This document shows positions 1-64,000 of a DNA stretch of 64,000 bases, piece by piece (positions within the stretch are counted from its first letter, which is position 1; the number at the start of each line of letters is the position of its first letter). Under the pieces are notes generated by a model. It was not told the DNA's origin and made no database searches. It saw nothing but the letters and a program-made list of their open reading frames with translations. Location: NCBI GenBank assembly GCA_025612245.1, contig JAAXKQ010000015.1, forward strand, positions 69,362 through 133,361, in the 5' to 3' direction. The translations under genes and the position numbers were made by a program. The DNA is from Ignavibacteria bacterium (lineage in GTDB: Bacteria > Bacteroidota > Ignavibacteria > Ignavibacteriales > SURF-24).

Positions 1-345
1 ATAATTATCGAACGTCCTGATCGAAAATGGTATCCTGTGATCCGGCTCCCCGAAAAACTTCGTATTCAGGAAAAAAGGTCCGTAGACGATTACCGTCGCG
101 TCCGGCTTTGCAATCCTGTAAAGCTCGCTTATCGACTTGTTGAAATTGTACAAATGCTCCAAAACGTGTGAGGCAAAAATCTCGTCAAATGTATTATCCT
201 CAAAAGGATATGGGAACGTATTGATGTCGTGGATCATGTTGCCGCCGTAATCCACTATGTCCAGGTTAAGATACCCCTCTTTAATATCCTTTCCGCATCC
301 CAGGTTCAGTTTCATGTTAGCCTGATCTTCTATAGTTATTTGCAT
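1..345 (-). CDS. class I SAM-dependent methyltransferase, partial (C-terminus lies beyond the window start)
   Basis: Minus-strand translation from the ATG at 345 runs open to position 1: MQITIEDQANMKLNLGCGKDIKEGYLNLDIVDY... The LNLGCG glycine-rich SAM-binding motif and acidic-loop spacing are typical of Methyltransf_11/25. The six-frame track does not list it because it is edge-truncated. Confidence 0.55.
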   Translation of the reverse strand, partial: MQITIEDQANMKLNLGCGKDIKEGYLNLDIVDYGGNMIHDINTFPYPFEDNTFDEIFASHVLEHLYNFNKSISELYRIAKPDATVIVYGPFFLNTKFFGEPDHRIPFSIRTFDNY

Positions 346-529
346 ATAGTCCCCTTTATTAAAACATAGCCCGAAATCAAGGGAAAGTCAAAGCCACGGG
401 GTAACCGGGCTCACAATCCGGCATGGGAAAATGAGTTTAATTAAACTCTTTTCCTGCATAAGTTGTCTAAATATTAGATTCGATGAGATATGAAGTAAGT
501 TTAAGATTAAGATAAGAGATGAAAAGAGT

Positions 530-1843
530 ATGGCAAACAATAATAAAATTTCACGCAGGATAATTGTAGTCTCTGCGGTCTCACTCCTCATCATTGCCGC
601 AGTTTCCTATTACCTGTTTGCTTCCGGAAAAAACGACAAAAACAGCTACAAATTCGTTAAAATTGAAAAAGGTAGCATTGAGTCGCTGGTTTCCAGTACC
701 GGCGTCCTTAACCCCGTGGTAACCGTCCAGGTGGGCAGCCAGGTCTCTGGCACAATTGCCAGGATCTTTACCGATTTTAACCATAAGGTAAAAAAAGGGG
801 AGCTCATTGCCCTCATAGACACTACCTTCCTTTCGGCTTCTGTTCGCGACGCACAGAGCAGCCTCGATAAAGCACAGGCACAGTTTACTCAGGCCGGAAA
901 GGATCTTGAACGCATTAAGGTCATGGTCCAAAAAAATCTAGCCGCACAGACCGACCTTGAAACGGCAGAATATAATTACGCCGTAGCCAAAGCCGGGGTT
1001 AAATCCGCACAGGCAAGCCTCGACAGGGCAAAGATTAACCTCCGCTACGCCAAGATTACGGCCCCGATCAGCGGAACCGTAATCGCCAGGAATGTTGACG
1101 TAGGACAAACCGTGGCAGCAAGCCTCCAGGCGCCTACGCTCTTCCTCATTGCAAACGACCTCTCGCAAATGCAGATAATTGCAAACGTGGATGAAAGCGA
1201 CATAGGACAGATTAAAGTAGGCCAGAATGTAACCTTTACCGTGCAGGCCTACCCCGATAAAACCTTTGAAGGCCTGGTTCAGCAAATCCGCCTGCAGCCT
1301 ACAACAATACAGAACGTTGTAAATTATTCCGTCGTCATTAATGTCAGCAACAACGAGGGATACCTGATGCCCGGCATGACGGCTACAATCAATTTCCAGA
1401 TCGCTCATGCCGATAACGTCCTCAAAGTCCCCAACGCTGCACTCCGCATGAGGCCTACGCCTGAAATGATAGCCCAGGCAAAGTCCTCACCTGGCCGCAA
1501 CGCCGAGTCTAACAGGCGCGACTCTTCGGCTCAGGCTGGCAGCCAGAACCTTGCGACACAAAATACGGGCCCCCAGAACAAAAGCGGTCAGGCACTTTTC
1601 CAGGGACAAAGGAAGAATTCGGCACTCCTCTGGTTCATCGATGAACGGGGAAAGCTTCAGGCTCTCAGGGTCAGAACGGGGTTATCCGACGGACAGTTTA
1701 CCGAAGTCTCCTCGGATAAAATTCACGAGGGAATGGATGTGGTCTCAGGCATTGTTTCTTCCACAACGCAGACTTCACAACAGGGCACCCCATTCCAGCA
1801 AAACAGGTCCATGACCGGCGCAGGCAGAAGAGGAGGATTCTAA
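530..1843 (+). CDS. efflux transporter periplasmic adaptor subunit (HlyD/MacA/RND-MFP family)
   Basis: N-terminal TM anchor, coiled-coil hairpin region (QSSLDKAQAQF...AKINLRYAKI) and beta-barrel/lipoyl-like motifs typical of membrane fusion proteins. Sits immediately upstream of an FtsX-type permease with a 4-nt gap. Confidence 0.85.
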   Translation: MANNNKISRRIIVVSAVSLLIIAAVSYYLFASGKNDKNSYKFVKIEKGSIESLVSSTGVLNPVVTVQVGSQVSGTIARIFTDFNHKVKKGELIALIDTTFLSASVRDAQSSLDKAQAQFTQAGKDLERIKVMVQKNLAAQTDLETAEYNYAVAKAGVKSAQASLDRAKINLRYAKITAPISGTVIARNVDVGQTVAASLQAPTLFLIANDLSQMQIIANVDESDIGQIKVGQNVTFTVQAYPDKTFEGLVQQIRLQPTTIQNVVNYSVVINVSNNEGYLMPGMTATINFQIAHADNVLKVPNAALRMRPTPEMIAQAKSSPGRNAESNRRDSSAQAGSQNLATQNTGPQNKSGQALFQGQRKNSALLWFIDERGKLQALRVRTGLSDGQFTEVSSDKIHEGMDVVSGIVSSTTQTSQQGTPFQQNRSMTGAGRRGGF

Positions 1844-1846
1844 AAA

Positions 1847-3064
1847 ATGAAATGGAATGATTTTATACTGGTGGCAATTGGCTCTATTCTTAAGAACAAA
1901 ATGCGCAGCCTTTTAACTATCCTTGGCATCATCATCGGCGTTGCAGCCGTCATAGTTATGGTTGCAATTGGCCAGGGCGCTCAGGCAAGGGTGGAAGACC
2001 AGATTGCCGGACTTGGCACTAACCTTATAATTGTTTTCCCTGGCTCTGTCCGCCAGGGCGGAGTCAGTATGGGCGGCGGTTCCAATACACGCCTTACTCT
2101 CGATGACGTCGATAAGCTTAAGGCAAACACTACTCTACTTGCCGGCGTCTCCCCTATCATAAGGGCCGCGGGACAGGTAATCGGCGGCATTGGAAACTGG
2201 AATACTGTCACCATGGGCGTTTCGGCCGATTACCCGGATATCAGGCAGTGGAACGTCTCCTCGGGCGACTTCTTTACCATAAATGATGTGAAAACAAACG
2301 CCAAGGTTTGCCTTATCGGCCAGACTATTGCACAAAACCTGTTCCCCGACCAGGATCCTATTGGACAGGAGATCAGGGTGCGCGAGGTCCCTTTTAAGAT
2401 CATCGGCCTTATGGCGCAAAAAGGACAAAACGCCATGGGGCAGGATCAGGACGACATCATTCTGGCTCCTTATACCACGGTGCAGAACCGCCTGAGCGGA
2501 TTTAAGAACATCCAGCAGATCCTCTGCAGCGCCGTTTCACCCGACGCTATGAATGAAGCCCAGCAGGAAATTACCTCCACCTTGAGAGAGGCTCACAGAA
2601 TCCAGCCGGGCGAGGATGATGACTTTACGGTCCGGAACCAGACAGATATTGCCAGTACGGCACAGGAGACTACACGCGTCCTTACAATCCTTTTGGCCTC
2701 AATTGCCAGCGTCTCAATGATCGTCGGAGGCATTGGAATTATGAATATTATGCTCGTCTCTGTCACCGAAAGAACGCGCGAAATCGGAATCAGGCGCGCT
2801 ATTGGCGCCAGGGGAAACGACATCCTAACACAATTCCTCTTTGAAGCCGTGGTGCTGAGCCTTGCAGGCGGAATCCTTGGCGTACTCTTCGGCTTTATTG
2901 CCACCCGGATTGTAAGCTTCTTCAGCGGATGGGCTACCGTAATTTCTCCCTTTACCGTCTTTATGTCCTTCGGCTTTGCAGGACTCGTTGGCATCTTCTT
3001 CGGCTTCTATCCTGCTCGCAAGGCTTCGGGCCTCGTTATTATTGACGCCCTCAGATACGACTAG
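1847..3064 (+). CDS. ABC transporter permease, FtsX/MacB-like (no fused ATPase domain)
   Basis: 405 aa. N-terminal TM, a large periplasmic domain and a C-terminal 3-TM FtsX fold (ERTREIGIRRAIGARGNDILTQFLFEA...). Architecture matches the MacB permease half. No ATPase gene is adjacent. Confidence 0.85.
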   Translation: MKWNDFILVAIGSILKNKMRSLLTILGIIIGVAAVIVMVAIGQGAQARVEDQIAGLGTNLIIVFPGSVRQGGVSMGGGSNTRLTLDDVDKLKANTTLLAGVSPIIRAAGQVIGGIGNWNTVTMGVSADYPDIRQWNVSSGDFFTINDVKTNAKVCLIGQTIAQNLFPDQDPIGQEIRVREVPFKIIGLMAQKGQNAMGQDQDDIILAPYTTVQNRLSGFKNIQQILCSAVSPDAMNEAQQEITSTLREAHRIQPGEDDDFTVRNQTDIASTAQETTRVLTILLASIASVSMIVGGIGIMNIMLVSVTERTREIGIRRAIGARGNDILTQFLFEAVVLSLAGGILGVLFGFIATRIVSFFSGWATVISPFTVFMSFGFAGLVGIFFGFYPARKASGLVIIDALRYD

Positions 3065-3176
3065 CTTTCACCGCCTTTTTCCTGAGGCATTTTTTTGTCT
3101 GCCCCATGTGGTTTTTATGTTATTTTCTGACTATGTTTTATGTCAAAATTAAGCATAAAATTCACCGGGGCAGATA

Positions 3177-4751
3177 ATGAAAAGGCTTTCTTATTACCTA
3201 CTATTCATTCCCATGGTTTTCTTTGGCTGCGGTTCTTCTGGCTCCTCGGGGAAAAATGGCATTGACCTTATTACCTCCGAACTGATGAAAAAACATATTT
3301 CCTTCCTTGCTTCCGATTCGCTGAAGGGAAGGAAAACTCCAGGTGAGGACCTTGATAAAGCCGCCCGCTATATCGCTGAGGAGTTTAAGAGCCTGGGACT
3401 AAGCCCCGTCAATGGAAGCTATTTTCAGACTGTACGCCTGGGGACAATTGACCTCGGGAAGGATAACCGGCTTATAATAAAAAGAAATGGGGCGGATCAT
3501 GCCTTCAGCATAAAAACTGAATTTACCCCGCTTGAGATGACCGGCAGTATGGAAGTCACCTCAGCCATAGTTTTCGCCGGCTACGGCATTACTGCGCCGG
3601 AACTTAAGTACGACGACTATAACGGCCTCGACGTCCAGGGAAAGGTTGTCTTCATCTTACGCCATTGCCCTCGCGAGAACGACCCCGCCTCCGGATTTTC
3701 TTCCGAAAGCGCACTCAAGTATAGCCGGGTAAATACAAAGGTCGATAACGCAATCAAACACGGCGCCAAAGGGATCATTCTTGCAACCGACCCCCTGAAC
3801 CATTCCCTTTTAAGCCCGAGGGGCTTCCCTTGGCCCTCGCTTTCATCTTTTATTCCCAGGGACGCACTTCCTACAACTCTCCTTACCGATGAAAAGGATA
3901 AGATCCCTGTCGTGCAGGCGGGAAGCGAAGTGGTAACGGAACTCTTCGGCTCCGTGGAAAACCTGAAAAGCCTGGAAAGTAAAATTGATTCGGAATTAAA
4001 GCCGGTTTCTTTTGAACTCGAAGGACTTTCAGTCCTGCTCAAAACAACGACCGAGGTAACCGAGACCCCCGCTTTTAACGTTGTTGGCTATCTCCAAGGC
4101 TCCGATCCCGCCTTAAAGGATGAACTGGTAATAGTTGGCGCCCATTACGACCACGTCGGCTTCAGGAAAGAACACTCTCCGGGCGAAGATTATATCTATA
4201 ATGGCGCCGACGATAATGCTTCCGGCACCAGCGGCGTACTGGCCCTTGCCAGGGCATTTGCCTCACTGGAGGCCAGACCCAAAAGAAGCCTCCTTTTTAT
4301 TACCTTTGCCGGCGAGGAGCTCGGACTTCTGGGCTCAAGGGCTTACACAGACTCTCCACTTTTCCCCCTTGAGAAAACTGAGGCCATGCTGAACATGGAT
4401 ATGATCGGGCGCAACAACCCGGACTCGCTTTATATTATTGGAGCTTCAGTCTGCCCCGAGCTAAATGAGCTGAATAAGGAGGAAAACAGGAAAATCGGCT
4501 TTAAGCTCGGCTACAGCCTCGATAAATTCCTCGAGGCTAGCGACCATGCTTCCTTTATGCATAAGGGTGTCCCCGTTTTGTTTTATAATACGGGCGAGAC
4601 TAAGGACTACCACCACGTTAGCGACGAAACTTCTACAATTGACATGGAAAAGGCAGCCAGGGTATCTCGACTTGTCTTTCTGACAACCCTCAGGATTGCC
4701 GGGGACAGTAAATTCGACAGATCTTTTTATAAACCAATTTCACATAAATAA
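3177..4751 (+). CDS. M28 family zinc aminopeptidase with PA domain, lipoprotein
   Basis: Lipobox FFGCGSS. Zn-ligand motifs HYDHVG, NGADDNASG, EELGLLGS and HHVSDE, as in M28 peptidases. Confidence 0.85.
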   Translation: MKRLSYYLLFIPMVFFGCGSSGSSGKNGIDLITSELMKKHISFLASDSLKGRKTPGEDLDKAARYIAEEFKSLGLSPVNGSYFQTVRLGTIDLGKDNRLIIKRNGADHAFSIKTEFTPLEMTGSMEVTSAIVFAGYGITAPELKYDDYNGLDVQGKVVFILRHCPRENDPASGFSSESALKYSRVNTKVDNAIKHGAKGIILATDPLNHSLLSPRGFPWPSLSSFIPRDALPTTLLTDEKDKIPVVQAGSEVVTELFGSVENLKSLESKIDSELKPVSFELEGLSVLLKTTTEVTETPAFNVVGYLQGSDPALKDELVIVGAHYDHVGFRKEHSPGEDYIYNGADDNASGTSGVLALARAFASLEARPKRSLLFITFAGEELGLLGSRAYTDSPLFPLEKTEAMLNMDMIGRNNPDSLYIIGASVCPELNELNKEENRKIGFKLGYSLDKFLEASDHASFMHKGVPVLFYNTGETKDYHHVSDETSTIDMEKAARVSRLVFLTTLRIAGDSKFDRSFYKPISHK

Positions 4752-4765
4752 CAGGAGAGACCATT

Positions 4766-5605
4766 ATGAAGAAGGCCCTGCCTCTGATTTTATCCGCGCT
4801 TTTTGTTTTTTCTCTGCTCTCGGTAAACCTGAACGCCCAGGAGAGCTACAAACTTAAATATAACTTCCAAAAGGGTAAAACCTATAGTTTCCTGAGCACA
4901 ATGGACGGCAACTTTACTCAGGAGGCCATGGGCACTGAAATGAAAATGAGCGTCAACGGCAACTTTAGCGTAAGCATGAAAGTAGATGACGTTAAAGACG
5001 GCAAAGCCGAACTGATTACCGCTCTCGATTCCGGGAGGATTTCCACCAAAAACCCGATGAAAGACACTACCTTGTCACTTGCCCCTTTTGCAGGCAAAAG
5101 GATCAAACTCACCATGCTCGAAGACGGGACAATTGAACAAACCAGCATCATAGATTCAATAAAGTTTTTCAATGTTACGGGACTTTCACAGAATAACCTG
5201 ATCCGCTTCATTAAGCTCCCTAAAGGGGAGGTAAAACCTGGCGTTCCATGGAACATGGTATCAAACGATACAGTTGAAATGATGGGCGCCGGAAAAATGA
5301 CCAATACCATCAACTCTACCTATACCATCGTTGGAAAAGAAAAGGTCCGGGGACACGAATGCCTTAAGGTTACCTATACGGGCGACGTAAAGAACAGCGG
5401 ACAGACTCAGGTGATGGGTATGAACCTGGTAATCGAGGGAACAGGCAAGATATCGGGCAGCCTGTACTTCGATCCTGTAATGGGTATGGCAATTAAAAAC
5501 GACGGCAGCATGGATAACGAAATGACCATGGCCGCTACGGGCCAGCAGAACATGATTATGCCTATTACACAATCTGTAAAGACTTCCATCTCCCTGGTCG
5601 AGTAA
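4766..5605 (+). CDS. secreted hypothetical protein (signal peptide; possibly DUF6263-like)
   Basis: Cleavable signal peptide (LSVNLNAQE), good RBS AGGAGAG, no recognisable catalytic motif. Beta-rich composition. Confidence 0.5.
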   Translation: MKKALPLILSALFVFSLLSVNLNAQESYKLKYNFQKGKTYSFLSTMDGNFTQEAMGTEMKMSVNGNFSVSMKVDDVKDGKAELITALDSGRISTKNPMKDTTLSLAPFAGKRIKLTMLEDGTIEQTSIIDSIKFFNVTGLSQNNLIRFIKLPKGEVKPGVPWNMVSNDTVEMMGAGKMTNTINSTYTIVGKEKVRGHECLKVTYTGDVKNSGQTQVMGMNLVIEGTGKISGSLYFDPVMGMAIKNDGSMDNEMTMAATGQQNMIMPITQSVKTSISLVE

Positions 5606-5649
5606 ACCTGGGAAACTTTTTTCACCCGGAAAGGACCTATTTAAAAAGC

Positions 5650-5686
5650 GAAAAACCTGCTTTTATAGCAGGTTTTCTTTTTTTTC
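5650..5686. terminator. bidirectional rho-independent terminator between convergent genes
   Basis: aaaaacctgcttttatagcaggttttctttttttt: 8-bp stem, 5-nt loop, flanked by an A-run and a T-run. Confidence 0.6.
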
Positions 5687-5700
5687 TTTAAGTTTCAGCT

Positions 5701-6207
5701 TTAGTTCAGAGCCAGCAGGGGTTTATTTTCATCGGCTAAAGCAATTTCTTCTACTTTCAGCTTTAAGACCCCGGGCTTTATGATTCCCAGAGCTAGTGCA
5801 GCACCCCTGGATAGGTCGAGCTGCCTGCCGCTGATATAAGGACCTCTGTCGTTGATCCTTACTATGACAGATTTCGCGTTCTTTGGATTTGTAAGTTTTA
5901 AAAGCGTCCCGAACTTGAAGTACTTGTGGGCGGCAGTAAAAGCCATCTGGTTATACACTTCGCCATTGGCTGTCATTTTGCCATGAAATCTTGGTCCGTA
6001 CCAGGAGGCGGTCATTCTGCCTTTGTCTAAGAACTGAATAAAAGAACTCTCTTGCTTTACAGCATTTTCGCTTTGCGTATTGTTACTTAATTCTTTTATT
6101 CCAGCACTTTGACCGGTCTTGTTGTCGCCTAGCTCCTTGTGTATAATGGTAAATCCGACCAGTAGCAACATGGCAAACATTACTAGTGCTTTTGTTATTG
6201 ATGTCAA
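5701..6207 (-). CDS. rlpA: septal ring lytic transglycosylase RlpA family (DPBB domain) protein
   Basis: WYGPRFHGKMTANGEVYNQMAFTAAHKYFKFGTLLKLTNPKNAKSVIVRINDRGPYISGRQLDLSRGAA is the canonical RlpA double-psi beta-barrel signature. Confidence 0.85.
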   Translation of the reverse strand: MTSITKALVMFAMLLLVGFTIIHKELGDNKTGQSAGIKELSNNTQSENAVKQESSFIQFLDKGRMTASWYGPRFHGKMTANGEVYNQMAFTAAHKYFKFGTLLKLTNPKNAKSVIVRINDRGPYISGRQLDLSRGAALALGIIKPGVLKLKVEEIALADENKPLLALN

Positions 6208-6635
6208 ATATACCTCTCATTTCTGTTAATTAAATATCATCTACTATAAATTAACGGCATTTGCATTCTTATTACAATAATTTAGTACCCACCGAAGGGG
6301 GCGTAAAAGGCTATTCGAATCCTCGACTATATGCCTATAGATATTCGGGTTTCATGAAATTTTTCAAAATTTTTAATTTTTTTGTACTTCTTTTTAGATT
6401 TATTTTTCATATTATTAAATTAAGCACATTTATAAATCTCTCCGCTCCCCGGGGCTAAGGCAAAACTTTGTGGCCTGCCCTGTCTGACCCTCCTTCTTTT
6501 TCTTTCCCGGTCAGTTATCACTTTATCCTATCTATATTATATATGAAGTTAAATTGAGCAATTAGAGTAATGTATCTTTGCTTTATTTTCCTTAAATTGT
6601 CACGCAGTAAAAAACATTTTATTCACGGAGAATTG

Positions 6636-8093
6636 ATGGATAGGAAAATCACAGCCTTCATCCCATACAGCGGTAATGACTATACCAGGAAGACAGTCAG
6701 TGAACTGGTAAACTCAGGACTGGTGGACAAGTGCTATTTAATTGCAACCTCAGAAGTTGGAAATAACATTGAGGGATGCGAAATCATCAAAGTTGAGTCC
6801 CTTTTCAGCAGCGAGACCATCTCACAGCTCAAAGAGAAATCAAATGCCGATTATACTTTATTTATAACACAGGATAACCTGATAGAATTCGGACAGTTCG
6901 GAATTGAAAGATTCCTTCACGTTGCCGAAGACACCGGGGCAGGACTTGTCTATTCAGATTATTATGAAGTTAAGGAAGGAAAAAGGTCAGCTCTTCCTGT
7001 AATAGATTACCAGGTTGGCAGCATCAGAGACGATTTTAATTTCGGTTATGTCTATTTCTTCAGCACAAAGGCCCTTAAAGAAGTAGCCGGCGAAGAAAAA
7101 TACAAGTTTGCCGGACTTTATGACCTCAGGCTTAAAATTTCGCAGAAATATGCATTTCTACGCGTACCGGAATTCCTTTATGCAACCATTGAAACTGACG
7201 TCCGCAAAACCGGCGAAAAACAGTTCGACTACGTTAACCCTAGAAACCGCAGCGTCCAGATTGAAATGGAAATTGCAGCTACTGAACACCTTAAGAAAGT
7301 AAAGGCTTACCTTAAGCCGGAATTCAAGGAAATCGACCTTACGGCCGGCAATTTCGAGTTTGAAGCCTCGGTTATCATCCCCGTCAGAAACAGGGTCAAA
7401 ACCATTGGCGACGCCGTAGAGTCCGTTCTGAAACAGAAAACCGACTTCCCGTTCAACCTTATCGTGGTCGATAACCATTCGACCGACGGCACATCCGATG
7501 TCCTTCAAAAAGCCGCCGCCAAAAACAGCAAGCTCATCCACGTTGTCCCTGAAAGAGACGACCTCGGTATTGGCGGATGCTGGAACCTGGGCGTCCATCA
7601 CGAAAAATGCGGCCGCTTTGCCATTCAGCTCGATAGCGACGACATGTACAAGGATGAAACTACGGTCCAGAAAGTCGTCGATAAGTTCAGGGAAGAAAAG
7701 TGCGCCATGGTTATCGGTAGCTACCAGATGACAAACTTTAAGCTCGAAGAGATCCCTCCTGGAATTATTGACCATAAGGAGTGGACACCCGATAACGGAC
7801 GCAACAATGCACTCAGAATTAACGGCCTCGGCGCCCCGCGCGCTTTCTATACCCCGCTTCTCAGGGAAATTAAACTCCCTAACGTAAGCTACGGCGAGGA
7901 TTACGCCCTCGGACTTGCAATTTCCAGGGAATACCAGATCGGCAGGATCTACGAGCCGATTTACCTCTGCCGCAGATGGGAAGGCAACTCAGATGCCGCT
8001 CTGGACATCAATAAGGCTAATACTTATAACGTATATAAAGACAGAATCAGAACCATTGAACTTTTAGCACGTCAGAGAAAAAATTCCTTATGA
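6636..8093 (+). CDS. two-domain glycosyltransferase: N-terminal domain of unknown function plus C-terminal family 2 glycosyltransferase
   Basis: C-terminal half has GT2 motifs (IIPVRNR..., [16 protein letters not shown] = DxD). Start chosen at ATG 6636 with GGAGA RBS; the track ORF starts upstream at 6570. Confidence 0.8.
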
Positions 8094-9103
8094 GAGATAC
8101 TACTATAATTAAAGATATAGAATTACAACCATATATTTCATCAGATGATCTGGCAGGCAAAGCGAAAGCTTTGCTTGCCCAGCAAAAAGGCAGCTGGGAA
8201 CTGCTCAGCAAGGGCTACAAAAGCCTGGAGAGCATTGAGGTTAAAAATTTTGAGTTCGAACATTTCAAAATAAAGGTCCAGTTCAACCCCGGAAGAATCG
8301 TTTCTTCTTCTGCAAAAGTCGACCCTAAGTCGATTAAGGAGAGAAAATGCTTCCTTTGCCCCGATAACCTCCCGGGCGACCAGAAAGGAATCCTTTATAA
8401 GGATGACTACATCTTGCTCTGCAACCCGTTCCCTATTTTCAACGAGCATTTTACAATTCCCAAAACAGGCCATGTGCCCCAGGAAATAAAAAGCTCGCTG
8501 CCAGCCATGCTGGAGCTGAGCAGGGATTTAAGCCGTTACTACACCGTTTTCTATAACGGCCCTAAGTGCGGCGCTTCGGCACCCGACCACCTTCACTTCC
8601 AGGCTGGCGACAAGGGCTTCATGCCAATCGACAGCGAATACTGCGGAATAAGGGAAAGTCTTGGCCGTAAGATCATTAGCTGCAACGACTTACAGGTCTT
8701 TGCAATTGACAGATACCTTGGTAAATTCTTCTCATTTGAGTCTTCAGACAGCGAAGCCATCGTAAAAGCCTTCAACAGCTTTTATAACATCTTCAGCGCC
8801 ACTTCCCCCAACACAGGCGAAGAGCCGATGATGAACATCCTTTCGTTTTATGAAGACGCAAAGTGGCATGTGCTCGTATTCCCAAGGGCAAAACACCGCC
8901 CGAGCTACTTCTTCATGGAAGGAGACGACAATATTCTCTTAAGCCCGGCTTCAGTGGATATGGGAGGCGTGCTCATTACCCCGCTTGAAAAGGATTTTAA
9001 CAAGATCACAAGAGAAAATATAGTTGATATATTCAGACAGGTAACACTTCAGGATGAAACCTTCGGCACTATTGCTGAAAAGCTTGCCAGGCTCTATTCC
9101 TAG
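8090..9103 (+). CDS. DUF4922-like / GalT-HIT superfamily nucleotidyltransferase-phosphorylase (GDP-hexose phosphorylase-like)
   Basis: HLHFQ histidine motif (HxHxQ of GalT/Ap4A-phosphorylase-type HIT proteins), [15 protein letters not shown]. Its ATG overlaps the GT2 stop (ATGA), implying translational coupling. Confidence 0.55.
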
Positions 9104-9115
9104 TTAATACAATTT

Positions 9116-9146
9116 AGAGAGGCTTTGTGAACCCAAAGCCTCTCTT
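9116..9146. terminator. bidirectional hairpin terminator between convergent genes
   Basis: agagaggcttt-gtgaaccc-aaagcctctct: 11-bp perfect stem. Confidence 0.5.
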
Positions 9147-9190
9147 TAGCTCAAAATTCCACCTTAGCCGGGTCCACGGCATAACTCCCT

Positions 9191-10576
9191 TTACTGCTCC
9201 TCATAGGAGATGTTATACTTTTCCATAAACCTGTAGACCGTGGCCCTCCCGATCTCAAGTTTTTTTGCCGCCTCTACAATGTTTCCGTTTGTAACCTTGA
9301 GCGCGTGCCTTATGGCCTCTTCCTTCAGCTTGTCAAAAGAAATGATCTGACTCTCGTCACCAAAAAGAGGTCCTGCAAAAGAAAGTGGCGAACTGTTCTC
9401 CGTAGCCCTGACGTTCTGCGGCAGGTCGTTTAAGTCCATGAGATCGGTTTCAGAAAGGATAATGCACCTTTCAATTGTATTTTCCAGCTCCCTGACGTTC
9501 CCGGGCCAGCTGTAGTCGTAGAGAAGCCTGAGCGCGCGCCTGGTAAAGCCTTTGCTGCTTCTTCCGAGCTTTTCATTGAAGGTTTTGACAAAGTGGTCAA
9601 TTAAAGTGAGTATGTCACTCCTTCTTTCCCTTAAAGGTGGAATGATTATGGGGAAAGAATTCAGCCTGTAGAAAAGGTCTTCCCTGAACTCCCTTTTTTC
9701 AACCGCTGCCTTAAGGTCTACGTTTGTAGCCGATATGATCCTAACGTCGGTCTTTATTACCTCCGTACCCCCTACGCGTTCAAGTTCCTTCTGCTGAATA
9801 ACCCTCAGTATCTTTGCCTGAAGCGACATCTGCATTTCGCCTATCTCATCCAGAAATATCGTGCCTTCACTTGCCATTTCAAACTTTCCGATCTTCCTCT
9901 GATAGGCACCCGTAAAAGAGCCCTTTTCGTGCCCGAAAAGCTCGCTTTCCAAAAGTTCGCGCGGAATTGAGGCGCAATTAACCACAACAAAAGGCTTGTC
10001 CTTTCTTATGCCGTTATAATGAATTGCCCTTGCAATGAGCTCCTTTCCTGTACCGCTTTCGCCGTGTATGAGTACTGTAATGTCGTTATCCAGCACTTTG
10101 GAGACCATCTTAAAGACGTCCTGCATCTTGCTGTCGGAAGAGATGATATTGTCGAAACTGTACTGCTTCTTTACATCTTCCTTCAAAATCGTGAGCTCTT
10201 TTTGCAGGTCGTGGTTCCGGATTGCATTTTTGACTGCCGGCTCAAGGCGCTGTGTATCTATCGGTTTCGGGAAATAGTCGAACGCCCCTAGGCGCAGTGC
10301 CTCAACGGCAACCTCAATGCTTCCCTGGGCCGAAAGCATTATAATGGGTATGTCTTCATTGAACTGCTTTACCCTTTTAAGAATCTCAATGCCGTCGATA
10401 TCCGGCAGCATAATGTCCAGCAGAATGAGATCCGGACATACTGCAGAAAGCCTCCTGAACATTTCCTGCCCATTTTCAAAGACTTCAACCTTGTATTTCC
10501 ATTTATCCCTGACCCAGTATGTCAGCAGCTTGGAGATTGCCTTTTCGTCGTCAACAATAAAAACCAGTTTTTCCAA
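9191..10576 (-). CDS. sigma-54-dependent response regulator (NtrC family: REC + AAA+ + Fis HTH)
   Basis: REC domain with phosphoacceptor Asp (LILLDIMLPDIDG). AAA+ sigma-54 activator motifs GESGTGKE and GAFTGA (as ESELFGHEKGSFTGA). C-terminal HTH. Confidence 0.9.
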   Translation of the reverse strand: MEKLVFIVDDEKAISKLLTYWVRDKWKYKVEVFENGQEMFRRLSAVCPDLILLDIMLPDIDGIEILKRVKQFNEDIPIIMLSAQGSIEVAVEALRLGAFDYFPKPIDTQRLEPAVKNAIRNHDLQKELTILKEDVKKQYSFDNIISSDSKMQDVFKMVSKVLDNDITVLIHGESGTGKELIARAIHYNGIRKDKPFVVVNCASIPRELLESELFGHEKGSFTGAYQRKIGKFEMASEGTIFLDEIGEMQMSLQAKILRVIQQKELERVGGTEVIKTDVRIISATNVDLKAAVEKREFREDLFYRLNSFPIIIPPLRERRSDILTLIDHFVKTFNEKLGRSSKGFTRRALRLLYDYSWPGNVRELENTIERCIILSETDLMDLNDLPQNVRATENSSPLSFAGPLFGDESQIISFDKLKEEAIRHALKVTNGNIVEAAKKLEIGRATVYRFMEKYNISYEEQ

Positions 10577-10603
10577 TTTTTCCTCGGTTAATTACCCAAT
10601 CGT

Positions 10604-12523
10604 TTAATTGCTTTTTGGTAGCTTTATAATAAAAGTAGTACCCTTGTTTACTTCACTCTGCACGGAAATTAGCCCCTTGTGCATGTCAATGATCTGTTTA
10701 ACAAGCCCGAGCCCAATTCCGGATCCCGGTATCTGCGAAATGCCGGGGCGTGCCGCTTTGTAGAATTTCTGGAATATGTTGGGCAGATCCCTTGAAGGAA
10801 TGCCTATACCCGTATCGCTTACTATAATTTCAAACTCCCTCCTGAAATCCTGCGCAATTAAAGTAACTCGCCCATCCCTGCCCGTAAATTTAATTGCATT
10901 GCTTACCAGATGCTGAATTACCTGCGAAATCCTCTCCTTGTCGGCCGTAATTAGCACCGGATGTTCCGGTATCTCTGAGGTAAGTGCTATGGCCTTCTGC
11001 CTGGCTTCATCGTTCAGGCCGGCCATTACCGACTGAAGGGTTTCCACAATGTCGAATTCCGTTTTGAAGACGTCCAGCTTCCCTGCTTCCATTTTGGCAA
11101 AGTCAAGCACGTCATTGATCAGTTTTGCCAGACGCTTACCCTCGCTTAAGATTATATTGCTGAATTCCAAGATCATCTCCCTCGGCATGTTGGGATCCGA
11201 GGTTATGGTTTCAGCAAAACCTACAACCGAGGCCAGTGGAGTCCTGAGCTCATGTGAAATGTTTGAAATAAAATCGCTTTTAAGTTTATTCAGCTCCTCA
11301 AGGACGGAGACCTGCTGCTTTGCGCGGTCGCGCTCTATGGAAATAAGCCTGTTTGCCTCAATGAATCTGGAGTTCAGTTCCCTCAATTTCCCCTCGTCTT
11401 TGCGACGCTGCGTAATGTCTCGCCCAATGCCGAGCATGCCCGTAATCTCGCCGTTATTCAACGTGGGACGGCACTGCACCTCAAAAAATATTTCCTTGCC
11501 GAACTTGTCTAAAAATGCGGCGTCGAAGGATACCAGCTTGTCTGACTTCAGTATCTGCTGGAACGCTATGGCTATTTCGGCCTTGTAGTCGTCGCTTATA
11601 AACTCCAGGAAATGACGCTGCAGCATCTCCTCCGGCTTATAGCCCAGTGCAAGCGCCCCGTAGTTGTTTACCATCAAAAAGTAACCCGAGCTGTCGAGGT
11701 TAAAAATGAGGTCATTTGCCGTCTCAATGAGCAGACGGAAGCGTTCCTCCGACTTTTCAAGCCTGAGCTGCGTTTCCTTTTCTTTTGTGATGTCGCTCAC
11801 CACTCCGTCTATTCTTACAATCTCGTGGTTCTTTTCAACGGGAAATCCTGAATTCCTGAGGAAATGCATGCTGCCCGAGGTGTCTTTTACCTGGTACTCC
11901 ACTGTGGCACTTGAGCCGCCTCTGAGCTGGTTAATAAACTCCCTGTATTTTGCCAGGTGCTTTGGTTCTATACGCCTTAAAAACCGGCCCGGATTTTCCA
12001 TCAGCTCTGAAGGCGAATAGCCCAGTATCTTCTTTACGGCATCCGTAATGAAAAGGTATTTCTCCCCTTTCACATCGGTAGAATAAATTATGGCTTCTAT
12101 GTTGCCTGCAGCCTCAACCAGCGTCTGCTTTATATTTTTTAATCCGGCAACTTCCATATATTCGCAAAGGAAGTCCTCAAGGAGCCTCACATTTTCCAGG
12201 CGGAATGGGCTGAAATGCCTGTTTTTTTCTGAGAACAGGACAAGAAACAAAGCCCCCTCGTCTTCGGCATTATTATCCAGTTTTTTTATGTAAACGGACC
12301 TGAGTCCGGTTTTTACGGAAAGCTCCCTGAAAGAAGCCCAGTTTACGGCACCTCCAAGTTCCGCCTCCGCCGCCCCGTTTATATCCTGGTTCAGCTCGCT
12401 AAAGAGGCTTTCCGTTCCTGCCCCTGAAAATGCTTCAATGCGCGCTCCTTTTAGCAGATAAGCCGTTCTGCTGTGGCTTAAATTTGCTATGAGCTGTATT
12501 ATATTTGATATCTTAGTCTGCAT
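10604..12523 (-). CDS. cytoplasmic sensor histidine kinase (GAF-like + 2 PAS + HisKA + HATPase_c)
   Basis: H-box SHELRTPL, then N, G1 and G2 boxes (DTGIGI, GSGIGLGL). No TM segments. Lies 27 nt upstream of the response regulator, so an operon. Confidence 0.85.
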   Translation of the reverse strand: MQTKISNIIQLIANLSHSRTAYLLKGARIEAFSGAGTESLFSELNQDINGAAEAELGGAVNWASFRELSVKTGLRSVYIKKLDNNAEDEGALFLVLFSEKNRHFSPFRLENVRLLEDFLCEYMEVAGLKNIKQTLVEAAGNIEAIIYSTDVKGEKYLFITDAVKKILGYSPSELMENPGRFLRRIEPKHLAKYREFINQLRGGSSATVEYQVKDTSGSMHFLRNSGFPVEKNHEIVRIDGVVSDITKEKETQLRLEKSEERFRLLIETANDLIFNLDSSGYFLMVNNYGALALGYKPEEMLQRHFLEFISDDYKAEIAIAFQQILKSDKLVSFDAAFLDKFGKEIFFEVQCRPTLNNGEITGMLGIGRDITQRRKDEGKLRELNSRFIEANRLISIERDRAKQQVSVLEELNKLKSDFISNISHELRTPLASVVGFAETITSDPNMPREMILEFSNIILSEGKRLAKLINDVLDFAKMEAGKLDVFKTEFDIVETLQSVMAGLNDEARQKAIALTSEIPEHPVLITADKERISQVIQHLVSNAIKFTGRDGRVTLIAQDFRREFEIIVSDTGIGIPSRDLPNIFQKFYKAARPGISQIPGSGIGLGLVKQIIDMHKGLISVQSEVNKGTTFIIKLPKSN

Positions 12524-12626
12524 TAAAATTGGAAAAGTTCTCCTGAAAATATCGCGTTTTTATGTGAAATTCAATGGCGTAAGAAAAACTGCAAAATATT
12601 TTATTCCGGGGCGCATAGATGGGTTC

Positions 12627-13823
12627 TCAGGCCCTGCTCTTTTCCTTTTTTATGAAGGAAAAGTAAGCCCAGAAGAGAAAACACAAAAGAGCCGATGCTA
12701 TCCAGAAAGCGTACTGCCTGTTTAATTCCACAAGCATTGAACCCGCAACGGGACCCGCAAGCGTGCCCAGGCCGTATGCCATTGCAAAGTGGCCATTTGC
12801 CTGCGCAACATATGCCTTCTCCACCCTTTCAACCGTGTATGTCAGTCCTATTGTATATAAGGCGGGTACAAATCCCCCGATGACAAAAAATATCACAGTC
12901 AGAATAGCCGTATCTGAAAAGAAAGCCGGCAAGAGGAAAAGAACACTCAGTACGGCAGATACAACGAGGAGAAGCTTAAACTTGGAAGCTTTATCCGACG
13001 CCCTGCCTATCAGGTAAAGCAGTATAATACCTCCAATGACGTAGGAGGCAAGGAAAAGTGAAACCTCATCTTCCGTAAAGCTGCTCCTGAGGCCGAACAA
13101 GGGAATTACTATGGTAATCGAGGACTCAAAGACGCCGTAAACGGCGGAAGAGAAAACCGCAACTACGGGCATCATCCTGAATGGAAAGTTCTCATGCTTT
13201 TTCTCTAAATCCCTTACCGGCTCAAGATCCACCAGCAGGAATTCCACAAAAACATATACTATAAGGATAGTTATTGCGCCAATTACAAAAGGAAGCCATT
13301 CATAGATCCTGACCGTCCAGATGAGCATTGTGCCTGCGGCAATTCCTGTGGAAAGAAACATTACATAAAGCCCTATATTCCGCCCGCGGTTTGTCTCGTC
13401 ACTGATTGTATTTATTAGGACTTCTGTAGCAATAAAAAGGAACGTTACACCTATTCCCTGAAGAAACCTTAAGGGAAAAAGTATGAAGTAATTCCGCCAG
13501 AACATGAGCCCCAGCGAGCAGACCGAGACGATTAAAAGCCCCCACGAAAGCACCCTTTTTATGTTGTAGCGCTCAATGAGTTTTCCCGTCATGCTGGAGG
13601 AAAGCACAATGCTGATGTAAAGCATGGTCGTAACCAGCCCGGTTATCCAGCTTGGCGTGTGGTTCGTTTCCAGGAGAATTACCGTTACGGGCGAAACCAG
13701 CCCAAAGGTAATTCCGGCAACAGAAATTCCGAATATTGCAATTAGAAGAGGGCTTTTCATGTTAGACCTGGAAGCTTGGTTTTTGAATAAACTGAAACTT
13801 GAAACCGGCTGAAAATTGGACAT
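12627..13823 (-). CDS. MFS transporter
   Basis: 12 predicted TM helices. True start may be the internal MKSPLL at 13760. Confidence 0.8.
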   Translation of the reverse strand: MSNFQPVSSFSLFKNQASRSNMKSPLLIAIFGISVAGITFGLVSPVTVILLETNHTPSWITGLVTTMLYISIVLSSSMTGKLIERYNIKRVLSWGLLIVSVCSLGLMFWRNYFILFPLRFLQGIGVTFLFIATEVLINTISDETNRGRNIGLYVMFLSTGIAAGTMLIWTVRIYEWLPFVIGAITILIVYVFVEFLLVDLEPVRDLEKKHENFPFRMMPVVAVFSSAVYGVFESSITIVIPLFGLRSSFTEDEVSLFLASYVIGGIILLYLIGRASDKASKFKLLLVVSAVLSVLFLLPAFFSDTAILTVIFFVIGGFVPALYTIGLTYTVERVEKAYVAQANGHFAMAYGLGTLAGPVAGSMLVELNRQYAFWIASALLCFLFWAYFSFIKKEKSRA

Positions 13824-13945
13824 ACAAAGCTAAGAATTTTTTCCGTTAATAGTCCTTAAAAAGCTGAAAATTGTGTAAAAACAGCCTTTTCTATAATAAT
13901 TTTCCCCTCAAAAGACATTTTATCTTTTATTTACGCCCTTTAATA

Positions 13946-13974
13946 TTGACATTTCGTGAAATTTCGATTAATAT
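13946..13974 (+). promoter_or_regulatory. sigma-70-type promoter (TTGACA-17-TAATAT) upstream of citrate synthase
   Basis: ttgaca tttcgtgaaatttcgat taatat, about 83 nt upstream of the gltA ATG. Confidence 0.4.
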
Positions 13975-14056
13975 TTCATCAAACCACAAGCTCTTCATAA
14001 ACGACGTAACATCCTGTTCAGTTAAATAAATTATCAACATTTCAGAGGGTAGGAAA

Positions 14057-15343
14057 ATGGATAATGCGAAATTAGTTCTCAATGGGAAGGAGTACCAGCT
14101 CCCAGTGACTGTCGGAACAGAGGGTGAGGTTGGAATTGACATTACGGCATTAAGGTCTAAGACCGGTGCAATTACGCTGGATTCAGGTTATGGCAACACG
14201 GGTTCTTGTGAGAGTTCAATTACTTTTATTGATGGTGAGAGAGGAATACTGCAGTACCGCGGTTACCCCATCGAGGAATTAGCCGCAAAAAGCAGTTTTC
14301 TTGAGGTTTCTTTTCTTTTAATATTCGGCCACCTGCCCACCAGGGAAGAGCTTGACAAGTTTACTTTTGACCTTACACACCACAGTCTGCTTAGAGAGGA
14401 TATGAAAAAATTCTACGAGGGCTATCCTCCCACGGCACATCCTATGGGTGTACTTTGCTCTATGGTTGTTTCCTTATCTGCCTATTATCCCGATACACAG
14501 GAAGAACGCTACAATAACATAATTCGTCTTCTGGCAAAGCTGAAAACAATTGCGGCTTTCTCGTACAAAAAATCTATCGGACAGCCCTACGTTTATCCGC
14601 GCAACAACATGAGCTTCGCGGCTGACCTGCTTCATATGATGTTTGCAGTCCCGGCCGAGGACTATGAGGTCCACCAGGAAGTTGCAGACGCCCTGGATCT
14701 GCTCTTAATCCTGCACGCCGACCACGAGCAGAACTGCAGCACCTCGACCGTCAGAATGGTCGGAAGCAGCGAGGCCAACATGTTTGCCACCATTGCCTCC
14801 GGCATTTGCGCCCTCTGGGGCAAACTGCACGGCGGAGCTAACCAGCACGTAATTGAAATGCTGCAGAGAATTCAAAACGAAGGCGGCGATTACAGGAAGT
14901 TTATTGATATGGCAAAGGACAAGAATTCCAGCTTCAAGCTGATGGGTTTCGGGCACAGGGTTTACAAAAATTTCGACCCCCGCGCTAAAATTCTCAAAGA
15001 AGCCGCCGATAAGGTATTAAATAAACTCGGGATCAAGGACCCGCTGCTCGAAATTGCAAAAAACCTCGAACGGGTGGCTCTTGAGGACAGCTACTTCATC
15101 GAACGCAAACTCTATCCGAACGTGGATTTCTACAGCGGCATCATTTACCGCGCCATGGGAATCCCCACGGAAATGTTCACCGTAATGTTTGCGCTTGGAA
15201 GGCTCCCCGGCTGGATAGCACAGTGGAAGGAAATGAGGGAGGATCCGGCTATGAGGATCTACCGCCCGCGCCAGATCTATACCGGCTGCACCGAACGATC
15301 CTACATCCCGATTGACGAACGCAGAACAGTTGAAGTAAAGTAA
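14057..15343 (+). CDS. gltA: citrate synthase
   Basis: GFGHRVYKNFDPRA and the catalytic His/Asp context. 428 aa. Confidence 0.95.
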   Translation: MDNAKLVLNGKEYQLPVTVGTEGEVGIDITALRSKTGAITLDSGYGNTGSCESSITFIDGERGILQYRGYPIEELAAKSSFLEVSFLLIFGHLPTREELDKFTFDLTHHSLLREDMKKFYEGYPPTAHPMGVLCSMVVSLSAYYPDTQEERYNNIIRLLAKLKTIAAFSYKKSIGQPYVYPRNNMSFAADLLHMMFAVPAEDYEVHQEVADALDLLLILHADHEQNCSTSTVRMVGSSEANMFATIASGICALWGKLHGGANQHVIEMLQRIQNEGGDYRKFIDMAKDKNSSFKLMGFGHRVYKNFDPRAKILKEAADKVLNKLGIKDPLLEIAKNLERVALEDSYFIERKLYPNVDFYSGIIYRAMGIPTEMFTVMFALGRLPGWIAQWKEMREDPAMRIYRPRQIYTGCTERSYIPIDERRTVEVK

Positions 15344-15367
15344 TATATATGTAACTTTTCCCCAAAA

Positions 15368-15405
15368 AAAGCCCGGACACGCACAAACTCCGGGCTTTCA
15401 CTTTT
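15368..15405 (+). terminator. rho-independent terminator of gltA
   Basis: aaagcccggacacgcacaaactccgggctttcacttttt. Confidence 0.6.
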
Positions 15406-15425
15406 TCCGGTACCCTTTAAGTGTG

Positions 15426-15680
15426 TTGACATTCTGGGCGCGGGAATCTATAATTTAGTATGATTATGCGAGAGACTCTGATTTCTCCGGAAGAAATATA
15501 ATTCCCGCGGAAATTTCTCTTTTGGGCTTTTGAACTATTAAGCGGTATGCAGCAAAGGAAAAAAGGATAAAAAATAATCATTCCTTATATAATTGATCGT
15601 GATAGCGGGGATAATGTCTGTGGAAAAGAAAGTCTGCTTACCGCTTAAAGCTCGGCATTATCCCCGCTATTTATTTTAAG
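15426..15680 (+). ncRNA. candidate small RNA or leader transcript with its own promoter and terminator
   Basis: Perfect TTGACA(15426-31)-17nt-TATAAT(15449-54). 13-codon ORF MIMRETLISPEEI. 10-bp pair 15541-50/15639-48 crossing a 15-bp pair 15602-16/15656-70, the latter followed by TTTATTTT. Confidence 0.35.
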
Positions 15681-15690
15681 ACATAGCTCT

Positions 15691-16011
15691 CTACTCGAAC
15701 TCCAGCAGAAGTTCTCCTTTTGCCACCCTCTCGCCTTTCGACTTCTTAACCGACTTTATCGTCCCGTCGAATGGCGCCTTGATGGTGTTTCTCATTTTCA
15801 TCGCTTCAAACACAAGTATGCTCTGATCCTGCTTTACTCGCTGCCCTTTGTTTACTGTTATATCCAGTATCACTCCGGGTATTACAGCGTATATCTTTTT
15901 CGGATCCCTGGGCGCATAGGCTTTCCTCTCGGCAAACTTGGGCGTCAGCTTTGTCATGTAAACCGTATCGTCTACAACTATTTTTTCTAGATCTTTATTG
16001 TTGTCGTTCAT
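15691..16011 (-). CDS. biotin carboxyl carrier / biotinyl-domain subunit of an acyl-CoA carboxyltransferase complex
   Basis: EAMKM biotinylation motif (VFEAMKMRNTIKAPFDG). 106 aa. Confidence 0.85.
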   Translation of the reverse strand: MNDNNKDLEKIVVDDTVYMTKLTPKFAERKAYAPRDPKKIYAVIPGVILDITVNKGQRVKQDQSILVFEAMKMRNTIKAPFDGTIKSVKKSKGERVAKGELLLEFE

Positions 16012-16012
16012 G

Positions 16013-17557
16013 TTAAAATGGAGGTATCCCGTGTTTTTTGTTGGGTCTGGTTTCTAATTTGTTAGCTGAAGCCTTCAGCGCATATATCAGCGCATCCCTG
16101 GTTTCATAAGGATTAATTACTGAATCAACGTGACCGTTTGAAGCTGCTACATATGGATTGGCAAACTTCTCCGTGTACTCCTGAACTTTCTGCTTTCTTA
16201 CCGTATCGGGATCTTTTGCAGCCGCAATTTCACCCCTGAAGATGATGTTTGCTGCGCCTTCAGGACCCATAACTGCAATTTCTGCCGTCGGCCATGCAAA
16301 GACGAAATCTGCTCCCAGGTGGCGTGAGCACATTGCAATGTAACCGCCGCCGTAGGCCTTGCGCAGTATGACGGTCAGTTTTGGAACCGTGGCTTCGCTG
16401 TAAGCATAAAGTATTTTTGCCCCATGACGGATAACACCTGCATGCTCCTGATCCACACCAGGCAGATAACCCGGCAGGTCAACTAGCGTAACAAGCGGAA
16501 TGTTAAAGGCGTCGCAGTAACGTATGAAACGTGCCGCCTTGTCCGAAGAATCCACGTCCAGTACGCCTGCTAAGACGAGCGGCTGATTGCCGATGATGCC
16601 AACAGTCTCACCGTTAAGCCTTGCAAACCCGATTACTATGTTTGCCGCCCACTTTTCCTGGATTTCCAGGAAGTCCGAATCGTCGCATATCGACTTTATG
16701 ACGTCGCGTATGTCGTATGGCTTGGTGGTCTCTGCAGGAATGATGCGCTCAACGTCAAACTGCGCGCGCGGCATCTTTGGAGTAACCAGTGGAGCTTTCT
16801 CTCTGTTGCTCCATGGAATAAACGACAGAAGACGCTTTATCTGCTCAAAGCATTCCATTTCGCTTTCTGCATAAAAGTGCGCGTTACCGGTAATTTCTGT
16901 CTGTACGCGTGCCCCGCCGAGGTCTTCCATGGAGATCTCTTCACCCAGCACGGTTTTAATTACTTCGGGACCCGTAATAAACATTTTGGAAATCTTATCC
17001 ACAACAAAAACAAAATCTGTGAGCGCGGGCGAATAAACGGCACCTCCTGCGCACGGGCCTAAAATAACCGAAATCTGGGGTACTATGCCGGAAGCCATCG
17101 TATTCCTGTAGAATATCTCTCCGTAACCTGCAAGTGAATTGACGCCTTCCTGAATGCGTGCCCCGCCTGAATCGTTGATTCCTATTAGAGGAATCCCCAT
17201 GCGCACGGCATGATCCATAACTTTTGTGATCTTTCTTGCATGCATAAGTCCAAGCGATCCGCCTGCAACCGTAAAATCCTGTGCAAATACGCTTACCGGA
17301 CGGTTGTGAACCGAGCCTATGCCGGTAATGACACCGTCTGCTGGGAGCTGCTTTTTGTCCATGCCGAATTCTTCGCACTTATGCTCTACAAAGAGATCAG
17401 TTTCATGGAAGCTGTTTGGATCGAGGAGGACTTTTAGTCTTTCACGGGCCGGCAATTTCCCCATCGCTACCTGCTTTTGGATAGCCTTGTCACCGCCGCC
17501 GGTACTTATCTTTTCTTTTCTTGTGAAGAGTTCAATAATCTTACTTTTTAACGACAC
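16013..17557 (-). CDS. acyl-CoA carboxylase carboxyltransferase subunit (methylmalonyl-CoA decarboxylase alpha / propionyl-CoA carboxylase beta family)
   Basis: 514 aa, two crotonase-fold CT domains. Strong similarity to the PccB/MmdA family by eye. Confidence 0.9.
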   Translation of the reverse strand: MSLKSKIIELFTRKEKISTGGGDKAIQKQVAMGKLPARERLKVLLDPNSFHETDLFVEHKCEEFGMDKKQLPADGVITGIGSVHNRPVSVFAQDFTVAGGSLGLMHARKITKVMDHAVRMGIPLIGINDSGGARIQEGVNSLAGYGEIFYRNTMASGIVPQISVILGPCAGGAVYSPALTDFVFVVDKISKMFITGPEVIKTVLGEEISMEDLGGARVQTEITGNAHFYAESEMECFEQIKRLLSFIPWSNREKAPLVTPKMPRAQFDVERIIPAETTKPYDIRDVIKSICDDSDFLEIQEKWAANIVIGFARLNGETVGIIGNQPLVLAGVLDVDSSDKAARFIRYCDAFNIPLVTLVDLPGYLPGVDQEHAGVIRHGAKILYAYSEATVPKLTVILRKAYGGGYIAMCSRHLGADFVFAWPTAEIAVMGPEGAANIIFRGEIAAAKDPDTVRKQKVQEYTEKFANPYVAASNGHVDSVINPYETRDALIYALKASANKLETRPNKKHGIPPF

Positions 17558-17721
17558 TATATATTTCCTTTATAGATGAGTAATTACTTAATAATAGGTT
17601 GCGCCAAAGAGGTCCGCAAAAACCAACAACAAAGATAATAAAATTCCTGATAAATAATAAATATGCTTCTTTAGAATTAATGAACGCTCCCCATGGAATG
17701 TTCAATAAACGAGTCAAAAAA

Positions 17722-17752
17722 AAAGGCGGAAGTTTTCCTCCGCCCTTCAAAA
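17722..17752 (-). terminator. rho-independent terminator downstream of lpdA (minus strand)
   Basis: Minus-strand reading gggcggaggaaaacttccgcc followed by a T9 run. Confidence 0.6.
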
Positions 17753-17758
17753 GAAAAG

Positions 17759-19174
17759 TCAGCCTCTCTTGGGCCTGTAGAGGTGTGTGCTCTGCCCGAA
17801 GAATACTTCTGCAGATTCCATTACAGTTTCCGACAAAGTCGGATGCGGATGAATGCTTAATGCAACGTCTTTTGCAACGGCAGCCATTTCAACTGCCAGA
17901 ACGCCTTCGGCAATCATTTCACCTGCACCGGGCCCCACAATCCCAACGCCAAGTATCCTTTCTGTCTTTGGATCCATGATCAGTTTTGTCGAGCCGTCGC
18001 TCCTGTCAAGCGTCGTCGCCCTCCCAGAGGCAGCCCACGGGAATCGGGCAACTTTAATTTCAATTCCCTTCTCCCTGGCTTCGGTTTCCGTAAGCCCGCA
18101 CCATGCAACTTCAGGATCCGTAAATATTACGGCCGGAATTGCAGCCGGGTGAAATTCCACGTTGTGGCCTGCAATTACTTCAGCTGCCACCCTGCCTTCG
18201 GCCGAAGCCTTGTGGGCAAGCATCGGGTTTCCTACTACGTCACCAATTGCATAAATCGTTGGCTCCGCGGTCTGCATCTGCGCATTTACCTTTATGAACC
18301 CTCTTTCAACTTCAACCTTTGTATTTTCAAGCCCGAACCCCTTCGAGTTCGGCGTGCGCCCGATTGAGACGAGCACTTTTTCAAAAACCTGCTCTTTTTC
18401 CTGCACGCCTTCGCCTTCAAATGTAACCTTAACACCGTTACCAACGTCCTCCATCTTCACTACTTTTGTACTGAGCATTATGGATTTCATGACCGGCTGA
18501 AGCGAGCGCGCAAGAATGTTCACCATGTCCCGGTCCGCTCCGGGTAATAGTCCCGGCGTCATTTCAACTACCGACACTTCAGTTCCCAGAGAAGCATAGA
18601 CCGACCCAAGCTCAAGCCCTATATATCCGCCTCCAACTACGAGCATATTCTTTGGGATGTCCTTCAGTGCAAGCGCACCCGTTGAATCTATTACGCGCGG
18701 TGAATCCAGCATTAAGGAAGGTATCTGTGCCGGACGCGAACCCGTGCAGACAATGAGGTGCTCAAACGTTAATTCTTCTTTGCCGCCTTCCATTTTTTCT
18801 ATTTCAAGCGTCGTGGGATTCAGAATCGTCGCCCTTCCCTGCAAGTAAGTAATTTTCCTCTGCTTCGAAAGAACCCCGAGACCCCCGGTAAGCTTTCCTA
18901 CAACACTTTCTTTCCAGCTCCTGAGCTTATCGAGATTGATTCTCGGAGAGTCGAATTCTATTCCCCAGTTAGCCGAATGCTTTGTCTCATTTATCAGCTT
19001 TGCTACGTGCAGAAGCGCCTTCGATGGGATGCACCCGCGGTAAAGACATACCCCGCCGGGATTTTTTTCCATGTCAATCAATGTCACCTGCATCCCTAAA
19101 TCGGCCGCAAGAAATGCCGCGGCATAGCCGCCGGGACCGCCTCCTAGAACTGCAAGCTGGGTCTTATTTGCCAT
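17759..19174 (-). CDS. lpdA: dihydrolipoyl dehydrogenase (E3)
   Basis: FAD motif GGGPGGY, redox disulfide [13 protein letters not shown]-binding GGGYIGLE, C-terminal HPHPTLSE. Confidence 0.95.
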
Positions 19175-19290
19175 ACTGCTTTAACTCCGTAAATATTTAA
19201 ATTTTAATGAATTTTCACGCCAAATTTATCACATAAATTCCTAAGAGCAAAAGAAAATATCATTTTCCCTAATGCCCCATCGATAATTTT

Positions 19291-21060
19291 TCAGCCCTCA
19301 AGCGCCATTAAGAACGGCTGCTCTACGGCACCTGCTACCCATCTTAAGAACCGCGCGCCGTCGGCTCCGTCAATTATCCTGTGGTCGTAGGATAAAGACA
19401 GGGGCAGCATCAAACGCGTTTCGAACTTACCATCCCGGTAAACCTGCTCGTAAGAGCTCCTCGAAAGCCCCAGTATGGCAACTTCAGGCGAATTTATGAT
19501 CGGAGAGAAATACGTTCCTCCTATCCCCCCGAGGTTTGTAATTGTAAAACATCCGCCCTGCATATCCTCCAGTGAAAGCTTCCTGTTCCTGGCCTTCTCG
19601 GCTACCTGGTTAAGCTCTACGGCAAGTTCCACAATGTTCTTTTTGTCTACGTCCCTTATTACCGGAACCAACAGGCCCCGGTCTGTATCTACGGCAACGC
19701 CAACGTGATAGTATTTTTTATAGATTACCGCACTGTGCGCCATATCCACGCTTGAATTAAACTGCGGGAAAGCCTTCAGTGCCGAGGCAATAACCTTAAG
19801 AAGTATTGCCGTTACGGTAAGCTTGCCTCCCTGCTTCTCCGCGTGCGCGCCGTACATTTTCCTCAGTCGCTCCAGCTCCGTTATGTCGGCTTTGTCGAAC
19901 TGCGTTACGTGCGGCACTGTGGCCCATGCGTAGCTTAAGTGCTCGGCCGTCTTGCGCCTTATATTGCTCATGTCCTTACTTTCAACCTGGCCCCACTTGC
20001 TGAAATCAGGAAGCGGTTCCGTTGCAATGCCCGCCATAACACCGCCTGCCGCCGGAGCTTCCGCCCTCTGCGGCCTGGAGGCCGTCTCACGCGCATAAGT
20101 TTTTACGTCGTTTATGGATATACGCCCGCCGGGACCTGTACCCGGCACCTCGTTTATGTTTACCCCAATCTCGCGCGCAAAGCGCCTTACCGTGGGAGCT
20201 GCCGGTGCAATTTTACCCGGATCTACTGGCGGCCTTTCCTCGGCCATAATGTATGTTTTTCGCGGGGGCTGGCCTCCAATTACAGTTGTCCCTGCTTCTT
20301 CGGGAGCTTTCTTTTCAGGCTTTCCTGAAGGCTTTACCTGCTCAGGTGTAACCTTTGCGCCCCCCTTTTCAGCTTCTTCCTGCTTTTTATTCATTTCAAG
20401 CTGCTGCTGCCGCTCCTGCCCGGGGCCTTCGCTCGACCTTAGCCTGAAGATTACCTGCCCCACGCTGGCTTTTTCTCCCGCCTTTACGAGAACTTCTTCT
20501 ACTACGCCTTCAATGTCCGAAGGAACCTCAATTGTTGCCTTATCGGTTTCAATTTCAAGAATGATCTGGTCTTTTTTAACCTTATCTCCGGGAGAGACTT
20601 TAACCTGCAGTATGTCGGCAGAACCGATGTTTTCACCCAGCTCAGGAAGTTTGAACTCCACGCTGCCGCCCTTGGCTTCTACACCTGGCTGAATTGTAGC
20701 CTGTGCCTTAACTTCATCTTCCTTTACTGCCTCTTCCTCCTGCCTGACCTCAGGCACTCTTGCCTTTTCCTGCGGCTTTGCTGCTTCATTCGGTGCCTGC
20801 TTTTCATCGGCGGCGGCATCCGACGATTCTTCAACCGTAAAAATCACCTGCCCTACCTTGGCCTTGTCGCCCGGCTTTACATTTACCTCTTTTACTATAC
20901 CCGTTATGGTTGAAGGCACTTCAATTGTGGCTTTGTCTGTCTCAATTTCAAGCACGGTCTGATCTGCTTTTACCTGATCCCCGACCTTAATGAGCACCTG
21001 CAGGACGTCTGCAGAGGCTATATTTTCCCCCAATTCGGGAAGTGTAAATTCTTTTGCCAT
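19291..21060 (-). CDS. aceF: pyruvate dehydrogenase complex dihydrolipoamide acetyltransferase (E2), two lipoyl domains
   Basis: Two lipoyl domains (IETDKATIEVPS x2), Ala/Pro-rich linkers, PSBD, and catalytic DHRIIDGA motif. Confidence 0.9.
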   Translation of the reverse strand: MAKEFTLPELGENIASADVLQVLIKVGDQVKADQTVLEIETDKATIEVPSTITGIVKEVNVKPGDKAKVGQVIFTVEESSDAAADEKQAPNEAAKPQEKARVPEVRQEEEAVKEDEVKAQATIQPGVEAKGGSVEFKLPELGENIGSADILQVKVSPGDKVKKDQIILEIETDKATIEVPSDIEGVVEEVLVKAGEKASVGQVIFRLRSSEGPGQERQQQLEMNKKQEEAEKGGAKVTPEQVKPSGKPEKKAPEEAGTTVIGGQPPRKTYIMAEERPPVDPGKIAPAAPTVRRFAREIGVNINEVPGTGPGGRISINDVKTYARETASRPQRAEAPAAGGVMAGIATEPLPDFSKWGQVESKDMSNIRRKTAEHLSYAWATVPHVTQFDKADITELERLRKMYGAHAEKQGGKLTVTAILLKVIASALKAFPQFNSSVDMAHSAVIYKKYYHVGVAVDTDRGLLVPVIRDVDKKNIVELAVELNQVAEKARNRKLSLEDMQGGCFTITNLGGIGGTYFSPIINSPEVAILGLSRSSYEQVYRDGKFETRLMLPLSLSYDHRIIDGADGARFLRWVAGAVEQPFLMALEG

Positions 21061-21155
21061 AGTTAAATCCGTTTTTATTTCGTCAATATTTGGAGTTTTC
21101 TTCGCTATAGAAGGGTGGGCTCTGCCTGGGAGCCCGCCCGCCCTTTTAGTACTTT

Positions 21156-23831
21156 TTACTGGTGCAGGGGATTCTTCTTATCGGGATTGATCCCCAGCTC
21201 CTTTATTGCCTTTGCGACCACACCAGGCTTAATTTTCTTTTCGTTCGACAGAGCCATTAGGGTTGCCAGCACTATATATCTTGCATCCACTTCAAAGAAG
21301 TTGCGCAGCCCTTCCCTGTCCTCGCTTCTTCCAAAGCCGAAGGTGCCGAGTGTGTTCAAAGGCCGCGGCAGATATTTCGAGATTGAGTCGCCAAGTATCT
21401 GGACGTAATCCGAGGCCGCAATAAAAACACCTTCTTCTTTCTGCAGCATTTCGGTAACATAAGGCACTTTCTTCGGCTGATCCGGGTGCAGCAGGTTCCA
21501 CCTTGTTGCATCCATGGCGTCTATGTGCAGAAGCTTATAACTCGTAACACTCCATGCGTCGGCCGATACGTTGTATTTGTCCTCCAGTATTTCCCGGGCT
21601 TTCAGAACCTCATTCATTATTGCGCCGCTTCCGAAAAGGTGTGCCCTGGCTTTTGAATCTTTCTTGTCCGAAGCCTTGAAGCGGTACATGCCTTTAAGTA
21701 TGCCTTCCTTAACCCCTTCCGGCATTGGCGGCTGTGCGTAATTCTCGTTCATTACGGTTATATAATAGTATAGACTTTCGCCTTCTTCATACATTCTTCT
21801 TATTCCATCGCGTATAATAACCGCAATCTCATAGGCAAATGCCGGATCATAAGACATGCAGTTCGGTATCGTGTAGGAAAGCAGGTGGCTGTTGCCGTCC
21901 TGGTGCTGCAGGCCTTCACCGGCAAGCGTCGTACGCCCTGCGGTTCCTCCTATCATAAAGCCCTTGCACCTCATGTCCCCTGCCGCCCAGGTAAGGTCGC
22001 CTACTCTCTGGAAACCGAACATTGAATAATAAACAAAGAAGGGAATCATGTTTATTCCGTGCGTTGCATAGGCGGTAGCAGCGGTGATAAAGGAGGCCAT
22101 AGAGCCTGCCTCTGTTATTCCTTCCTCAAGGATCTGCCCGTCGACGGCTTCCTTATAATAAAGAAGGCTTGCCTTGTCAACCGGCTCATAAAGCTGTCCT
22201 GCATGTGAATAAATGCCTATCTGCCTGAAAAGCGCCTCCATGCCGAAGGTACGCGCTTCATCGGGAACAATAGGAACTATAAATTTGCCGAGGTCCTTAT
22301 CTTTTAATAGCTTGGCCAGTATCCTCACGAATACCATCGTAGTTGACGCCTCACGCCCTTCGGTGCCCGCATAGAATTCCTCGAAAAGCTCTTCCGGGGG
22401 AGTCTTAAGCGGTTTTGCCCTTACAACCCTCTTGGGCAGAAAGCCTCCCAGCTCCTTACGCCTTTCCTGTATGTACTTCATTTCAGGGCTGTCCTCGGGC
22501 GGCCTGTAGAACGGAGCCTCGGCTACCTGGTCATCCGATATCGGTATTCCAAAACGGGTGCGGAATATCCTGAGCTCATCCTCGTTTAATTTTTTCTGCT
22601 GATGCGTAATATTTTTTCCCTCTCCGGCCTCGCCAAGCCCGTAGCCCTTAATTGTTCTGGCAAGTATTACAGTCGGACAGCCCTTGTTTTCAACTGCGGC
22701 CTTGAAAGCGGCATAAACCTTTTCCGGATCGTGCCCGCCCAGGCGCATCTTTGCCACCTGCTCGTCGGAGAGATTCCTGACCATTTCCTTCAGTTCAGGG
22801 TACTTGCCCCAGAAATGATCGCGTATATAGTCGCCGCCTTCAACAGAGTACTTTTGGCTTTCGCCGTCAATCATTTCATTCATGCGCTTGATCAATAGCC
22901 CGCTTCTGTCCTTTTCCAGGAACGGATCCCAGTCGTCGCCCCATATTACTTTGATCACGTTCCAGCCCACACCCCTGAAGCTTGCTTCAAGTTCCTGCAC
23001 AATGTTGCCGTTACCCCTTACCGGGCCATCGAGCCTCTGAAGGTTGCAGTTGATGACGAAAATCAGGTTATCCAGCTTCTCCCTCGCCGCAAGCGATATG
23101 GCTCCGAGCGTCTCGGGCTCATCGGTCTCGCCGTCGCCCAGGAAAGCCCATACCTTTGTGCCGTTCATCTTCTTGAGCCCGCGGTCTTCCAGGTACCGGT
23201 TAAACCTCGCCTGGTAGATTGCCATTATGGGCCCAAGGCCCATGGACACGGTCGGGAACTCCCAGAAGTCGGGCATCAGCCAGGGATGAGGATACGAGGA
23301 AAGTCCTCCTCCCGGCCTCGTCTCGCGCCTGAAATTTTTCATTTTTTCTTCGGAAATTCTTCCTTCCAGAAACGCCCTGGCATAGATGCCTGGAGAGGCG
23401 TGCCCCTGGAAGAAAACCTGGTCGCCGTCTGTGTCACCGTCTTTACCCTTGAAGAAATGGTTAAAACCTATCTCGTAAAGCGTTGCGGCCGAAGCGTAGG
23501 TCGATATGTGTCCCCCTATGCCGCTGGATTCCCTGTTCGCCTTTACAACCATGGCCATGGCATTCCAGCGTATGAGACTTTTAATTCTTCTTTCAATTTC
23601 CCTGCTCCCCGGGAAAGGCGGCTGCTTGTCGTGAGGTATGGTGTTTATGTAAGGAGTGTTAGCCGTAAAAGGTATTTTTACATCGTGTTTTCTTGCGTAC
23701 AGCTGAAGGTCTGTCAGCAGTTCACGGACCCTCTCAGGCCCGCTATGATATAATACATAGTCCAAGGATTCCAGCCATTCCCTGGTTTCAATGGCGGCCA
23801 GATCCTTTTGCTGAGTATTGTTTCCGTCCAT
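21156..23831 (-). CDS. aceE: pyruvate dehydrogenase E1 component, homodimeric type
   Basis: 891 aa, ThDP-binding GDG...N motif (FLGDGETDEPE), AceE-like length and layout. Confidence 0.95.
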   Translation of the reverse strand: MDGNNTQQKDLAAIETREWLESLDYVLYHSGPERVRELLTDLQLYARKHDVKIPFTANTPYINTIPHDKQPPFPGSREIERRIKSLIRWNAMAMVVKANRESSGIGGHISTYASAATLYEIGFNHFFKGKDGDTDGDQVFFQGHASPGIYARAFLEGRISEEKMKNFRRETRPGGGLSSYPHPWLMPDFWEFPTVSMGLGPIMAIYQARFNRYLEDRGLKKMNGTKVWAFLGDGETDEPETLGAISLAAREKLDNLIFVINCNLQRLDGPVRGNGNIVQELEASFRGVGWNVIKVIWGDDWDPFLEKDRSGLLIKRMNEMIDGESQKYSVEGGDYIRDHFWGKYPELKEMVRNLSDEQVAKMRLGGHDPEKVYAAFKAAVENKGCPTVILARTIKGYGLGEAGEGKNITHQQKKLNEDELRIFRTRFGIPISDDQVAEAPFYRPPEDSPEMKYIQERRKELGGFLPKRVVRAKPLKTPPEELFEEFYAGTEGREASTTMVFVRILAKLLKDKDLGKFIVPIVPDEARTFGMEALFRQIGIYSHAGQLYEPVDKASLLYYKEAVDGQILEEGITEAGSMASFITAATAYATHGINMIPFFVYYSMFGFQRVGDLTWAAGDMRCKGFMIGGTAGRTTLAGEGLQHQDGNSHLLSYTIPNCMSYDPAFAYEIAVIIRDGIRRMYEEGESLYYYITVMNENYAQPPMPEGVKEGILKGMYRFKASDKKDSKARAHLFGSGAIMNEVLKAREILEDKYNVSADAWSVTSYKLLHIDAMDATRWNLLHPDQPKKVPYVTEMLQKEEGVFIAASDYVQILGDSISKYLPRPLNTLGTFGFGRSEDREGLRNFFEVDARYIVLATLMALSNEKKIKPGVVAKAIKELGINPDKKNPLHQ

Positions 23832-23994
23832 TACTCATAATCCTTTAGTCGTTTGTTAAATGAAGTATATTTTATAACACAGATAAAGGATTTACTCTTG
23901 CCCTCTTTATCTGATATTTTCTTATTATAAGGTATTTAACTTGTAAATGCAAAAAACAAAGCCAAAAAACCTGATATTAAGCCGATATCAGCCG

Positions 23995-26900
23995 CTATTT
24001 CTTCAACTGCAGACGGTCGAAATAAGTCTCGGACGGATTAACTATCTTCTCAACTTTTCTGCAGAAGCTTATAAGGAATTCAAAGACTTTCTCTGGACTC
24101 TCAAACAGGTTCGGGATTAAAAGCCTTAGAACATCCTTCTGCTGGCTGAACTTAATCTCATTCTGGTAGTTATCCATTATAAAGCGCATGAGCTCTGTAA
24201 ACTTTGTCTTATAATATTCCTCATTCTCACCCTTGGGCAGAATCAAAATAATGTTTTTCTGCTGTATGATTATTCTTTCAAATAGTGCATACGACGCATA
24301 GTACTTGAGAACGGACATCGCAATGAGCCTCTTTACAAGCACGGGCAGCTTGCCGAATCGGTCCTCAATCTCCTCCTTAATTTCCTCAATCTCCTCAAGT
24401 TTTTTTATGGAGAAGAGTGCCGTATAGAAGCTTAACCTGTCTGCCTGGTCGGGCATGTATGCTCTTGGAATTCCCACTTCAAAATACGTGTCGATCGTCG
24501 TATCTGTTTTCATCCTCTGCTTCGGCAGATCCTTAAAGACTTCCTGGAATTCCTGGCGCTTTAATTCCTCTACCGCCTCGTCGAGCAGCTTGACGTACAT
24601 ATCGAAACCGACCGTGTCGATAAAGCCCGTCTGCTCGGTTCCAAGCAGGTTACCCGCCCCGCGTATCTCAAGGTCGCGCATGGAAAGATTAAAGCCCGCA
24701 CCAACATCCGTAAACTCTTCAATTGCCTGAAGGCGCCTAATGGCGTTTTTATTGATGGACTTCATCGACGGCACGAGGAAATAAGCATATGCCTGGCGGT
24801 CCGAACGCCCCACCCTCCCGCGCAGCTGGTGAAGTTCTGCAAGGCCAAAACGGTCGGCACGGTTTATAATTATTGTATTAACATTCGGAATGTCTATGCC
24901 CGATTCAATAATTTTTGTAGCCAGAAGGACGTCGTATTTTTTATTCAGGAAGTCGTAAATGACATTTTCAAGCTGCAGGGGCTTCATCTGCCCGTGCGCA
25001 ATTGCAATCCTGATTTCAGGAATATACTTCCTCAGATAGTCCGCAATCTTTTCAATCGACTGTACCCTGTCGTGCACAAAGTAAACCTGCCCGTTTCTCT
25101 TCAGCTCATTTAACACCCACTCCCTGATCTTCATGATGTCGAAGGTCTGTACGTGTGTGTAAATCGGCTGACGGTTTGGCGGCGGCGTTGTAATAATTGA
25201 AAGATCCCTTGCCCCGAGCAATGAAAAGTTAAGCGTCCTTGGAATAGGCGTTGCTGTAAGCGTAAGCGTATCCACGTTAAGCTTGAAGTTCTTCAGCCTT
25301 TCCTTTGCCATAACTCCAAAGCGGTGTTCCTCATCTATAATTAGAAGCCCCAGATCGCGGAATTTTACGTCCTGCGACAAAAGCCTGTGCGTCCCGATAA
25401 TAATGTCAACCTTTCCGGCCTCAACGTTCTTAAGAATCTCTTTCTGCTTCTGTTTTGTCTGAAACCTCGAAAGCCCTTCAACCTTAACCGGGAACTGCGA
25501 AAGCCTGTCCTTGAAAGTATTCATGTGCTGCTCGGCCAGGATTGTCGTAGGCACAAGTAGCGCCGTCTGCTTGCCGTCATTTGCTGCCTTGAAGGCGGCT
25601 CTTATTGCAATTTCGGTTTTTCCAAAGCCCACGTCGCCGCATACCAGGCGGTCCATCGGGCTTTCAGATTCCATGTCGCCCTTTACCTCTTCGGTAACTC
25701 TGGCCTGGTCGGGCGTATCCTCGTAGAAAAATGAAGCTTCAAGCTCCCTTTGCCATATAGTATCGGAATTAAATGAATGCCCCCTGGAAGCTTTCCTTTT
25801 TGCATAAAGTATAATGAGCTCCCTTGCAGCTTCCTTAATCCTTTTCTTGACCTTCTTCTTTGCCGATTCCCATTCGCCGCTTCCAAGCGCGGAGAGTTTG
25901 GGCTCTTCGTTATCTTTCGAAGAAAACTTCTTTACAAGGTGAAAGTAGTTAAGATTAACATAAACCTTTCCCCCTTCGGCGTAAAGTATCTTAATGCTCT
26001 CCTGGCTCACGTCGCCTATCTTAATTACCTCGAGGCCGTCATACTTTCCAATGCCGTAGGTTTCGTGCACCACATAGTCGCCCCTCTTAATTGCGGCAAA
26101 TTCCTTTGCGCGCGATTTTCTCACCTTCTGCTTAGAGGATATTTTCGTCCTGTAAGGCTTATTAAATATCTGGTAATCGGTAAGTATCAGGATTTTTGTA
26201 TTCCTGAGAATAAAGCCCCTTCTTATTGCAAGCGTCTCAATTTTAACCTTACCCGACTCAATCAGTCCGGCAAGTTCCTGCCTGAAGTCGCTCAGCAGGT
26301 CAACAAGTCTTTTATGCTGGAATTCATTTTCCGAGGTGATAACAATCTTATAATCCCGGTTCGAGTAATCCTGTATGGTATTGTAAAGGAGCTCAAAGTT
26401 GGCGTTTACTGCCGGGGCCTCCGTAATGTCCAGCCGTATTTTGCCGGGTGCATCGTCAAACGGATCCTCAATTATCCAGCGCGCCTTTTTCCTGAACAGC
26501 TCCTCACCCGTAAGGTCCGATTCAAGCGTAATGGTGGTTTTCTTTTCTGCCTCGGCTCCGGCATATTCTCCGCTCTCCTCAAGCAAGAGTTCCTTTGCCA
26601 GTTCCTCGTCGTCAATTGCAACGGGCTTTTCATCCACTTCCTGCTTTGCCTTCAGGTCGAATATCTTGTTCAGTTCGAAACCGGAAGCAACCACGAGCGG
26701 ATTATCCAGGAAGTCGAATATGTCGGATGACAACCCGGTATTATCTTCAGCCAGGTTGCCCGCAACCGTAACACTGTCTACAAGATCCGACGACCTCTGG
26801 CTCTCAGGTTCAAAGTGCCTGATAGATTCCAGGAAATCCCCGTCAAATTCAAGCCGTGCCGGGTTGCCTTCGCTGTACGACCAGAAGTCTATTATGGAAC

Positions 26901-27396
26901 CCCTTACGGAATAATCCCCCGCATTTTCTACAAACTTGACCTTTGTATAATTAAGAAGATTAAGATACTCGATCAGTTCATCGTAGCTGATTTCACCGCC
27001 GGGACGGACCGTAGTGGTATTTTTTGAGAACTGATTCTTCGCCGGGAGTTTCACCCTGAGAAGCTCGTAAGTGGAAAGAAGAATAAAATTGCCGCGGTTC
27101 TGAAGCTGCGTCAGCTTTTCCTGTAGGCTTTCAAAATTGATCTCGTCAATAACAACCGTAGAATCGCCAAGACCCAGAATGCTGAGTTCAACCTTAATTT
27201 CATTTACGGTTTGTATATCGGGCAGAAGAAGGAAAATCTGCCGGAATTCAGGCTCAATAAGTTTTACAAATAAAGTCCGTGCCGATCCGGATAACGGAGA
27301 AGAATAAACGGGTACAGTGCTTTTTTCAAGGGCCGCTTTTTTCAGCTGTTTTATAGATTCAGAACGGTTAAATAGTTCAATTAGAGACACACTCAT
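23995..27396 (-). CDS. mfd: transcription-repair coupling factor
   Basis: 1133 aa. UvrB-like N-terminus, RNAP-interacting domain, SF2 helicase motifs (GDVGFGKTE, DEEHRFG), TRG motif region. Confidence 0.95.
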   Translation of the reverse strand: MSVSLIELFNRSESIKQLKKAALEKSTVPVYSSPLSGSARTLFVKLIEPEFRQIFLLLPDIQTVNEIKVELSILGLGDSTVVIDEINFESLQEKLTQLQNRGNFILLSTYELLRVKLPAKNQFSKNTTTVRPGGEISYDELIEYLNLLNYTKVKFVENAGDYSVRGSIIDFWSYSEGNPARLEFDGDFLESIRHFEPESQRSSDLVDSVTVAGNLAEDNTGLSSDIFDFLDNPLVVASGFELNKIFDLKAKQEVDEKPVAIDDEELAKELLLEESGEYAGAEAEKKTTITLESDLTGEELFRKKARWIIEDPFDDAPGKIRLDITEAPAVNANFELLYNTIQDYSNRDYKIVITSENEFQHKRLVDLLSDFRQELAGLIESGKVKIETLAIRRGFILRNTKILILTDYQIFNKPYRTKISSKQKVRKSRAKEFAAIKRGDYVVHETYGIGKYDGLEVIKIGDVSQESIKILYAEGGKVYVNLNYFHLVKKFSSKDNEEPKLSALGSGEWESAKKKVKKRIKEAARELIILYAKRKASRGHSFNSDTIWQRELEASFFYEDTPDQARVTEEVKGDMESESPMDRLVCGDVGFGKTEIAIRAAFKAANDGKQTALLVPTTILAEQHMNTFKDRLSQFPVKVEGLSRFQTKQKQKEILKNVEAGKVDIIIGTHRLLSQDVKFRDLGLLIIDEEHRFGVMAKERLKNFKLNVDTLTLTATPIPRTLNFSLLGARDLSIITTPPPNRQPIYTHVQTFDIMKIREWVLNELKRNGQVYFVHDRVQSIEKIADYLRKYIPEIRIAIAHGQMKPLQLENVIYDFLNKKYDVLLATKIIESGIDIPNVNTIIINRADRFGLAELHQLRGRVGRSDRQAYAYFLVPSMKSINKNAIRRLQAIEEFTDVGAGFNLSMRDLEIRGAGNLLGTEQTGFIDTVGFDMYVKLLDEAVEELKRQEFQEVFKDLPKQRMKTDTTIDTYFEVGIPRAYMPDQADRLSFYTALFSIKKLEEIEEIKEEIEDRFGKLPVLVKRLIAMSVLKYYASYALFERIIIQQKNIILILPKGENEEYYKTKFTELMRFIMDNYQNEIKFSQQKDVLRLLIPNLFESPEKVFEFLISFCRKVEKIVNPSETYFDRLQLKK

Positions 27397-27836
27397 ACGC
27401 TTGAGGTATTATGGTTAAAATTACCTTGTAAAAATAACGAAAAAAACTTTCCCCTCTCAACTTCTTTATTTAATAAATGAAAATCGAGGGAAAAATCAAT
27501 ATAATTACCTCAGGCCCCCGAAAGGGTTTATTGCACTTAAACCGAAACCCGCGGGACATAATTGCCCCACCCGAACCTTTAGCATGCCTTTGCCCCGGTT
27601 GCAGGGCGCGCGCGCCTTTAGAAACTGCGTTTTTGGCTCAGACTGAAGCAGCACAATTAGAGCCTCGCCTAATATTAAGAAGAAGGGACTATGTTATATT
27701 TCAATTTTCTGTTATTTTCGATATTTAAATTTTAAGGCTCCTGTAATCTTTACCCGTCCTTTGCACGGGGCTATACGTACAGGTCCCAGCCGCCAATATT
27801 ACTCATTTTAAGCTACAATTTCAGAAGGAAATAGTA

Positions 27837-28586
27837 ATGAAGGTAAAACCAATATCCATTTTAAAGTCTATTTGGTTTTTTGTGATTAGTTCGGCAATTA
27901 TCTATTCGGGTCTTTATTATGGAATACCGTTTTTACAATCAAATGGAATTCCTGTCTTTTTCGCTTATTTGATTGTGTTTCATATCCCCCTGTTTTTGCT
28001 AATAATTACTGCCCTCATCTTCTACCGGATTGAAGGCCATCCGATGAATTTGCAGGCATTCAAAGAACGGATCTGGCTGAGTAAAATGGATAAAAAGGAC
28101 TGGCTCTGGACTGCGGGGTTATTTACGCTCGGAATTTCGGCCTATCTGCTTTTAGCCCCCGCCGGAAAGTCATTGGCGCAAATTGGCTTTCTTGCTCCGC
28201 CCGATTTCTTCCCGGCTGAAATTAATCCGACTAAAATTCCCCGCGATGGATATATCATGGATTATAAACTATCTGGACAGTATTGGATCGCAATTATTTA
28301 TTTTATTGCAGTTGTTACAAATGTACTGGGAGAGGAGTTTTTATTCAGGGGCATGATTCTCAGGAGGCAAATTGTAAAATATGGCAACCGTGCATGGCTG
28401 TACCATGGTGTAATTTGGACCTTATGGCATTTTTTCTGGAAATGGAATTTAATCTCCATTCTGCCCTTCGGGTTAGCTCTTTCATACACAGTATACAAAA
28501 AACAAAATGTTCTAACCGGCATCATTGTCCATGGCTTGATGAACATGCTGCCGTTGGTTTTAATTATTATTGAAATTTTGAAATAA
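27837..28586 (+). CDS. CPBP family intramembrane glutamic endopeptidase (CAAX protease-like)
   Basis: EEFLFRG motif 1, later conserved His motifs (TLWHFFW, HGLMN), multi-TM. Confidence 0.8.
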   Translation: MKVKPISILKSIWFFVISSAIIYSGLYYGIPFLQSNGIPVFFAYLIVFHIPLFLLIITALIFYRIEGHPMNLQAFKERIWLSKMDKKDWLWTAGLFTLGISAYLLLAPAGKSLAQIGFLAPPDFFPAEINPTKIPRDGYIMDYKLSGQYWIAIIYFIAVVTNVLGEEFLFRGMILRRQIVKYGNRAWLYHGVIWTLWHFFWKWNLISILPFGLALSYTVYKKQNVLTGIIVHGLMNMLPLVLIIIEILK

Positions 28587-28726
28587 TTTTCCGGGAAATT
28601 CCAAGCAGCCGCAAAAAGGAATCTGGGGCTAAATCCCCAAAGAAAGGAGAGAAATCCCTGTGCCCCGGCCTAAAAGGCCGGGTACCCGGAAGCTCACTCA
28701 TCTAGACAATAATTCAGCCAGTAAAT

Positions 28727-28972
28727 CAAAAAACGTAAAAATCAGAACAACTTATATAATGCAATTACCAAGCCCCTTTTAGGGGGCTCCATGTCTTTAG
28801 CCCCAGGGAACGGATCCCCCACATTCCCCAGGCCCAATAAAATATCTGACCATCTGTAATCACGCACTAACACTAAGCCCGCTGTAGCGGGCGAGATGTC
28901 TATAGCCCGGGGTAACCAAATCACGAAAGGGATGCGGGACCCCCCGGGGACCTATAAGCGGTAGAAATTATC
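28727..28972. repeat. copy A of dispersed mosaic hairpin-module intergenic repeat (REP/BIME-like)
   Basis: About 85% identical by eye to 63594-63840. Modules of the form ...ccaag-[GC hairpin]-cg...tgtctttagccc, e.g. ccccttttaggggg and cccgctgtagcggg. Confidence 0.7.
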
Positions 28973-29245
28973 TGCACTTGCCTAAAAGTACGGATATTTC
29001 TATCCCCTGTTAGCATTCAGCATTAAACATTTTCCCCGCTAAAGGCTTAAAATTTCTCGTCCGCCCCCGTCTTTTTTGCATTTTTTTCCTCTTCACCCCT
29101 AAATCTTAAAAAAAAATGCAATTTTTTTAAAAAGTGTACGAATAATTCCATTAAATTGTTGTAGGAAATAATAAATTTTATTATGATATTTGTAGGTCCG
29201 GAAAATAGTCCGGGGTATTATATGTTTTATTTTTAAGGTTCTATA

Positions 29246-29497
29246 GTGAGTACTAAATTATTTGTAGGTTCATTACCATGGTCGGTTAACGATCAGCAAT
29301 TAGAAGAAACATTTCAGGGTTACGGAAAAGTTCTTTCTGCTAAAGTTATAATGGACCGTGCTACCGGGAGATCGAGAGGATTCGGTTTCGTTGAAATGGA
29401 AGATTCTTCTGAAGCTACCAATGCTATCAATGCTCTGAACAATTCGGAGCTCAAGGGAAGAACTATCGTAGTTAACGAAGCAAAGCCCCGCAGCTAA
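29246..29497 (+). CDS. RRM-domain RNA-binding protein
   Basis: RNP2 KLFVGSL and RNP1 RGFGFVEM. 83 aa. Confidence 0.85.
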   Translation: MSTKLFVGSLPWSVNDQQLEETFQGYGKVLSAKVIMDRATGRSRGFGFVEMEDSSEATNAINALNNSELKGRTIVVNEAKPRS

Positions 29498-29521
29498 CCA
29501 GATATTTTATGTCGGTTACAA

Positions 29522-29550
29522 AAAAGCGCTCTCAAAAAGCGCTTTTTTCT
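29522..29550 (+). terminator. rho-independent terminator
   Basis: aaaaagcgctctcaaaaagcgcttttttc. Confidence 0.65.
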
Positions 29551-29569
29551 TTTATACCATTCCTCTGCC

Positions 29570-30838
29570 TTAAAGCGGCTTGCTTTTATTCCGCCCGGAA
29601 GCATACGTTTCTACCTCCTTAAAAACCCGGAAAAAGTTTCCGCCCCAGATTTTCGCAACGTCTGCGTGAGAATAGCCTCTTTTCAATAGCTCAACTGTAA
29701 TGTTTTTCATCTCGCTTACATCATAACAGTCCTCAAGTTCGCCCCCGCCGTCAAAATCGGTACCTATACCCGCGTGATCAATTCCACACACCGAAACAAT
29801 GTGGTCTATGTGATCAACCGCATCTGAAACAGTTGCCAGCTTCCTCGGATATTTCTTATCCAGCTCTGCCCTTTCTTTTCTCATTGCGGCTTTTTCATCT
29901 TCAGTCATAGCCCCGTAATTGGCGTATTTCTGACGGAAAATTGACATAACAGAGTCGCGCAGTTTATTCTGAGGCTCTTCCTTGATGTAATCTGTAAGAA
30001 TGCATATCTGTACCACTCCATCGTTTTTGGCAATTGCCCTGAGCATTTCGTCATCCATATCGCGCGGAGAGTTGCACAATGCCCTGGCCGATGAGTGCGA
30101 AGCAATTACCGGCGTCTTGGTATATTTGAGTACGTCATAGAAAGCCTCGTCGGAAATGTGCGATACATCTATGATCATACCGAGATTATTCATCTCTTCG
30201 ACCGCCTTTTTTCCAAGCTCGCTTAAACCTTTATATTTCACTGTATCGGGATCCGTGGAAGAATCGCATATGTCGTTATTCTTTGTGTGGCAGAGCGTCA
30301 TGTATCTTACACCCATGTCGTAATACTTTCGGATCAGCGACAGATCGTTTCCAATTGCATACCCGTTTTCTATCCCAAGATAAATTGCAAGCCTGCCCTG
30401 CAGCTTTAATTTGGCAGCATCGGAAGACGAGGTTGCAAGCGCCGCAACGTCCTTATTCCTTTCAAGCACTGCGTGCACGGTATCTATAATATCTTTGGCC
30501 CTTTTCTTGGCGCTTTCATTTCCTTCCGGCGTTCTGGGCCCCTGCGCTACAAAAGCGGCAAAGAAAACCGCATCCAGCCCGCCTGCCTTCATTCGGGGGA
30601 AATCTATTTTGCTGTGATCCACTCTCGCGTCATGAGGTTTGCTTATGTCAAAACCCTTATCCATCAGGTTAAGCGGCGCATCCGTATGCGTATCGACCGA
30701 AACGATTTCCTTATGTAATTCATCGGCTTCTTTTTTAAGCAGACTGAGGTCTTCCGATGAACTTATATTCCTCTGGCTGCTGCAGCCTGCCATTAAAAGG
30801 CATGAAACAATCATACCTAAAGTTGAGTTGATTTTCAT
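29570..30838 (-). CDS. membrane dipeptidase (peptidase M19 family), lipoprotein
   Basis: Lipobox LMAGCSS. M19 zinc ligands (HTDAP, E, H..H) and renal-dipeptidase-like motifs. Confidence 0.85.
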   Translation of the reverse strand: MKINSTLGMIVSCLLMAGCSSQRNISSSEDLSLLKKEADELHKEIVSVDTHTDAPLNLMDKGFDISKPHDARVDHSKIDFPRMKAGGLDAVFFAAFVAQGPRTPEGNESAKKRAKDIIDTVHAVLERNKDVAALATSSSDAAKLKLQGRLAIYLGIENGYAIGNDLSLIRKYYDMGVRYMTLCHTKNNDICDSSTDPDTVKYKGLSELGKKAVEEMNNLGMIIDVSHISDEAFYDVLKYTKTPVIASHSSARALCNSPRDMDDEMLRAIAKNDGVVQICILTDYIKEEPQNKLRDSVMSIFRQKYANYGAMTEDEKAAMRKERAELDKKYPRKLATVSDAVDHIDHIVSVCGIDHAGIGTDFDGGGELEDCYDVSEMKNITVELLKRGYSHADVAKIWGGNFFRVFKEVETYASGRNKSKPL

Positions 30839-30904
30839 TTTCGATATATCTTGTTAACAATAGCCGTAATAATTGAAGCATCCGCCCCCGAACCGGAATT
30901 CTTA

Positions 30905-31204
30905 TCAGGGCAGAACGATTTTCGGGTCTTCAGGGAAAGGACGATATAGCACAAAAATCCTGCCTATTACCTGAACAAGCTGCACGCCTTCCATCATCTC
31001 CTCAAGACGCTTTCCCGCCTCGGCAGCAGATAATGGAGCATATTCCAGCACTTTTACTTTTAAGAGCTCTCTTCTGTTAAACGCATCTTCAACAGCCTGC
31101 ATGGCACTGCCGGTTAAGCCGTCCTTTCCGATATTAACCACCGGTTTAAGCGGATGTGCCTGTGAACGGAGAAATGCACGTTGTTTTGAGTTAAGGCTGT
31201 TCAT
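30905..31204 (-). CDS. yhbY: ribosome assembly RNA-binding protein YhbY (CRM domain)
   Basis: HPLKPVVNIGKDGLT...LLKVKVL...VQVIGRIFVLYRP is collinear with E. coli YhbY. Internal Met chosen as start. Confidence 0.85.
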   Translation of the reverse strand: MNSLNSKQRAFLRSQAHPLKPVVNIGKDGLTGSAMQAVEDAFNRRELLKVKVLEYAPLSAAEAGKRLEEMMEGVQLVQVIGRIFVLYRPFPEDPKIVLP

Positions 31205-31398
31205 CAATAATTCACCATATATGTTTCCTGGGTATACTTTTATTAAATAGCGTTGTTTATAGGTTAAAAACAACACCTAAAGTTAACGAAATTATGCGAA
31301 AGATTAATGAAAATTCCTACTTAACTTTATCTTCAATGCAACCTTTCCGGGCTCTTATCAGTCTAAATAACTGTACAAAACAAAACGGAGGATGGAAA

Positions 31399-32100
31399 AT
31401 GAAACGGAATTTGTTCAGAAGCCTCGCCCTTTTAGTGCCTGTTTTATTCCTGGCTTGCAGCCTTCTATGCGCACAGGAGATAAGAAAATTCGATTTTAAG
31501 AATTTCAACAGGGTTGAAGCCTCCAGCGGCATGCACGTCCAGATCACACAATCCGGCAACTACTCAGTTGAAGTAAAGGCAAGCGACAGGGATCTTAAAC
31601 AGCTTCTGGTTGAACAACACGGCAATAAACTGGAGTTTAAGCTCAAAGGCTGGTTCCACCACCTTAACGACGAAATCTACATCAAAATTACAATGCCTAA
31701 ACTGAATTATATAAGCCTTAGCGGCGGATCGATGGGAAACATTTCAATGGATAATAGCTCCGAAAATTTCGAGGCCGACCTCTCCGGCGGCGCTAAACTG
31801 AAAGGCAACTTGAAATGCGCAGATGCTTCTTTTGAACTTTCCGGAGGAAGCTGGATGAATGTTTCCGGAAGCGGCAAGAACCTCAAAGTTGACGGCTCCG
31901 GCGGAAGCCAGTTTAAGCTGAAAGATTTTGCCGTCGGTAACGTTAATTCCGAACTCTCTGGCGGAAGCTACGCCGAGGTCAGAATGAACGGCAAACTTAA
32001 CGCCGACCAGAGCGGCGGCTCCAGAACGGTCTATTACGGAAATGCTTCCATGGGTAGATCCGACCTCAGCGGCGGCTCTTCTGTTTCAAAAGGAGAATAA
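31399..32100 (+). CDS. DUF2807 / head GIN-domain putative adhesin-like beta-helix protein
   Basis: Signal peptide, repeated SGGS.../LSGGS... beta-helix rungs. Start at ATG 31399 with GGAGGA RBS. Confidence 0.7.
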   Translation: MKRNLFRSLALLVPVLFLACSLLCAQEIRKFDFKNFNRVEASSGMHVQITQSGNYSVEVKASDRDLKQLLVEQHGNKLEFKLKGWFHHLNDEIYIKITMPKLNYISLSGGSMGNISMDNSSENFEADLSGGAKLKGNLKCADASFELSGGSWMNVSGSGKNLKVDGSGGSQFKLKDFAVGNVNSELSGGSYAEVRMNGKLNADQSGGSRTVYYGNASMGRSDLSGGSSVSKGE

Positions 32101-32140
32101 TTTTACTTCAATAGGAGCTTAAAATCTTAAGCTCCTTTTT
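32101..32140 (+). terminator. hairpin terminator
   Basis: aggagcttaaaatcttaagctcctttttat. Confidence 0.5.
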
Positions 32141-32393
32141 ATGCATCGGACTTACTTGGCAGTCTTAGACTTTAAGACCTCCTTCTCCACACAAAATTAT
32201 ACCTTTTAACGTCCCTCAGGTCTTTGGAAAAACAATTTTTCTTGCAACCTATGCTCCCTTCCGGAATGATTAATATTGCATCTGAGCAAATTATTTTTGA
32301 TCATTGTAGCTGAATTTTTTAGGATACCTGATGGTACTCCTATTCCAACAATTGGGTTAAGTTTAATTATTAAAAGATTTTAGAGGGATCAAA

Positions 32394-32894
32394 ATGTCAA
32401 CTACACAGGAAAACCTTAAGGAAGCTTTTGCCGGCGAAAGCCAGGCTTACCAGAAATACCTTGCATTTGCTAAAAAAGCGGAAAAAGACGGATTACCGAA
32501 CATCGCAAAGCTGTTCAGGACTGCTGCCGAGGCCGAAAGAATTCATGCCGAAGGCCACTTCAGGTCACTTGACGCAATCGGTTCTACGGTTGAAAACCTG
32601 AAGGCCGCAATTGCAGGCGAAACTTACGAATATACCGTTATGTACCCTCCAATGGCTGAACAGGCCGAAAAGGAAGGCCATAAGGCAAAACGCATGTTCA
32701 ATTATGCACTCAAAGCCGAAGAAGTTCATGCCGAACTTTATAAAAAAGCTCTTGAGGCTGCAATACTGGGTAAGGACCTGGACGACTGCCCGATTTATGT
32801 ATGCCCCGTCTGCGGACACATAGAAATTGGCAATCCTCCTGAAAACTGCCCTATCTGCGGCGCTCTCGGAAGCAAGTACGTTAACCTGCAGTAA
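32394..32894 (+). CDS. rubrerythrin
   Basis: Di-iron ExxH motifs (EAERIHAEGH, EEVHAE) plus a C-terminal rubredoxin-like CPVCG...CPICG. Confidence 0.9.
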   Translation: MSTTQENLKEAFAGESQAYQKYLAFAKKAEKDGLPNIAKLFRTAAEAERIHAEGHFRSLDAIGSTVENLKAAIAGETYEYTVMYPPMAEQAEKEGHKAKRMFNYALKAEEVHAELYKKALEAAILGKDLDDCPIYVCPVCGHIEIGNPPENCPICGALGSKYVNLQ

Positions 32895-33089
32895 ACATTA
32901 TTTTTAGTTTCCTAATGCCCTGAACGCGCAGGCAGTTCTCTTTTTGCAGCTATTGCCCCGGGTAAACTCCCTGAACCGGCAAAAATGGTTTTAGGATTGT
33001 AACCCCCAGGCCATTTTTTCTGCATGCAGAGAACCACTCTGCGCGGCCCGGCACACCTGGAACCGTAGTTCCCGCCCGCATTAACTTCT

Positions 33090-35108
33090 TTAATGCTGCT
33101 CCGGGTACAGGGTAATGAAATTAACATCCGGATATTCTTTTACAAATCGCCTTGGGAACCTGTCGAGACTCCTGTCCCAGGAAATGCTTTTTCGCCGGGC
33201 GCTCACCAGTACAAAAAGGTCATCCTTCGAAAGCCCGTCTTTATCCAGGTTAAGAGCCACAAGTTTTTTGACCGTGTTATATTCAGCCTGCACTGCCGGC
33301 TTGCCTTCTTCAAGCTCCTTGCGCACCACACTTAAGCCGTGATAATTCCCGAAAAAGGAAATAACTGCTCCCGTTTGCTTTGCAAGCATGCGCATCTTAA
33401 GAAGCCACTTTTGGAACCCTTTTTCATATTCTGCCCTCTCAGGCATTAATACCGTAATCTTGTTGATTGTATTTACCGGATGTACCATCCGGCAGAAATA
33501 AAACACCGTTCCGGAATCTGTAATAAGCTGGTCCAGTATGTTACCGAATATCCTGTTGCGCGAACGGAACTCCCCTCTCCAGTCCAGTACCACGTCTGTA
33601 ATGAGCAGCTCCCTTACCGCCCTTATTATGCCGTTGGCAATGCTGGAATCGATTCTTGAAATAACTCTGAGCGGCTTCTCCGTAGCCGAAGCATGCAGAA
33701 TTGCGCGGTCGAGCACTTTCCTGTTTTTCATAATTTCATCCGGCGCCTCACGCGTATTGTCTACAACTTTCAAGGCCGTCAAAGGCTCGTCCGAAACCGG
33801 GTCCTGTATCATTGCCGCAAAATCCACCAGCGGCTCTATCGATTCATCCCTTGCAACCGGGATCAGGATTTTTTCCGTAATTGCCCCCGCTTCGCCAAGC
33901 CCTTTTTCCTGCTGCAGCGCCAGCTTACGCCCCGCTTTATCCACTATAAAGGAACTCGTAAGACTCGTTACAAGAATCATGAATATTGTGCCGTTGAGTA
34001 TGTCGTTACTGAACATTCCCGCCCTGAGCGCAATAAGAACGATTGCAAGAGTTGCCGCTGCCTGTGCGCTGCTGAGCCCGAACATAACATTCCTTTCAAG
34101 AGATGTATACTTATAAATATTCTGGACGAAAAATGCGGCAATGAACTTTGATGAAAGCGAAATAACAGTCATTAGAATTGCAACTATCCATGTTTCCGTA
34201 CTGCTGTAAAGGCTTCGTACGTCAACGAGCATTCCTACTGAAATTAGAAAGAAAGGGATAAAGATCGTGTTTCCTACAAAAAGTATTCTGTTCATTAGCG
34301 GTGAGGTTGAAGGTATATAACTGTTAATTGCAAGCCCCGCAAAAAATGCACCTATAATTGGCTCCAGCCCCGCTGCCTGTGCCAGTGAGGCCGAAAGAAA
34401 AAGAGCGGCAAGAACATAAATAAACTGCTGTTCGCCGTCAGTCTCAAGCCCCCTGAAAAACCATGCCGTAAGACGCGGAAGGACAAAGAAAACAAGAAGC
34501 ACTAAAACGGCAAAGCCCGCAATTATCCTTATCCAGAATGAACCGGTCATCTCCCCCTGCCTGATCCCTATGATAACGGCAAGCGTCAAAAGTGCAAGTA
34601 TGTCAGTAATAATTGTGCTCCCCACCGTTACAATAACGGACCTCGACTGTGAAAGCCCGAGCTTGCTGGCGGCAGGATATGTCAGCAGCGTGTGCGAAGC
34701 AAACATTGCGGACAGCAGTATGGACGACAACAGATCCAGCCTGAGCAGATAAAAAGCTGCAGTATAGCCCAGCGATATTGGAATAACAAAGGCTGTAATG
34801 CCGTAAATAATGCTCCTGTTTCGGCTCTTGCGGAACTCCTCCATGTCTATTTCAAGTCCCGCAATAAACATAATATAAAGCAGTCCCACGGTGCTGAAAA
34901 GTTCAATGCTGGCATCGCGCCCAAGAAGGTTTATGCCCTTGGGACCGAATATAACACCGGAAATTATCATGCCCACAATCCCCGGGATGCCAATGCGTTT
35001 TGAAACGAGAGGAATAAGAAGTATGGTCAATAATATTATGACAAAAATTATAACCGGATTTTTTACAGGCAGTTCTATTAAAACAATTGGATGCATTAAA
35101 CCCCGCAC
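33090..35108 (-). CDS. cation:proton antiporter (CPA family) with C-terminal cytoplasmic USP-like domains
   Basis: About 11 N-terminal TM helices typical of Na+/H+ exchangers, plus a roughly 270-aa soluble tail. Confidence 0.8.
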   Translation of the reverse strand: MRGLMHPIVLIELPVKNPVIIFVIILLTILLIPLVSKRIGIPGIVGMIISGVIFGPKGINLLGRDASIELFSTVGLLYIMFIAGLEIDMEEFRKSRNRSIIYGITAFVIPISLGYTAAFYLLRLDLLSSILLSAMFASHTLLTYPAASKLGLSQSRSVIVTVGSTIITDILALLTLAVIIGIRQGEMTGSFWIRIIAGFAVLVLLVFFVLPRLTAWFFRGLETDGEQQFIYVLAALFLSASLAQAAGLEPIIGAFFAGLAINSYIPSTSPLMNRILFVGNTIFIPFFLISVGMLVDVRSLYSSTETWIVAILMTVISLSSKFIAAFFVQNIYKYTSLERNVMFGLSSAQAAATLAIVLIALRAGMFSNDILNGTIFMILVTSLTSSFIVDKAGRKLALQQEKGLGEAGAITEKILIPVARDESIEPLVDFAAMIQDPVSDEPLTALKVVDNTREAPDEIMKNRKVLDRAILHASATEKPLRVISRIDSSIANGIIRAVRELLITDVVLDWRGEFRSRNRIFGNILDQLITDSGTVFYFCRMVHPVNTINKITVLMPERAEYEKGFQKWLLKMRMLAKQTGAVISFFGNYHGLSVVRKELEEGKPAVQAEYNTVKKLVALNLDKDGLSKDDLFVLVSARRKSISWDRSLDRFPRRFVKEYPDVNFITLYPEQH

Positions 35109-35267
35109 GATTGTTTCTAACTACTGACCCCTTATAAATAGATATCAATTTCCGGCGTGGAATTCAGTGCAGAATTTATAGACGGCCTGTGTGAGAACAA
35201 CTCTTAAAAATCTCCAGTCCATGAAACCTGAGCCTGCAGAAAACGCATTTTCCAATGAAGGGTGTTC

Positions 35268-35815
35268 TGTCTTTAGCCCCCGGGAACCATGAATTCCCCT
35301 CATCCATAAAATCTAAACCAACAGAACAATGCATCACCCAAGCTCCGGAAGGAGCGCTTTGTCTGTAGAAAACACCGGTATCCCCCTAAATTCCAGAGCT
35401 CCGAATGGAGCGACTTTTATCTTACTTACTATTGGATAAATATATCATTGAACCATGACCCCACACACATAAAAACCATCCCGTCAAAACAACCGAGAAT
35501 TATCTTAAATATCCATTACACAAAACGCACAATCAGGGAAATGAAAAAGAACATGCAACCGCTATGGGCGGTAGGGAAAACTTCTTTTGTAACCATTTCT
35601 ACAAACATGCTACCGCTAAAGCGGTAGAAATCCCAACACATTTACACCCGACCACATTGCTTCCATTCATAATTCCTCTGTGCCGCTCCTGACCGGAGCT
35701 TTGTGTATTGTTGGTGGAATCCTTTTTCCCCGGGGTTCAGTCGCCCCCATCCGGGGGCTTCCTCACCCCGGGCTACTGATGTTACGCCCGCGCTGCGGGC
35801 TTAGTCATTCCATAA
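35268..35815. repeat. copy B of mosaic hairpin-module repeat, modules in both orientations
   Basis: 35268-35425 matches copy C forward (…aaatctaaaccaacagaacaa…caagctccggaaggagcgctttgtctgtagaaaa). 35765-35805 is the reverse complement of C 63705-63745 (ctaagcccgcagcgcgggcg…cagtagcc). Confidence 0.7.
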
Positions 35816-36100
35816 TTCCAAACTCCCAGCCTTCATGGTTGTTTCCTTCCCCCTCCACCTTTGCCTTTTCCTAAACCTAGAACCTTGAACTTTGAACCCT
35901 TTTCACACTTAAAACTCAAAACTTAAAATTATTCCCCCCACTTAAAAGAAAAGCCCATACATACGCATGGGCTTAAACGGAGAAAGTATTACTTCAAATA
36001 ATCTACTCACGAAACTATTTTACTAATTTCTTCTACTTTTACTTTTTCTACTCTTTCCTCTTTTAGTACTTCAAAAAGAAAAAAGTTCCAGCTTTTTTTT

Positions 36101-38761
36101 TTACATGTTAAACCAGTATGTAAACTTCATCATAAATATATTGTCGGCTCTGGTGTTAACCAGACGGTTTAACGACCTCCCGAATTTAAACTGCCCGTCA
36201 GTATCGGATTCATCCCTGTTCTGTGTCCAGACAAGATATAGTATTGAACCCGGCATGTACTCCCATCTTAAAACTGCATTGCCCCTCAGTGACTTATAAT
36301 TGAAACTCGGGTTGTCAAAAGTATATGCTTCTGCAGGATTTGCTGCTCCGTCGGCATCAACCGTATATTCATCGCCATCCTTAACTATTGTGGAATTCCC
36401 CTTTCCGTAATTATCATAGTCCATCGAGCCCGGACGCGAGAGCATCTTAAAATCCGTATAATCGCCCGAAGAAATCAACGGCTGCATATAAAGCTGCAGA
36501 CTCAGCTGCGGGGTGAATATCCAGTTAACCCTTATTCCGGCTGCCGCGGTTAACTGCTCCATCTTCGCAAATATGTACCTTGTTCCATACGTTGCCCTTG
36601 CAGCCGCATCTTCGTAGGAATCGACCCACTGCGTATTTTCAACCAGCCCGGAGAATTCAGGAGTGATGCTGATGCTGAAGTTTGCCCCCGGCCGCCACTG
36701 TATTTCCCAGTATGTATCCCACTGGTTAGAACCATCCCTGCTCCCATAATAATCGTAGCCGTTTCCTATTACAAGACCTTTCCTGTCATCGGAATGCCAG
36801 TAGAAATTAACCTGGGAACCCGATTCATTTAGCGTAAGCGGACCTCCGCGGGTTCTCCTGTTGCTGATTGTTCGCGGATTGTAAGCCAGGTTCCAGTTGG
36901 CATAATAATAATTTGAAAACGTAATGGACCCGAAATGAAAAAGCCCTTCCCAAATGATGTTTTTGTCAAAATCGTAGCTCCTGAAAAAAGCTCCGCCCAG
37001 CTCAAGATAACGGAAGGTTTTATTCGGCTCTGTCCACTTGTAGCCCGCTCCGGCATGCATGTTTATGACGTCACCCCTCGACATATATCCCGCATCATTG
37101 ACGTCAAACCTGGGATCAATAAAGCCCAATGCCGTATTGACGAAAAAGTTACCCTTCTGCTTAACGACATAGAACCTTCCGGCATAACCCGATAGCGAAG
37201 TAGCCGAACTGTCCACGTGAATATACTTCCTGTCCGGACGCTGCAGGTAGTGCTGCGAATTCATCTGCAGATCGGTAATTCTTTCTTTTGTACCTGTAAC
37301 ACGGGTTCCTTCCATGTACCCGCTTATTACCCATTCCTTATCGGAGTCAAGAAATGTCCAGCCGTCCAGCCCCAGGGCCAATGCGCTGGAATTTATATCG
37401 CTTCTTAACCAGTCCTCCTTAAAAAACCGGCTGCTTTGCGTTGCAAGAAATCCGAGCCCCTGCCTCCCGTCGTTAAAATCTTTCTGCGCACGGTATACCC
37501 CGTAATAGGTTAGGGGTTCAACCTCAAGCGTCGATTTCTTTCCTTCATACTGCATCTCTGCGCTTTCCCGCATTGTAAGTGCACTGATTGCACCAATGTT
37601 CCAGTTATTGCTCATCTTGCCCGTAAGCTTTGCGGCACCCAGTATGTGCGCACCCGAAGGCACGTCCGAGTAATCATTGTCGGGCAGACTTCCCTGCGGC
37701 GCACGGCCAATACGGCGACTGTAAAACAGGTTGGGCTCTGGCCAGTTAAAACCCCAGTAATTAACCGCACCCCCGCGTCCGAAATTGAATATGCTGGAGC
37801 CTTCAATAAAGAACGGCCTTTTCTCCTGGTAAAATGTTTCAACGTCGCTTAAGTTTACAACAGCCGGGTCAACTTCCACCTGGCCGAAGTCGGGGTTAAC
37901 CGTTGCATTAAGCGTAAGATTGCTCCCGAGCCCCATCTTGAAGTCAAGCCCGAGCCCCGGAGTATACCTGGAATTTTTTATGAAGGGATCCTCGGCATCG
38001 TGCCTCAGGTATTCGGCCTTCCCAATTATATAAGGCAGAAGTTCCACCCTTCCCGGAGGCGTTATATGTTCAATACCCTGTATTTCTGGAAACCTGGATA
38101 CAAAGCCGCTGCCGTCTTTTGGAGTAAATGTTATGTAGTCGTCCTCGTTTTTCCTCTGTATCATCCTTTCCACATTTATTGCCCACACATAACTGTCCGC
38201 CTTATGAAACCTCAGCTGCGAATAAGGGATTCTCATTTCCGCAACCCAGCCCAGCGAGTCTATGCTGGACTTGGCTTCCCAGACACCATCCCATGAGTTA
38301 TCCGACCAGTCGTCGTTATAAAGTGTGCCGTCGAAAAGCGTTCCTGCCGCGTTTACCCCAAAGTAGTTTCCCGTGCGGTGGTCAAGGTATGGATCTATGT
38401 AAAAATAAATGATATCGGAACTGGAAGAATTATCGCGGCGACTCAAGCGGGCTACTATGGAATCGGGATGCGAATCGTACATCCTTGCTCCCACGTAGAG
38501 CGCTTCGTCATCATATGCTATGCGGACTTCCGTCCTTTCTGTCGGCTGGGCACCTTCTACTGGATCTCTCTGTAGAAAGTTGGAAAAGCAGTTATCCATC
38601 CGCTGCCAGACAGTTTCCGAGAGCCTGCCGTCTATTACAATTGTCTCTGTTGATCTTAAAGCTTTTGCACCGAGCCGTTTTGAAGTATTGGAATCCCGTC
38701 CTTCGCCAAAAACAATGCCCGCTAAAATAAGCAATACAATGATCAGCACTTTGAGTTTCAT
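36101..38761 (-). CDS. large secreted beta-rich protein, DUF5916 / CBM9-like family
   Basis: Signal peptide. N-terminal carbohydrate-binding-like domain and a long C-terminal beta-barrel-like region ending in an aromatic residue. Family assignment from memory of DUF5916 proteins. Confidence 0.6.
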   Translation of the reverse strand: MKLKVLIIVLLILAGIVFGEGRDSNTSKRLGAKALRSTETIVIDGRLSETVWQRMDNCFSNFLQRDPVEGAQPTERTEVRIAYDDEALYVGARMYDSHPDSIVARLSRRDNSSSSDIIYFYIDPYLDHRTGNYFGVNAAGTLFDGTLYNDDWSDNSWDGVWEAKSSIDSLGWVAEMRIPYSQLRFHKADSYVWAINVERMIQRKNEDDYITFTPKDGSGFVSRFPEIQGIEHITPPGRVELLPYIIGKAEYLRHDAEDPFIKNSRYTPGLGLDFKMGLGSNLTLNATVNPDFGQVEVDPAVVNLSDVETFYQEKRPFFIEGSSIFNFGRGGAVNYWGFNWPEPNLFYSRRIGRAPQGSLPDNDYSDVPSGAHILGAAKLTGKMSNNWNIGAISALTMRESAEMQYEGKKSTLEVEPLTYYGVYRAQKDFNDGRQGLGFLATQSSRFFKEDWLRSDINSSALALGLDGWTFLDSDKEWVISGYMEGTRVTGTKERITDLQMNSQHYLQRPDRKYIHVDSSATSLSGYAGRFYVVKQKGNFFVNTALGFIDPRFDVNDAGYMSRGDVINMHAGAGYKWTEPNKTFRYLELGGAFFRSYDFDKNIIWEGLFHFGSITFSNYYYANWNLAYNPRTISNRRTRGGPLTLNESGSQVNFYWHSDDRKGLVIGNGYDYYGSRDGSNQWDTYWEIQWRPGANFSISITPEFSGLVENTQWVDSYEDAAARATYGTRYIFAKMEQLTAAAGIRVNWIFTPQLSLQLYMQPLISSGDYTDFKMLSRPGSMDYDNYGKGNSTIVKDGDEYTVDADGAANPAEAYTFDNPSFNYKSLRGNAVLRWEYMPGSILYLVWTQNRDESDTDGQFKFGRSLNRLVNTRADNIFMMKFTYWFNM

Positions 38762-38851
38762 AATTTCCTTATTTTTATTTAAGTAAACGCCCGGAAATGG
38801 CTTTTATTGTATATGAATCTTTTTTTATGAAGAGAGTTTTTTCTCCCCCTT

Positions 38852-40102
38852 TTACCCGCGTTTTTTCAGATATACGTTCCCATTGATAGTTTCAATTGTA
38901 ATCTTATTTTTCCCGCCGTTAAAAGAACCGGTGCCTGTCATCTGCTTTCTTGGCGTACCCTGGCTGTCATCCCATTCATCCGACTCATTTTGCTGAAGGC
39001 TGAAATCGCTGATAATTTTGTATTCGCCTTCCCTGCTTTCCGTGTAGTTCAGCTTTACATCCACATCCATTGAAAGATCCATCGGCACTACCAGGGTAAT
39101 ATCGCCTGAGAGAGATGAAATCTTCACATCATGGCCGTCACCCGAACCGGTTAGGTTCACCTCAACGTTACCCGCCATTGTGCTAGCAATAACACGGCCG
39201 TCAATGTCCATAATTTTTATGTCGCCACCCATGGTTTTAGCTTCGACGTATTGCTTTGCCTTGTTGACGGTAATTGCCCCGCCCATAGTACTAAGCTCAG
39301 CCCCCTGGGGAGCTTCTTCAACATTTATGCTTCCGCCCATGGAGGAAATCCTTACTTCCCCGGAAGATTTTCCCGTGGCTTCACCGTCAGCCTCCGTTTT
39401 ACCATCACCCAGGGCCCTGCTGCCTTTGTGACTGACATTTGAATATCTTACGACGCCTCCCATGGAGGGCCCCTTTATATTACCCGTAACATTCCTAATG
39501 TCAACCGGACCTCCCAGAGTCTCAACTCTTCCATCCACGTCGGAATCTGTCAGGTCTATACCTCCGCCTAATGTCTTAAGCTCCAGGTATCCTTTCAGGT
39601 GATCCAGCTTCAGCTTGCCACCCAGTGTTTTGCCGCTGAATCTGCCTTCGATATTGCGCAATTCAATGTCTCCGCCCATTGTGTATAAGGACAGGTCGAA
39701 CTTATCGGGAACCTTAATTTCCAGGTCGCAGCTTGCGCTCCATGTATTGCTTGCGCCATTATATTTGGAATTGATACTAACGCCGTTATCTTTCTCATCG
39801 AACTCAACGTTGCAGTCCTGCCAGTTCTTGCCTTCGAAGCGGGCGCAAACAGAGACAAGCTCTTTATCCCATCCCGAGATTTTAATGGCGCCTCCGGTCT
39901 TAAGATCCACCGTAAGCGTCTGACCTTTCGGAACCTTGAATTCTTTTTGAACAGTCTGCTCCTGGCATTTCTTATCCTTCGAGGGGAATCCCCAAAAGAA
40001 CATAAAATTAATTCCGTTTGAAGCCAGGCTTGAAGCATCCGCAGCAAATGAGGCGCTGAAGCCAAATGCCAATAATAGAGCGGTCGAAAGTAACTTTTTC
40101 AT
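38852..40102 (-). CDS. DUF4097 family beta-strand repeat protein (LiaG/YvlB-like putative adhesin)
   Basis: Signal peptide. Repeated GG(D/P)I..., TLGG..., MGG... rungs. Confidence 0.7.
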   Translation of the reverse strand: MKKLLSTALLLAFGFSASFAADASSLASNGINFMFFWGFPSKDKKCQEQTVQKEFKVPKGQTLTVDLKTGGAIKISGWDKELVSVCARFEGKNWQDCNVEFDEKDNGVSINSKYNGASNTWSASCDLEIKVPDKFDLSLYTMGGDIELRNIEGRFSGKTLGGKLKLDHLKGYLELKTLGGGIDLTDSDVDGRVETLGGPVDIRNVTGNIKGPSMGGVVRYSNVSHKGSRALGDGKTEADGEATGKSSGEVRISSMGGSINVEEAPQGAELSTMGGAITVNKAKQYVEAKTMGGDIKIMDIDGRVIASTMAGNVEVNLTGSGDGHDVKISSLSGDITLVVPMDLSMDVDVKLNYTESREGEYKIISDFSLQQNESDEWDDSQGTPRKQMTGTGSFNGGKNKITIETINGNVYLKKRG

Positions 40103-40192
40103 TTTGCCTATTCCTTTCCATTTAAAGTGGTTTTAAGATTTTCCCAGCTGTCTTAAATCCCCTTTTTCCCTGTCTGTTCCCGCTTACCGGAT

Positions 40193-41353
40193 TTATTCCG
40201 GTTTACCCGGTTTATTTCTGCTTCCGAGTTTCCTTATCTCAATGTCGGCGTTGGCGGTTTCAATCGATATTATTTCTCCCCCGCCGTTAATTGGAATAGT
40301 AGCCTTGATCTCATTGTTGTCTTCATCTACTCCTGCATTTTTCTTTGCGTCAAATTCAGAAGTAAGGTGAAAGGCATTTTTCTTCCAGCCTCGCATGCGT
40401 ATTTTGGCGTCTATTGTAGCCTTAATATCTTCCTTAAGATAGAGCGTAACGGTGCCATCGGAAGCCAGAATGGTGCTTCTCGACTTTCCGGCTGAGAGCA
40501 TTTCCACTATAACCGAGCCGCTGCGCGTGCGGGCATCCACCGATCCCGAAATCTTATTGAGCGTAATGTCGCCCCCTTGTGTATTGGCTCTCACCTTGCC
40601 GCTTGCGCCGCTGAGATATATGTCGCCGCCCGCGGTATTGACCTCGGCGTTGCCGGATACACTTTCAATATGTATGTCACCGCCGTAGGTATTGATCTGC
40701 CCGTCACCTTCAATAGAGCCAATCTGTATATCGCCGCCGTAGGTTGTGGCGCTTAACTTTTCGCCTACGCTTTTAACCTTAATGTCGCCTCCGTTTGTAC
40801 GGACTTCGGCCATGCCGGAAACTTCGCCTATGGAAATATCGCCGCCCGAAGTGCTGAACGCAGCATTGCTTAATATGTCGCCGGCAGTTATATCGCCGCC
40901 CGAAGTGTTCAGATTAACCAGGCCTTCAACCCTGCCGAGCTTAATGTCGCCGCCCGACGTTGAGCCTTTGAGTTCGCCTTTAAGAGTGCCGCTGACAATT
41001 ATGTCGCCGCTTGATGTGCTGAGTGTAACGTTATGCTGCGCCGGAAGGCTGATTATGAAATTCACCTCATCCGGGTGCCCTCCCTGCTCGTAGCTGACCT
41101 TTACAATATTGCCCGTCTGCGTAATCTTTACCTTGTCGGCGTCATCGCCGTACAACCCCTTTGTTTCAATCAGCATTTCGTTTTTATCCCACGGCACAAT
41201 CTGTATTGTTCCCAGTGTGGTATAAACTTCAAGGAAACCGTTTTTCCCAACCTTCAGGGTTTTCTTTAGCTCACCCTGCTCAATATCGCCGGCTGAAATG
41301 GTTCCAAATAAGCAAAGCAGCAAAAACAAAATTAATTTTCCTGGCATTTTCAT
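40193..41353 (-). CDS. DUF4097 family beta-strand repeat protein
   Basis: Repeated SGGDI(K/T/S) rungs. Start overlaps the anti-sigma stop (41350-41353). Confidence 0.7.
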   Translation of the reverse strand: MKMPGKLILFLLLCLFGTISAGDIEQGELKKTLKVGKNGFLEVYTTLGTIQIVPWDKNEMLIETKGLYGDDADKVKITQTGNIVKVSYEQGGHPDEVNFIISLPAQHNVTLSTSSGDIIVSGTLKGELKGSTSGGDIKLGRVEGLVNLNTSGGDITAGDILSNAAFSTSGGDISIGEVSGMAEVRTNGGDIKVKSVGEKLSATTYGGDIQIGSIEGDGQINTYGGDIHIESVSGNAEVNTAGGDIYLSGASGKVRANTQGGDITLNKISGSVDARTRSGSVIVEMLSAGKSRSTILASDGTVTLYLKEDIKATIDAKIRMRGWKKNAFHLTSEFDAKKNAGVDEDNNEIKATIPINGGGEIISIETANADIEIRKLGSRNKPGKPE

Positions 41354-42327
41354 TGTTCACTTACCTCCTGCAGGACCGCTCTGGCACGAATACGGATATA
41401 ATCGTTCTGGTCGTCCTGGCTTTTTTGTTTTAATATCTTTAATAATTCCTTGTCGGACCGAAGCTTTCCGGGGTCTTCAGTCTGCAGACTGTTGATTGCA
41501 GCTATCCTTAAACCCGCGTTCTTATCGTTGGCAAGCGTATAAAGAAACGCATCTTTAATGTCTTTGTCCATCCTTAAACGGCTGAGCACAAGGAGTGCTT
41601 CCCTGCGTACACCGGGATTTGTATCGTATTTAAGCGCGGAAATGAGTGCCGATTTTATGTGCGGATCGGCTGTGGAATCCTTTCCCGAATGCACGGCAAT
41701 TGTATTGATTGTCCTCAGGCGGGCGCCATCGTTGCTTTCATTAACCAGCGCGCGCGCAAGCACCTTCTGTATCGCCTCGTCGTTGATATTGCCTTTCATG
41801 TGAACGGGCTTTACAGCGTCGAAGGAGAATTCAACCTGCCCGTCGCTGGCATCAGAATCCTCAAACCTGAGGTTGTCTATTTGAACGTCGTTCTGTGCCT
41901 GCTTCTGGCTTACGGCAGGCTTAATATCCTGAATGGCAGCACCGCCGCCGCCAGGCACGTGAGGCCTGAAAATAAGGTAGCCCAGTGCAAGACCAAGCAC
42001 CAGCGCAAAAGCGCTTCCAAGGGCGGCTTTGTAGTTAAGGAAAAGGAACCCGCGAACCCTGTCTATAATCTCTTCACCAAAACTTTTCCTGTTCCTCTCC
42101 ATCCTGATTGCAGCCCTGAGGTCCTGCCTTGCTTCAAGCAGAGTCTTTTCATCAGGTTCAGCAGGTTTTGCCTTTGCAACTACGGAGCGGAGTTTATATA
42201 ATTCGGAAAGCTCGGCGCTGCATTCACGGCAGGTCTTAAGATGTTCTGAGAGCTGAAGATTTTCAGCTTCCCCCAGCTCATCGAAAACTGAGAGCTGAAC
42301 CCATTCCTTAAATTTTTCGTGTTCCAT
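41350..42327 (-). CDS. membrane anti-sigma factor with N-terminal zinc-finger (CxxC) and periplasmic HEAT-like repeats
   Basis: HLKTCRECSAELSEL anti-sigma zinc-finger-like motif, single TM, C-terminal PBS-lyase/HEAT-like repeats. Lies directly downstream of the ECF sigma gene. Confidence 0.6.
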   Translation of the reverse strand: MEHEKFKEWVQLSVFDELGEAENLQLSEHLKTCRECSAELSELYKLRSVVAKAKPAEPDEKTLLEARQDLRAAIRMERNRKSFGEEIIDRVRGFLFLNYKAALGSAFALVLGLALGYLIFRPHVPGGGGAAIQDIKPAVSQKQAQNDVQIDNLRFEDSDASDGQVEFSFDAVKPVHMKGNINDEAIQKVLARALVNESNDGARLRTINTIAVHSGKDSTADPHIKSALISALKYDTNPGVRREALLVLSRLRMDKDIKDAFLYTLANDKNAGLRIAAINSLQTEDPGKLRSDKELLKILKQKSQDDQNDYIRIRARAVLQEVSEQ

Positions 42328-42368
42328 TTTCTTTATCCCGGTACAAACAAATGTTTAACATATTAACG

Positions 42369-42950
42369 CTACTCAATAAAATCTTTCAGCTTCTCGCGCA
42401 TTTTCCTGGTTGCAGTAAAAAGATATTTTTTAACCGTACCCTCGCCGCAGTTCATAACCCTGGCAATTTCACTTATTTTCATGTCCTGGAGGTGCTTAAG
42501 CGTAAAAACCATCTTCTGCTGCGGCGGCAGGCTGGCGAGTGCACCGTTAATGTTCTTTTTAATCTCTTCATCCATCAGTTCCTGATCTGCCGAAGGTCCC
42601 CCTTCAATCATATCCGAAAGCCTGAGTTCTGCCGGGTCATCTTCAATTTCAAAACTCTGGTCGATGGAAGCGTACTGGAATCTCTTGTTGCGCGCTTTGT
42701 ACGTAAGGCATACATTAACGGTAATTCTGAACAGCCACGTCGAAAATGCACTGTTACCCTCAAAATTTTTCAACCCCTTGTAGACCCTCATGAAAACCTC
42801 CTGGTAAATGTCCTTTGCATCCTCACTGCTGTGCCTGTAGGATGCGGCAATGGCAAGCACCTGACGGTCGTAACGCGCCACCAGAGCCTCAAATGCCTGC
42901 ATATTGCCGTTTACGGCTTCTTTTACTAAAAGGTTTTCTTCCTGATGCAT
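42369..42950 (-). CDS. ECF-type RNA polymerase sigma-70 family factor
   Basis: Region 2 (AKDIYQEVFMRVYKGL) and region 4 HTH (ISEIARVMNCGEGTVKKYL). Confidence 0.85.
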   Translation of the reverse strand: MHQEENLLVKEAVNGNMQAFEALVARYDRQVLAIAASYRHSSEDAKDIYQEVFMRVYKGLKNFEGNSAFSTWLFRITVNVCLTYKARNKRFQYASIDQSFEIEDDPAELRLSDMIEGGPSADQELMDEEIKKNINGALASLPPQQKMVFTLKHLQDMKISEIARVMNCGEGTVKKYLFTATRKMREKLKDFIE

Positions 42951-43026
42951 CTTTATTAAATTATTATTCGGCCTACATTTATTTAGACTAGAGAATCTGG
43001 AAAAGGTTGTACGGAAAAAGAATAAA

Positions 43027-43128
43027 TAAATTAAAAATAGGAAGATGGGAAATTAAAAAGGAAAAATTAAAAAGGGAAGATTGGGAATTAAAAAGGAAAA
43101 ATTAAAAAGGGAAGATTAGAGAGGGAGG
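43027..43128. repeat. 35-bp A-tract-rich tandem repeat (about 2.5 units) in a divergent promoter region
   Basis: gaagatgggaaattaaaaaggaaaaattaaaaagg at 43041-75 and gaagattgggaattaaaaaggaaaaattaaaaagg at 43076-110, with partial units either side. Confidence 0.7.
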
Positions 43129-43253
43129 AGTGGCGCTTATACTACGCCAGCGGCTCGGATAGAACTTTTCCGCCGCCCCGGACGTCAAAAAATAGGTTGA
43201 ATATACTTATATTTCATTCATAAAATTTTTCCTTCACTAAACAGGACAGGCTT

Positions 43254-45374
43254 ATGAAACTAACCCTTCTACTATTGTTTTCTTCAACATTACTCATTGG
43301 AAGCACTATGGCACAGGAGAAAAATCCATTTTTTTCGGAGTACGATACTCCGTTCAAGGTTCCTCCTTTCAATAAAATAAAGGAAGAACACTATCTGCCC
43401 GCCTTCAAAGAAGGCATTAAACAGCACGAGAAGGAAATTGAGGCTATTACAAATAATACAGCGGAGCCTAATTTCGAAAACACGATCCTCGCCCTTGAAA
43501 GAAGCGGCTCTCTGCTTACTAAGGTAGGCAACGTATATTTTAACGCCATGAATACCCAGATTTCAGACAATATTCTGGAGATATCCAGGGAAATTACTCC
43601 CCTTATGGCAAAGCATAGCGACGACATTAACCTGAATGAAAAACTTTTCCAGAGGGTTAAGGCGGTTTACTCAAAAAAGGATAACCTGAACCTGAATACC
43701 GAACAGAATAAGCTGCTTGAGAAAACTTATAAGGATTTTGTAAGAGGCGGCGCTAACCTGGACGCTATGAAAAAAGAAGAGTTCAGGAAAATTAATACCG
43801 AACTCTCCATGCTCGAACTGAAATTCGGCGAAAATGTCTTAAAGGAAAACAACTCCTTCGAGCTGGTGCTGGATAAAAAGGAAGACCTTGCGGGCCTCCC
43901 CGAATCTGTAATTGCTTCGGCTGCACAGGCCGCTAAAGAACGCGGCAAGGATGGTAAATGGGTCTTTACACTTCATGTGCCGAGCATTATGCCTTTCCTC
44001 CAGTATTCCGAAAGACGCGACCTCAGGGAAAAAATTTATAAGGCTTACATAAATAAAGGCGATAATAATAACGAACTCGATAACAAGTCCGTCCTTTCCA
44101 AAATTGCTTCCCTCAGGGTTAAAAGAGCAAACCTCCTGGGCTATAAATCTCATGCCGATTACGTCCTGGAGGAAAATATGGCAAAAACACCCAAAAACGT
44201 CTATAAACTCCTCGAACAGCTCTGGACCCCCGCCCTGCAAAGAGCTAAAATGGAGGCTTCCGACCTGCAGAAAATGGCTGAAAAAGACGGACAGAATTTC
44301 AAACTGGCCGCATGGGACTGGTGGTATTACGCCGAGAAGCTGAGAAAAGAAAAGTACGCACTGGACGACGAAACCCTCAGACCTTATTTTAAGCTCGAAA
44401 ACGTACGCCAGGGCGCTTTTGACGTGGCTCATAAACTCTACGGCATCACTTTTACTGAAAGAAAGGACCTGCCCGTATATAATAAAGATGTAAAAGCCTT
44501 TGAAGTTAAAGACGCCGACGGCAGCCACCTGGGCATACTTTATGTGGATTACTTCCCGAGAGCCGATAAAAGATCGGGCGCATGGATGAACTCTTACAGG
44601 GATGAATCTAAAGACGGCGAAAAAATTACCCCAATTGTCGTTAATGCTTTTAACTTTACCGCCCCCGCAGGCGATAAGCCCGCACTGCTTACTTTTGAGG
44701 AAGTCTCTACAATGTTCCATGAATTCGGACACGGACTGCATGGACTTTTGGCCAATACAACCTACAGGTCGCTTTCAGGTACGGCAGTGGCTAGGGATTT
44801 CGTTGAACTCCCGTCACAGATCATGGAAAACTGGGCCGGAGAACCTGAAGTCCTGAAATCATTCGCAAAACACTACCAGTCCGGAGAGACAATTCCCGAC
44901 GAACTGATAGAGAAAATTAAAAACGCAAGCCTTTTTAACCAGGGATTTGCAACAGTTGAATACCTCGCAGCTTCAATACTGGACATGGACTGGCATACGC
45001 TGACTGACACAGTACAGGTTGACGCTAAAACCCTTGAAGAAAAAACAGTAAATAGAATAGGCCTCATTCCAGAAATAGCTTTCAGGTACAGAAGCACATA
45101 CTTCTCGCACATTTTTGACGGTGGGTATTCCTCAGGCTATTACAGCTATATATGGGCCGAAGTACTCGACAGCGACGCATTTGAAGCTTTCAAGGAAAAA
45201 GGACTATTTGACCCTGCAACGGCAAAAGCCTTCAGGGACAACGTACTTTCTCTCGGCGGTACGGAAGAACCCATGGTTCTCTACAAACGCTTCCGCGGCG
45301 CCGACCCCTCAATTGAGCCCCTGTTAAAAAGAAGAGGCCTCATTACAGATAAAACAAAAGTGGGACTTAAATAA
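43254..45374 (+). CDS. M3 family metallopeptidase (peptidyl-dipeptidase Dcp / oligopeptidase A-like)
   Basis: HEFGH zinc motif with downstream Glu. 706 aa with signal peptide. Confidence 0.85.
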   Translation: MKLTLLLLFSSTLLIGSTMAQEKNPFFSEYDTPFKVPPFNKIKEEHYLPAFKEGIKQHEKEIEAITNNTAEPNFENTILALERSGSLLTKVGNVYFNAMNTQISDNILEISREITPLMAKHSDDINLNEKLFQRVKAVYSKKDNLNLNTEQNKLLEKTYKDFVRGGANLDAMKKEEFRKINTELSMLELKFGENVLKENNSFELVLDKKEDLAGLPESVIASAAQAAKERGKDGKWVFTLHVPSIMPFLQYSERRDLREKIYKAYINKGDNNNELDNKSVLSKIASLRVKRANLLGYKSHADYVLEENMAKTPKNVYKLLEQLWTPALQRAKMEASDLQKMAEKDGQNFKLAAWDWWYYAEKLRKEKYALDDETLRPYFKLENVRQGAFDVAHKLYGITFTERKDLPVYNKDVKAFEVKDADGSHLGILYVDYFPRADKRSGAWMNSYRDESKDGEKITPIVVNAFNFTAPAGDKPALLTFEEVSTMFHEFGHGLHGLLANTTYRSLSGTAVARDFVELPSQIMENWAGEPEVLKSFAKHYQSGETIPDELIEKIKNASLFNQGFATVEYLAASILDMDWHTLTDTVQVDAKTLEEKTVNRIGLIPEIAFRYRSTYFSHIFDGGYSSGYYSYIWAEVLDSDAFEAFKEKGLFDPATAKAFRDNVLSLGGTEEPMVLYKRFRGADPSIEPLLKRRGLITDKTKVGLK

Positions 45375-45517
45375 CCCTGCCCACAGTCTCCGGCACTCCC
45401 GGACAATGTATTTAGTATCATCCAGTCAGGCGGGCCCGTCCCGCCTGATCCAATCCCGCGTCCCTCTCTGCCATTAAAACTCCGGCTTTAATACTAATCA
45501 CTCTTCACTTTTCCCCT

Positions 45518-45985
45518 CTACTTCGCGTGCATCTCCCTTATTATAAGATCGCTCGTACAATTCGGACAGCGCGTTGCATGCTCGTCAATGGTCGAAAAAC
45601 AATACGGACACTTCTTTACCACGGCCGCCGGAGCTTTGGCTTCCTCTTTCTCCATCCTCTTTAATGCCTTTACTATCATAAATACCGCAAAGGCCACAAT
45701 CAGAAATCCTATTACCGTATTGATGAATAACCCGATATTCATTGTTACGGCGCCCGCTTTTAATGCCTGATCAATCGTGAAATACGGCCCCGGTGTAGTG
45801 CCTTCCTTAAGGACTATAAACCAGTTCGAAAAATCCACCCTCCCCAGCAACAGCCCTATCGGCGGCATGAGAATATCTTTAACCAGCGACTGGACAACAA
45901 CTCCGAAGGCAATACCCAGAATGATGCCTATGGCCAGGTCCACCATATTTCCCTTCAGAGCAAATGCCTTGAATTCCTTTAACAT
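45518..45985 (-). CDS. mscL: large-conductance mechanosensitive channel MscL with C-terminal CxxC...CxxC zinc-ribbon extension
   Basis: N-terminal [20 protein letters not shown] is canonical MscL. C-terminal [20 protein letters not shown]. Confidence 0.85.
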
Positions 45986-46187
45986 AAGTCCCTCCTTCTT
46001 TGGAGTTTTTAGCTTTGTAATAAAACCATTAAATGTTAAACGAAATACAGGAAATGAACCGGTTCTGTTATATGATACTAAAACAGGAATGGCCGGAGGA
46101 CCAGGGATTTGGCCCCCGTGTCCGGCAATAGAATTTTATTATTTAATTTTTCAATTGAAAGATAAAAAACAAGGGAGAGTTCTTTTT

Positions 46188-46787
46188 TCAGCAGAAAACA
46201 TTCTTTTTAAGCAGATCCTCTTTAAGCTGCTCCGCATTAAGAAAGCGTATGCCGTCAATTCCCGCCAGGCGCGCGTTATCCACGTTACGCTGATGATCGT
46301 CTATAAAAAGGCATTCCTCCGGCTTCAAATCAAGACGCCTTAAAAGCTCCGGAAAAACCGCGGGGTCCTTTTTCATCATCCTGAACTCATAAGAAAAACT
46401 GACTTTCTCAAAAATATTCAGGAACGGATGCACGGTCATTATGTACTCTATCCACTCCTTCGAATGATCCGAAAGCAGGTATAGCTTATACTTTTGCGAC
46501 AGGCTGTTTATAAGCGGAATTACACCTTCCACTTCTTCATGGAAATTCCGGCGTATGGCTTCCTTAAGTTCGGCCCGACTTATATTCCATCTGGCGGATT
46601 TTATAAGGTTATCTATATAGAAATCCTCATCAATTTCGCCCGTTAACAGCTCCTCGAATTCCTTTCCCCAGAAACTGTTAATTATCTCCTTTTCCGGGAG
46701 CCCCAGCGTTACGGCCAGCTCCCTCTCCACACCCAATAGCCCGTTTATTATTACTTCAGAAAGGTCAAAAATGAGATTTTTTACCAT
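46188..46787 (-). CDS. HAD-IA family hydrolase
   Basis: Motif I DLSEV (DxSxV variant), motif III K, motif IV DD (FIDDHQRN). Confidence 0.7.
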   Translation of the reverse strand: MVKNLIFDLSEVIINGLLGVERELAVTLGLPEKEIINSFWGKEFEELLTGEIDEDFYIDNLIKSARWNISRAELKEAIRRNFHEEVEGVIPLINSLSQKYKLYLLSDHSKEWIEYIMTVHPFLNIFEKVSFSYEFRMMKKDPAVFPELLRRLDLKPEECLFIDDHQRNVDNARLAGIDGIRFLNAEQLKEDLLKKNVFC

Positions 46788-47038
46788 AAATATTGCAGTT
46801 TAATGATATTGTGAATCCTTAAATATACGATTCCCTGCCGGTAAATAAAAGCCTTGCCTCCGGGTATGCAACTTTGCCTAAAACTGCCGCGTTAAATTAA
46901 TATGGGGATACCGTTTTAAGAGCAAATATTCAAATTTGTAAATTGATTATTGTTACAACAATTTTTAGATTAAAACCGTAAAGCTGCCTTGGGGCCGGCT
47001 TTTGAAGGTATATGATACAGAATGGGAAAAGTTGCAAC

Positions 47039-47383
47039 ATGGGCGCTATAGTATACTGGGCGATAATTCGCACGATAATTCTGATACCGGTCATTTGGGT
47101 CCTTAGGAGCTGGGTAGATTATCAGTTCTGGTGGGCAATGAGTTTTACGCTCATCTACGGAGTGATAATTCATCCTGCGGTAATCCAGTTCAAAATATTT
47201 GAGGAAACCAATAAAGATATAATTGAATCTACTTTATGTTCATCTTGCAAATATTTCGACAAGACAGCGGTATTATGTACAAAATTCGACCAGCACCCCA
47301 CACTGGAGAATCTTCCATGCGAAGGGATGGACTGGGAGCCACAAGTAAGCGAGTATAACGATGAAGAAACCGAAATCAAATAG
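47039..47383 (+). CDS. small membrane protein with C-terminal Cys cluster (hypothetical)
   Basis: Two TM helices, then CSSCKYF...LCTKFD...PCEG. Start at internal ATG 47039. Confidence 0.3.
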   Translation: MGAIVYWAIIRTIILIPVIWVLRSWVDYQFWWAMSFTLIYGVIIHPAVIQFKIFEETNKDIIESTLCSSCKYFDKTAVLCTKFDQHPTLENLPCEGMDWEPQVSEYNDEETEIK

Positions 47384-47621
47384 AAAGGACGGGCAAATTT
47401 CGGACGTTACTTTCTGTACCGCATGCGGCGAAGAGCTAAGGAATTATTCCATGACCGGCAAGGCATCCGACGGCAAGTCGGCCAGGGAAAGATTTCATAA
47501 CTGCCAGAAAAGCGGCAAATTTAAAGGCGATATGTGCGCCCGGCTCTTTATAGCCGACTTTAATGAAGAGGACCTGCCTAAGGACGAAGATATTTTCTTC
47601 CCTCCTGAGGATGAATCTTAA
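47361..47621 (+). CDS. small Cys-containing hypothetical protein (CxxC...C...C)
   Basis: FCTACGEE...HNCQ...CARLF. Overlaps the previous ORF by 23 nt in another frame. Confidence 0.25.
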   Translation: MKKPKSNRKDGQISDVTFCTACGEELRNYSMTGKASDGKSARERFHNCQKSGKFKGDMCARLFIADFNEEDLPKDEDIFFPPEDES

Positions 47622-48501
47622 GAAAAAGTTCTTTAAGAGCCTTCGTAAACCTTGGTCCGGGCCTGAGATACAGGTCGGGGTCCAGCACAATTATATTGTT
47701 GTTCTTAACTGCCTTAAGCGATTTCCATTCCGTGTAATTATTCCTTATTACGTCTCCGCCTGTATGTGAAGTGCCGGTTGTAAGAAGAAAATCGGGGTTC
47801 CTTTTAAGGATCTCCTCCCTGCTGTAAACCGGATAATTCTGCTGCGAATCGCCCGCAATATTAACTAGCCCCGCCGAAGTAAGCAGTCCGTTAATAAATG
47901 TATTTTTACCGGCTACCATAATAGGATTAAACCCAACAAAAAACAGACACTTTGGATGCTCAATGCGCCCTGCGGCCGTAGTAACAGAATCGTACTGTGC
48001 CTGCCAGAGACTAATGGTGCTGTCGGCCTGGCGGGCTTTCCCGAATATTTTCCCCAAATCGGCGTAAGTCTTCTTAATTCCATCAAAATTACGCGGATTG
48101 GAGACGAAGACTTTGAGCCCCAGGTTTTTAAGCTTTATATAACTGTCCTTGGCATTGCCCTCTACCGTAATAAGAACCAGATCGGGCTTAAGGCTGAGAA
48201 TTTTCTCATAATCTATTGTAAGCATGTCACCCACTTTAGTAACCTTCCGTGCCTCAGGGGGATAAGTACAGTATAGCGTATTGCCCACAAGACGGCTTCC
48301 CATGCCGAGAGAATAGACCATTTCGGTAAGATTTGGAGCCATGGAAATGATTTTTTTCGGAACATCATTAAACGGCACCACAATTCCCAGGTCGTCCTTT
48401 ACGGGATTAGATGATCTCACCTCCGGACTTTCATCCCTTTTTGCGCACGAAAACGCCAGCAATGAGGTCAGAATTACAATATGGAATAATTTAATTTGCA
48501 T
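47578..48501 (-). CDS. ABC transporter substrate-binding lipoprotein, cobalamin/iron-siderophore (BtuF/TroA-like, class III) family
   Basis: Lipobox LAFSCAK. Two Rossmann-like lobes with a backbone helix. GNTLYCTYPPEA... typical of BtuF-like proteins. Confidence 0.75.
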   Translation of the reverse strand: MQIKLFHIVILTSLLAFSCAKRDESPEVRSSNPVKDDLGIVVPFNDVPKKIISMAPNLTEMVYSLGMGSRLVGNTLYCTYPPEARKVTKVGDMLTIDYEKILSLKPDLVLITVEGNAKDSYIKLKNLGLKVFVSNPRNFDGIKKTYADLGKIFGKARQADSTISLWQAQYDSVTTAAGRIEHPKCLFFVGFNPIMVAGKNTFINGLLTSAGLVNIAGDSQQNYPVYSREEILKRNPDFLLTTGTSHTGGDVIRNNYTEWKSLKAVKNNNIIVLDPDLYLRPGPRFTKALKELFLKIHPQEGRKYLRP

Positions 48502-48556
48502 ACACTAAAGTAGAACTAAAAATCAAAAAGTGGAAGGATTTAGCAGCGAAAATATT

Positions 48557-48660
48557 AAGTTTTAAGTTTTAAGTTTTAGGTTATAATTTTTAATTTCCAA
48601 TTTCCAATTTCCAATTTTTAATTTTTAATTTTTAATTTTTAATTTTTAATTTTCCCCCCT
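48557..48660. repeat. cluster of AT-rich simple-sequence repeats upstream of the SBP gene
   Basis: (aagtttt)x3, (ttccaatt)x3, (tttttaat)x5, then C6. Confidence 0.8.
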
Positions 48661-48677
48661 TAACTTCCTCCTCACCC

Positions 48678-49346
48678 TCAAAACGAATACCCCACTCCCA
48701 GGGTTAACTGTGTGGTAGTAAACGACTGGTAATAATCACGCAGATCTCTCGGGCCCTCATCGAACCAGATGGAATGGCTATAGCGCAATTTCAGCTTTGA
48801 GCTGACAAAAAATCCACTGCCTTCGCCAAGCGGCATAGTAAACATTAGGAACCCGTTTACGCCCAGATGTGAAGAAGCTAATTTATCGTCAAGACTGGCC
48901 TGCGAGGAGCCCGTGGTCACCGGAGCGTCGAGCTCGAAAATCCTGTTTACTATAACGAACGAAGGTCCCGCGCCATAGGATAAATACCTGCTGATAGCGC
49001 CCACGTAAGCCAGGTCGAAATTATGACTTACGAGCTTAACATCGCCTCCTATTGTGGGGCCCTGATGCTCGCCGTCGGGATATGTTGTAACATTAAATAC
49101 ATTATCCTTTGTGATCTGGTGATAGCTGTAATCCAGCATCAGGTTAAGGCCGAAGAGATCCTCTTTCTGAAGAGTAAGTCCGTAAAGAATATGTGAGCGG
49201 AATTTATGACCGTCGGTTATAGGGGCGGAATTCTCCGAATTGCCGGCATAATAGCCGTAGCCCGCATTAACGCCTATCCTGTTCTGAGCAAAATAAGGGC
49301 AGGTGAAAGAAAGAATTACCGCAAAAATCAGAATATATTTTTTCAT
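48678..49346 (-). CDS. small outer-membrane beta-barrel protein (hypothetical)
   Basis: Signal peptide, alternating amphipathic beta-strands, C-terminal GVGYSF aromatic terminus. Confidence 0.55.
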   Translation of the reverse strand: MKKYILIFAVILSFTCPYFAQNRIGVNAGYGYYAGNSENSAPITDGHKFRSHILYGLTLQKEDLFGLNLMLDYSYHQITKDNVFNVTTYPDGEHQGPTIGGDVKLVSHNFDLAYVGAISRYLSYGAGPSFVIVNRIFELDAPVTTGSSQASLDDKLASSHLGVNGFLMFTMPLGEGSGFFVSSKLKLRYSHSIWFDEGPRDLRDYYQSFTTTQLTLGVGYSF

Positions 49347-49657
49347 TATTTCACCACCACTGTATAAAGAGTTTTTTTCGAATAATTGCCGCTCTCAATG
49401 CCTCTGGTCTCCATTGTCCAGAAATACAAGCCTTCAGGAAGCTTCATATCATTCGTCTGGATAGAGTAAGCCCCGGGAAGTTGAATGTCATCAACAAGTA
49501 AAGCCACGGTAGTTTTGTAGCTGTTTTCGATGGTTATCCTCACATGTTCCCTTTCAGTAACTTTGTAACTAATTGTAGTTGAGGGGTCGTCCAGGATGGA
49601 CGATTTGCATCCTGCAAAAGCAAAGACGAGCAATAATAACGGAATGGCCAGTTTCAT
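49346..49657 (-). CDS. small lipoprotein (hypothetical), translationally coupled to the downstream OMP gene
   Basis: Lipobox FAFAGCKSS. TAATG stop/start overlap at 49344-49348. Confidence 0.5.
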   Translation of the reverse strand: MKLAIPLLLLVFAFAGCKSSILDDPSTTISYKVTEREHVRITIENSYKTTVALLVDDIQLPGAYSIQTNDMKLPEGLYFWTMETRGIESGNYSKKTLYTVVVK

Positions 49658-49938
49658 AATTTCAATATCTCCGGTAATTATGCAATATTTTGATATTTAG
49701 TTCACAATATTACAAACAAATGTAAAAGTATCAAAATGATTTAGCAGGGGGTTTCGCGTTTTTTGGGATTTATTTGGACGGTTATGCAGGGGGGCAGAAT
49801 GCAGAAAATGGTCATTTAATGAATAATAAAACCGGGCAGACAGGAAAAATACGCAAAAAAATCAAAAAAGATATAATGGGACAAAAAAATACCAATAAAA
49901 CCTTTGGAAAAAAGTCGTTTTTTTCTTAATTTTGTCGT

Positions 49939-50011
49939 GCACCCTTAGCTCAGCTGGTAGAGCATCTGACTCTTAATCAGCAGGTCGCCGGTTCGAATCC
50001 GGCAGGGTGCA
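49939..50011 (+). tRNA. tRNA-Lys (anticodon CTT)
   Basis: Manual cloverleaf. Acceptor gcaccct/agggtgc, D-stem gctc/gagc, anticodon loop cuCUUaa, T-arm gccgg-ttcgaat-ccggc. CCA is not encoded. Confidence 0.9.
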
Positions 50012-50015
50012 CTGC

Positions 50016-50050
50016 TAAAAGCTTCAGTTTCGCAAGAAACTCGAAGCTTT
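50016..50050 (+). terminator. terminator after tRNA-Lys
   Basis: aagcttcagtttcgcaagaaactcgaagcttttttt. Confidence 0.6.
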
Positions 50051-50173
50051 TTTTATTTTAAACCTGACTTTATTCATACTAACCCGGATCGTCTCCGTCA
50101 GCATAAATAAGCCTCCTCTCAATCCCATAAATACTAAGGCCCGCCATAAAGACAGGCCCTAATGAACCTTTTT

Positions 50174-52072
50174 TTAATTTAAGCTTACCTGCGTACCCGC
50201 CTCTTCGGCAGGAGCTTCACCGCTTGGTCCGGCTTCAGCTCCTTTCGGCAGCTTATCCTTTATAATCATCGCAAGAAGAGTATTCACAAGCGAGTTTCCA
50301 TCTGCTCCGCTTCCGCTGCCTCCGGCTACAATGTCCGGAACAAGCTTAAATCCGCTCGTGGCTAGCGCCTTTGCTACTTCTATTGCCGCATAGTTGCCCG
50401 ATTCCATCGACTTTATCTTCATCGTTATAACGTCAGCTTCAGCCGTACCAACAGCCTTGATCTTATCTCCCTCGGCAGCACCTACGGTCTTTAATACCAT
50501 TGCATCTGCTTCGGCATTGATCTTCTTCGATTCTGCCGTACCGCCTGCACTCTTTACAGCCGCCTGCGCTTCAAATTCGCTGATCTGCACTTTACGTTCC
50601 GCATCAACTACCCTCGCCTGCGTATCGGCAAGTGCCCTTGCCTGCTGAAGCTCCTTGCGCGTATCTTCCGCAAGCCGCTGTGTATCGTAAGTAACTTTCT
50701 CCTGCTCCGCTATCTTGCGGTCCGTTAGCGTCTTCATGAGCTCTTCCGGCGGCACTATGTCGCCTATTAAAGTATCAACTGCGCCAACGTTATAATCCTG
50801 CAGCGCTCTTGATATGCTCTGCCTTGCGTCATCCTGACGCTCCTTACGGCCTTTGAGGAATTCAATTACATCAGACCCCTGTGCCGTATTGCGGAAGTAA
50901 TTGCCAATTGTGGGCTCAAGCACCTGCGTAACCAGATTCGCCACGCTTCCGAAACGCGCAATTACCTTCGGGGCATCGGTGCTTGGAATGTGTATAATCT
51001 GACTTACGTCAAGACTGAATGTAAAGCCGTCGGAGGAGCGGACTTTAATTGTTGAGAGCTTTTCATCAAGCTTGTGCGATTCGGTTTTGCCGGTAGCCCA
51101 GTTGAGTACTACGTTCGCTGTAGGCACAATCTCTACTTTATGAGTATATGGATTAATAGGATACTTTCCCGGATCAAGCGGCTTAACCCAAACACCCTTC
51201 TGTCCCCTGCTTACAAGATTTCCATGCTTGAATGTTTCACCCGTAACGTCCACTCCCATATCGCCCACATAGGCAATTACAACGCCCACGTTTGCAATAG
51301 GTACGGTAGTCATTTCTTTGATTTCTACTGTTGCAAATCTTGGATTGATGTAATAACGCCCGGCCAGAATCACCTGCTCCTGAAGTCCCTTGTAGCCGCC
51401 GTTATCGAGGAATATCTGCCCGTCCTGGAAGCTGTTATGCCCGGGTATTTCACGGCCTGCAATTTCTCCGGTCTGCAGCGGCAGGCCTTCGCGTGTAGTA
51501 ACAATGCCCACCATATTGTCATCAATTTCAAGCGCCGCTTCTTCAACAACAGTGAATAGTGAAGTATTGATGCGGTAAGTACCCGGCGGAATAATGGTAA
51601 TTTGCGGACCGCGTTCGCCTCCGTTAAGAAGGAAGTCGCGTGCGCTCTGGAATGAATCGCAGTTCACCTTCTTGGCAAGCACGCGTCCGTCCTTAAGAGG
51701 ATGACCGTCCCTTGCCTCAACGATGCCGATATTGCCTTCTTTGATGTTGATGAATTTCTGTTTGGTAACTTCATACTGCCAGGGCCAGAGCCAGAAATGG
51801 AGCCCCGGCGCAAGAGTATCTGCCTGGTAGCCGGCCTCGCCATTCAGTGCTATAATAGCCCCGTCGGGGAGCATGCGGTGTTTGCCCAGAAGTACGAACT
51901 TTTTATTAACAATGCCTATTGAGTCTTCAGGAATAATAACAATTCCGAAGAATCGTAAAATCAATTTGTTGGCTACTATGAGAAGAATAATAACTATAAT
52001 CCACCAGTAGCTGCCCAGGAAATTTGCCAGTCCCACGTTGCGGCTCCTATAATTGTGATAAAAATACGACAT
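50174..52072 (-). CDS. flotillin family (SPFH/band-7) membrane protein
   Basis: N-terminal TM, SPFH domain, C-terminal Ala/Glu-rich coiled-coil flotillin repeats. 632 aa. Confidence 0.8.
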   Translation of the reverse strand: MSYFYHNYRSRNVGLANFLGSYWWIIVIILLIVANKLILRFFGIVIIPEDSIGIVNKKFVLLGKHRMLPDGAIIALNGEAGYQADTLAPGLHFWLWPWQYEVTKQKFINIKEGNIGIVEARDGHPLKDGRVLAKKVNCDSFQSARDFLLNGGERGPQITIIPPGTYRINTSLFTVVEEAALEIDDNMVGIVTTREGLPLQTGEIAGREIPGHNSFQDGQIFLDNGGYKGLQEQVILAGRYYINPRFATVEIKEMTTVPIANVGVVIAYVGDMGVDVTGETFKHGNLVSRGQKGVWVKPLDPGKYPINPYTHKVEIVPTANVVLNWATGKTESHKLDEKLSTIKVRSSDGFTFSLDVSQIIHIPSTDAPKVIARFGSVANLVTQVLEPTIGNYFRNTAQGSDVIEFLKGRKERQDDARQSISRALQDYNVGAVDTLIGDIVPPEELMKTLTDRKIAEQEKVTYDTQRLAEDTRKELQQARALADTQARVVDAERKVQISEFEAQAAVKSAGGTAESKKINAEADAMVLKTVGAAEGDKIKAVGTAEADVITMKIKSMESGNYAAIEVAKALATSGFKLVPDIVAGGSGSGADGNSLVNTLLAMIIKDKLPKGAEAGPSGEAPAEEAGTQVSLN

Positions 52073-52467
52073 AGAAACTAGATAATTCCCCGTTAATTAG
52101 CAAAGGACTAAAACTTTTCCAATTCCTTCTCTCTGGCTCTTGGTTCTGTGAAAGCTTCACATGAAGGAATTCTAATAGCCTGATATTCGTCTCCGGCATA
52201 TTTTGAGTCGAAAAGCCAGGGGAGCATTCCCGCCGGGTCGTTCAATAAGTAAGGCAATAATGCCCCCAGACTTTTCAATTGCATCAATTGCTTAATATGG
52301 GTATTTATACCCTTTCAGGTATAGTTTAGGTTAATTATCTTGTTTTATACCTTATTGGGTATAATTTTTGCAAAAACACTTGATATTATACCCGAGGTGT
52401 TCAGCCGAAACTTTCTCTTGAAATTGAAAGAGCAGGAAAGGATAGACATAATAAAAGGTTTACAATA

Positions 52468-53172
52468 GTGGGCCTTTGGGGCAATTTCATTTTAAAGCCT
52501 CCAATGGAGGAATATTTTCAGATGCCGGAAATTGAAGATCTGACAATGCATCTGTCTGAGATGTTAAAAATCAGAACAGCTGAGCATACGTTAATACGCC
52601 TTAATTCCGGTGAGCTTGCTTATTTATCAAAACGCTTCGACCGAACCGCAAAAAATAAACTTCAGCTTAAGGATATGGCACAGCTTACCGGTACTCTTAC
52701 AGAACGTAAATACAAAAGTTCCATGGGAAAAATCGGCAAAACAATACTTAAATATTCAAGCTATCCGAAATTTGACCTCCTGACATTTTTCGAACTCACG
52801 GTGTTTTCTTTTCTGACGGGAAACGCAGATATGCACCTGAAGAACTTTTCTCTTCTTACAAACAACGAAGACGAGGTAATGCTTTCTCCAGCTTATGACC
52901 TGCTTTCAACAAAGCTCCTTATTCCGGAAGATACAGAAGAAATGGCTCTTACGTTAAACGAAAAGAAAAGCAATCTTAAGAGAAGGGATTTTGACACGTT
53001 TGCTGAATCACTTCAGATAAACAGCACGTCTGTAAACAACTCATACCGGAAGTTTTTTAGCAGTGAACCTATGATACTTGAGTTTATCGATAAAAGTTTT
53101 TTACAGCCAGAACTCAAAGAGGCTTATAAAAAGCTCTATTCAGAAAAGATTGAAAAACTTAAAAATCAGTGA
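52468..53172 (+). pseudogene. 5'-truncated HipA-like Ser/Thr kinase toxin gene (C-terminal catalytic half only)
   Basis: AYLSKRFDR, DMHLKNFSLL and SPAYDLLS are collinear with E. coli HipA RFDRR / DGHAKNFS / PFYDIIS. The upstream GAQEK P-loop region is absent. Operator-like palindromes sit upstream. Confidence 0.55.
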
Positions 53173-53610
53173 TAAATTGGTAGTATCTAGAATTTAGTGT
53201 AAATGATTTATAATTCAATCCCGGAACGTAGCCCCGAGGGGCGGACAGCGGAGGGATTAAATTTACAGCGACTCTGGAAGTTAACCAGAGGAATTAATAA
53301 ATTAAATCATCTACAAGGAAGAGAGATTATCTCTCTTCTCTATACAGCTTCCCATGCAAGATTATTGAGCAGGTGGTTCATTTTGACTAGGCCCTCAAGT
53401 TCAAGGTCCTTACTCATTATAAGATTATGCATCTGGGCTATAGCATTGGAATTTGACAGCTCGTATTCAAGATTAGATTCTGAGTCATCAACTACTTTAC
53501 AGGCTTTTCTAATGTACTTCTATGCTTTTCAAAGAAAGCTTTAGCTGAAATTACTTCCTTCTTGTCATTCGGCAGTCAAACACCTCCTTAAGACCAGCAA
53601 GATAATATCC

Positions 53611-53997
53611 TCAGTAATAAATAAGATCCTCGTCTTTTTCATCGAACTTCAGGATATTGCTGAAATAGCTTGAGATGCTATTCTTCATAATAACAGGGTC
53701 CTTGGGCTTTACTAATATAAAGTAGTAGCCCGTTTTTTCTTCTTCATATTCTGACCATTTGCTTATTTCTCTAAAACCACTACAATCAATCAATTGTTAG
53801 TCACTGTTACCTATCCAATAATACCCATGACTGTCTTTTGATGCAATAACCATCCAATGTTCTTCATTCTCAACCCTTGCGATGATAGGATAGCCTGTTT
53901 CCAAAGTTTTGCCTATTGCCATCTTGACTTTGGCTTCCTCTTTAATATCACATACCACCGATTCAAGGTCGAACTTGTTTAAGACACGACGAATCAC
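53611..53997 (-). pseudogene. disrupted ORF remnant (two adjacent same-strand fragments separated by a stop)
   Basis: Track ORFs 53797-53997 and 53611-53793 share a strand and are adjacent. Motifs GYPIIARV...HWMVIASKD...NSD are faintly papain/C39_2-like. Confidence 0.25.
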
Positions 53998-54334
53998 ACC
54001 CGCAGATGTACCATATTTTTTGTGACACTTGCGGCCCTATGGCCCATTTCGGAACTTATCGGAAAGCCTAATACAAGTGCTAAGTGTAAAATGGCGTACT
54101 CCCAGCAATCGCCATAGACTTCCTGGTACTTAAACCATACTAGTTCCCTTCGCTTTTAAGTAAGCGGATTAGTTTTTTAATCATTTCATTTACTCCGATT
54201 AGTGATTATAAGGATTTGCCGGGCTTTCCTTTTACTGACATTCTACTTATCCCACTTTTATCCACAGAGAAAATGAAGTAATATACCAGTACTTTTATAA
54301 AATTTTATGGAGTGGACTTCATAATGATGTTAAT

Positions 54335-54367
54335 CTAAAAATAAAAGGGAGATATACTCCCTTTTAT
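54335..54367. terminator. hairpin terminator at the 3' end of the OLD gene
   Basis: aaaagggagatatactcccttttattta. Confidence 0.5.
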
Positions 54368-56263
54368 TTAGCTCTCAATCTCTGCCTTGACAGTATTAAT
54401 AACCATCGGACGCTGCACAAATTCATTAACTCTTCTTAATATATTACGAAGTTCATCCTGAGGATCCCTAATACTGAGAAGTTCTGGAGTCATGTGCTTA
54501 ACTGCCAAAGCATTAAGCCACTTCTTGCATGCAGATTCTTTTTTCTTTTTATTCTCATCATCTAAGCTATCCCATGAATTTGGTGAATCGCTATTTTCCA
54601 ATAGCTTTTGTGCAGCCATTATTGGAACATCATCAAAATCTCCAAACGCAATAACAACTTCTGGCCGAACCCTTTGAACGGCTGTAGGATGAAGGTAGTT
54701 TTCAATCTCTAACTTGGATAAAATATATGCTTCACAGTTGTCTCTGAGATTAGTTTCATCGGCATTTTTTTTGTATTTGGGTTCTTTAGGAGGTATAGTA
54801 TCCCTGTCATAAATATGAATTTCGGGACGATTAAAGCCTTTCAGCCTACTGGTCCAAAGAGCCAGATTAGATCCCCCAAATGGAATGAATATTACAGAAC
54901 CAGCATTTTCCAGATCTTCAAGGTTAGGTATGTCTGGTTCTGTTTGCGCAAGTACCTTAGATATCTCCTTAAAAAAGTTTATATCATTTGGCCCTTCAAC
55001 GCATAAAAACAACTTAACATCATGATCAGCTAATATCCCAAGATCTTTAATTATTCTTTTAATTGTTTCATCATCATCTTTGTGCAGTATTCGCTTCTTA
55101 TCTGCTGTTTTTTCAATATATCTTATGGAGGAAGATGGTATTAAGCGGGCTAATGTAGGCGTGTGTGTAGATATTATCACCTGGCAGTTAGAATTATGGA
55201 CCAATTCAAACAAAGATTCAAGCAACATAACTTGGTTTGTCGGATGCTGAGAGGTTTCTGGTTCTTCAATCGCATATATAATACCTGGCGAATTCCGCTC
55301 GATAGCCTGTTGTTCTGCCTTAGCCCTAAAAAAGTTAATTAAAATTAATCTTCTGACACCACTACCTCGCTTGTTGACAGGGACCTGTGTTTCATCAGTC
55401 AAACTTACCTTAAATATCTTGTCCCATGCAGAATCCAATACTTTCGGGTTTAACTCACTTGCCAGATCTGGATCCATTTCCTTTAATTTGTCAACCGTTG
55501 CCTTACTTACCTTTTCAACTTTCTCCTTAACATTTTGTATAATTTTATCAAGATCGTGCCTTTGGCTTTCCAAAGCTTCTTTGATTGCGACCTTCATAGG
55601 GTCCTGCGCTTCATTGTCCTGGTCTGTGCTTTCTCTATCAGATTTAAACAATGCAAATAAGGGCATTTCTGATTTAATTTTATCCCACATTCTTTTCTGA
55701 TCTTCATCTTTATCTTTTAATTGTATTCGTTGTTCGGCCAATTCAAGATCTGGAAATGAACTCCATATTTTTTGTCTTATCTCGGCCTTAATTGTTTCCT
55801 TAACATCATCAAGACTTACCCCAATATCCTTTGCCCTTTTTCTTAGCTGTGTAATTGTTAGTTGATATAAATCATTGGCATTATCGATGCTAGGATGCAG
55901 AGAATTGAGATAGACTTCCTTTGGCTTTGGTTTTCCACCAGTATATACTTTCACAACTACTAAATTCCCATTTGAATTTAGTAAATACTCATCCTTAAGA
56001 TCTACTACATTTGTTGCATCAATTATTAATGTTTGCGGCACTTCAGTAAATTCACAAGTGATAGTTATATCATCAGAGGCGGAACCAACGCTGATATCGC
56101 CTTGATCCAAAGAGGTATCATTAAAGAATACATTCATTGCATCTAAAATGGCCGACTTACCCGAATCATTCTTAGCAATTAAAGTCGTAAAGTCGTCAAA
56201 CTCAATTTTGAATTTTTCTTTGTAGCATCTGAAGTTTTCAATGGTTAAGGAAACCAGTTTCAT
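54368..56263 (-). CDS. OLD-family ATP-dependent endonuclease (ABC-type ATPase + C-terminal Toprim), standalone class-1-like
   Basis: N-terminal IENFRCY...KNDSGKS Walker A of AAA_15/21 OLD ATPases. IEEPETSQHP signature-like motif. C-terminal Toprim with CVEGPND and YDRD. Confidence 0.8.
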   Translation of the reverse strand: MKLVSLTIENFRCYKEKFKIEFDDFTTLIAKNDSGKSAILDAMNVFFNDTSLDQGDISVGSASDDITITCEFTEVPQTLIIDATNVVDLKDEYLLNSNGNLVVVKVYTGGKPKPKEVYLNSLHPSIDNANDLYQLTITQLRKRAKDIGVSLDDVKETIKAEIRQKIWSSFPDLELAEQRIQLKDKDEDQKRMWDKIKSEMPLFALFKSDRESTDQDNEAQDPMKVAIKEALESQRHDLDKIIQNVKEKVEKVSKATVDKLKEMDPDLASELNPKVLDSAWDKIFKVSLTDETQVPVNKRGSGVRRLILINFFRAKAEQQAIERNSPGIIYAIEEPETSQHPTNQVMLLESLFELVHNSNCQVIISTHTPTLARLIPSSSIRYIEKTADKKRILHKDDDETIKRIIKDLGILADHDVKLFLCVEGPNDINFFKEISKVLAQTEPDIPNLEDLENAGSVIFIPFGGSNLALWTSRLKGFNRPEIHIYDRDTIPPKEPKYKKNADETNLRDNCEAYILSKLEIENYLHPTAVQRVRPEVVIAFGDFDDVPIMAAQKLLENSDSPNSWDSLDDENKKKKESACKKWLNALAVKHMTPELLSIRDPQDELRNILRRVNEFVQRPMVINTVKAEIES

Positions 56264-56464
56264 ATTGACTCCCAGAATAGTATGACAAATGAGTTAATAG
56301 TGAACTATATTCGTGTTCGTTTTTAAGCCATTGTTTTAGAGAATGAATGGAATCACTAAGGAATCAGAATATATAGTAGGAAAAGACAGGCCTTGTTCAT
56401 GGTGTCAGAGTATTTTTTAGATCGGCAGTTAAATTAATATTTATTTTAATGTTAAACAAATTAA

Positions 56465-56492
56465 TCGCCGGTTCGAATCCGGCAGGGTGCAC
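56465..56492 (+). repeat. attR-like direct repeat: copy of the 3' 28 nt of tRNA-Lys
   Basis: Identical to 49985-50012 and followed by a related terminator hairpin. Confidence 0.8.
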
Positions 56493-56874
56493 CAGAAAGC
56501 TTCCGTTCCGCAAGAATTTCGAAGCTTTTTATTTTTATCCTGCGCCGTAGAATTAGATAAGCCCCTTACAACTGCCATGAAATGGCCTTTTATGGAAAAA
56601 CCAATGATGATTAACCTGGGGGCATTTTAATCCTTTCTGATACCCTTTATTGCCATGCTTTTTAAATGCCTCGTGCAATGTGGCGTTGAATCGCCCCAAT
56701 TTTTATGATTATACTTTCCTTATCTTACCTTTTGGCATTTAATTATTATTATCTAAATTTGGGAACAAAAATTCTCCATATGCGTTTTTGTTTCCTTAAA
56801 GATAAGTGACAGATCAGAACCTATTAAACTCTTGGCAACACATATAAAACGCGGCTATATAATTGAGGTTAATA

Positions 56875-57720
56875 ATGATTGTAGGTAAAACAATTCAGAT
56901 ATTTCTTCCTGACGCTAACCCCAGAAGCGTTAAAATTGCAGAAATAACCAGCCGGACCGTTCAGGCGATACTAATCCCAAGAACAAAACTGGATTATATT
57001 TTTGCAAGGGAAGAATTGAATAATGTTGGGGTGTATCTCCTCATTGGAAACCCCGATGAAGACGTAAAACCTTTATTATATATTGGCGAGGCAGAAGATT
57101 GCAAAATCCGGCTTAAACAGCATAATGCTTCAAAAGACTTTTGGAATTACGCAATTGCAATAATCTCCAAAACTCACTACTTCACAAAAACCCACATTAA
57201 ATTTCTTGAATCATTCATGTATCAGGAAGCTAAAAGAATTAACAGATATAAACTGGAAAACAGCACTAATCCCACAATGCCTTATGTATCGGAATCCATG
57301 ACGGCAGATTTAATGGATAACTTTGATACGATAAAAATTCTGGTTTCAACGCTTGGGTTTCCGGTATTTGATGAAATAAAAACAGAACAGAAAGCCGATT
57401 TACTTTACTGTAAAGGCAAAGACGCACATGCAACCGGCCAGCTGACCGATGAAGGCTTCTTGGTATTTTCCGGGTCAAAATGCAACCTGAAGGAAGCAAA
57501 TACCCTTCCCCCATGGGCCACAAAAATGCGCAGGAGACTGATTGAAGAAAAAATATTGCAAGTAAAAGATACCGTGATCGAATTTGCTTCGGACCATCTG
57601 TTTGATTCCCCAAGCGCCGCGGCCACCGCCGTTTTAGCGAGAAATGCAAATGGATGGATAGAATGGAGATATAAGAACAGAAAAACTCTGGATGAAGTAA
57701 AAAGGCAGATTAAAGTATAA
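56875..57720 (+). CDS. GIY-YIG nuclease domain protein with C-terminal DUF4357-like domain
   Basis: GVYLLIGN...LLYIGEAEDCKIRLKQH...N matches GIY-(10)-YIG...R...H..N spacing. C-terminal NGWIEWRY motif. AT-rich like the adjacent island. Confidence 0.65.
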   Translation: MIVGKTIQIFLPDANPRSVKIAEITSRTVQAILIPRTKLDYIFAREELNNVGVYLLIGNPDEDVKPLLYIGEAEDCKIRLKQHNASKDFWNYAIAIISKTHYFTKTHIKFLESFMYQEAKRINRYKLENSTNPTMPYVSESMTADLMDNFDTIKILVSTLGFPVFDEIKTEQKADLLYCKGKDAHATGQLTDEGFLVFSGSKCNLKEANTLPPWATKMRRRLIEEKILQVKDTVIEFASDHLFDSPSAAATAVLARNANGWIEWRYKNRKTLDEVKRQIKV

Positions 57721-57949
57721 AAGGGGACTCGTTTACCCTCCTTGCCCCCTGCTTCTTTATTACAGTAATTTTTAGCCTAAACACGGTAATATTTGCCTTC
57801 AAACGGTAATCCTAACTGCCGTTCCTTACCCCATATTCATTCCGTGCCATGCATAATTTTCAGCAAAAACTTTTTTATGCCTCATCGGGTATAATAACGG
57901 TTCTGCCGCTTCTCCTTGCCTCCAACCGGAGCCCTCCTGCCCCCTTCCT

Positions 57950-60325
57950 CTATTTGCACCGTATTACCATAATCGTTACGTCATCTTCCAACTGCGCTTC
58001 CCCTGCCCAGGAACGACTCTTACTGCATATGTATTCTATTATCTCCCCTGCCGGCTTCTCAGCCGATTCCCTGAAGGCTTCTGCCGCCCTCTCCATCCCA
58101 AATGTCTCCTTGCTTTCATTGAACATCTCAATTAAACCGTCACTCATAACCAGTATCACGTCACCATGGCATAATTCAGCCGTAAGTTTTTTGTACGGAA
58201 AATCATTGAACGCCCCGAGAGGCATCCCCTTTACCAGTAACTCCTCAACCTCGCCCGTTTGCTTCCTGTAAATCTGCATCGGCGGCATCCCGGCCGATAC
58301 ATACTCAATTTTATTTCCATCTATCCTTAATAACGACATGCACATCGTCAGCATGTACAGGTTCATCTGCTTTATTGACCGGTTGAATGAATTCATTATC
58401 TCAATCAGGCTTTCCTTATGAGCCAGAGTGTTGAATAACCCCTTTGCCAGAATTACCATGTTCCCTGCTTTCAGGCCGTGCCCCGTTGCATCCCCGATAA
58501 CCGCCGTAAGACGCCTGTTTTCTCCCGCGTGAAAATCGTAATAATCGCCTCCTACTTCTGTTGCCGTCTTCATGTAACAGGCAATCTCCAGGTTCTCTGC
58601 CTGAGGCACATCCCGCGGTAGCAGCGATAACTGCAGTTCCCGCGCCGCATCTAGCTCTTTTGTCTTTCGCTGGCTCTCTGCTTCAATCAGCCTCCTCTCA
58701 ATCTCAAGCGACGCGGCAACCCTCTCCTGCTCAATTGCTTTTTCCGATAAATCCTTCACTTTCTCAAGCTGCCACTCCAGGTCTTTATTGATCGTTGCAA
58801 AATTATATGACAGGTACAGCGACATCGCTATTACAAAACCTATCATTCCGTAAACATATACCTGCTGAAGCCCGAAGACGTCCATTATCGAAAAGTCCAC
58901 CAATAGCTGCAGTATAATGGAAACGCTCATTACCAAAAAGCCGGGTATAATTATCCAGGTACCTCTGTGGCATATCTTGTCCTTCCTGAACCCCGCATAA
59001 AACCCTTCAATGAGCGTAAAGGAAAACTGAAAATAAATAAAGTACGATGTTACACTCGGGGAAATGTCCAAAAATCCCGACACGGAAACCGCAATGTATA
59101 GCGCCAGGTACAGGACCCACCTTTTGGGAAGTCTCTCGTAGTTGAAGGAATATAGCGTAAGTACTGCAAAAAAGATGGCCGTGGAGGCCGATAATACGTT
59201 CAGCCGCTGAAGAAATACCATCATTGCGGCGTCTTCAATCATGAAGCGCTCATAGTTGAAATACGTCAACCCCGCAAAGCCTAAAAGGCATATTGCATAG
59301 TAAAGGTTCTGCTTCTGCCTCCTGAAAAAGAAAAAAAGAGATAGATGCAGAAAGGATAATATTAACGGTATAAGAGTAAATACCATCTGGTGAATTGTAT
59401 ATGGCCGCAGCGCTTCAGTTGAATTGAATGCTGAGTTAAGGTCAATGAGCAGAATTGAAAACCCGGCATCAAACCCCTGATTCCTCTGCGTGGCTGCTTC
59501 ATAGTTTGCATACCTGACCGCAATTACCTGCTCTTCTTTGGGATCGAATGTAAATTCCATCCAGTTGTTTTTGGGAGCGGGTGAGTACCCGGAGTCCTTT
59601 GGCGCAACTTTCCCGAATTTTTTAAGCAGCCGCCCGTTGTAATAAACTTCCGACGCCCCAAACTGCGTCAGCTTAAACCCTACGGCCTTATTCCACAGCG
59701 CCTTGTCCACGTGCAGGCGTGCCCTGAACCATCCGGTATTCTTCCAGTTCAGATCATAGTAATTCTCGCTTACAAAGTTGGAGGAGGCGGTTTTCCAAAG
59801 ACTGTCATTCAGGTCCGCCCGGGCCCACTCGGCGTTATCTCCCTCGTGGTACTTCCAGTTATTTACAAACCTTATCCCGCTCTGGGCCCCGTATATGTAC
59901 TCCGGCGTTACATTTCTTGCACCTACGTATTTTCCCCAGTTACTTATCTTTATTATAACCGTGGTATCTTTCCTAACCTTCAGCCTGGCGTTATCCAGTA
60001 TCCAGCCGTCGGCGTTGAGCGCTTCCGAGTTCCAGCTTCCAAGCGTAAGCTTAAACTCCAGGCTCTCGCCTTCTTTGAACTGAAGAGTTTTTGTCCATAC
60101 CGAATCCGACTGCCTCTCAAGCCTTACGGCAGCGGGGTTCCATTTCCCAAGCCCGGTGCTGCTGCCCGTAAGAAAGACGTCATCCGAACGCAACGCTTTT
60201 TGGGAAATTACCTTAAAGCTTACCAGCTTCTTTTGTCCGGAAGGTACACTGCATCCGGCGCTGAACAGACAGACACAAAATAAAGCTGTAAGGCAAAACT
60301 TAAATTTCCTGCGGAATACAAACAT
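57950..60325 (-). CDS. 7TMR-DISM sensor with N-terminal CBM20-like module and C-terminal PP2C/SpoIIE-type serine phosphatase
   Basis: Signal peptide, starch-binding-like beta-sandwich, 7TMR-DISMED2-like extracellular domain, 7 TM helices, coiled coil. PP2C motifs GDYYDF, DATGHG and MSDGL. Confidence 0.75.
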   Translation of the reverse strand: MFVFRRKFKFCLTALFCVCLFSAGCSVPSGQKKLVSFKVISQKALRSDDVFLTGSSTGLGKWNPAAVRLERQSDSVWTKTLQFKEGESLEFKLTLGSWNSEALNADGWILDNARLKVRKDTTVIIKISNWGKYVGARNVTPEYIYGAQSGIRFVNNWKYHEGDNAEWARADLNDSLWKTASSNFVSENYYDLNWKNTGWFRARLHVDKALWNKAVGFKLTQFGASEVYYNGRLLKKFGKVAPKDSGYSPAPKNNWMEFTFDPKEEQVIAVRYANYEAATQRNQGFDAGFSILLIDLNSAFNSTEALRPYTIHQMVFTLIPLILSFLHLSLFFFFRRQKQNLYYAICLLGFAGLTYFNYERFMIEDAAMMVFLQRLNVLSASTAIFFAVLTLYSFNYERLPKRWVLYLALYIAVSVSGFLDISPSVTSYFIYFQFSFTLIEGFYAGFRKDKICHRGTWIIIPGFLVMSVSIILQLLVDFSIMDVFGLQQVYVYGMIGFVIAMSLYLSYNFATINKDLEWQLEKVKDLSEKAIEQERVAASLEIERRLIEAESQRKTKELDAARELQLSLLPRDVPQAENLEIACYMKTATEVGGDYYDFHAGENRRLTAVIGDATGHGLKAGNMVILAKGLFNTLAHKESLIEIMNSFNRSIKQMNLYMLTMCMSLLRIDGNKIEYVSAGMPPMQIYRKQTGEVEELLVKGMPLGAFNDFPYKKLTAELCHGDVILVMSDGLIEMFNESKETFGMERAAEAFRESAEKPAGEIIEYICSKSRSWAGEAQLEDDVTIMVIRCK

Positions 60326-60570
60326 AGACTTTGTCCTTTACATTTGTCCCGTAAATTCTTTTAAGCGCAATTATACCTATGCCTAAAATAGTCAATTTCC
60401 GCGTGAAACAGAAAAACACTTAGTAATGCCTGGACATAAAGAAATTCCAGGTTTATTTATTTACTGCTTTTATTTCTCCTGTTTTCATGCCATATTGAAA
60501 AAAGCTGAAACTTTTGAATGCAGAAGATGTTTAACACAAAACAGGTATTTTTCTGAAAGGAACTGGTTTA

Positions 60571-60921
60571 ATGCTCAGGAAGAACGAAAAGAATAAAAAG
60601 ATATTTGCCTCAATATTTCTGTTGAGCTACATGTCTTTTATTTTATTGAGCATCACTCACTTCCATTCCTCCGGGCTCAATAACCCATATAAAGCAATTC
60701 AATTTACCGGCGCGTCATCATCTAAAACTGTAATTGATTCTGAGAATGACTGCCCCGTGTGCCACCTGTTCGCAAGCGTAAATTTCAGCCCCGCACAGAC
60801 CTTCGTTGTGCATGGGCTCAAGGCCGAAAGCAAAATTAGCCTCGCCGATGAAACCGGCCTTCAAACCGTATTTGGTAATTCACAATGCCTCCGGGCTCCC
60901 CCGTCTTTAATTTCTCTTTAA
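60571..60921 (+). CDS. small membrane protein with a single CxxCH motif (hypothetical)
   Basis: N-terminal TM, then CPVCH. Located upstream of the TonB-dependent receptor. Confidence 0.3.
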   Translation: MLRKNEKNKKIFASIFLLSYMSFILLSITHFHSSGLNNPYKAIQFTGASSSKTVIDSENDCPVCHLFASVNFSPAQTFVVHGLKAESKISLADETGLQTVFGNSQCLRAPPSLISL

Positions 60922-61072
60922 CATTACTCTCAATCAGATCCCAAAGGATTGTTTTACCAGCCTGCCTTTGGCGCAATGCTAAATTGTGCCTTAAAAGTAC
61001 GGGTAGTGTAGGGTACATCATATCCTTTGCGCGGATCTGCTTTTTACCAATTATAAATAAAAGGAAATTAAG

Positions 61073-63505
61073 ATGGATATACCCGAACTTTATAACAGGA
61101 AACCTGTATGCAATTGGAGAAATTTTATTGTTCCTTCAGTGCATCACATAATTCTTTTTACCATACTATTACTTTTGCTCCTTCATGTTAAATTATCTGC
61201 CGGAACCGTTTCCAGGGGGAATGACCCATCAGCAGATGGAACAATAAATTTTACGGTTACCGTGCTCGATAAAGCCACACTTGCTCCGCTGCAGAATGTG
61301 GTCGTCGTTCTGAGTGAAGGCGCTTCAGTTGTTGCCTCCTCTTCAACAAATCCTTTCGGAAAGGCCGCTTTCAACGACCTCCAAAGCGGCACGTACCTCC
61401 TGTCTGCCCATTACGTGGGGTATCACGATTTTAACGATACCGTTCTTGTCGACCCGGGGCATAAAAGCTATGGAGTCATGCTTTCCGAAAAAACTTTACT
61501 TGCCGGCGAGGTTGTAGTCACGGGTGAGAAACTCCGCAGCACCGCTACCTCAATCGACATAACCGCGGGCCGCCAGGTCTTTGCAGGGGAAACTTACCAT
61601 GCATCCCCTGCCGGAACAATGACACAGCTTATCCAGCAGAACTTGTCCGGTGCGGTTAAAGCGCCAACTGGCGAAGTGCACATTAGAGGCATGCACGGCG
61701 AGTATACATACCTTGTCGACGGCATCCCCATCCCGCTTGGCGTTTTCGGCGGATTGAATGAAATAGTCGACCCGAAGGTTATCTCTAAAATCACTTTCTA
61801 TACGGGCGGGTTTCCTGCCGAATACGGCGGCCAGCTTGCGGGACTGATGGATATTCAGAACAAGGTGCCCACGGGATTGTTCCACATGGACTTTTCTACC
61901 TTCCTGGGCAGTTACCTCAATTCAAATTACGCGTCCCCCGGAAATGATCGGGGCGGCTCCGGAAATATTAACTCAAACGGTCAGGCCCTTTCTTTAAGCA
62001 ACCATGCCGGCAAACTTGGCTATTTTATCGGAGCTTCCAGGCAGGAAACAGACCGCAGGATCGACCAGCCTTCGGAACAGATATTTCACGACCACGGGTT
62101 CGATTACTTCACATACGGTAAATTCGATTACCTGCTGGACAGCCGCAATTACATTACAATGAACCTTAATTACAGCAAAACCCAGACGCAGATCCCTTAT
62201 AACCCCGCCGAAGGAATTCTGCTCGATCAACAGGGCTCTTATAACGCTTTTCAGACACTCTCTTACTACCGCGTCATTTCCGGTGAACCCGATAACGAAA
62301 CAAACCTCTTCATCGGGGGCTTCCTGCGCGAGGGGGGACTGAACTTTACCCCCGGCATTAACGACTTCAATAAAACTTACCTTAACGGCGATTCAACCAA
62401 CGGCTACGTGGTAAGTCAGAATAGAACGTTTACAACCCTGGGCATCAGGGCAAAATACGACGAACGCCTTTCTCACCATTTCAAGTATGCCTTTGGCTTT
62501 AACTATGGCAATACCTCAGGCAAAGAGGATTTCAGGTTCTTTAACGCCTCCGGCAGCAGCCTTCTTAATAATACCACTTACCATGGCTTCGATGCCGGAG
62601 CTTTTGCAGAAACTGAATGGCATCCGTATGAATGGACAAGAATTGACCTCGGGATCAGGTACGACGTTCATAATGTCCCGTCCCTGCCCGATCAGTCTCA
62701 GCTCTCCCCGCGACTAAAGTGGAGCTTTTTCCTAGATGAATTCAACAGCATATCTTTAAGCTACGACAGGCTCTTTATGCCTACTAACATAGAGAACCTT
62801 GGCACCGTGGCATCTTTGCTGGGTAACAATGCCGCCCCCACACTGCCCGAAAAAGATAACCTGTACGAAATTGCATTTCTCAGGAACTGGCAGAACGGCT
62901 TTAATACCAAAATCTCCGGCTTCTATAAAACGGCTTCCCCGGGACTTGATGATCAAACCCTGGGCGCAAGCACAATCAGGGTGAACGTAAACATCGCAAA
63001 CGTTAAATCAACCGGAATTGAATTTTCACTTACTTATAGCAATCCCGCAACCCCATTTTCAGGATACATCAACGCCTCGCTCATCCATGCTTACGGCCGC
63101 GGCCCCGTCTCGGGAGGTTTTCTGCCCGCTGACCCGTCCATCGAACCCTTCGACCTGGATCACGACGAGCGCTTGTCGTCTGTATTCGTAATTAATTATC
63201 AGCCTGCTAATTTCTTCCTCAGCCTCAGCGCCAACTACGCTTCGGGACTTGCCAATGGCAATGAGGATTATTCCTTTAAGACCGGACTATTTGATTTCAA
63301 CCAGGGAGGTCACACCACACCCGCCTGGATACTGGACCTTTCGGGCGGCTATACATTTAATCTCTCACACGGACAGTCGATTGAACCTTCAATTTATGTT
63401 ACAAACTTGCTGGACCACACGCACCTTCTTAAAGGAGCCTTCTTCAGCGGCGCCAGCTATGAAGAAAGAAGAAACATTGTATTCAGGCTTGCCTATCATC
63501 TTTAG
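61073..63505 (+). CDS. TonB-dependent outer-membrane receptor with N-terminal carboxypeptidase-regulatory-like domain
   Basis: Signal peptide, CarbopepD_reg-like beta-sandwich, plug domain (VVTGEKLRSTATSIDI), 22-strand barrel ending in an aromatic residue. Confidence 0.85.
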   Translation: MDIPELYNRKPVCNWRNFIVPSVHHIILFTILLLLLLHVKLSAGTVSRGNDPSADGTINFTVTVLDKATLAPLQNVVVVLSEGASVVASSSTNPFGKAAFNDLQSGTYLLSAHYVGYHDFNDTVLVDPGHKSYGVMLSEKTLLAGEVVVTGEKLRSTATSIDITAGRQVFAGETYHASPAGTMTQLIQQNLSGAVKAPTGEVHIRGMHGEYTYLVDGIPIPLGVFGGLNEIVDPKVISKITFYTGGFPAEYGGQLAGLMDIQNKVPTGLFHMDFSTFLGSYLNSNYASPGNDRGGSGNINSNGQALSLSNHAGKLGYFIGASRQETDRRIDQPSEQIFHDHGFDYFTYGKFDYLLDSRNYITMNLNYSKTQTQIPYNPAEGILLDQQGSYNAFQTLSYYRVISGEPDNETNLFIGGFLREGGLNFTPGINDFNKTYLNGDSTNGYVVSQNRTFTTLGIRAKYDERLSHHFKYAFGFNYGNTSGKEDFRFFNASGSSLLNNTTYHGFDAGAFAETEWHPYEWTRIDLGIRYDVHNVPSLPDQSQLSPRLKWSFFLDEFNSISLSYDRLFMPTNIENLGTVASLLGNNAAPTLPEKDNLYEIAFLRNWQNGFNTKISGFYKTASPGLDDQTLGASTIRVNVNIANVKSTGIEFSLTYSNPATPFSGYINASLIHAYGRGPVSGGFLPADPSIEPFDLDHDERLSSVFVINYQPANFFLSLSANYASGLANGNEDYSFKTGLFDFNQGGHTTPAWILDLSGGYTFNLSHGQSIEPSIYVTNLLDHTHLLKGAFFSGASYEERRNIVFRLAYHL

Positions 63506-63593
63506 ATAGGCTCGCCTTATTCTTATCCCTTCCACCGGGGAGATGCAGTTTATACACAATTTGGTACCGGTTCGGTACCCGTAGCCCGTAATT

Positions 63594-64000
63594 CAAAAAC
63601 GTAAAATGCAGAACACCATACATAACGCAATTACCAAGCCCCTTTTGAGGGGCGCCATGTCTTTAGCCCAATAAAACAAATCCCCCCACATTCCCCAGTC
63701 CCCATAAAATTTCTGACCATCTATAATCACGCAATAACTAAGCCCGCAGCGCGGGCGAAACATCAGTAGCCGGGGGTGACCAAATCCCGATAGGGATGCG
63801 GGAACCCCCGGGAACCATGAAATCCCCACGCTCATAAAATCTAAACCAACAGAACAACGCTTCCCCCAAGCTCCGGGGGCGAATAATCCCACAACCATCT
63901 CTACGATATCTGAACCAATATAATCACGCATCTTCCAAGCTCCGGAGGAGCGCTTTGTCTGTAGAAAAAAACGAATAAAAAAAAGAATCAGAGCTCCGGA
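63594..64000. repeat. copy C of mosaic hairpin-module repeat (truncated by window end)
   Basis: Collinear with copy A for about 245 bp, then extends with modules shared with copy B. Confidence 0.7.

Follow-up and report, generated by a model that had tools for sequence, protein, structure and literature searches.

A conserved glycosyltransferase-DUF4922 gene pair of Ignavibacteria as a candidate peptidoglycan-fragment salvage module

Peptidoglycan recycling in Bacteroidota and the locus in Ignavibacteria

Peptidoglycan recycling has been well mapped in Proteobacteria; for Bacteroidota and related groups, gaps are acknowledged. The closest described system is the peptidoglycan-scavenging cluster Tanf_08345-08385 of Tannerella forsythia, which carries a xanthan-lyase-like gene, two gtf genes (Tanf_08350 and Tanf_08355), lytB, ampG, ybbC/namZ1, and murTKQ and is expressed as a single, GppX-regulated transcript (PMC5388701). 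T. forsythia uses GlcNAc-anhMurNAc without a predicted AnmK orthologue (PMC7670621), which documents that a cytoplasmic step is missing. The functions of Tanf_08350 and Tanf_08355 were called unknown in a 2021 preprint (bioRxiv 10.1101/2021.12.02.470905), and in the literature we found no paper assigning a function to the pair.

We analyzed a 64-kb stretch of DNA from an Ignavibacteria genome (the window), in which a gene for a two-lobed glycosyltransferase (gene 1) is followed by one for a DUF4922 protein (gene 2). Matched by gene order and annotation, the pair is the likely counterpart of Tanf_08350/08355. The same gene-order correspondence would make one of the two T. forsythia "glycosyltransferases" in reality a HIT-type phosphorylase. 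The T. forsythia operon shares its gene order with the Bacteroidales loci that we retrieved and has ampG, namZ1, lytB, and murQ, whereas the pair in the window adjoins an RlpA-like gene only.

That gene, the only cell-wall gene adjoining the pair in the window, lies upstream on the opposite strand (5701..6207, minus strand) and encodes a DPBB protein of the lytic-transglycosylase type (PF03330 DPBB_1, E = 1e-20) with a hydrophobic N-terminal anchor. The same divergent neighbor (fam17) is found in 9 related loci. A tblastn search of the 64-kb window did not find homologues of AmpG, NamZ, SpoIID/LytB, MurQ, or MurK. Genes 1 and 2 overlap within CTTATGAGAG: the 4-nt ATGA at 8090..8093 (plus strand) contains the start of gene 2 (ATG at 8090) and the stop of gene 1 (TGA at 8091-8093), as the earlier note had reported, and this arrangement implies translational coupling. 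In the nearest relatives (loci L001, L002, L025, and L026), the tblastn gap between the two genes is likewise zero or negative. Gene 2 is separated from the next gene downstream, which is convergent, by a GC-rich hairpin (9116..9145) with a 12-bp stem containing 6 GC pairs, likely a bidirectional terminator that closes the operon. Given this hairpin and the divergent gene upstream, the pair forms a self-contained two-gene operon here. No RNA element was found by Rfam in 6150-9300, and a sigma-70 scan gave nothing above shuffled sequences. A Bacteroidetes-type TAnnTTTG motif is present at 6573-6580; it was rejected as promoter evidence, since the motif occurs in the window at chance frequency (53 found, 53.7 expected).

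Properties of the two encoded proteins

Gene 1 (6636..8093, plus strand) was delimited from its ORF, start codon, and homologues and encodes a soluble glycosyltransferase of 485 amino acids with two lobes, which we call GT2x2. Its ATG at 6636, inside an ORF of 6570-8093 (+), is the start used by homologues and by P0121, a 485-aa protein from an Ignavibacteria MAG in NCBI that is 100% identical to gene 1; a GGAG ribosome-binding site can be read in the sequence 5 nt ahead (6627..6630, plus strand). The product has the GT-A fold of glycosyltransferase family 2, and its AF2 model has a pLDDT of 87 and a pTM of 0.86. No transmembrane segment was found in it (maximum KD19, 0.74). The C-terminal GT-A lobe (7368..8093, plus strand) corresponds to the GT2 catalytic half that the earlier note had placed behind a domain of roughly 250 residues: Pfam matches PF00535 (Glycos_transf_2) to aa 245-379 (E = 9e-24; 84.7 bits against a cut-off of 23.3). 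It contains a DxD motif, QLDSDD (D333/D335; nt 7632-7643, plus strand), and an ED motif, YGEDY (E421/D422; nt 7896-7901, plus strand). D333-S-D335-D336 and E421-D422 are invariant across 45 sequences, with the roles of the motifs assigned by homology, and from these motifs the C-terminal lobe is predicted to be a catalytically intact, inverting-type GT2.

The first 240 residues (6636..7355, plus strand) have no match in Pfam and none by sequence in the PDB, and a profile of the lobe compared with the PDB gave nothing but a chance match to IFRD2. The lobe is widespread, matching 921 cluster representatives at E < 1e-3, and its conserved elements are a loop, G128-S-x-R-D-D-F-N-F-G137, and a linker helix, FDYV-P-N-R. 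It carries T-Q-D80 where a DxD would be expected, and the ED base is missing. In the AF2 model, the order of strands and helices mirrors that of the C-terminal lobe, and hhalign gave a weak local match between the two lobes (E = 9e-4, probability 23%) that sets "AGLYD" of the first opposite "GEDY" of the second. Judged by hhalign and the order of predicted secondary-structure elements, on which the assignment rests, the domain that the earlier note had called unassigned is in all likelihood a GT-A lobe that has degenerated, rather than a new fold.

The structural neighbors of the GT2 lobe are the biosynthetic GT2s K4CP, TarP, TarS, and SpsA. K4CP, the E. coli K4 chondroitin polymerase (PDB 2z86), has two active lobes, each with a DxD, whereas the N-terminal lobe of gene 1 has T-Q-D; about 247 residues align, equivalent to one lobe, and the polymer-export context is absent around the pair. 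A bifunctional polymerase of the K4CP/PmHAS type was rejected because the N-terminal lobe has neither the DxD nor the catalytic-base motif. Such neighbors, together with a GT2 lobe that holds all the motifs for forward catalysis, would fit an anabolic role in envelope glycosylation, in which the DUF4922 protein makes or edits an NDP-sugar and the GT2 transfers the sugar forward to a cell-wall precursor, a glycoprotein, or a glycolipid. A soluble gene 1 product argues against this, as does the genomic context described below.

Gene 2 (8090..9103, plus strand) encodes a 337-aa DUF4922 protein, a homologue of the nucleotidyl-phosphorylases in the GalT/Apa2 branch of the HIT superfamily. Pfam matches PF16269 (DUF4922) to aa 28-173 (E = 2.7e-60; 203 bits against a cut-off of 23.6), and in precomputed annotation its homologues also bear a PF26216 domain. 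The HLHFQ motif to which the earlier note had drawn attention, H167-L-H169-F-Q171 (8588..8602, plus strand), is well supported, with H167, H169, and Q171 invariant in 40 homologues. Invariance extends to C87, C90, H120, and H167; the C87-F-L-C90 motif (8348..8359, plus strand), with the two histidines, is a candidate structural metal site of the GalT type, which would parallel the Zn site of E. coli GalT. The protein alone, compared by sequence with the PDB, gave nothing relevant. By structure it has the two-lobed GalT/Apa2-like fold, and its best match by far is Apa2; in a profile alignment with Apa2, H169, the predicted nucleotidylated histidine, falls on the histidine replaced by Ala in PDB entry 4i5v. 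The alignment of H169 and the structural match to Apa2 point to the chemistry of a phosphorylase, with phosphate as the acceptor, as in GDPGP1 (PMC7041677).

The GDP-D-glucose phosphorylase GDPGP1/mcp-1 has been reported to contain DUF4922, and the characterized relatives of this domain are phosphorylases, which break NDP-sugars down rather than make them (PMC7041677). GDPGP1/mcp-1 and the plant GDP-L-galactose phosphorylase VTC2 have PF16269 and H-x-H-x-Q as in gene 2, and their type of reaction is NDP-sugar + Pi -> sugar-1-P + NDP. The relatives of gene 2 occur in a peptidoglycan context and are coupled to a GT2, while the eukaryotic enzymes have neither. Yeast Ap4A phosphorylase Apa2 (PDB 4i5t/4i5w) is only 14-18% identical to gene 2, has dinucleoside tetraphosphates as its substrates, and is not partnered by a glycosyltransferase. 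The DUF4922 protein might in principle act alone in the quality control of nucleotide sugars or dinucleotides, in the manner of GDPGP1 or an Ap4A phosphorylase, next to a GT2 that is a separate neighbor. We consider such a housekeeping role very unlikely: the repeated fusion of the two proteins into one chain, and their adjacency in 80-85% of loci seen from either side, argue for a shared pathway.

Conservation, fusion, and neighborhood of the pair

Adjacency was assessed starting from each gene. Among 80 genome loci chosen by DUF4922, the two-lobed GT2 lies directly upstream in about 62; of the 71 metagenome loci that were selected with the N-terminal lobe of the GT2 and could be assessed, DUF4922 follows directly in about 60, six of which are single fused ORFs. 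Conservation of the pair as neighbors, by which the earlier note had proposed to judge the pairing, thus held up in both samples. Many of the related loci are human-gut metagenome contigs. Fusions of both proteins occur in several independent clusters, and Pfam verified proteins of GT2 with DUF4922 (P0274 and P0378), triple fusions of these with SpoIID/LytB (P0307 and P0350), and a GT2x2-TM-AmiA-like fusion (P0256). Natural examples are the fusion MBR6988298.1, of 811 aa, and the triple fusion MDD5779505.1, of 1281 aa. The fusion clusters hold 68, 761, and 61 members on many contigs and are therefore not assembly artifacts. The conserved adjacency and the natural fusions show a functional coupling of the two genes. 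Their association, though strong, is not obligatory: in about 12 Ignavibacteria loci DUF4922 occurs with no such GT2, sometimes beside a GT4, and in 11 loci the GT2 occurs with no DUF4922. Compared with the Bacteroides copies, the products in the window show about 60% (GT2) and about 49% (DUF4922) identity, and identities across phyla are 52-89%. This very high conservation, with no transmembrane segment and no export or polymerase genes, agrees with the view that the pair has a small cytosolic role rather than one in bulk polysaccharide.

We identified the neighbors of the pair in relatives by Pfam and NCBIfam. They are AmpG-family proteins, NamZ (NamZ_N/NamZ_C), SpoIID/LytB-like proteins (163 bits against a cut-off of 83), MurQ (371 bits), a BadF-type kinase, GH3 enzymes of the NagZ type, an AmiA-like amidase, and a D-lactate-dehydrogenase-like FAD oxidase. 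The genes around the pair in relatives include those for MurK-like kinases. At least one peptidoglycan gene is present in 66 of the 76 pair loci of at least 12 kb, and AmpG in 46; the other 10 long loci have no recognizable peptidoglycan neighbor. The Bacteroidales loci have the order fam8, GT2x2, DUF4922, SpoIID/LytB, AmpG, and NamZ; a MurK-like kinase is encoded upstream of this series, and MurQ lies close by. Six metagenome loci (L116, L117, L121, L138, L141, and L144) show the order MurK-like, fam8, GT2, DUF4922, SpoIID-like, AmpG, and NamZ; this MurK-like-first order matches the position of K1058, a second MurNAc kinase encoded just upstream of the T. forsythia cluster (PMC10465942). Signal peptides are present on NamZ, fam8, and RlpA and absent from the free-standing SpoIID/LytB-like proteins. 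In nine loci NagZ is found alongside the pair, so the pair cannot simply replace NagZ everywhere. No AnmK-like gene was detected by tblastn with an E. coli AnmK query in the 160 loci or the window, which is weak negative evidence.

This context bears on the two biosynthetic alternatives. Envelope glycosylation gains from the GT4 that adjoins the pair in Ignavibacteriaceae loci and from the label "glycosylation-related operon" that Niwa (2011), as cited in PMC5388701, gave to Tanf_08345-08370. The conserved neighborhood, however, has no gene for a flippase, a polymerase, a lipid carrier, or export; the proteins fused to the pair or encoded in its operons (AmpG, NamZ, SpoIID-like, MurQ, and NagZ) are degradative or serve uptake; the identity across phyla is unusual for surface-glycan glycosyltransferases; and the destruction of NDP-sugars by characterized DUF4922 relatives runs opposite to their synthesis. 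We therefore regard envelope glycosylation as unlikely.

The other alternative, favored by the earlier note, is a pathway in which GDP- or UDP-hexose is turned in two steps into a compatible solute or another small glycoside of the cytosol. A soluble GT2, the absence of export genes, and an operon that is self-contained in the window all suit it, and gene 1 has a weak, generic likeness to glucosyl-3-phosphoglycerate synthase (PDB 7p5l, E = 0.036). Its score with the model for that enzyme, NF010496, is 38 bits, so far under the cut-off of 262 that a GpgS-like identity was rejected. Phosphatase, osmoregulatory, and solute-transport genes are not conserved beside the pair, the neighbors and fusion partners in most long loci are peptidoglycan related, and the HIT enzyme family degrades NDP-sugars. 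We found no positive evidence for a compatible solute or a novel glycoside and hold this proposal to be highly improbable.

A candidate route for imported cell-wall sugars

Since the module sits in the peptidoglycan-recycling operons of related bacteria, the pair probably processes imported cell-wall sugars. The explanation we favor, and think somewhat more probable than all others together, is that the pair represents, in Ignavibacteria, a conserved module that works in the cytoplasm in the salvage of peptidoglycan fragments, GlcNAc-MurNAc or GlcNAc-anhydroMurNAc. On our best reading, the module would link a glycoside, an NDP-sugar, and a sugar-1-phosphate, with direction and substrates inferred. 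The peptidoglycan context suggests amino-sugar nucleotides over GDP-hexose as substrates of gene 2, and a nucleotide sugar would be the intermediate common to the GT2 lobe and the phosphorylase. AmpG would import a beta-linked amino-sugar glycoside, on which the GT2 would act in an NDP-dependent reverse reaction to give an alpha-NDP-amino sugar. The DUF4922 protein would then phosphorolyse this product to an alpha-sugar-1-phosphate and regenerate the NDP, so that the net reaction would be an ATP-free phosphorolysis. The first step, GT2 in reverse, would run uphill and might be pulled by tight coupling or fusion of the two proteins. We know of no precedent for a GT2 operating in reverse on a simple glycoside. 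In the alternative, anabolic direction, a sugar-1-phosphate would be converted into an NDP-sugar and then transferred by the GT2.

Like the canonical Gram-negative pathway (AmpG-NagZ-AnmK-MurQ, with the AmgK-MurU bypass), this salvage module would have import by AmpG and catabolism by MurQ/MurK, and in both GlcNAc and MurNAc would have to be reactivated. The canonical pathway relies on a GH3 hydrolase and ATP-dependent kinases, in contrast to the GT2, HIT phosphorylase, and cytoplasmic SpoIID-like enzyme of the module. We tentatively extend the salvage reading to this trio, which, through reverse GT2 action, might form a hitherto unrecognized, ATP-independent route for reactivating imported muropeptide sugars; in this specific form the idea is unlikely. 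With an NDP, GT2x2 would split GlcNAc-beta-1,4-(anh)MurNAc, or else act on anhMurNAc by opening its 1,6-anhydro ring, to yield alpha-NDP-GlcNAc or alpha-NDP-MurNAc, and the HIT phosphorylase would interconvert these NDP-sugars with the alpha-1-phosphates on which GlmU or MurU acts.

By gene order, Tanf_08350/08355 correspond to a widespread and strongly conserved pair, which is a concrete candidate for the missing cytoplasmic steps of peptidoglycan salvage in Bacteroidota. The organisms concerned include a periodontal pathogen. If the reading of the trio is true, it would explain the use of GlcNAc-anhMurNAc by Bacteroidota that have no AnmK, such as T. forsythia. If NDP-dependent reverse transfer followed by phosphorolysis is true, NDP-dependent cleavage of a glycoside would be a new enzymology for GT2.

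The gene pair and its setting

The two genes lie on the same strand, gene 1 at 6636-8093 and gene 2 at 8090-9103 (337 aa), and overlap at ATGA. We set the start of gene 1 at the ATG at 6636 because a GGAG precedes it at 6627-6630 and all homologues, including an identical 485-aa NCBI protein, start there. The proteins that are 100% identical to the pair come from an Ignavibacteria MAG. Pfam places Glycos_transf_2 on aa 245-379 of gene 1 (E 9e-24), with no Pfam match to aa 1-240 (the N-lobe), and DUF4922 on aa 28-173 of gene 2 (E 2.7e-60), where an HLHFQ motif occupies aa 167-171. Gene 1 encodes a soluble GT2 whose catalytic motifs are intact and gene 2 a HIT/Apa2-type enzyme with a nucleotidyl-histidine motif, in agreement with the earlier note's description of a coupled glycosyltransferase and HIT-like protein. 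That note also proposed a two-step pathway, by way of a nucleotide sugar, to a compatible solute or small glycoside. This now appears very improbable: the match to the glucosyl-3-phosphoglycerate synthase (GpgS) model reaches 38 bits where the cut-off is 262, and osmoadaptation genes are not conserved near the pair.

Upstream, the neighbor is a divergent RlpA-like DPBB gene. Downstream, a sigma-54 response regulator and a PAS histidine kinase (9191-12523, minus strand) converge on the pair, with a strong hairpin at 9116-9145 between the convergent genes. The pair therefore stands as a two-gene operon of its own. Both regulator families are found on the flanks of the pair in 14 related loci of Ignavibacteria and Bacteroidota as well, and the two genes seen here may control it in this lineage. 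A 279-aa ORF with no Pfam match (4766-5605, plus strand) separates the RlpA-like gene from an M28 peptidase gene. Farther away, GC content falls to 0.37-0.38 at 52000-58000, compared to about 0.46 elsewhere. This stretch carries a HipA_C fragment (52468-53172, plus strand), an AAA_15/AbiEii-like ATPase (54368-56263, minus strand), and a GIY-YIG protein with DUF4357/RAMA (56863-57720, plus strand), and looks like a small defense or mobile island.

Conservation and natural fusions

We scanned one genome per species with a DUF4922 alignment and obtained 80 loci. In about 62 of them the next gene upstream, on the same strand, is the two-lobed GT2; about 5 loci lie at a contig edge, and DUF4922 stands without this GT2 in about 12 Ignavibacteria loci. 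In the reverse test, metagenome contigs were scanned with an alignment of the GT2 N-lobe, and DUF4922 is directly downstream in about 60 of 71 assessable loci and absent from the other 11. The two genes are conserved as neighbors from either side, and the partnership is strong, not obligate. Several Ignavibacteriaceae genomes lack the two-lobed GT2 and have DUF4922 directly after a GT4 gene, and MAG JACRFC01 carries DUF4922 twice: the copy at L030 has GT2 beside it, and the copy at L079 lies in a window-like RlpA context and has no GT2. Five loci with close homologues of the pair come from MAG contigs assigned to Acidobacteriota, Syntrophomonadaceae, Verrucomicrobiota, and Tepidisphaeraceae. 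For at least two of these (L001 and L002), mis-binning looks a better explanation than horizontal transfer, since their proteins are 81-89% identical to those of Ignavibacteria.

A search with the N-lobe alone against 1.84 billion cluster representatives gave 921 matches at E<1e-3, many of them proteins of about 800 aa. Their sequences and Pfam scans identify these as GT2-DUF4922 fusions, and longer proteins as triple fusions that add a SpoIID/LytB domain after the GT2 and HIT domains. Clusters of fused proteins comprise 68, 761, and 61 members from Bacteroidales, Bacteroidaceae, and Mangrovibacterium. The fusions are real, because the clusters span many contigs and six fused ORFs were found independently among the metagenome loci. 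We found no description of them in the literature searched. One further fusion (P0256) joins the two-lobed GT2, by way of a membrane segment predicted near aa 490, to an AmiA-like domain resembling MurNAc-L-Ala amidases; in three Labilibaculum and Marinifilum loci, a gene of this type (PF07313) sits between GT2 and DUF4922. DUF4922 might instead be an independent housekeeping enzyme resembling GDPGP1 or Ap4A phosphorylase, but its fusion to GT2 makes this improbable.

Peptidoglycan-related neighbors

We clustered the ORFs of related loci and named recurrent families by Pfam and NCBIfam. These are SpoIID/LytB (TIGR02669, 163 bits against a cut-off of 83), the exo-beta-N-acetylmuramidase NamZ, AmpG-family muropeptide permeases, MurQ (a MurNAc-6-phosphate etherase), BadF-type (MurK-like) kinases, single-domain GH3 of the NagZ type, an AmiA-like amidase, a GDSL hydrolase, a GNAT acetyltransferase, a large secreted Golvesin_C/fn3 protein, and a D-lactate-dehydrogenase-like FAD oxidase. 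Among 76 pair loci of at least 12 kb, 66 have at least one peptidoglycan-related neighbor and 46 have AmpG.

NamZ, the Golvesin_C protein, and RlpA have signal peptides. The SpoIID/LytB-like proteins of these clusters have none, and the triple fusions contain no strongly hydrophobic stretch over their whole length; the SpoIID-like enzyme is therefore cytoplasmic, a location for which we found no description in the literature searched. In Bacteroidia this gene comes after DUF4922; in loci of Balneolales and of Chitinophagales type, a NagZ-type GH3 takes that place. Only 2 of 123 pair loci contain both, and the two may solve the same step in different ways. A 956-aa protein with FAD-oxidase, 4Fe-4S, and CCG domains, similar to D-lactate/glycolate oxidases, ends the Bacteroides cluster and would suit removal of the D-lactate that MurQ releases.

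The pair could also act anabolically, in forward glycosylation of the envelope. GT2 motifs and an old "glycosylation-related" label favor this, as does the GT4 that adjoins the pair in Ignavibacteriaceae, where the order is SpoIID-like, GT4, sometimes a small ORF, GT2, and DUF4922. However, export and lipid-carrier genes are missing and the partners are degradative, and we consider envelope glycosylation unlikely.

In Bacteroidales, the order is MurK-like kinase, Golvesin_C protein, GT2, DUF4922, SpoIID/LytB, AmpG, and NamZ. The Tannerella forsythia operon has the same gene order: K1058 kinase, Tanf_08345 ("xanthan lyase"), Tanf_08350 and Tanf_08355 (both "gtf"), lytB, ampG, ybbC/namZ1, and murTKQ, a co-transcribed, GppX-regulated stretch (PMC5388701; PMC10465942). 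By synteny, the pair would be equivalent to Tanf_08350/Tanf_08355, and one of the two published "glycosyltransferases" would really be a HIT phosphorylase homologue. Their functions were stated to be unknown in a 2021 preprint (bioRxiv 10.1101/2021.12.02.470905), and our literature search found no later paper assigning one. Tanf_08345 corresponds to the Golvesin_C/fn3 protein, which is secreted, about 1,000 aa long, and directly upstream of GT2, always so in Bacteroidia; Pfam and NCBIfam detected no amidase domain in it.

In the window, we found no AmpG, NamZ, SpoIID, MurQ, or MurK homologue within 64 kb, and the divergent RlpA-like gene is the sole cell-wall gene, a layout common to nine related loci. 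The function of this copy would therefore be assigned by orthology; it shares about 60% (GT2) and 49% (DUF4922) identity with the Bacteroides copies.

A candidate salvage step

The two enzymes are coupled physically and genetically, sometimes with a cytoplasmic SpoIID-like domain, in a conserved context of peptidoglycan uptake and catabolism. The pair is probably a peptidoglycan-fragment salvage module whose enzymes share a nucleotide-sugar intermediate. They would process AmpG-imported GlcNAc-MurNAc or GlcNAc-anhMurNAc in the cytoplasm, with salvage the favored direction. Starting from a beta-linked amino-sugar glycoside and NDP, the inverting GT2 would produce an alpha-NDP-sugar by cleavage, and DUF4922 would phosphorolyze this to an alpha-1-phosphate, returning NDP. 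The net reaction would be an ATP-free disaccharide phosphorolysis. By textbook free energies, the reverse transfer is uphill and the sum of both steps is near equilibrium, which would make sense of the overlap, adjacency, and fusion of the genes. We regard this specific mechanism as tentative, with roughly one chance in four. Three points count against the salvage reading: we know of no precedent for a GT2 running in reverse on simple glycosides, NagZ co-occurs with the pair in nine loci, and either gene is at times present without the other. The documented gap in T. forsythia, use of GlcNAc-anhMurNAc with no predicted AnmK orthologue (PMC7670621), fits this reading.

Both protein families are already known, and the gene pair is drawn in the published operon; at the annotation level it is ordinary. 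We classify it as a putative peptidoglycan-recycling pathway with uncharacterized core enzymes. For cell-wall salvage, where a missing step is acknowledged, it supplies a specific candidate that would be cheap to test, relevant to a periodontal pathogen and to bacteria seen in human-gut metagenomes.

Follow-up and report, generated by a model that had tools for sequence, protein, structure and literature searches.

A predicted small non-coding RNA gene with a conserved, knotted terminator core downstream of citrate synthase in uncultured Ignavibacteria

Locus organization

Citrate synthase (gltA) and a biotinyl-domain protein (the biotin carrier, BCCP) are encoded by convergent genes in the Ignavibacteria genome segment analysed here (the window, which denotes the whole stretch of 64 000 nucleotides from contig JAAXKQ010000015.1), and the flanks named in the original prediction are thereby confirmed. 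The BCCP gene is preceded on the − strand by the genes for a carboxyltransferase and, beyond it, for a lipoamide-dehydrogenase-type flavoprotein (Table 1). The gap between the two convergent genes contains the intrinsic terminator of gltA and, bounded by this terminator on its upstream side, a well-delimited predicted RNA gene comprising a promoter, approximately 220 nt of RNA, a terminator, a fold backed by covariation and a conserved unpaired motif. The stem of the gltA terminator is preceded by an A-run and followed by a T-run; it therefore looks bidirectional and could stop − strand transcripts as well. A comparable hairpin stands after gltA in the relatives as well.

No gene is found on the + strand downstream of the RNA gene in the window, and the possibility of a leader, entertained in the original prediction, is not supported for the window. 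No adjacent transposase or integrase is present in the window. In the relatives, palindromic or tandem repeat insertions are seen just upstream of the RNA element. We know of no cultured genetic model among the Ignavibacteria, and neither Rfam nor the literature searched returned a regulatory RNA described for this group.

Table 1
Features of the gltA–BCCP region in window coordinates
Feature	Position	Strand	Remarks
Citrate synthase gene gltA	14057–15343	+	Pfam Citrate_synt, E = 6e-138
gltA intrinsic terminator	15364–15407	+	Stem 15368–15377/15389–15398; inverted repeat I3
54-aa ORF	15417–15581	−	AAGGA before it
−35 hexamer TTGACA	15426–15431	+	TTGAC invariant in 8/8 sequences of alignment A2
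−10 hexamer TATAAT	15449–15454	+	TATAAT, TATTAT, TATACT or TATAAG at the equivalent position in relatives
13-codon ORF	15460–15501	+	Begins at predicted transcription start
5′ domain, ~77 nt	15461–15537	+	Fast-evolving; 51–58% identity to close relatives
Helix I2, 5′ arm (UUAAGCGGUAUGCAG)	15538–15552	+	Inverted repeat; covariation
Loop L1, purine-rich part, AAGGA repeats	15553–15582	+	GGA motifs, purine-rich in all sub-clades; sequence varies
Loop L1, most conserved unpaired motif CUUAUAUAAUUGAUCGU	15584–15600	+	Near-invariant across all sub-clades
28-aa ORF, TTG start	15593–15679	+	In core
Helix I1, 5′ arm (terminator stem)	15601–15618	+	Inverted repeat; covariation
Loop L2, purine-rich, 15 nt	15619–15633	+	Within I1 loop; invariant in window-type clade, variable between clades
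Helix I2, 3′ arm	15634–15648	+	Within I1 loop; inverted repeat; covariation
Loop L3	15649–15653	+	5 nt in window, 5–8 nt in relatives
Helix I1, 3′ arm (terminator stem)	15654–15671	+	Inverted repeat; covariation
U-tract UUAUUUU (DNA TTATTTT)	15671–15677	+	Predicted RNA 3′ end; ~14 nt before BCCP stop codon (15691)
Biotinyl-domain protein (biotin carrier, BCCP), 106 aa	15691–16011	−	Convergent with gltA
Carboxyltransferase	16013–17557	−	Upstream of BCCP gene on − strand
Lipoamide-dehydrogenase-type flavoprotein		−	Upstream of BCCP, beyond carboxyltransferase

Promoter and 5′ region

The RNA gene opens with the sequence TTGACA-17-TATAAT (15426–15454), which agrees with the consensus at 12 of 12 positions and is the sole perfect match in the 64 kb; with one mismatch allowed, 0.40 matches are expected by chance (shuffle mean). 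The claim of a perfect and rare promoter is thus fully borne out. A second near-consensus promoter on the − strand (22152–22180) lies inside an 891-aa ORF and was taken as a chance match. Conservation of the promoter in relatives, which had been proposed as a check, was found in part. In alignment A2, which holds eight sequences from two of the three sub-clades described below, TTGAC of the −35 hexamer is invariant and a TATAAT-like −10 hexamer persists despite a diverging spacer. The sequence in L090 and L092 is TTGACT-15-TATAAG, with a spacer of 15 nt, and a clear consensus promoter was not found in L102. Since −35 and −10 hexamers that stand 16–18 nt apart and are conserved in relatives characterize promoters of the sigma-70 type, the element is classed as a predicted promoter of this type, and its spacing predicts a transcription start at approximately 15460–15462.

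The 5′ domain that follows evolves rapidly, and GAGAGACUCUG (15472–15482) is the sole part of it retained in close relatives. Pairing between the 5′ end (CACGAU) and an AUCGUG adjoining helix I1 is possible in L082, L085 and L087, and a shifted version of it is predicted instead for the window; we regard such a modelled 5′-end pairing as weak evidence.

Two interleaved helices and the terminator hairpin

Two long inverted repeats, I1 and I2, follow the 5′ domain. I1 contains a perfect 15-bp stem (15602–15616/15656–15670) and extends to 17–18 pairs (15601–15618/15654–15671), after which comes the U-tract; the stem and T-tract expected to end a transcript of about 220 nt are therefore present, with a stem somewhat longer than claimed, the transcript itself being predicted. 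The longest perfect inverted repeat observed in the 255-nt region measures 15 nt, compared with usually 7–8 nt and never more than 12 nt in 300 shuffles. I2 consists of 15 positions with one U–U mismatch in the window (15538–15552/15634–15648) and of 18 paired positions in the family-wide alignment. Its perfect 10-bp part pairs 15538–15547 with 15639–15648; the second perfect pair of the original prediction is thus real and belongs to a longer helix, its left arm having been placed 3 nt away from its actual position (at 15541–15550). The arms are arranged in the order 15538–15552 < 15601–15618 < 15634–15648 < 15654–15671, which establishes the interleaved topology that had been proposed, and both helices carry compensatory changes (see below). 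Interleaved helices with compensatory substitutions in each are the hallmark of an H-type pseudoknot, and the element has both.

Loop L1, of 49 nt, separates the 5′ arms of I2 and I1 and contains the CUUAUAUAAUUGAUCGU motif, for which the family consensus is CUUAWAUAAUYGAUCGU; the pattern occurs only once in the window, and the motif is a candidate interaction surface. The calculated stem energies are −27.9 kcal/mol for I1 and −16.6 kcal/mol for I2. When progressively longer prefixes of the RNA are folded, I2 is the minimum-energy helix once its 3′ arm has been made, and I1 forms as its own 3′ arm emerges.

With a stem of 17–18 bp and −27.9 kcal/mol followed directly by UUAUUUU, I1 has the G+C-containing stem and the U-tract of an intrinsic terminator. 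Its loop, which spans 35 nt (15619–15653), lies outside the range of 3–8 nt typical of intrinsic terminators, and I1 was not listed by a terminator scan with the loop limited to 3–8 nt. Efficient intrinsic terminators do not usually carry so large a loop. Most relatives have kept the U-rich tail, which is weak in L090.

I1 and I2 have no nucleotides in common, and no overlapping alternative helix was found in the predicted folds. Simple arithmetic suggests that loops of 49, 15 and 5 nt would allow I2 to stack on the I1 apex. Given this lack of overlap and the apparently sufficient loop lengths, we infer from these models that I1 and I2 coexist as a true pseudoknot and are not two mutually exclusive folds.

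Conservation and covariation

The 3′ core of the RNA gene (~135 nt, from the I2 5′ arm to the I1 3′ arm) is 94.8–96.3% identical to its counterparts in L082, L085 and L087, compared with 75–85% overall, and 51–63% at third codon positions, for gltA, BCCP and the carboxyltransferase of the same relatives. Constraint on the core thus exceeds that on the neighbouring proteins, and the core is conserved to an equal degree at all three codon positions.

Covariation was evaluated in an unbiased MAFFT alignment (A4) that includes 32 pairs in both helices and also in a manual structural alignment. In A4, 92.7% of the cells are paired, in contrast to 35–48% when the partners are slid by 1–3 columns. 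Nine pairs have changed on both sides, a count reached by 5 of 500 shuffles, and the covariation score is 0.306 versus 0.186 (0/500). When the distal part of I2 is placed in structural register in the manual alignment, double-sided changes are found in 7 of the 18 I2 pairs and 4 of the 18 I1 pairs, so that the two alignments together give 5–7 such pairs for I2 and four for I1. The distal helix of I2 occurs with three different pairing sequences (GCAG/CUGC, (A)ACGACA/UGUCGUU and CGGCA/UGCCG), and the changes in I1 are G–C to A–U at two positions and A–U to G–C at one. The covariation signal is carried by approximately four independent lineages, and the independent events are few. Conservation of the paired regions in relatives, a further check proposed for the element, is thus seen both in the maintenance of I1 and I2 pairing through compensatory changes and in the identity of the core.

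The wobble pairs distinguish the two strands. Read as + strand RNA, the alignment contains 23 G–U and six A–C cells, and the proportion of paired cells falls from 92.7% to 86.8% when it is read as − strand RNA. This asymmetry in the substitutions, with which the orientation of the promoter and of the U-tract agrees, shows selection acting on the predicted + strand fold.

Distribution of the family

The flanking protein has an exact counterpart on a 575-kb JGI metagenome contig (sample 3300038998), and the citrate synthase is assigned to Ignavibacteria in source records. Relatives were reached via citrate synthase homologues and the contigs that carry them. The element is found at 13 related loci in 10 distinct versions, always downstream of gltA, and these belong to three sub-clades. 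The window-type sub-clade (window/L081, L082–L085 and L087–L089; gltA 89–100% identical to that of the window) and the L102 sub-clade (L102; gltA 85% identical) have nothing downstream on the + strand and a convergent BCCP gene. The L09x sub-clade (L090/L091, L092 and L103; gltA 86% identical) has a 133-aa CMD-family gene (PF02627, CxxC) on the + strand, 90–140 nt after the hairpin. The RNA element is absent from the gltA–BCCP gap in L093/L094 (gltA 83% identical), L104/L105 (84%) and L095/L096 (80%); in the last pair the CMD gene is present and the RNA is not.

When a covariance model (R1) built from nine sequences was run on the window plus 99 loci, the known members, all of them linked to gltA, were the only ones to score (129–171 bits), and the window contains one copy. 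A 37-bit match in L021 proved to be a gltA terminator of the usual kind, preceded by an A-rich stretch. Among GTDB representative genomes, the nearest citrate synthase reaches only 73% identity, and no copy of the RNA was found in the GTDB genomes reached via gltA (≤73% identity). In JGI metagenome contigs, two scans for sequence patterns yielded 0 and 5 matches and no further member, the five being chance matches without stem complementarity, and a pattern scan of viral contigs gave 0 matches. Among the 4227 models of Rfam release 15, only a tRNA (49939–50011) passes the gathering threshold in the window, and the element itself has no match; a permissive scan of 15300–15750 gave as its best result 20.7 bits for a microRNA model with a threshold of 100. 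The RNA regions of L087, L090, L092 and L102 likewise match no Rfam model, and nothing relevant to this RNA was found in the literature searched. The family has so far been seen in one clade of uncultured Ignavibacteria only. Judged from its sequence features, the locus is a genuine gene for a small non-coding RNA missing from existing catalogues; it has a promoter of its own and a closely conserved knotted fold, and its expression is predicted.

Coding potential and putative operator

The 13-codon ORF with which the transcript was proposed to begin is present and is not conserved: its ATG and its frame are lost in relatives, in which GAGAGACUCUG stands in a different frame, and it has no ribosome-binding site. 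The 28-aa ORF of the core contains a stop in L092, and its substitutions are few, all non-synonymous and situated in the I2 arm. Candidate − strand ORFs in the core measure 54–73 aa. The one common to L082 and L087 lacks a start codon in the window, where a 1-nt indel in the A-run also shifts its frame, and is absent in L092. No ORF is conserved across the sub-clades on either strand, and the element accordingly does not have the conserved reading frame by which a leader peptide, a small protein or a type I toxin would be recognized.

The 9-nt palindrome (15439–15447/15501–15509) that had been suggested as an operator is present in the DNA. It is not conserved in relatives and is at chance level, inverted repeats of at least 9 nt occurring in approximately 10% of shuffles, and the proposed operator is dropped.

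Discussion

The reading to which we give the greatest weight, with a probability of roughly 0.55, is that the element encodes an independently transcribed, non-coding, structured + strand sRNA of approximately 220 nt, which represents a new lineage-restricted family, ends in a pseudoknotted terminator and probably acts in trans. In this scheme the near-consensus sigma-70-type promoter would drive an RNA extending roughly from 15461 to 15677. I2 would form first during transcription and I1 would then close around it, the I2 3′ arm within the 35-nt loop of I1 pairing with the segment ~50 nt upstream of I1 to complete the pseudoknot. Transcription would stop at the U-tract, just short of the convergent BCCP gene. 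The mature RNA would then regulate in trans, with the CUUAWAUAAUYGAUCGU motif and/or the purine-rich GGA loop contacting an mRNA or a protein, and the pseudoknot could serve as a rigid, nuclease-resistant scaffold. Transcription of the gene, termination at I1, the simultaneous presence of both helices and action in trans are what we infer from the comparative data. A stand-alone trans-acting RNA is favoured because the constraint is strong in the window-type and L102 sub-clades, both of which have no downstream gene on the + strand, and action in trans is further favoured because the CMD gene and the RNA vary independently in their presence.

The constant location of the RNA gene, flanked by citrate synthase and an operon for a biotin-dependent carboxyltransferase, provides a starting hypothesis for its targets. 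Complementarity of loop L1 with the start regions of the neighbouring genes (gltA, carboxyltransferase, BCCP and CMD) at eight loci gave z values from −1.4 to +1.8, which are noise. The metabolic role suggested in the original prediction thus found no support in these comparisons. The conserved motif gave unremarkable results against the start regions of all ORFs with 100 aa or more in the 64-kb window, in which its reverse complement matches only the motif itself and one site with three mismatches. No Hfq, CsrA or CMD genes were detected by tblastn within the 64-kb window.

Stand-alone sRNAs that end in an intrinsic terminator are well known and include Spot 42 and RyhB of the Hfq type, as well as RsaE/RoxS of the Firmicutes, which regulates TCA-cycle genes. 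The predicted RNA resembles them in having its own sigma-70-type promoter, an intergenic location, a length of ~200 nt and a 3′ hairpin with a U-tract, and also in its short conserved unpaired motif, a possible seed, and its restriction to one lineage. Unlike them, the window RNA is predicted to pair its 35-nt terminator loop with an upstream segment to give a pseudoknot, and its entire 135-nt core is constrained rather than a seed alone; no sequence or covariance-model similarity to these RNAs was found. H-type pseudoknots, which occur in frameshift signals, telomerase RNA, tmRNA and the SAM-II and preQ1-II aptamers, usually have stems of 3–8 bp. The same succession of 5′ arm A, 5′ arm B, 3′ arm A and 3′ arm B is seen here, and covariation backs both stems, whereas the stems of the window RNA measure 15–18 bp each, its loops measure 49, 15 and 5 nt and one stem would double as the transcription terminator. 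A 35-nt terminator loop tied into a second helix of 15–18 bp is unusual among bacterial sRNAs and terminators. If this pseudoknot modulates termination or binds a protein, it would represent a new structural solution in riboregulation. Genes that run from a promoter to a terminator and encode an sRNA are of a known kind, and novel lineage-specific sRNA motifs are routinely found; what is convincingly new here is a family of narrow distribution with a pseudoknotted terminator core.

The main rival, which we consider unlikely and yet take seriously, is a conditional terminator that acts in cis, either in the manner of a riboswitch or through a protein or an RNA on which it depends, and in which the core senses a signal and sets the read-through past I1. 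The output would be read-through into the CMD-family (AhpD-like, CxxC) gene where this is present and, in the window, antisense transcription into the biotin-carrier/carboxyltransferase operon, the terminator of the window ending ~14 nt from the convergent stop codon. This reading draws on the CMD gene (PF02627, 133 aa) that lies on the same strand 90–140 nt downstream in L090/L091, L092 and L103, for which no convincing separate promoter was seen in L090, where the U-tract is also weakest. It draws in addition on the unusual 35-nt loop and on an arrangement that might affect how the terminator folds, since the I2 3′ arm lies in the terminator loop and I2 is the first helix to form. It is opposed by the lack of nucleotides shared between I1 and I2, which leaves no classical competition between terminator and antiterminator, by helices of 15–18 bp, unlike those of known aptamers, and by the strongest RNA conservation being found in the two sub-clades that have no downstream sense gene. 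L095/L096, moreover, carry the CMD gene without the RNA, in L092 a candidate promoter follows the RNA and precedes the CMD gene, and no Rfam riboswitch model matches. A riboswitch leader would be expected in the 5′ untranslated region of a same-strand gene in most members, and a CMD gene follows only in L090/L091, L092 and L103.

Riboswitches that control antisense RNAs or form part of sRNAs are known, for example the B12-controlled AspocR and Rli55/EutX. In common with riboswitch and attenuator leaders, the element has a structured, pseudoknotted part integrated with a terminator directly downstream, a same-strand gene in one sub-clade and, in the window, potential read-through antisense to the convergent operon. 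It differs from them in its very long, non-overlapping helices, which form no mutually exclusive terminator/antiterminator pair, in its persistence at loci without a downstream gene and in matching no known aptamer family. A more speculative version, which we hold to be distinctly improbable, is a regulated terminator of a new kind, in which a metabolite or a protein connected with central carbon or redox metabolism would govern whether I2 forms in the terminator loop. The element would thereby choose between a short stable sRNA and read-through that either activates the CMD/AhpD-like gene or silences the convergent carboxylase operon by antisense; such a dual-output riboregulator would define an undescribed aptamer class.

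Still a little less probable is a cis-antisense partner or insulator, in which the sRNA would pair perfectly with the 3′ untranslated region of the BCCP operon and affect its processing or stability, and in which I1 would in addition form a barrier between converging polymerases. In the window and in L102 the BCCP stop codon lies only ~20 nt from I1. No U-tract follows I1 on the − strand, and in the window the BCCP operon lacks its own terminator, so that the carboxyltransferase/BCCP mRNA would cross the RNA gene as far as the gltA terminator, where the flanking A-run and T-run could stop it. In L090, where the CMD gene lies in between, a separate − strand terminator follows BCCP. The arrangement is, however, not conserved, as the CMD gene separates the RNA from BCCP in L090, L092 and L103. 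Plain antisense pairing neither needs nor explains a conserved pseudoknot with compensatory changes, and the wobble pattern points to selection on the + strand fold. The closest known system, GadY, is a cis-encoded antisense sRNA that acts on the 3′ end of gadX mRNA. The window RNA likewise lies on the opposite strand from a convergent operon and abuts its 3′ end, and that operon has no obvious terminator of its own; the RNA differs in that its overlap with the operon transcript is putative, in that the arrangement is lost in the CMD-bearing sub-clade and in that its conserved intramolecular fold would be unnecessary for antisense pairing.

An element that functions in the DNA itself, as a protein-binding site, a recombination site or the remnant of a mobile element, appears very improbable. 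The inverted repeats are also DNA palindromes, and the relatives have repeat insertions just upstream; the substitutions, however, are strand-asymmetric (G–U is tolerated and A–C mostly is not), the promoter and the U-tract share one orientation and the element is single-copy and syntenic, with no transposase or integrase adjacent to it in the window. A small-protein gene or leader-peptide attenuator is the least credible reading of all, as the ORFs listed in Table 1 exist and the comparative data contradict them, their starts, frames or stops not being kept among relatives and the core being conserved equally at the three codon positions.

For the stand-alone trans-acting sRNA, two further classes provide a comparison. 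6S RNA forms a long, mostly double-stranded rod with 5′/3′ end pairing and a central bubble. The window RNA matches no 6S model and, unlike 6S RNA, is predicted to fold its 5′ domain separately from a 3′ terminator hairpin instead of forming an end-to-end rod. sRNAs of the CsrB/RsmZ type carry many GGA motifs in hairpin loops and occur in genomes that encode CsrA. The window RNA contains approximately six GGA motifs in 220 nt, most of them within the purine-rich loops L1 and L2 rather than in small hairpin loops.

Promoters and terminators around the small RNA gene

Upstream of the citrate synthase gene gltA lies a TTGACA-17-TAATAT site (13946-13974; 10/12), and because of this site we suggest that the Ignavibacteria lineage of the window uses E. 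coli-like -35/-10 promoters and not Bacteroidetes-type -33/-7 motifs. Among promoter matches in the window, TTGACA-17-TATAAG with one mismatch (22152-22180, minus strand) ranks second; it is located within an 891-aa ORF (21156-23831, minus strand) and most likely occurs there by chance.

The gltA terminator hairpin looks bidirectional because of the runs that flank it (see table). Since the minus-strand carboxyltransferase/BCCP operon, which includes the gene for a biotinyl-domain protein, lacks its own terminator before 15671, its transcripts could cross the small RNA gene and also be ended by the gltA terminator.

The conserved unpaired motif of the predicted small RNA contains a GAUC core at 15595-15600 in the window and at the homologous positions in relatives, which takes the form of the self-complementary CGAUCG in the related gltA loci L090, L092, L102 and L103. 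In principle this core could mediate RNA dimerisation; alternatively, the DNA itself could carry a Dam-type GATC site here.

Variation of the locus among relatives

Some relatives encode a CMD/AhpD-like protein (PF02627) of 131-133 aa between gltA and the BCCP gene; the translated L092 copy carries a CxxC motif (KCRYCAYYH). This gene is absent from the window, and its presence varies among loci independently of that of the small RNA.

Extra DNA upstream of the small RNA promoter is found in three relatives (L082, L083 and L085) and not in the window. These insertions are built of approximately 15-nt tandem units, AATAGCCACGRCCTG, with at least seven copies in L085, and also include GCCACG...CGTGGC palindromes; together these elements look like REP/MITE-type repeats. 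A 72-aa ORF across the L085 insertion is a gene-caller prediction. Mobile or defence genes lie close to the locus in L082, L093 and L094; these genes are missing from the window.

Features of the gltA locus in the window and in relatives (L-numbers, own coordinates)
Feature	Position	Remark
gltA terminator hairpin	15364-15407	A-run upstream, T-run downstream
Insertion	L085:4380-4650	between gltA terminator and small RNA promoter
Insertion	L082:4375-4440	between gltA terminator and small RNA promoter; L083 similar
CMD/AhpD-like gene	L090:4856-5257	between gltA and BCCP
CMD/AhpD-like gene	L092:4899-5300	between gltA and BCCP
CMD/AhpD-like gene	L103:3803-4204	between gltA and BCCP
CMD/AhpD-like gene	L095:4555-4950	between gltA and BCCP
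IS200-type Y1 transposase	L082:7150-7287	
AbiEi/AbiEii toxin-antitoxin genes	L093:441-1253	
AbiEi/AbiEii toxin-antitoxin genes	L094:128-424	

Several near-identical citrate synthases (85-91%) among homologue hits P0003 and P0007-P0011, originating from one MAG project, bear the labels Acidobacteriota, Syntrophomonadaceae, Clostridiales, Bacillota or Syntrophothermus. The contigs fetched for P0007-P0011 are syntenic with Ignavibacteria contigs; of P0007-P0011, only P0010 does not derive from that project. The labels probably reflect mistakes of binning or taxonomy in the source records.

What the first reader, a model, noticed from the sequence alone, without database searches (positions are those of the whole stretch)
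28727..28972. Novel dispersed mosaic repeat made of about 50-bp GC-hairpin modules (copy A)
Three non-coding copies of a complex repeat lie in this 64 kb window: 28727-28972, 35268-35815 and 63594-64000. Each copy is a chain of modules of the form [..ACGCA..CCAAG]-[4-6 bp GC stem / 3-6 nt loop]-[CG..TGTCT.TAG.CC]. Hairpins differ between copies through compensatory changes, for example ccccttttaggggg versus ccccttttgagggg and cccgctgtagcggg versus cccgcagcgcggg. That pattern suggests selection on structure rather than sequence. Module orientation alternates, as in REP/BIME arrays. The six-frame ORFs across them (28742-28924, 35680-35874, 63593-63931) share peptides only because of the repeat.
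Basis: seen in the sequence. Interest (0 to 1): 0.8.

Follow-up and report, generated by a model that had tools for sequence, protein, structure and literature searches.

The report
REP-like hairpin repeats in an Ignavibacteria genome
Three gene-free stretches of this uncultured Ignavibacteria genome carry one family of short DNA hairpins strung together in varying combinations, much like the "REP/BIME" repeats of E. coli: an unreported family of an ordinary, well-known kind of bacterial repeat.

Summary
The repeat is real, non-coding and confined to three intergenic regions within about 80 kb. A (28716-28972) matches C at 83% (E 3e-64). B is a 760-bp block (35184-35943). C starts at 63583 and runs about 950 nt past the window end.

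It is built from two stem-loop units:
- A core unit, RAG-[GC stem]-CG-NN-TTGTNTGTAG, about 20 copies.
- A GTAG/ATAG-tagged 7-bp stem, CCSGGGG...CCCCSGG, around an inner hairpin, 4 copies.

Stems stay paired through genuine C-G to T-A double changes.

Block B is missing from the same site in a related genome. Two other relatives carry a different REP-like family (GAATAG-CCACGRSC-N4-GSYCGTGG) at that site. There are no matches in Rfam, plasmids or phages. Pattern scans of 185,579 species genomes, JGI metagenomes and viral contigs gave only chance hits.

Best reading: a lineage-specific REP/BIME-like family, probably mobile and non-autonomous. Genome-wide copy number and an associated RAYT transposase could not be tested. 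It is a new member of a known kind, of modest interest.

The parts
28716..28972 (.). Copy A: two core units plus one ATAG-tagged composite stem-loop. Homologous to the left part of C only. Its last bases (AAGCGGTAGAAAT) resemble the 3' half of the CTACCGC hairpin inside B and C.
   Evidence: blastn, 83% over 238 nt to 63583-63816, E 3e-64. Alignment. Lies between the CAAX-protease gene (stop at 28586) and the 83-aa RRM_1 gene at about 29246-29497.
28765..28806 (+). Core unit A1: AAG-CCCCTTTTAGGGGG-CTCCATGTCTTTAG.
   Evidence: CM hit of 29.1 bits (this unit is in the training set).
28870..28911 (+). Core unit A2: AAG-CCCGCTGTAGCGGG-CGAGATGTCTATAG.
28902..28947 (+). ATAG-tagged composite stem-loop: ATAG-CCCGGGG-(28 nt with a degenerate inner hairpin)-CCCCCGG.
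   Evidence: Regex scan. Also predicted in the centroid fold.
35184..35943 (.). Block B: 760 bp of family material, absent from the orthologous intergenic site of relative L020. It sits immediately after the DUF5916 terminator.
   Evidence: Window flanks 35135-35183 and 35944-35986 lie 8 nt apart in L020 (11089-11189). Gene order DUF5916 then Na/H exchanger is conserved.
35335..35374 (+). Core unit B2: AAG-CTCCGGAAGGAG-CGCTTTGTCTGTAG.
   Evidence: CM hit of 38.4 bits. Flagged terminator-like.
35391..35430 (+). Core unit B3: GAG-CTCCGAATGGAG-CGACTTTTATC.
35442..35775 (.). 334-nt core, 99.1% identical to C at window-equivalent 64038-64370. The identity drops sharply right at the GTAG tag (35773-35776, minus strand).
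   Evidence: 331 of 334 columns identical; flanks 72-87%. Alignment.
35558..35627 (-). Two hairpins inside the core, ACCGC-tatgg-GCGGT and CTACCGC-taaa-GCGGTAG. On the minus strand the second is followed by CATGTTTGTAG, a core-unit-like tail.
35666..35807 (-). Three inverted core units (35666-35706, 35724-35765, 35767-35807). Together with the GTAG unit they mirror unit C2 of copy C.
   Evidence: I1 (84% complementary to 63725-63788). DNA fold z -3.83.
35729..35776 (-). GTAG-tagged composite stem-loop: GTAG-CCCGGGG-(30 nt containing GCCCCC-ggat-GGGGGC)-CCCCGGG.
35841..35943 (.). Tail of block B with heptamer-period repeats (GAACCTT-like). The same kind of tail follows copy C.
63583..64000 (.). 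Copy C, cut by the window end. In the identical JGI contig the repeats continue to about window-equivalent 64950: a full element of about 830 nt, then heptamer repeats and five more units.
63631..63672 (+). Core unit C1.
63735..63775 (+). Core unit C2.
63766..63811 (+). GTAG-tagged composite stem-loop: GTAG-CCGGGGG-(28 nt containing ATCCC-gata-GGGAT)-CCCCCGG. Relative to A, both arms changed together.
63864..63900 (+). Degenerate core unit C3 (AAG-CTCCGGGGG-CG, hairpin lost).
63932..63970 (+). Core unit C4: AAG-CTCCGGAGGAG-CGCTTTGTCTGTAG.
   Evidence: 38.2 bits.
63986..64000 (+). Start of core unit C5, cut by the window end.

Best explanation
These are lineage-specific REP/BIME-like repeats of an uncultured Ignavibacteria bacterium. 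They are non-coding clusters of short GC-rich stem-loops joined by A/C-rich linkers.

There are two unit types:
- A core unit: a 5-7 bp stem (counting the closing G-C pair), then CG-NN-TTGTNTGTAG.
- A GTAG/ATAG-tagged 7-bp stem that encloses a second hairpin.

The units are shuffled, inverted, truncated and partly homogenised between loci.

Shown:
- The repeat exists.
- It is non-coding.
- Hairpin pairing is conserved.
- It occupies an intergenic position just after a terminator.
- It is present in the window but absent at the same site in one related genome.
- Sister genomes carry a different but analogous family.

Inferred:
- The clusters arise by insertion and spread of non-autonomous DNA. 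The most likely agent is a single-strand-specific Y1 (RAYT / IS200-like) transposase acting in trans on the tagged hairpins, followed by recombination or gene conversion between copies.
- Once in place, the hairpins probably act as 3'-end or terminator-like RNA structures, or as neutral passengers.
For: - Significant inter-locus similarity.
- All 22 covariance-model hits with E < 1e-3 fall in the three loci, out of about 178 kb searched. These units are the model's own training set; the information is that no extra copies appeared elsewhere.
- The four outer stem pairs are 100% paired in 17 distinct units. Two of the pairs show C-G to T-A double changes, and 0 of 500 shuffles reach the observed values.
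- The A and C composite stems changed on both arms together.
- Three of four composite units carry GTAG directly 5' of the stem; the fourth carries ATAG. This matches the defining tag of the GTAG REP superfamily (PMC3733652).
- Empty site: block B (760 bp) is replaced by 8 nt in relative L020.
- The same spot holds a truncated CCACG-type REP in L022 and a 2.7 x 219-nt array of them in L018.
- L018 has 15 CCACG-type units in 22.6 kb, arranged as inverted pairs about 110 nt apart. The window has none.
- B and C are a mosaic: 99.1% identical over 334 nt but 72-87% in the flanks, with the break at the GTAG tag. That points to exchange between family members.
- Short-read assemblies break inside copy C: the NCBI MAG contig ends at window-equivalent 64119 and the Logan contig at 63612.
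- Both strands of the B right half fold better than shuffles, as expected of DNA palindromes.
- Terminator-like sites: 6 observed against 1.3 expected in 35000-36200.
Against: - Only three loci were seen in about 80 kb. Genome-wide copy number is unknown.
- Pseudo-ORF searches found no other copies called as proteins in public data.
- Motif scans of GTDB species genomes and JGI metagenomes found only chance hits. These scans did not recover the window's own copies either, so its genome seems absent from both collections. They say the family is not widespread, not how many copies this genome has.
- No Y1 transposase gene appears among the Pfam-annotated genes of the window and flanks.
- Core-unit stems (4-6 bp plus the closing G-C) are shorter than the 6-13 bp typical of REPs, and their TAG-ending motif lies 8-10 nt from the stem rather than next to it.
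- No target-site duplication or defined ends were found at the B insertion.
- The independent compensatory events are few, about 3-4. The CTCC/GGAG type alone accounts for 6 of the 7 double-change cells.
Confidence: 0.65

Rival explanations
1. MITE-like non-autonomous transposon of a DDE-type insertion sequence. Copy C would be an element of about 680 nt bounded by imperfect inverted repeats of about 90 nt (63725-63814 and window-equivalent about 64310-64400). A and B would be truncated derivatives.
For: The inverted arms are 79-84% complementary (I1). B and C share the whole right arm and interior. B behaves as an insertion relative to L020.
Against: No target-site duplication at the B junctions. 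Repeat material extends outside the putative inverted repeats: C1 lies to the left, and heptamers and further units lie to the right. B lacks the left arm. The 'arms' are themselves made of the same small hairpin units found singly elsewhere. No transposase was seen, and there is no match in the plasmid or phage collections.
Confidence: 0.12
2. A family of structured non-coding RNA genes or cis-acting RNA elements. The 334-nt core, or the hairpin arrays, would be the functional product (for example a 3'-UTR stabiliser or an sRNA), kept similar by selection rather than by mobility.
For: The core is 99.1% identical between B and C while the flanks have diverged. Folds are better than shuffles (z -3.4 and -5.0). 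Stems are maintained by double changes. Several units look like intrinsic terminators.
Against: Both strands fold about equally well and no G-U-only pairs mark a transcribed strand, as expected of DNA palindromes. Units occur in both orientations within one locus. Nothing matches any of 4227 Rfam families even at E <= 1. The core is absent from copy A and from the syntenic DNA of relatives. No conserved promoter was identified.
Confidence: 0.1
3. Local, non-mobile origin. Intergenic hairpins (terminator duplicates) would have been amplified by slippage and unequal recombination and copied between nearby loci by gene conversion, with no transposase involved.
For: Tandem amplification of hairpin clusters is evident in relative L018 (219-nt unit x 2.7) and within C (units C9-C13). 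The identity pattern between B and C is mosaic. All three loci lie within 36 kb of each other.
Against: The loci are separated by many unrelated genes, so an initial transfer between sites is still needed. The same post-terminator spot was filled independently by different families in sister lineages. Assembly breaks suggest further near-identical copies elsewhere.
Confidence: 0.1
4. Assembly artefact or chimeric contig.
For: Contigs of two short-read assemblies end inside copy C.
Against: The same sequence is present in independent assemblies. The JGI 575-kb contig matches over 20.7 kb at 99.995% and over a further 16 kb with 0 mismatches. The NCBI MAG covers copy C at 100% over 547 nt. A Logan contig spans copy A at 100%.
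Confidence: 0.01

Closest known systems
GTAG-tagged REP elements (repetitive extragenic palindromes) and their clusters, as catalogued by Di Nocera et al. 2013 (PMC3733652); E. coli BIMEs are the classic mosaic form
   Same: - Extragenic, GC-rich stem-loops.
- An unpaired GTAG (here GTAG or ATAG) directly at one end of a stem.
- Stems vary by complementary changes.
- Complex loops with inner self-complementary parts.
- Units sit in clusters and in opposite orientations, separated by linkers.
- Location downstream of ORFs.
- Species-specific sequence families.
   Different: - Most units here (the core units) have shorter stems, and their TAG-ending motif is 8-10 nt 3' of the hairpin rather than adjacent.
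- Clusters include long A/C-rich linkers and a 334-nt near-identical core.
- The spacer between the opposed GTAG units of C is about 500 nt, not 20-100.
- Copy number and RAYT association are unknown.
- In the searched literature, GTAG REPs were not reported for Ignavibacteria, and only CGTC-type repeats for Chlorobi and Bacteroidetes.
CCACG-type REP-like family of the sister Ignavibacteriales MAGs (GCA_036261625.1, GCA_036261335.1, GCA_050259615.1), found here
   Same: Same clade, same intergenic hot spots (after the DUF5916 terminator and upstream of the RRM gene), a TAG-ending tag next to a GC stem, and clusters and tandem arrays.
   Different: The sequence is unrelated (GAATAG-CCACGRSC-N4-GSYCGTGG). 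It is a regular 8-bp stem with a 4-nt loop, arranged as neat inverted pairs about 110 nt apart. It does not occur in the window.
Modular intergenic repeats such as pneumococcal BOX elements and MITEs (own knowledge)
   Same: Mosaic of a few module types in variable number and order. Non-coding, intergenic, forming stable secondary structures.
   Different: No sequence similarity, no fixed boxA-boxB-boxC order, and no terminal inverted repeats with target duplications demonstrated.

Membership tests
GTAG-tagged REP superfamily (PMC3733652) | Short palindromic stem-loop, stems mostly 6-13 bp | tested here: inconclusive
   Composite units have 7-bp stems. Core units have only 4-6 bp plus a closing G-C pair, at or below the lower limit.
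GTAG-tagged REP superfamily (PMC3733652) | Unpaired GTAG (allowed variants GYAG, GYRG, GTRG, GTMG) directly at one end of the stem | tested here: inconclusive
   Met by 3 of 4 composite units (GTAG). Copy A has ATAG, which is outside the listed variants. In core units the [G/T/A]TAG lies 8-10 nt 3' of the stem.
GTAG-tagged REP superfamily (PMC3733652) | Extragenic, predominantly downstream of coding regions | tested here: met
   All units lie in three intergenic regions. B starts right after the DUF5916 terminator, and A and C follow the stop codons of the CAAX-protease and TonB-receptor-like genes.
GTAG-tagged REP superfamily (PMC3733652) | High copy number across the genome (tens to hundreds) | not testable with these tools
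   Only about 80 kb of this genome was reachable: about 20 core units and 4 composite units in 3 loci. The collection scans found no other copies, and they did not recover the window's own copies either.
GTAG-tagged REP superfamily (PMC3733652) | Units organised as dimers or clusters in opposite orientation | tested here: met
   Orientation blocks: + + - - - in B, and + + (+) + + - - - + + - - - in C. The GTAG units of C face each other with the tags on the outside.
GTAG-tagged REP superfamily (PMC3733652) | Cognate RAYT (Y1 transposase) gene flanked by the repeats (REPtron) | not testable with these tools
   No Y1_Tnp among the Pfam-annotated genes of the window and its 16 kb of flanks.
MITE | Terminal inverted repeats at the element ends plus a target-site duplication | tested here: not met
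   The B junctions against the empty site in L020 show no duplication, and B lacks the left inverted arm.
Known RNA families (Rfam 15) | Covariance-model match | tested here: not met
   No hit in any of the loci at gathering score or at E <= 1.
Intrinsic terminators | GC-rich hairpin followed by a T-run | tested here: inconclusive
   One search finds 6 terminator-like sites against 1.3 expected in 35000-36200. One is the DUF5916 gene's own terminator; four are units or family hairpins with T-rich tails. Other units (for example ...CGAAACATCAGTAG) have no T-run.
Diversity-generating retroelement TR/VR pair | Differences concentrated at adenines of one copy | tested here: not met
   The substitution spectra of A versus C and B versus C are mixed. 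There is no reverse transcriptase nearby.
CRISPR array | Identical direct repeats at regular spacing with unique spacers | tested here: not met
   Units differ in sequence, orientation and spacing.

The most novel reading that the evidence does not exclude
The 334-nt block, 99% identical between B and C and ending exactly at a GTAG tag, would be the cargo of a still-active, single-strand-transposed, non-autonomous element. Alternatively it would be an RNA gene carried by such an element. This would sit in a phylum where no REP-RAYT system is known, with sister species having swapped one hairpin family for another at the same post-terminator hot spots. That would make the clade a natural system for watching REP families being born and replaced.
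Probability: 0.12. Interest if true: 0.6.

Novelty: new member of a known kind. Interest (0 to 1): 0.3.

Why it matters
REP-like elements are common, but they have been studied mainly in Proteobacteria and Cyanobacteria. A documented family in Ignavibacteria extends their range. Three features are useful here: an empty site in one relative, a different family occupying the same spots in sister genomes, and a sharp identity boundary at a GTAG tag. Together they offer a small comparative system for asking how such families arise, spread and get replaced.

There is also a practical point. These repeats break short-read MAG assemblies, and annotation pipelines call spurious ORFs across them (112-, 133- and 148-aa 'hypothetical proteins').

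Tried and rejected
1. Motif scans of genome contigs and metagenome contigs with CGCANNNNCCAAGCN{8,14}GCNNNNTGTCTNTAG. They returned 2 and 5 stretches, all without hairpins or other family features, so chance. The window's own two matches were not recovered, so its genome seems absent from both collections. These scans therefore say nothing about this genome's copy number.
2. Pseudo-ORF route to more copies. A 160-aa ORF across C found only the window's own 112-aa ORF among 5.8 billion proteins. A full HMMER scan of 1.84 billion representatives added three chance hits to FG-GAP-like repeat proteins.
3. Looking up P0001 to extend C failed. The extension was obtained through neighbouring genes instead.
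4. Viral-contig scans. One gave 0 hits. The other gave 2 hits that are a simple phage hairpin with no other family features.
5. Searches against plasmids and phages found no match.
6. DGR, CRISPR, tRNA-derived and Rfam-family readings were rejected.
7. The short motifs are not informative alone. TTGTNTGTAG with one mismatch is no commoner in the window than chance (13 against 10.8). TAGCCCSGGG is only mildly enriched (15 against 7).
8. A literature search for the assembly accessions found nothing.
9. A search for a RAYT gene in this genome could not be designed with the available tools.

Full report
**Source and context.**
- The window belongs to an uncultured Ignavibacteria bacterium, going by the NCBI name on the identical DUF5916 protein P0002.
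- It is essentially identical to JGI metagenome 3300038998 contig Ga0395530_000002 (575 kb): 99.995% over 20.7 kb and 0 mismatches over a further 16 kb.
- It also matches NCBI MAG GCA_025612415.1 and Logan contigs.
- Using neighbouring genes I obtained 9.5 kb to the left and 6.3 kb to the right of the window.
- The gene content is ordinary chromosomal housekeeping: Mfd, pyruvate dehydrogenase, citrate synthase, transporters, sensor kinases. No transposase is present.

- blastn of the three regions against the window gives these matches:

| Pair | Identity | Note |
|---|---|---|
| A 28716-28952 vs C 63583-63816 | 83% over 238 nt | E 3e-64 |
| B 35277-35348 vs C 63805-63876 | 89% | direct |
| B 35311-35372 vs C 63908-63968 | 85% | direct |
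| B 35726-35817 vs C 63725-63814 | 79% | inverted |

- All three lie between genes. A is between a CAAX-protease gene and an 83-aa RRM-protein gene. B is between the DUF5916 and Na/H-exchanger genes. C is after a TonB-receptor-like gene.
- The ORFs across them are not genes. A and C differ by indels of 1, 2 and 1 nt. The 112-aa ORF has no true relatives in 5.8 billion or 1.84 billion proteins.

**The extents need correcting.**
- C continues beyond the window. The full element is about 830 nt. It is followed by heptamer-period repeats and five more hairpin units, up to about window-equivalent 64950.
- B is a 760-bp block, 35184-35943.

**Anatomy: core units.**
- The commonest unit is RAG-[C/T-rich arm, 3-6 nt loop, G/A-rich arm]-CG-NN-TTGTNTGTAG. 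There are about 20 copies, all in the three loci.
- The G of RAG and the C of CG close the stem.
- A covariance model built from 17 distinct units found no further copies in the window, its flanks, or about 70 kb of syntenic DNA from relatives. The hits in the three loci are its own training set.

**Anatomy: tagged composite units and linkers.**
- The second unit type is a tagged composite stem-loop: [G/A]TAG-CCSGGGG-(28-30 nt with an inner hairpin)-CCCCSGG. There are four copies, one of them at the right end of B and one at the right end of C.
- Between the units lie A/C-rich linkers.
- In B and C there is also a central segment with the hairpins ACCGC-tatgg-GCGGT and CTACCGC-taaa-GCGGTAG.
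- Orientation comes in blocks: B is + + - - -, and C is + + (+) + + - - - + + - - -.

**Structure conservation.**
- On the unit alignment, the four outer stem pairs are paired in 68 of 68 cells.
- Two of the pairs show C-G to T-A changes on both sides, in 7 cells. None of 500 shuffles reaches the observed pairing or covariation score, and slid partners drop to 35-57% pairing.
- The stem types are CTCC/GGAG, TCCC/GGGA, CCCT/AGGG, CCCC/GGGG, CCCGC/GCGGG and CCCCC/GGGGG.
- Between the corresponding units of A and C, the composite stem changed on both arms: CCCGGGG/CCCCGGG against CCGGGGG/CCCCCGG.
The number of independent events is small, about 3-4.
- Whole-locus folding is unremarkable for A (z -0.27 and -1.21).
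- The right half of B folds better than shuffles on both strands (z -3.8 as DNA; -3.4 and -5.0 as RNA). That is what DNA palindromes give, and it does not single out a transcribed strand.

**Evidence of turnover at the B site.** I fetched the orthologous region from related MAGs whose DUF5916 proteins are 79%, 77%, 76%, 72% and 61% identical. What sits after the conserved DUF5916 terminator differs between genomes:

| Genome | What follows the terminator |
|---|---|
| Window | 760-bp block B of this family |
| L020 (79%) | empty: the flanks of block B lie 8 nt apart in a 141-bp spacer |
| L022 (76%) | one truncated hairpin of a different family (GAATAGCCACGAGCTTTAGCTC) |
| L018 (77%) | 2.7 tandem copies of a 219-nt cluster of that other family |

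- The other family is GAATAG-CCACGRSC-N4-GSYCGTGG. It has 15 copies in six intergenic regions of L018, typically as inverted pairs about 110 nt apart with the tags on the outside. It has one copy in L020 and none in the window, even with two mismatches allowed.
- The 61% relative (L023) has compact spacers without GC-hairpin families.
- So hairpin clusters come and go at the same intergenic hot spots, and sister lineages carry different families. This is the usual behaviour of REP families.

**Relations among the three copies.**
- B and C are 99.1% identical over 334 nt (35442-35775 against 64038-64370), but only 72-87% identical on either side.
- On the right, the identity breaks exactly at the GTAG tag.
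- A matches only the left 235 nt of C (79-82% by segment). It then continues with a fragment resembling the 3' half of the CTACCGC hairpin.
- This mosaic indicates recombination or gene conversion among family members, and deletion derivatives.
- Short-read assemblies break inside C. That suggests further near-identical copies or strain polymorphism, but I could not reach the rest of the genome.

**Comparison with what is known.**
- No Rfam family matches, even at E <= 1.
- The plasmid and phage collections hold nothing similar.
- Specific motifs are absent from 185,579 species genomes, JGI metagenome contigs and viral contigs apart from chance hits. Because the window's own matches were not recovered, its genome seems not to be in the first two collections.
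- The closest described class is the GTAG-tagged REP superfamily of Di Nocera et al. 2013 (PMC3733652). Its features are extragenic stem-loops with an unpaired GTAG at one end, stems varying by complementary changes, complex loops, dimers and clusters in opposite orientation, species-specific families, and often a RAYT gene flanked by the repeats.
- The composite units fit this description. The core units fit only loosely, having short stems and a tag 8-10 nt away.
- That paper lists GTAG repeats in Proteobacteria, Cyanobacteria and Chloroflexi among other phyla, and CGTC repeats in Chlorobi and Bacteroidetes. My literature search found no REP family described for Ignavibacteria.
- Copy number and RAYT linkage, two defining features, could not be tested.

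**Mechanism and verdict.**
- Shown: a non-coding hairpin repeat family that is structure-conserved, present in this lineage and absent at the same site in a relative, and located after terminators.
- Inferred: spread as non-autonomous DNA, most plausibly by a Y1/RAYT-type single-strand transposase recognising the tagged hairpins, followed by homogenisation between copies. Once in place, the units could act as terminator-like or 3'-end-protecting RNA hairpins. The scan of 35000-36200 finds 6 terminator-like sites against 1.3 expected.
- Rivals, none excluded: a MITE of a DDE-type IS (no target duplication, no fixed ends), an RNA gene family (no strand signal, no Rfam match), and purely local amplification.
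- Overall this is an unreported member of a known kind of element. It is interesting mainly as a comparative system, not as a new principle.

Noticed in passing
Window 43028-43117, 48555-48653, 35860-35930; L014 5313-5378 and 5732-5843; L020 485-553, 2923-2953, 3037-3067; L018 580-609, 3529-3567, 3822-3860; L023 18326-18415, 21290-21324, 21467-21510: Tandem repeats with a 7-nt period fill many intergenic regions throughout this Ignavibacteria clade. Examples are TTAATTT x14, AAATTAA-type, AAGGTTC x4-6, GTTCGAC x9 and AATTTTG/ATAACTC. They often flank a gene or gene group in inverted orientation: 43028-43117 against 48555-48653 in the window, and both sides of the PDH E1 gene in L023. They recall cyanobacterial STRR heptamers (own knowledge). 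Function unknown.
   Followed up: partly
Window 49939-56536: The 3' part of tRNA-Lys(CTT) (49939-50012) and its downstream hairpin are repeated at 56467-56536; ARAGORN calls an odd 'tRNA-???' at 56410-56494. The 6.5 kb in between has low GC (0.36-0.40) and carries Band_7, HipA_C and AAA_15/AAA_21 ATPase genes. This is probably an island integrated at the tRNA, with no integrase visible. See (D15).
   Followed up: partly
Window 29110-29250 (upstream of the RRM_1 gene at about 29246-29497): The 141 nt upstream of the 83-aa RRM-domain protein gene are 84% conserved with relative L018 (20841-20979), unlike the surrounding spacer. The stretch includes the hairpin CCGGA-aaatag-TCCGG at 29198-29213. 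It is likely a conserved promoter or 5' leader. There is no Rfam match.
   Followed up: no
L018 3604-3732, 6150-6278, 12792-13452, 18613-18743, 21053-21182; L020 13234-13253; L022 6146-6165: A distinct REP-like family in sister MAGs: GAATAG-CCACGRSC-N4-GSYCGTGG. It has an 8-bp stem and a 4-nt loop, and forms inverted pairs about 110 nt apart with a small GTGGC-taaa-GCCAC hairpin in the spacer. There are 15 copies in 22.6 kb of L018.
   Followed up: partly
Window 28618-28690: Just left of copy A lie two further hairpins, TGGGG-ctaaat-CCCCA and CCCGGCCT-aaa-AGGCCGGG. The first resembles the GGGGC-taaa-GCCCC hairpins of the L018 clusters, with short blastn hits to six L018 spacers. This may be a remnant of the other family.
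   Followed up: no
Window 63593-63931 (-); L014 5301-5702 and 6287-6733: Annotation pipelines call 'hypothetical proteins' of 112, 133 and 148 aa across the repeat cluster. These are spurious ORFs.
   Followed up: yes

What the first reader, a model, noticed from the sequence alone, without database searches (positions are those of the whole stretch)
35109..36100. 1 kb non-coding tract packed with repeat modules in both orientations plus low-complexity runs
The interval between the antiporter start and the DUF5916 gene end contains no credible ORF. It holds forward-oriented modules (35268-35425), palindromes ccgctatgggcgg and ccgctaaagcgg (35562-35620), and an inverted segment (35765-35805) that is the reverse complement of copy C. 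It also has simple repeats (gaacctt / aaactcaaaactt; T-rich ctttt runs 36000-36095). Inverted modules could drive local inversion or serve as a MITE landing pad. This is the upstream region of the antiporter gene.
Basis: seen in the sequence. Interest (0 to 1): 0.6.

Follow-up and report, generated by a model that had tools for sequence, protein, structure and literature searches.

The report
REP-like hairpin repeat cluster between genes
The 1-kb gap between two genes of an uncultured Ignavibacteria genome is a lineage-specific pile-up of short hairpin repeats, and in other bacteria the same repeats surround a small IS200-like HUH transposase gene, so this is most likely a REP/BIME-type selfish repeat cluster, not a gene or a switch.

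Summary
Window 35109-36100 has no credible gene and holds about 9 copies of a ~45-nt module: CCAA, a 5-bp GC hairpin, then G-nnn-TGTCTnTAG. Three lie on the + strand (35242-35428) and five or six on the - strand (35545-35814). One of these is a GTAG-tagged 44-nt bulged palindrome. The same family fills two other intergenic tracts of the window (28.7 kb and 63.6 kb).

The two closest genomes keep the gene order but have only 188-306 nt here. They share just the DUF5916 terminator and ~75 nt upstream of the antiporter, so ~770 nt is a lineage-specific insertion between terminator and promoter.

A pattern taken from the window's modules hit at least 120 metagenome contigs. In 13 of them the modules flank a ~155-aa Y1/HUH (IS200-like, Y-x3-Q-x2-HH) gene. 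Six homologues chosen independently also had modules only beside the gene, and a different Y1 family had none.

Best reading: a REP/BIME-like cluster whose family forms REPtron-like loci with a Y1 subclass that the literature lists as having no REPs. The cognate gene was not found in this window. I found no evidence for inversion, MITE ends, a coding gene or a known RNA family.

The parts
35097..35170 (-). Conserved proximal upstream region of the antiporter (probable promoter/5' leader). It contains the inverted repeat GAATTCCacgccGGAAATT.
   Evidence: This is the only part of the antiporter side that aligns with L004 (window 35170 onward, 78% identity) and, by eye, with L005. That it acts as a promoter is inferred.
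35242..35286 (+). Degenerate module. The hairpin is lost but the tail TGTCTTTAGCCCCCGGGAACC is kept.
   Evidence: Model R1 gives 18.3 bits, E 0.036. Alignment A1.
35277..35329 (+). C/A-rich spacer unit belonging to the composite repeat.
   Evidence: 89% identical to 63805-63876. Alignment A6.
35328..35372 (+). Module: CCAA-GCTCC-ggaa-GGAGC-gctt-TGTCTGTAG.
   Evidence: R1 gives 43.9 bits, E 8e-9. The canonical nhmmer profile gives E 3e-7.
35384..35428 (+). Module with a decayed tail: GCTCC-gaat-GGAGC-gacttttatc.
   Evidence: R1 gives 34.6 bits, E 2e-6. Hairpin fold z-score -2.3.
35429..35544 (.). Linker between the + arm and the - arm. It holds no module.
   Evidence: No R1 hit. No remnant of a Y1 gene by relaxed tblastn. 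35450-35493 weakly resembles the spacer unit.
35545..35592 (-). Palindromic module: CTACCGC-ccata-GCGGTTG followed by catgttc.
   Evidence: Read from the sequence. Fold z-score -2.95. Direct repeat D5 with the next module.
35595..35641 (-). Palindromic module: CTACCGC-ttta-GCGGTAG followed by caTGTTTGTAG.
   Evidence: Found by the hairpin-plus-tail scans. Fold z-score -4.1.
35679..35713 (-). Weak module with a diverged tail: caaaGCTCC-ggtca-GGAGC.
   Evidence: R1 gives 12 bits, E 1.6. Hairpin fold z-score -3.8.
35729..35776 (-). GTAG-tagged long bulged palindrome: GTAG-CCCGGGGT..GCCCCC-ggat-GGGGGC..ACCCCGGG.
   Evidence: Folds at -18.1 kcal/mol, z-score -4.15. Copies lie at 28902-28949 and 63766-63812, where the inner stem is ATCCC/GGGAT instead of GCCCCC/GGGGGC, a compensatory change.
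35769..35814 (-). Module: CTAA-GCCCGC-agc-GCGGGC-gtaaCATCAGTAG. Its GTAG is the tag of the palindrome listed just above.
   Evidence: R1 gives 44.2 bits, E 7e-9. Inverted copy of 63728-63773.
35822..35943 (.). Low-complexity stretch with 7-nt tandem repeats (AACCTTG, ACTTAAA). It is part of the lineage-specific insert.
   Evidence: TRF finds arrays at 35870-35898 and 35907-35928. It has no counterpart in L004 or L005.
35944..35989 (-). Intrinsic terminator of the DUF5916 gene (10-bp stem followed by TTTTCTTTT).
   Evidence: Terminator scan. Fold z-score -5.3. Conserved in L004 (5703-5749) and L005 (5839-5886).
35990..36100 (-). A/G-rich 3' untranslated stretch of DUF5916, containing a 9-nt repeat.
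   Evidence: TRF finds an array at 36027-36057. The stop codon is at 36101-36103.
28726..28955 (+). Sister tract: the composite ~225-nt unit (module, spacer, module, GTAG palindrome) between convergent genes.
   Evidence: R1 gives 47.7 and 43 bits. Alignment A5.
63593..64000 (+). Sister tract downstream of the TonB-dependent receptor gene: the same composite plus at least 3 further modules. It runs off the end of the window.
   Evidence: R1 gives 53.3, 48.7 and 44.4 bits. Alignments A5 and A6.

Best explanation
The tract is a REP/BIME-like mosaic, that is, a cluster of short extragenic hairpin repeats. The basic unit is ~45 nt: CCAA, a 5-7-bp GC-rich hairpin, then a fixed 3' tail G-nnn-(A)TGTCTnTAG. 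A GTAG-tagged 44-nt bulged palindrome accompanies it.

Shown:
- The modules have accumulated in the window's lineage (an Ignavibacteria MAG) in the neutral zone between the DUF5916 terminator and the antiporter's proximal promoter region. They expand a ~200-300-nt spacer to 1 kb.
- The family is widespread. In other bacteria (KSB1, Acidobacteria, Saprospiraceae and unnamed metagenome contigs) its members sit immediately on both sides of a ~155-aa IS200-like Y1/HUH endonuclease gene. This is the REPtron arrangement.

Inferred:
- The modules are recognised as folded single-stranded DNA hairpins by such a Y1 enzyme.
- The enzyme cuts near the conserved TATAG/TGTAG tail and copies or moves the modules.
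- Local duplication and recombination then build arrays in both orientations.
- The cluster itself is probably neutral for the two genes, or at most adds insulation between them.
For: 1. Repeat identity and statistics. R1 hits have E 2e-6 to 3e-11, and all lie in three intergenic tracts of the 64-kb window. blastn confirms this.
2. The hairpin is maintained through compensatory change. All 40 cells pair in the window's 8 seed modules, against 42-55% when the partner column is slid. Stems include GCTCC/GGAGC, GCCCC/GGGGC and GCCCGC/GCGGGC.
3. The hairpin accompanies the tail. Across all fetched loci, 228 of 242 tails ATGT[CT]T[AG]TAG have a perfect hairpin of at least 4 bp placed 1-5 nt upstream, against 11% for shuffled upstream sequence. 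At least 12 stem variants occur.
4. Lineage-specific insertion. L004 and L005 (antiporter 81-83% identical) keep the DUF5916-antiporter order with 306-nt and 188-nt spacers. They share only the terminator and the proximal ~75 nt.
5. Repeat behaviour in assemblies. Three independent assemblies break inside the tract at 35722, 35907 and 35366.
6. Family breadth. The model finds 145 hits in the first 80 loci, and nhmmer finds 364 hits in 619 kb.
7. Association with Y1. Unbiased clustering of neighbouring ORFs recovered a PF01797 protein in 13 of 120 loci. Where both flanks are on the contig, modules lie on both sides.
8. Reverse test. The exceptions are one 11.6-bit hit (E 0.41) 2.8 kb away in L159 and the same weak flank hits (12.6-13.4 bits, E>=0.45) in the three identical assemblies L149-L151, where the nearest hit is 94 nt from the gene.
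9. Negative control. Four contexts of a different Y1 family (the L062 type) gave 0 hits in 30.7 kb.
10. Catalytic motifs. The Y1 protein has an invariant HUH motif (PDHxH), WQ, and Y-I-x2-Q-x2-HH. It matches NCBIfam transpos_IS200 above the cut-off. Its closest solved structures are ISDra2 and IS608 TnpA.
11. Position. All three tracts in the window lie at the 3' ends of genes, as REPs do.
Against: - No Y1 gene of this family is present in the 64-kb window. The rest of the genome could not be searched, so the cognate enzyme for these copies is unproven.
- The window's modules have diverged from the canonical core. The canonical nhmmer profile recovers only 3 of them.
- The conserved (G/A)TAG lies 9-10 nt 3' of the small hairpin, not directly 5' of it as in classical REPs.
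- The associated protein scores below the cut-off for NCBIfam REP_Tyr_transpos (36-40 bits against 80).
- Orientation of modules around Y1 genes follows no simple rule.
- The 120 loci were selected with a sequence pattern. This may enrich for the well-conserved copies that lie next to Y1 genes.
- No biochemical evidence exists.
Confidence: 0.72

Rival explanations
1. The tract is a decayed REPtron. A Y1 gene once sat between the + arm (35242-35428) and the - arm (35545-35814) and has since been deleted, leaving only its flanking repeat clusters.
For: The layout (+ + + gap - - - -) mimics several Y1 loci, for example L046, L061 and L057, which have + modules on the left and - modules on the right. 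Frameshifted Y1 genes exist in L027 and L120.
Against: The gap is only 116 nt. A relaxed tblastn of three Y1 proteins against the tract gives only noise (best E 0.64). The two other tracts in the window show the same modules with no such symmetry.
Confidence: 0.08
2. The tract consists of nested MITEs or IS fragments, meaning non-autonomous DDE-type transposons with terminal inverted repeats and target-site duplications.
For: A ~225-nt composite recurs at 28726-28955 and 63593-63816, and partly, inverted, at 35726-35817. The site is polymorphic between genomes.
Against: The composite's ends (AAAAACGTAAAA... and ...CCCCCGGGAACC) are not inverted repeats of each other, and no flanking duplication is visible. 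The conserved unit across genomes is the 45-nt hairpin module, not the composite. The associated gene is a Y1/HUH enzyme, not a DDE transposase.
Confidence: 0.07
3. The modules act as RNA: a structured 5' leader or regulatory element of the antiporter, small RNAs, or 3'-end stabilisers and terminators.
For: The hairpins are stable. Several are scored as terminator-like. In metagenome loci there is a mild bias for the module to lie on the strand of the nearer upstream gene (52:38 between tandem genes, 23:5 between convergent genes).
Against: No Rfam match reaches gathering score, and none falls on the modules even at E<=10. The tract is absent from the closest relatives, so it cannot be a conserved leader. 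The + arm is antisense to both neighbouring genes. The same modules flank Y1 genes in both orientations. The gene calls behind the strand bias are crude.
Confidence: 0.08
4. The tract is an invertible, phase-variable promoter segment bounded by the inverted modules.
For: Inverted repeats are present: 35278-35297 against 35716-35735, and 35726-35817 against copies elsewhere in the window.
Against: The arms within the tract are only 20 nt long and 75% complementary. None of the neighbouring genes scanned is a recombinase. All assemblies that enter the tract are collinear with the window.
Confidence: 0.02

Closest known systems
REP / BIME elements with REPtrons (TnpA_REP or RAYT groups 2 and 3; E. 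coli, Pseudomonas, Stenotrophomonas), as defined in PMC8266576, PMC2817692 and PMC3116915
   Same: - Short extragenic palindromic units, many copies, located at the 3' ends of genes.
- Clusters with units in both orientations and in tandem.
- A GTAG-tagged bulged palindrome is present (35729-35776).
- In other genomes, family members immediately flank a small HUH/Y1 gene, which is the REPtron layout.
   Different: - The commonest unit has only a 5-bp stem with conserved single-stranded flanks.
- Its (G/A)TAG lies 9-10 nt 3' of the hairpin rather than directly 5' of it.
- The core sequence is conserved across phyla, whereas classical REPs are species-specific.
- The associated protein belongs to the IS200-like class, not class 2 TnpA_REP. 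NCBIfam REP_Tyr_transpos scores 36-40 bits against a cut-off of 80.
TnpA(Y1) subclass 1.2 of Quentin et al. 2018 (PMC6006769)
   Same: - The module-associated protein has the subclass signature Y-x3-Q-x2-HH, a DH[IVTA]H HuH motif, WQ, and a length of ~150 aa.
- It occurs in Bacteroidota.
- Where seen, each protein occupies one conserved locus.
   Different: [quoted passage not shown] Here hairpin modules flank the gene in 13 plus 6 loci.
- The taxonomic range seen here also includes KSB1, Acidobacteria and Nitrospira, judged by NCBI protein names.
- The assignment to subclass 1.2 rests on motifs only, not on a phylogeny.
IS200/IS605 insertion sequences (IS608, ISDra2)
   Same: - The nearest solved structures to the associated Y1 protein are ISDra2 and IS608 TnpA.
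- A subterminal hairpin followed about 10 nt later by a short conserved motif resembles an IS608 right end, where the cleavage site lies 3' of the hairpin. That comparison rests on established knowledge summarised in PMC8266576.
   Different: - The modules occur as arrays of several copies on each side of the gene, in mixed orientation.
- Most copies are dispersed far from any Y1 gene: 107 of 120 loci have none.
- No defined left-end/right-end pair bounds a mobile unit.
MITEs of Bacteroidota (for example the Porphyromonas gingivalis MITE, PMC4596501)
   Same: Non-coding intergenic repeats that break assemblies.
   Different: No terminal inverted repeats or target-site duplications were found. 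The unit is 45 nt, and the associated enzyme is HUH/Y1.

Membership tests
REP (repetitive extragenic palindrome) | Small palindromic unit of 20-50 nt that can fold as a hairpin. | tested here: met
   All 8 seed modules pair fully across a 5-bp stem. The long palindrome at 35729-35776 folds at -18.1 kcal/mol, z-score -4.15. Across loci, 94% of tails have an upstream hairpin against 11% for shuffled sequence. The basic hairpin (14-18 nt) is at the short end of the range.
REP (repetitive extragenic palindrome) | A conserved tetranucleotide, usually GTAG, immediately 5' of the palindrome. | tested here: inconclusive
   Met for the long bulged palindrome: GTAG or ATAG directly precedes CCCGGGG in all 3 copies. 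Not met for the basic module, where the conserved (G/A)TAG ends a 13-nt tail 3' of the hairpin.
REP (repetitive extragenic palindrome) | High copy number, almost all extragenic. | tested here: inconclusive
   The 64-kb window holds at least 12 modules in 3 tracts, all intergenic. The genome-wide count could not be made. In metagenome loci, crude ORF calls placed 141 of 361 hits inside 'ORFs', but many of those ORFs are likely spurious reading frames through GC-rich repeat arrays.
BIME (mosaic of REP and inverted REP) | REPs in both orientations separated by linkers, often repeated in tandem. | tested here: met
   The + modules lie at 35242-35428 and the - modules at 35545-35814. Recurrent spacer units are present. 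Elsewhere, tandem arrays have periods of 52-53 nt (L036, L046) and inverted pairs sit ~180 nt apart.
REPtron | A single Y1/HUH tnpA gene immediately flanked by its cognate REPs. | tested here: inconclusive
   Met for the family in other genomes: 13 of 120 module loci and, among 6 independently chosen Y1 loci, modules at E<0.1 beside the gene in 5 and only weak flank hits (12.6-14.5 bits) in the sixth. Not shown for this genome: there is no Y1 gene in the window, and the remaining ~510 kb of the contig could not be searched.
TnpA_REP / RAYT (class 2) | The associated protein belongs to the REP-associated tyrosine transposase family. | tested here: not met
   NCBIfam REP_Tyr_transpos scores 36.3 and 40.2 bits against a cut-off of 80. 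transpos_IS200 scores 78.3 and 60.9 bits against a cut-off of 55. The protein carries Y-x3-Q-x2-HH rather than Y-x3-NP.
MITE | Terminal inverted repeats and target-site duplication bounding a unit of 100-500 nt. | tested here: not met
   The ends of the ~225-nt composite are not inverted repeats, and no duplication is seen at its borders in the two full copies.
Invertible (phase-variable) DNA switch | Inverted repeats bounding a segment, a nearby site-specific recombinase, and both orientations present in the population. | tested here: not met
   The neighbouring genes are DUF4097, DUF5916, Na/H exchanger, rubrerythrin and DUF2807, with no recombinase. Assemblies L002, L003 and L144 are collinear with the window. 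Read-level data were not available.
Known structured RNA (Rfam 15) | A match to a curated covariance model. | tested here: not met
   Only tRNA-Lys reaches gathering score in the window. With E<=10, the only matches in the tract fall on the terminator and the A-rich 3' region, none on the modules. Canonical arrays L036, L046, L058, L062 and L072 give 0 matches at E<=1.

The most novel reading that the evidence does not exclude
The window's modules belong to an undescribed REPtron class. In this class an IS200-like Y1/HUH protein (Quentin subclass 1.2, published as lacking REPs or terminal hairpins) is the domesticated partner of a ~45-nt 'hairpin + ATGTCTATAG' repeat. The repeat core is conserved across Bacteroidota (including Ignavibacteria and Saprospiraceae), KSB1, Acidobacteria and probably Nitrospira, and it populates the intergenic regions of many soil and freshwater bacteria. 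This would give subclass 1.2 a function. It would also extend REP/RAYT-type systems well beyond Proteobacteria, with a recognition architecture closer to an IS608 end than to a GTAG-REP.
Probability: 0.5. Interest if true: 0.62.

Novelty: new variant of a known kind. Interest (0 to 1): 0.42.

Why it matters
For this locus the result is mostly clarifying. The 1-kb gap is selfish or neutral repeat DNA wedged between a terminator and a promoter. It is not a hidden gene, riboswitch or switch, and it explains why short-read assemblies break here.

The wider point is that the modules led to a repeat family with a strongly conserved ~32-nt core, present in at least 120 metagenome contigs. The family is not in Rfam. 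The one full-text search for core sequence strings returned only unrelated primer and oligonucleotide matches. The family consistently brackets a small IS200-like HUH gene whose subclass was published as having no associated repeats. If confirmed, this is a new REP-transposase partnership in the Bacteroidota and Acidobacteria. These phyla lack well-described REP systems. It would also supply a tractable substrate-enzyme pair for studying single-strand DNA hairpin recognition.

Practically, translated module arrays probably account for many spurious 'hypothetical proteins'. One example is an ...AINMALLTEL... reading frame through the arrays in L029 and L068.

Tried and rejected
- **Coding gene or alternative genetic code.** No Pfam hits for the tract's ORFs. 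Stop-free stretches stay short even when a stop codon is reassigned, and the window's genes use all three stops. The region is absent from relatives.
- **Known RNA family.** Rfam at gathering score and at E<=10 over the tract, and over canonical arrays, gave nothing on the modules.
- **First RAYT lead.** A regex search for HUH...Y-x-NP found 320-aa Y1_Tnp genes in L062 and L116 near modules. Four homologous contexts (L145-L148) then had no modules, so that family is not the partner. It served as the negative control.
- **Y1 gene in the window.** No Y1_Tnp hit among the 28 window ORFs scanned with Pfam. tblastn with three Y1 proteins found nothing in the window.
- **Remnant of a Y1 gene in the linker.** Only noise.
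- **Finding the Ignavibacteria genome's own Y1 gene.** The third protein search, using the low-GC L057 protein, returned Saprospiraceae and other Bacteroidia names but no Ignavibacteria. Contig look-ups were then exhausted.
- **Modules in 215 kb around orthologous antiporters of 19 other genomes.** None were significant.
- **Plasmid collection.** No match to the core.
- **Literature search for the core sequence strings.** Only unrelated primer matches.
- **L004-type GTAG-CCACGACC REP.** Absent from the window.
- **Orientation of modules relative to genes in metagenome loci.** Only a mild bias, resting on crude gene calls, so no conclusion was drawn.
Full report
**1. The observation**

Window 35109-36100 lies between the stop codon of a DUF5916/CBM9 gene (36101-38761, minus strand) and the start of a Na+/H+-exchanger gene (33090-35096, minus strand).

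There is no credible gene in the tract:
- No ORF with a start codon exceeds 64 aa, and the four longest have no Pfam match.
- Reassigning any one stop codon gives at most 157 stop-free codons. The window's genes use TAA, TAG and TGA.

- forward modules (35242-35428);
- the two CCGC...GCGG palindromes (35560-35572 and 35613-35624);
- an inverted copy (35726-35817) of a repeat at 63725-63814;
- short 7-nt and 9-nt tandem repeats.

The repeats are far beyond chance. blastn E-values reach 9e-18. A covariance model built from eight window modules (R1) scores E 2e-6 to 3e-11. All its strong hits fall in just three intergenic tracts of the 64-kb window: 28.7 kb, 35.2-35.8 kb and 63.6-64.0 kb.

**2. 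Anatomy**

Reading the minus strand from DUF5916 towards the antiporter, the tract consists of:
- an A/G-rich 3' stretch (36100-35990);
- a strong intrinsic terminator (hairpin 35974-35951 followed by TTTTCTTTT; fold z-score -5.3);
- about 120 nt of low-complexity sequence;
- five or six modules on the minus strand (35814-35545);
- a 116-nt linker;
- three modules on the plus strand (35428-35242);
- about 70 nt of unique sequence;
- the antiporter's proximal upstream region (35170-35097).

The basic module is about 45 nt. It reads nAnGCAnnnACCAA, then a 5-6-bp GC hairpin, then G-nn(n)-TGTCTnTAG-CC (alignments A1-A3).

The stem sequence changes between copies while pairing is kept. Variants are GCTCC/GGAGC, GCCCC/GGGGC, GCCCGC/GCGGGC and CTACCGC/GCGGTAG. 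In the eight seed modules 100% of cells pair, against 42-55% when the partner column is slid.

One module's GTAG tail also serves as the tag of a 44-nt bulged palindrome (35776-35729; -18.1 kcal/mol, z-score -4.15). This palindrome has two more copies in the window, and their inner stem differs by compensatory changes.

Modules and spacers combine into a composite of about 225 nt. It recurs at 28726-28955 and 63593-63816.

**3. Comparison with related genomes**

Identical proteins are named 'Ignavibacteria bacterium' in NCBI. The window matches JGI metagenome contig Ga0395530_000002.

The two closest genomes in the species-level collection are L004 and L005, with antiporters 81-83% identical. 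Their submitter labels conflict with each other and are probably wrong. Both keep the DUF5916-antiporter order, but with only 306 nt and 188 nt between the genes. The shared parts are the terminator (window 35989-35944) and the proximal ~75 nt upstream of the antiporter.

About 770 nt (35171-35943) is therefore a lineage-specific insertion, placed exactly between a terminator and the next gene's promoter region.

L004 carries at the same place a different, classical GTAG-REP pair in inverted orientation (L004 5755-5778 and 5872-5895). That family is absent from the window. The site is thus a recurrent landing zone for palindromic repeats.

Independent assemblies of the same organism break inside the tract, at window 35722, 35907 and 35366. 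Otherwise they are collinear with the window. This is the behaviour of repeated DNA and gives no sign of inversion.

**4. The family outside this genome**

By sample of origin these appear to be mostly soil, peat and lake metagenomes; this rests on my reading of the contig identifiers, since the scan output gives no sample descriptions.

R1 found 145 hits in the first 80 loci. An nhmmer profile found 364 hits in 619 kb.

The canonical core is CCAAGCTCCGT(n)AGGAGCG(c/g)CATGTCTATAG. Columns that the search pattern did not constrain are also nearly invariant, for example G after the stem in 144 of 145 copies and T42 in 145 of 145.

A scan using only the tail, without any stem requirement, found a perfect hairpin just upstream in 228 of 242 cases, against 11% for shuffled sequence. 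At least 12 different stems occur.

The host contigs range from 43% to 63% GC. Tandem arrays with 52-53-nt periods and inverted pairs are common.

The family is not in Rfam and not in the plasmid collection. The one full-text search for core sequence strings returned only unrelated primer matches.

**5. The associated gene**

All ORFs from the 120 loci were clustered without prior assumptions. The second largest cluster was a ~155-aa PF01797 (Y1_Tnp) protein. The largest was made of reading frames through the repeats themselves.

tblastn finds this protein in 13 of 120 loci. Where both flanks are on the contig, module clusters lie within tens of nucleotides on both sides. For a gene that occurs once or twice per genome (my assumption), about 0.1-0.3 copies would be expected in 650 kb.

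The reverse test used six homologues chosen only for long contigs. By NCBI names two are KSB1 and one is Acidobacteria; the other three are unnamed. R1, which was built only from the window's modules, gave 46 hits at E<=1. Of these, 39 lie within ~350 nt of the Y1 gene, including every hit at E<0.4. The seven exceptions are weak: one 11.6-bit hit (E 0.41) 2.8 kb downstream in L159, and flank hits of 12.6-13.4 bits (E>=0.45) in the three identical assemblies L149-L151. In that KSB1 context all flank hits are weak (at most 14.5 bits) and the nearest lies 94 nt from the gene.

A different Y1 family had looked promising at first (L062 and L116). It had no modules in four contexts totalling 30.7 kb and serves as the negative control.

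The associated protein has these properties:
- invariant PDHxH (HuH), WQ and Y-I-x2-Q-x2-HH;
- a score above the NCBIfam cut-off for IS200/IS605 transposase and below the cut-off for REP-associated tyrosine transposase;
- ISDra2 and IS608 TnpA as the closest solved structures.

The Y-x3-Q-x2-HH signature is the one Quentin et al. 2018 give for their subclass 1.2. [quoted passage not shown] My assignment to the subclass rests on motifs, not on a tree.

**6. Interpretation**

*Shown:*
- The tract is a non-coding, lineage-specific cluster of hairpin modules in both orientations.
- The hairpin is under selection for pairing.
- The family is widespread.
- Elsewhere, family members bracket an IS200-like HUH/Y1 gene in the manner of a REPtron. 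REP, BIME and REPtron are used as defined in PMC8266576.

*Inferred:*
- The modules are substrates of such a Y1 enzyme, acting on folded single-stranded DNA.
- The conserved tail ending in TATAG/TGTAG acts as recognition or cleavage motif. The hairpin followed by a ~10-nt tail resembles an IS608 right end.
- Arrays grow by local duplication.

*Not shown:*
- That this Ignavibacteria genome encodes the enzyme. There is no Y1 gene in the window, and the rest of the contig could not be searched.
- Any activity of the enzyme.
- Any effect on DUF5916 or antiporter expression.

Because the conserved terminator and the conserved proximal upstream region both survive intact on either side, the most economical view is that the cluster sits in a neutral zone.

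**7. Rivals**

- *Decayed REPtron.* A Y1 gene lost between the arms is suggested by the + + + / - - - - layout, but no gene remnant is found.
- *MITE.* This fails on the absence of terminal inverted repeats and target duplications.
- *RNA function.* This reading is weakened by absence from relatives, both orientations, and no Rfam match. It is not excluded as a secondary role, as with the 3'-end effects reported for E. coli REPs.
- *Invertible switch.* It has no recombinase nearby, only short diverged arms, and collinear assemblies.

**8. Verdict**

Its interpretation (inversion driver or MITE landing pad) is only partly right.

The locus itself is an ordinary kind of thing, a REP/BIME-like repeat cluster in a safe intergenic position.

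What is not ordinary is the family it belongs to. It has a cross-phylum conserved hairpin module that forms REPtron-like loci with an IS200-like Y1 subclass published as repeat-free. I rate that as a new variant of a known kind, with moderate interest. The main gap is the missing link to a Y1 gene in this particular genome.

Noticed in passing
window 56410-56494 (+): ARAGORN reports a 'tRNA-???' with a four-base anticodon (attt). Rfam's tRNA model does not report it at gathering score. It lies between an AAA_15/AbiEii-like ATPase gene (54368-56263) and a GIY-YIG/DUF4357 gene (56863-57720), near a HipA_C gene (52468-53172). This looks like a defence-island setting downstream of tRNA-Lys (49939-50012).
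   Followed up: no
L004 5755-5895: At the orthologous site, the closest related genome has a classical GTAG-REP inverted pair (GTAGCCACGACCttcaGGTCGTGG ... CCACGACCtgaaGGTCGTGGCTAT). The layout is REPIN-like, with two small palindromes in the 93-nt spacer. L005 has a single degenerate copy (ATAGCCACGAGC...). That family is absent from the window.
   Followed up: partly
window 28587-29569 and 63506-64000: Two more intergenic tracts are filled with the same module family. Both include a shared ~225-nt composite and lie downstream of the 3' ends of genes (a CAAX protease-like gene and a TonB-dependent receptor gene). The second tract runs off the end of the window.
   Followed up: partly
L004 and L005 record titles; window proteins: Proteins identical to the window's are named 'Ignavibacteria bacterium' in NCBI. 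The two closest MAG loci are labelled 'Acidobacteriota bacterium' and 'Syntrophomonadaceae bacterium' (PRJNA951521), although they share gene order and 73-78% nucleotide identity with the window. These are probably taxonomic mislabels or binning errors.
   Followed up: partly
L152 3001-3477; L159 3001-3471: Module-associated Y1 genes sit inside otherwise ordinary operons. One lies between the hsdR and hsdM genes of a type I restriction system (KSB1). Another lies between the dihydroorotase gene and carA.
   Followed up: no
window 45389-45415 (+), 47526-47553 (+), 21105-21135 (-): These are single hairpins followed by a TGTnTnTAG-like tail in short intergenic regions. They could be solo diverged modules or just terminators. 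R1 does not score them.
   Followed up: no
window 15344-16012, 49347-50173, 53173-54367, 60326-61072: Other unusually long intergenic regions (670-1195 nt) have no hits to this module family. Their content was not examined.
   Followed up: no
L062 1150-1700: This GC-rich contig carries a second, unrelated repeat (GCGGACAAGAATGTCC... and its inverse) between a 317-aa Y1_Tnp gene and the modules. It may be the cognate repeat of that other Y1 family.
   Followed up: no
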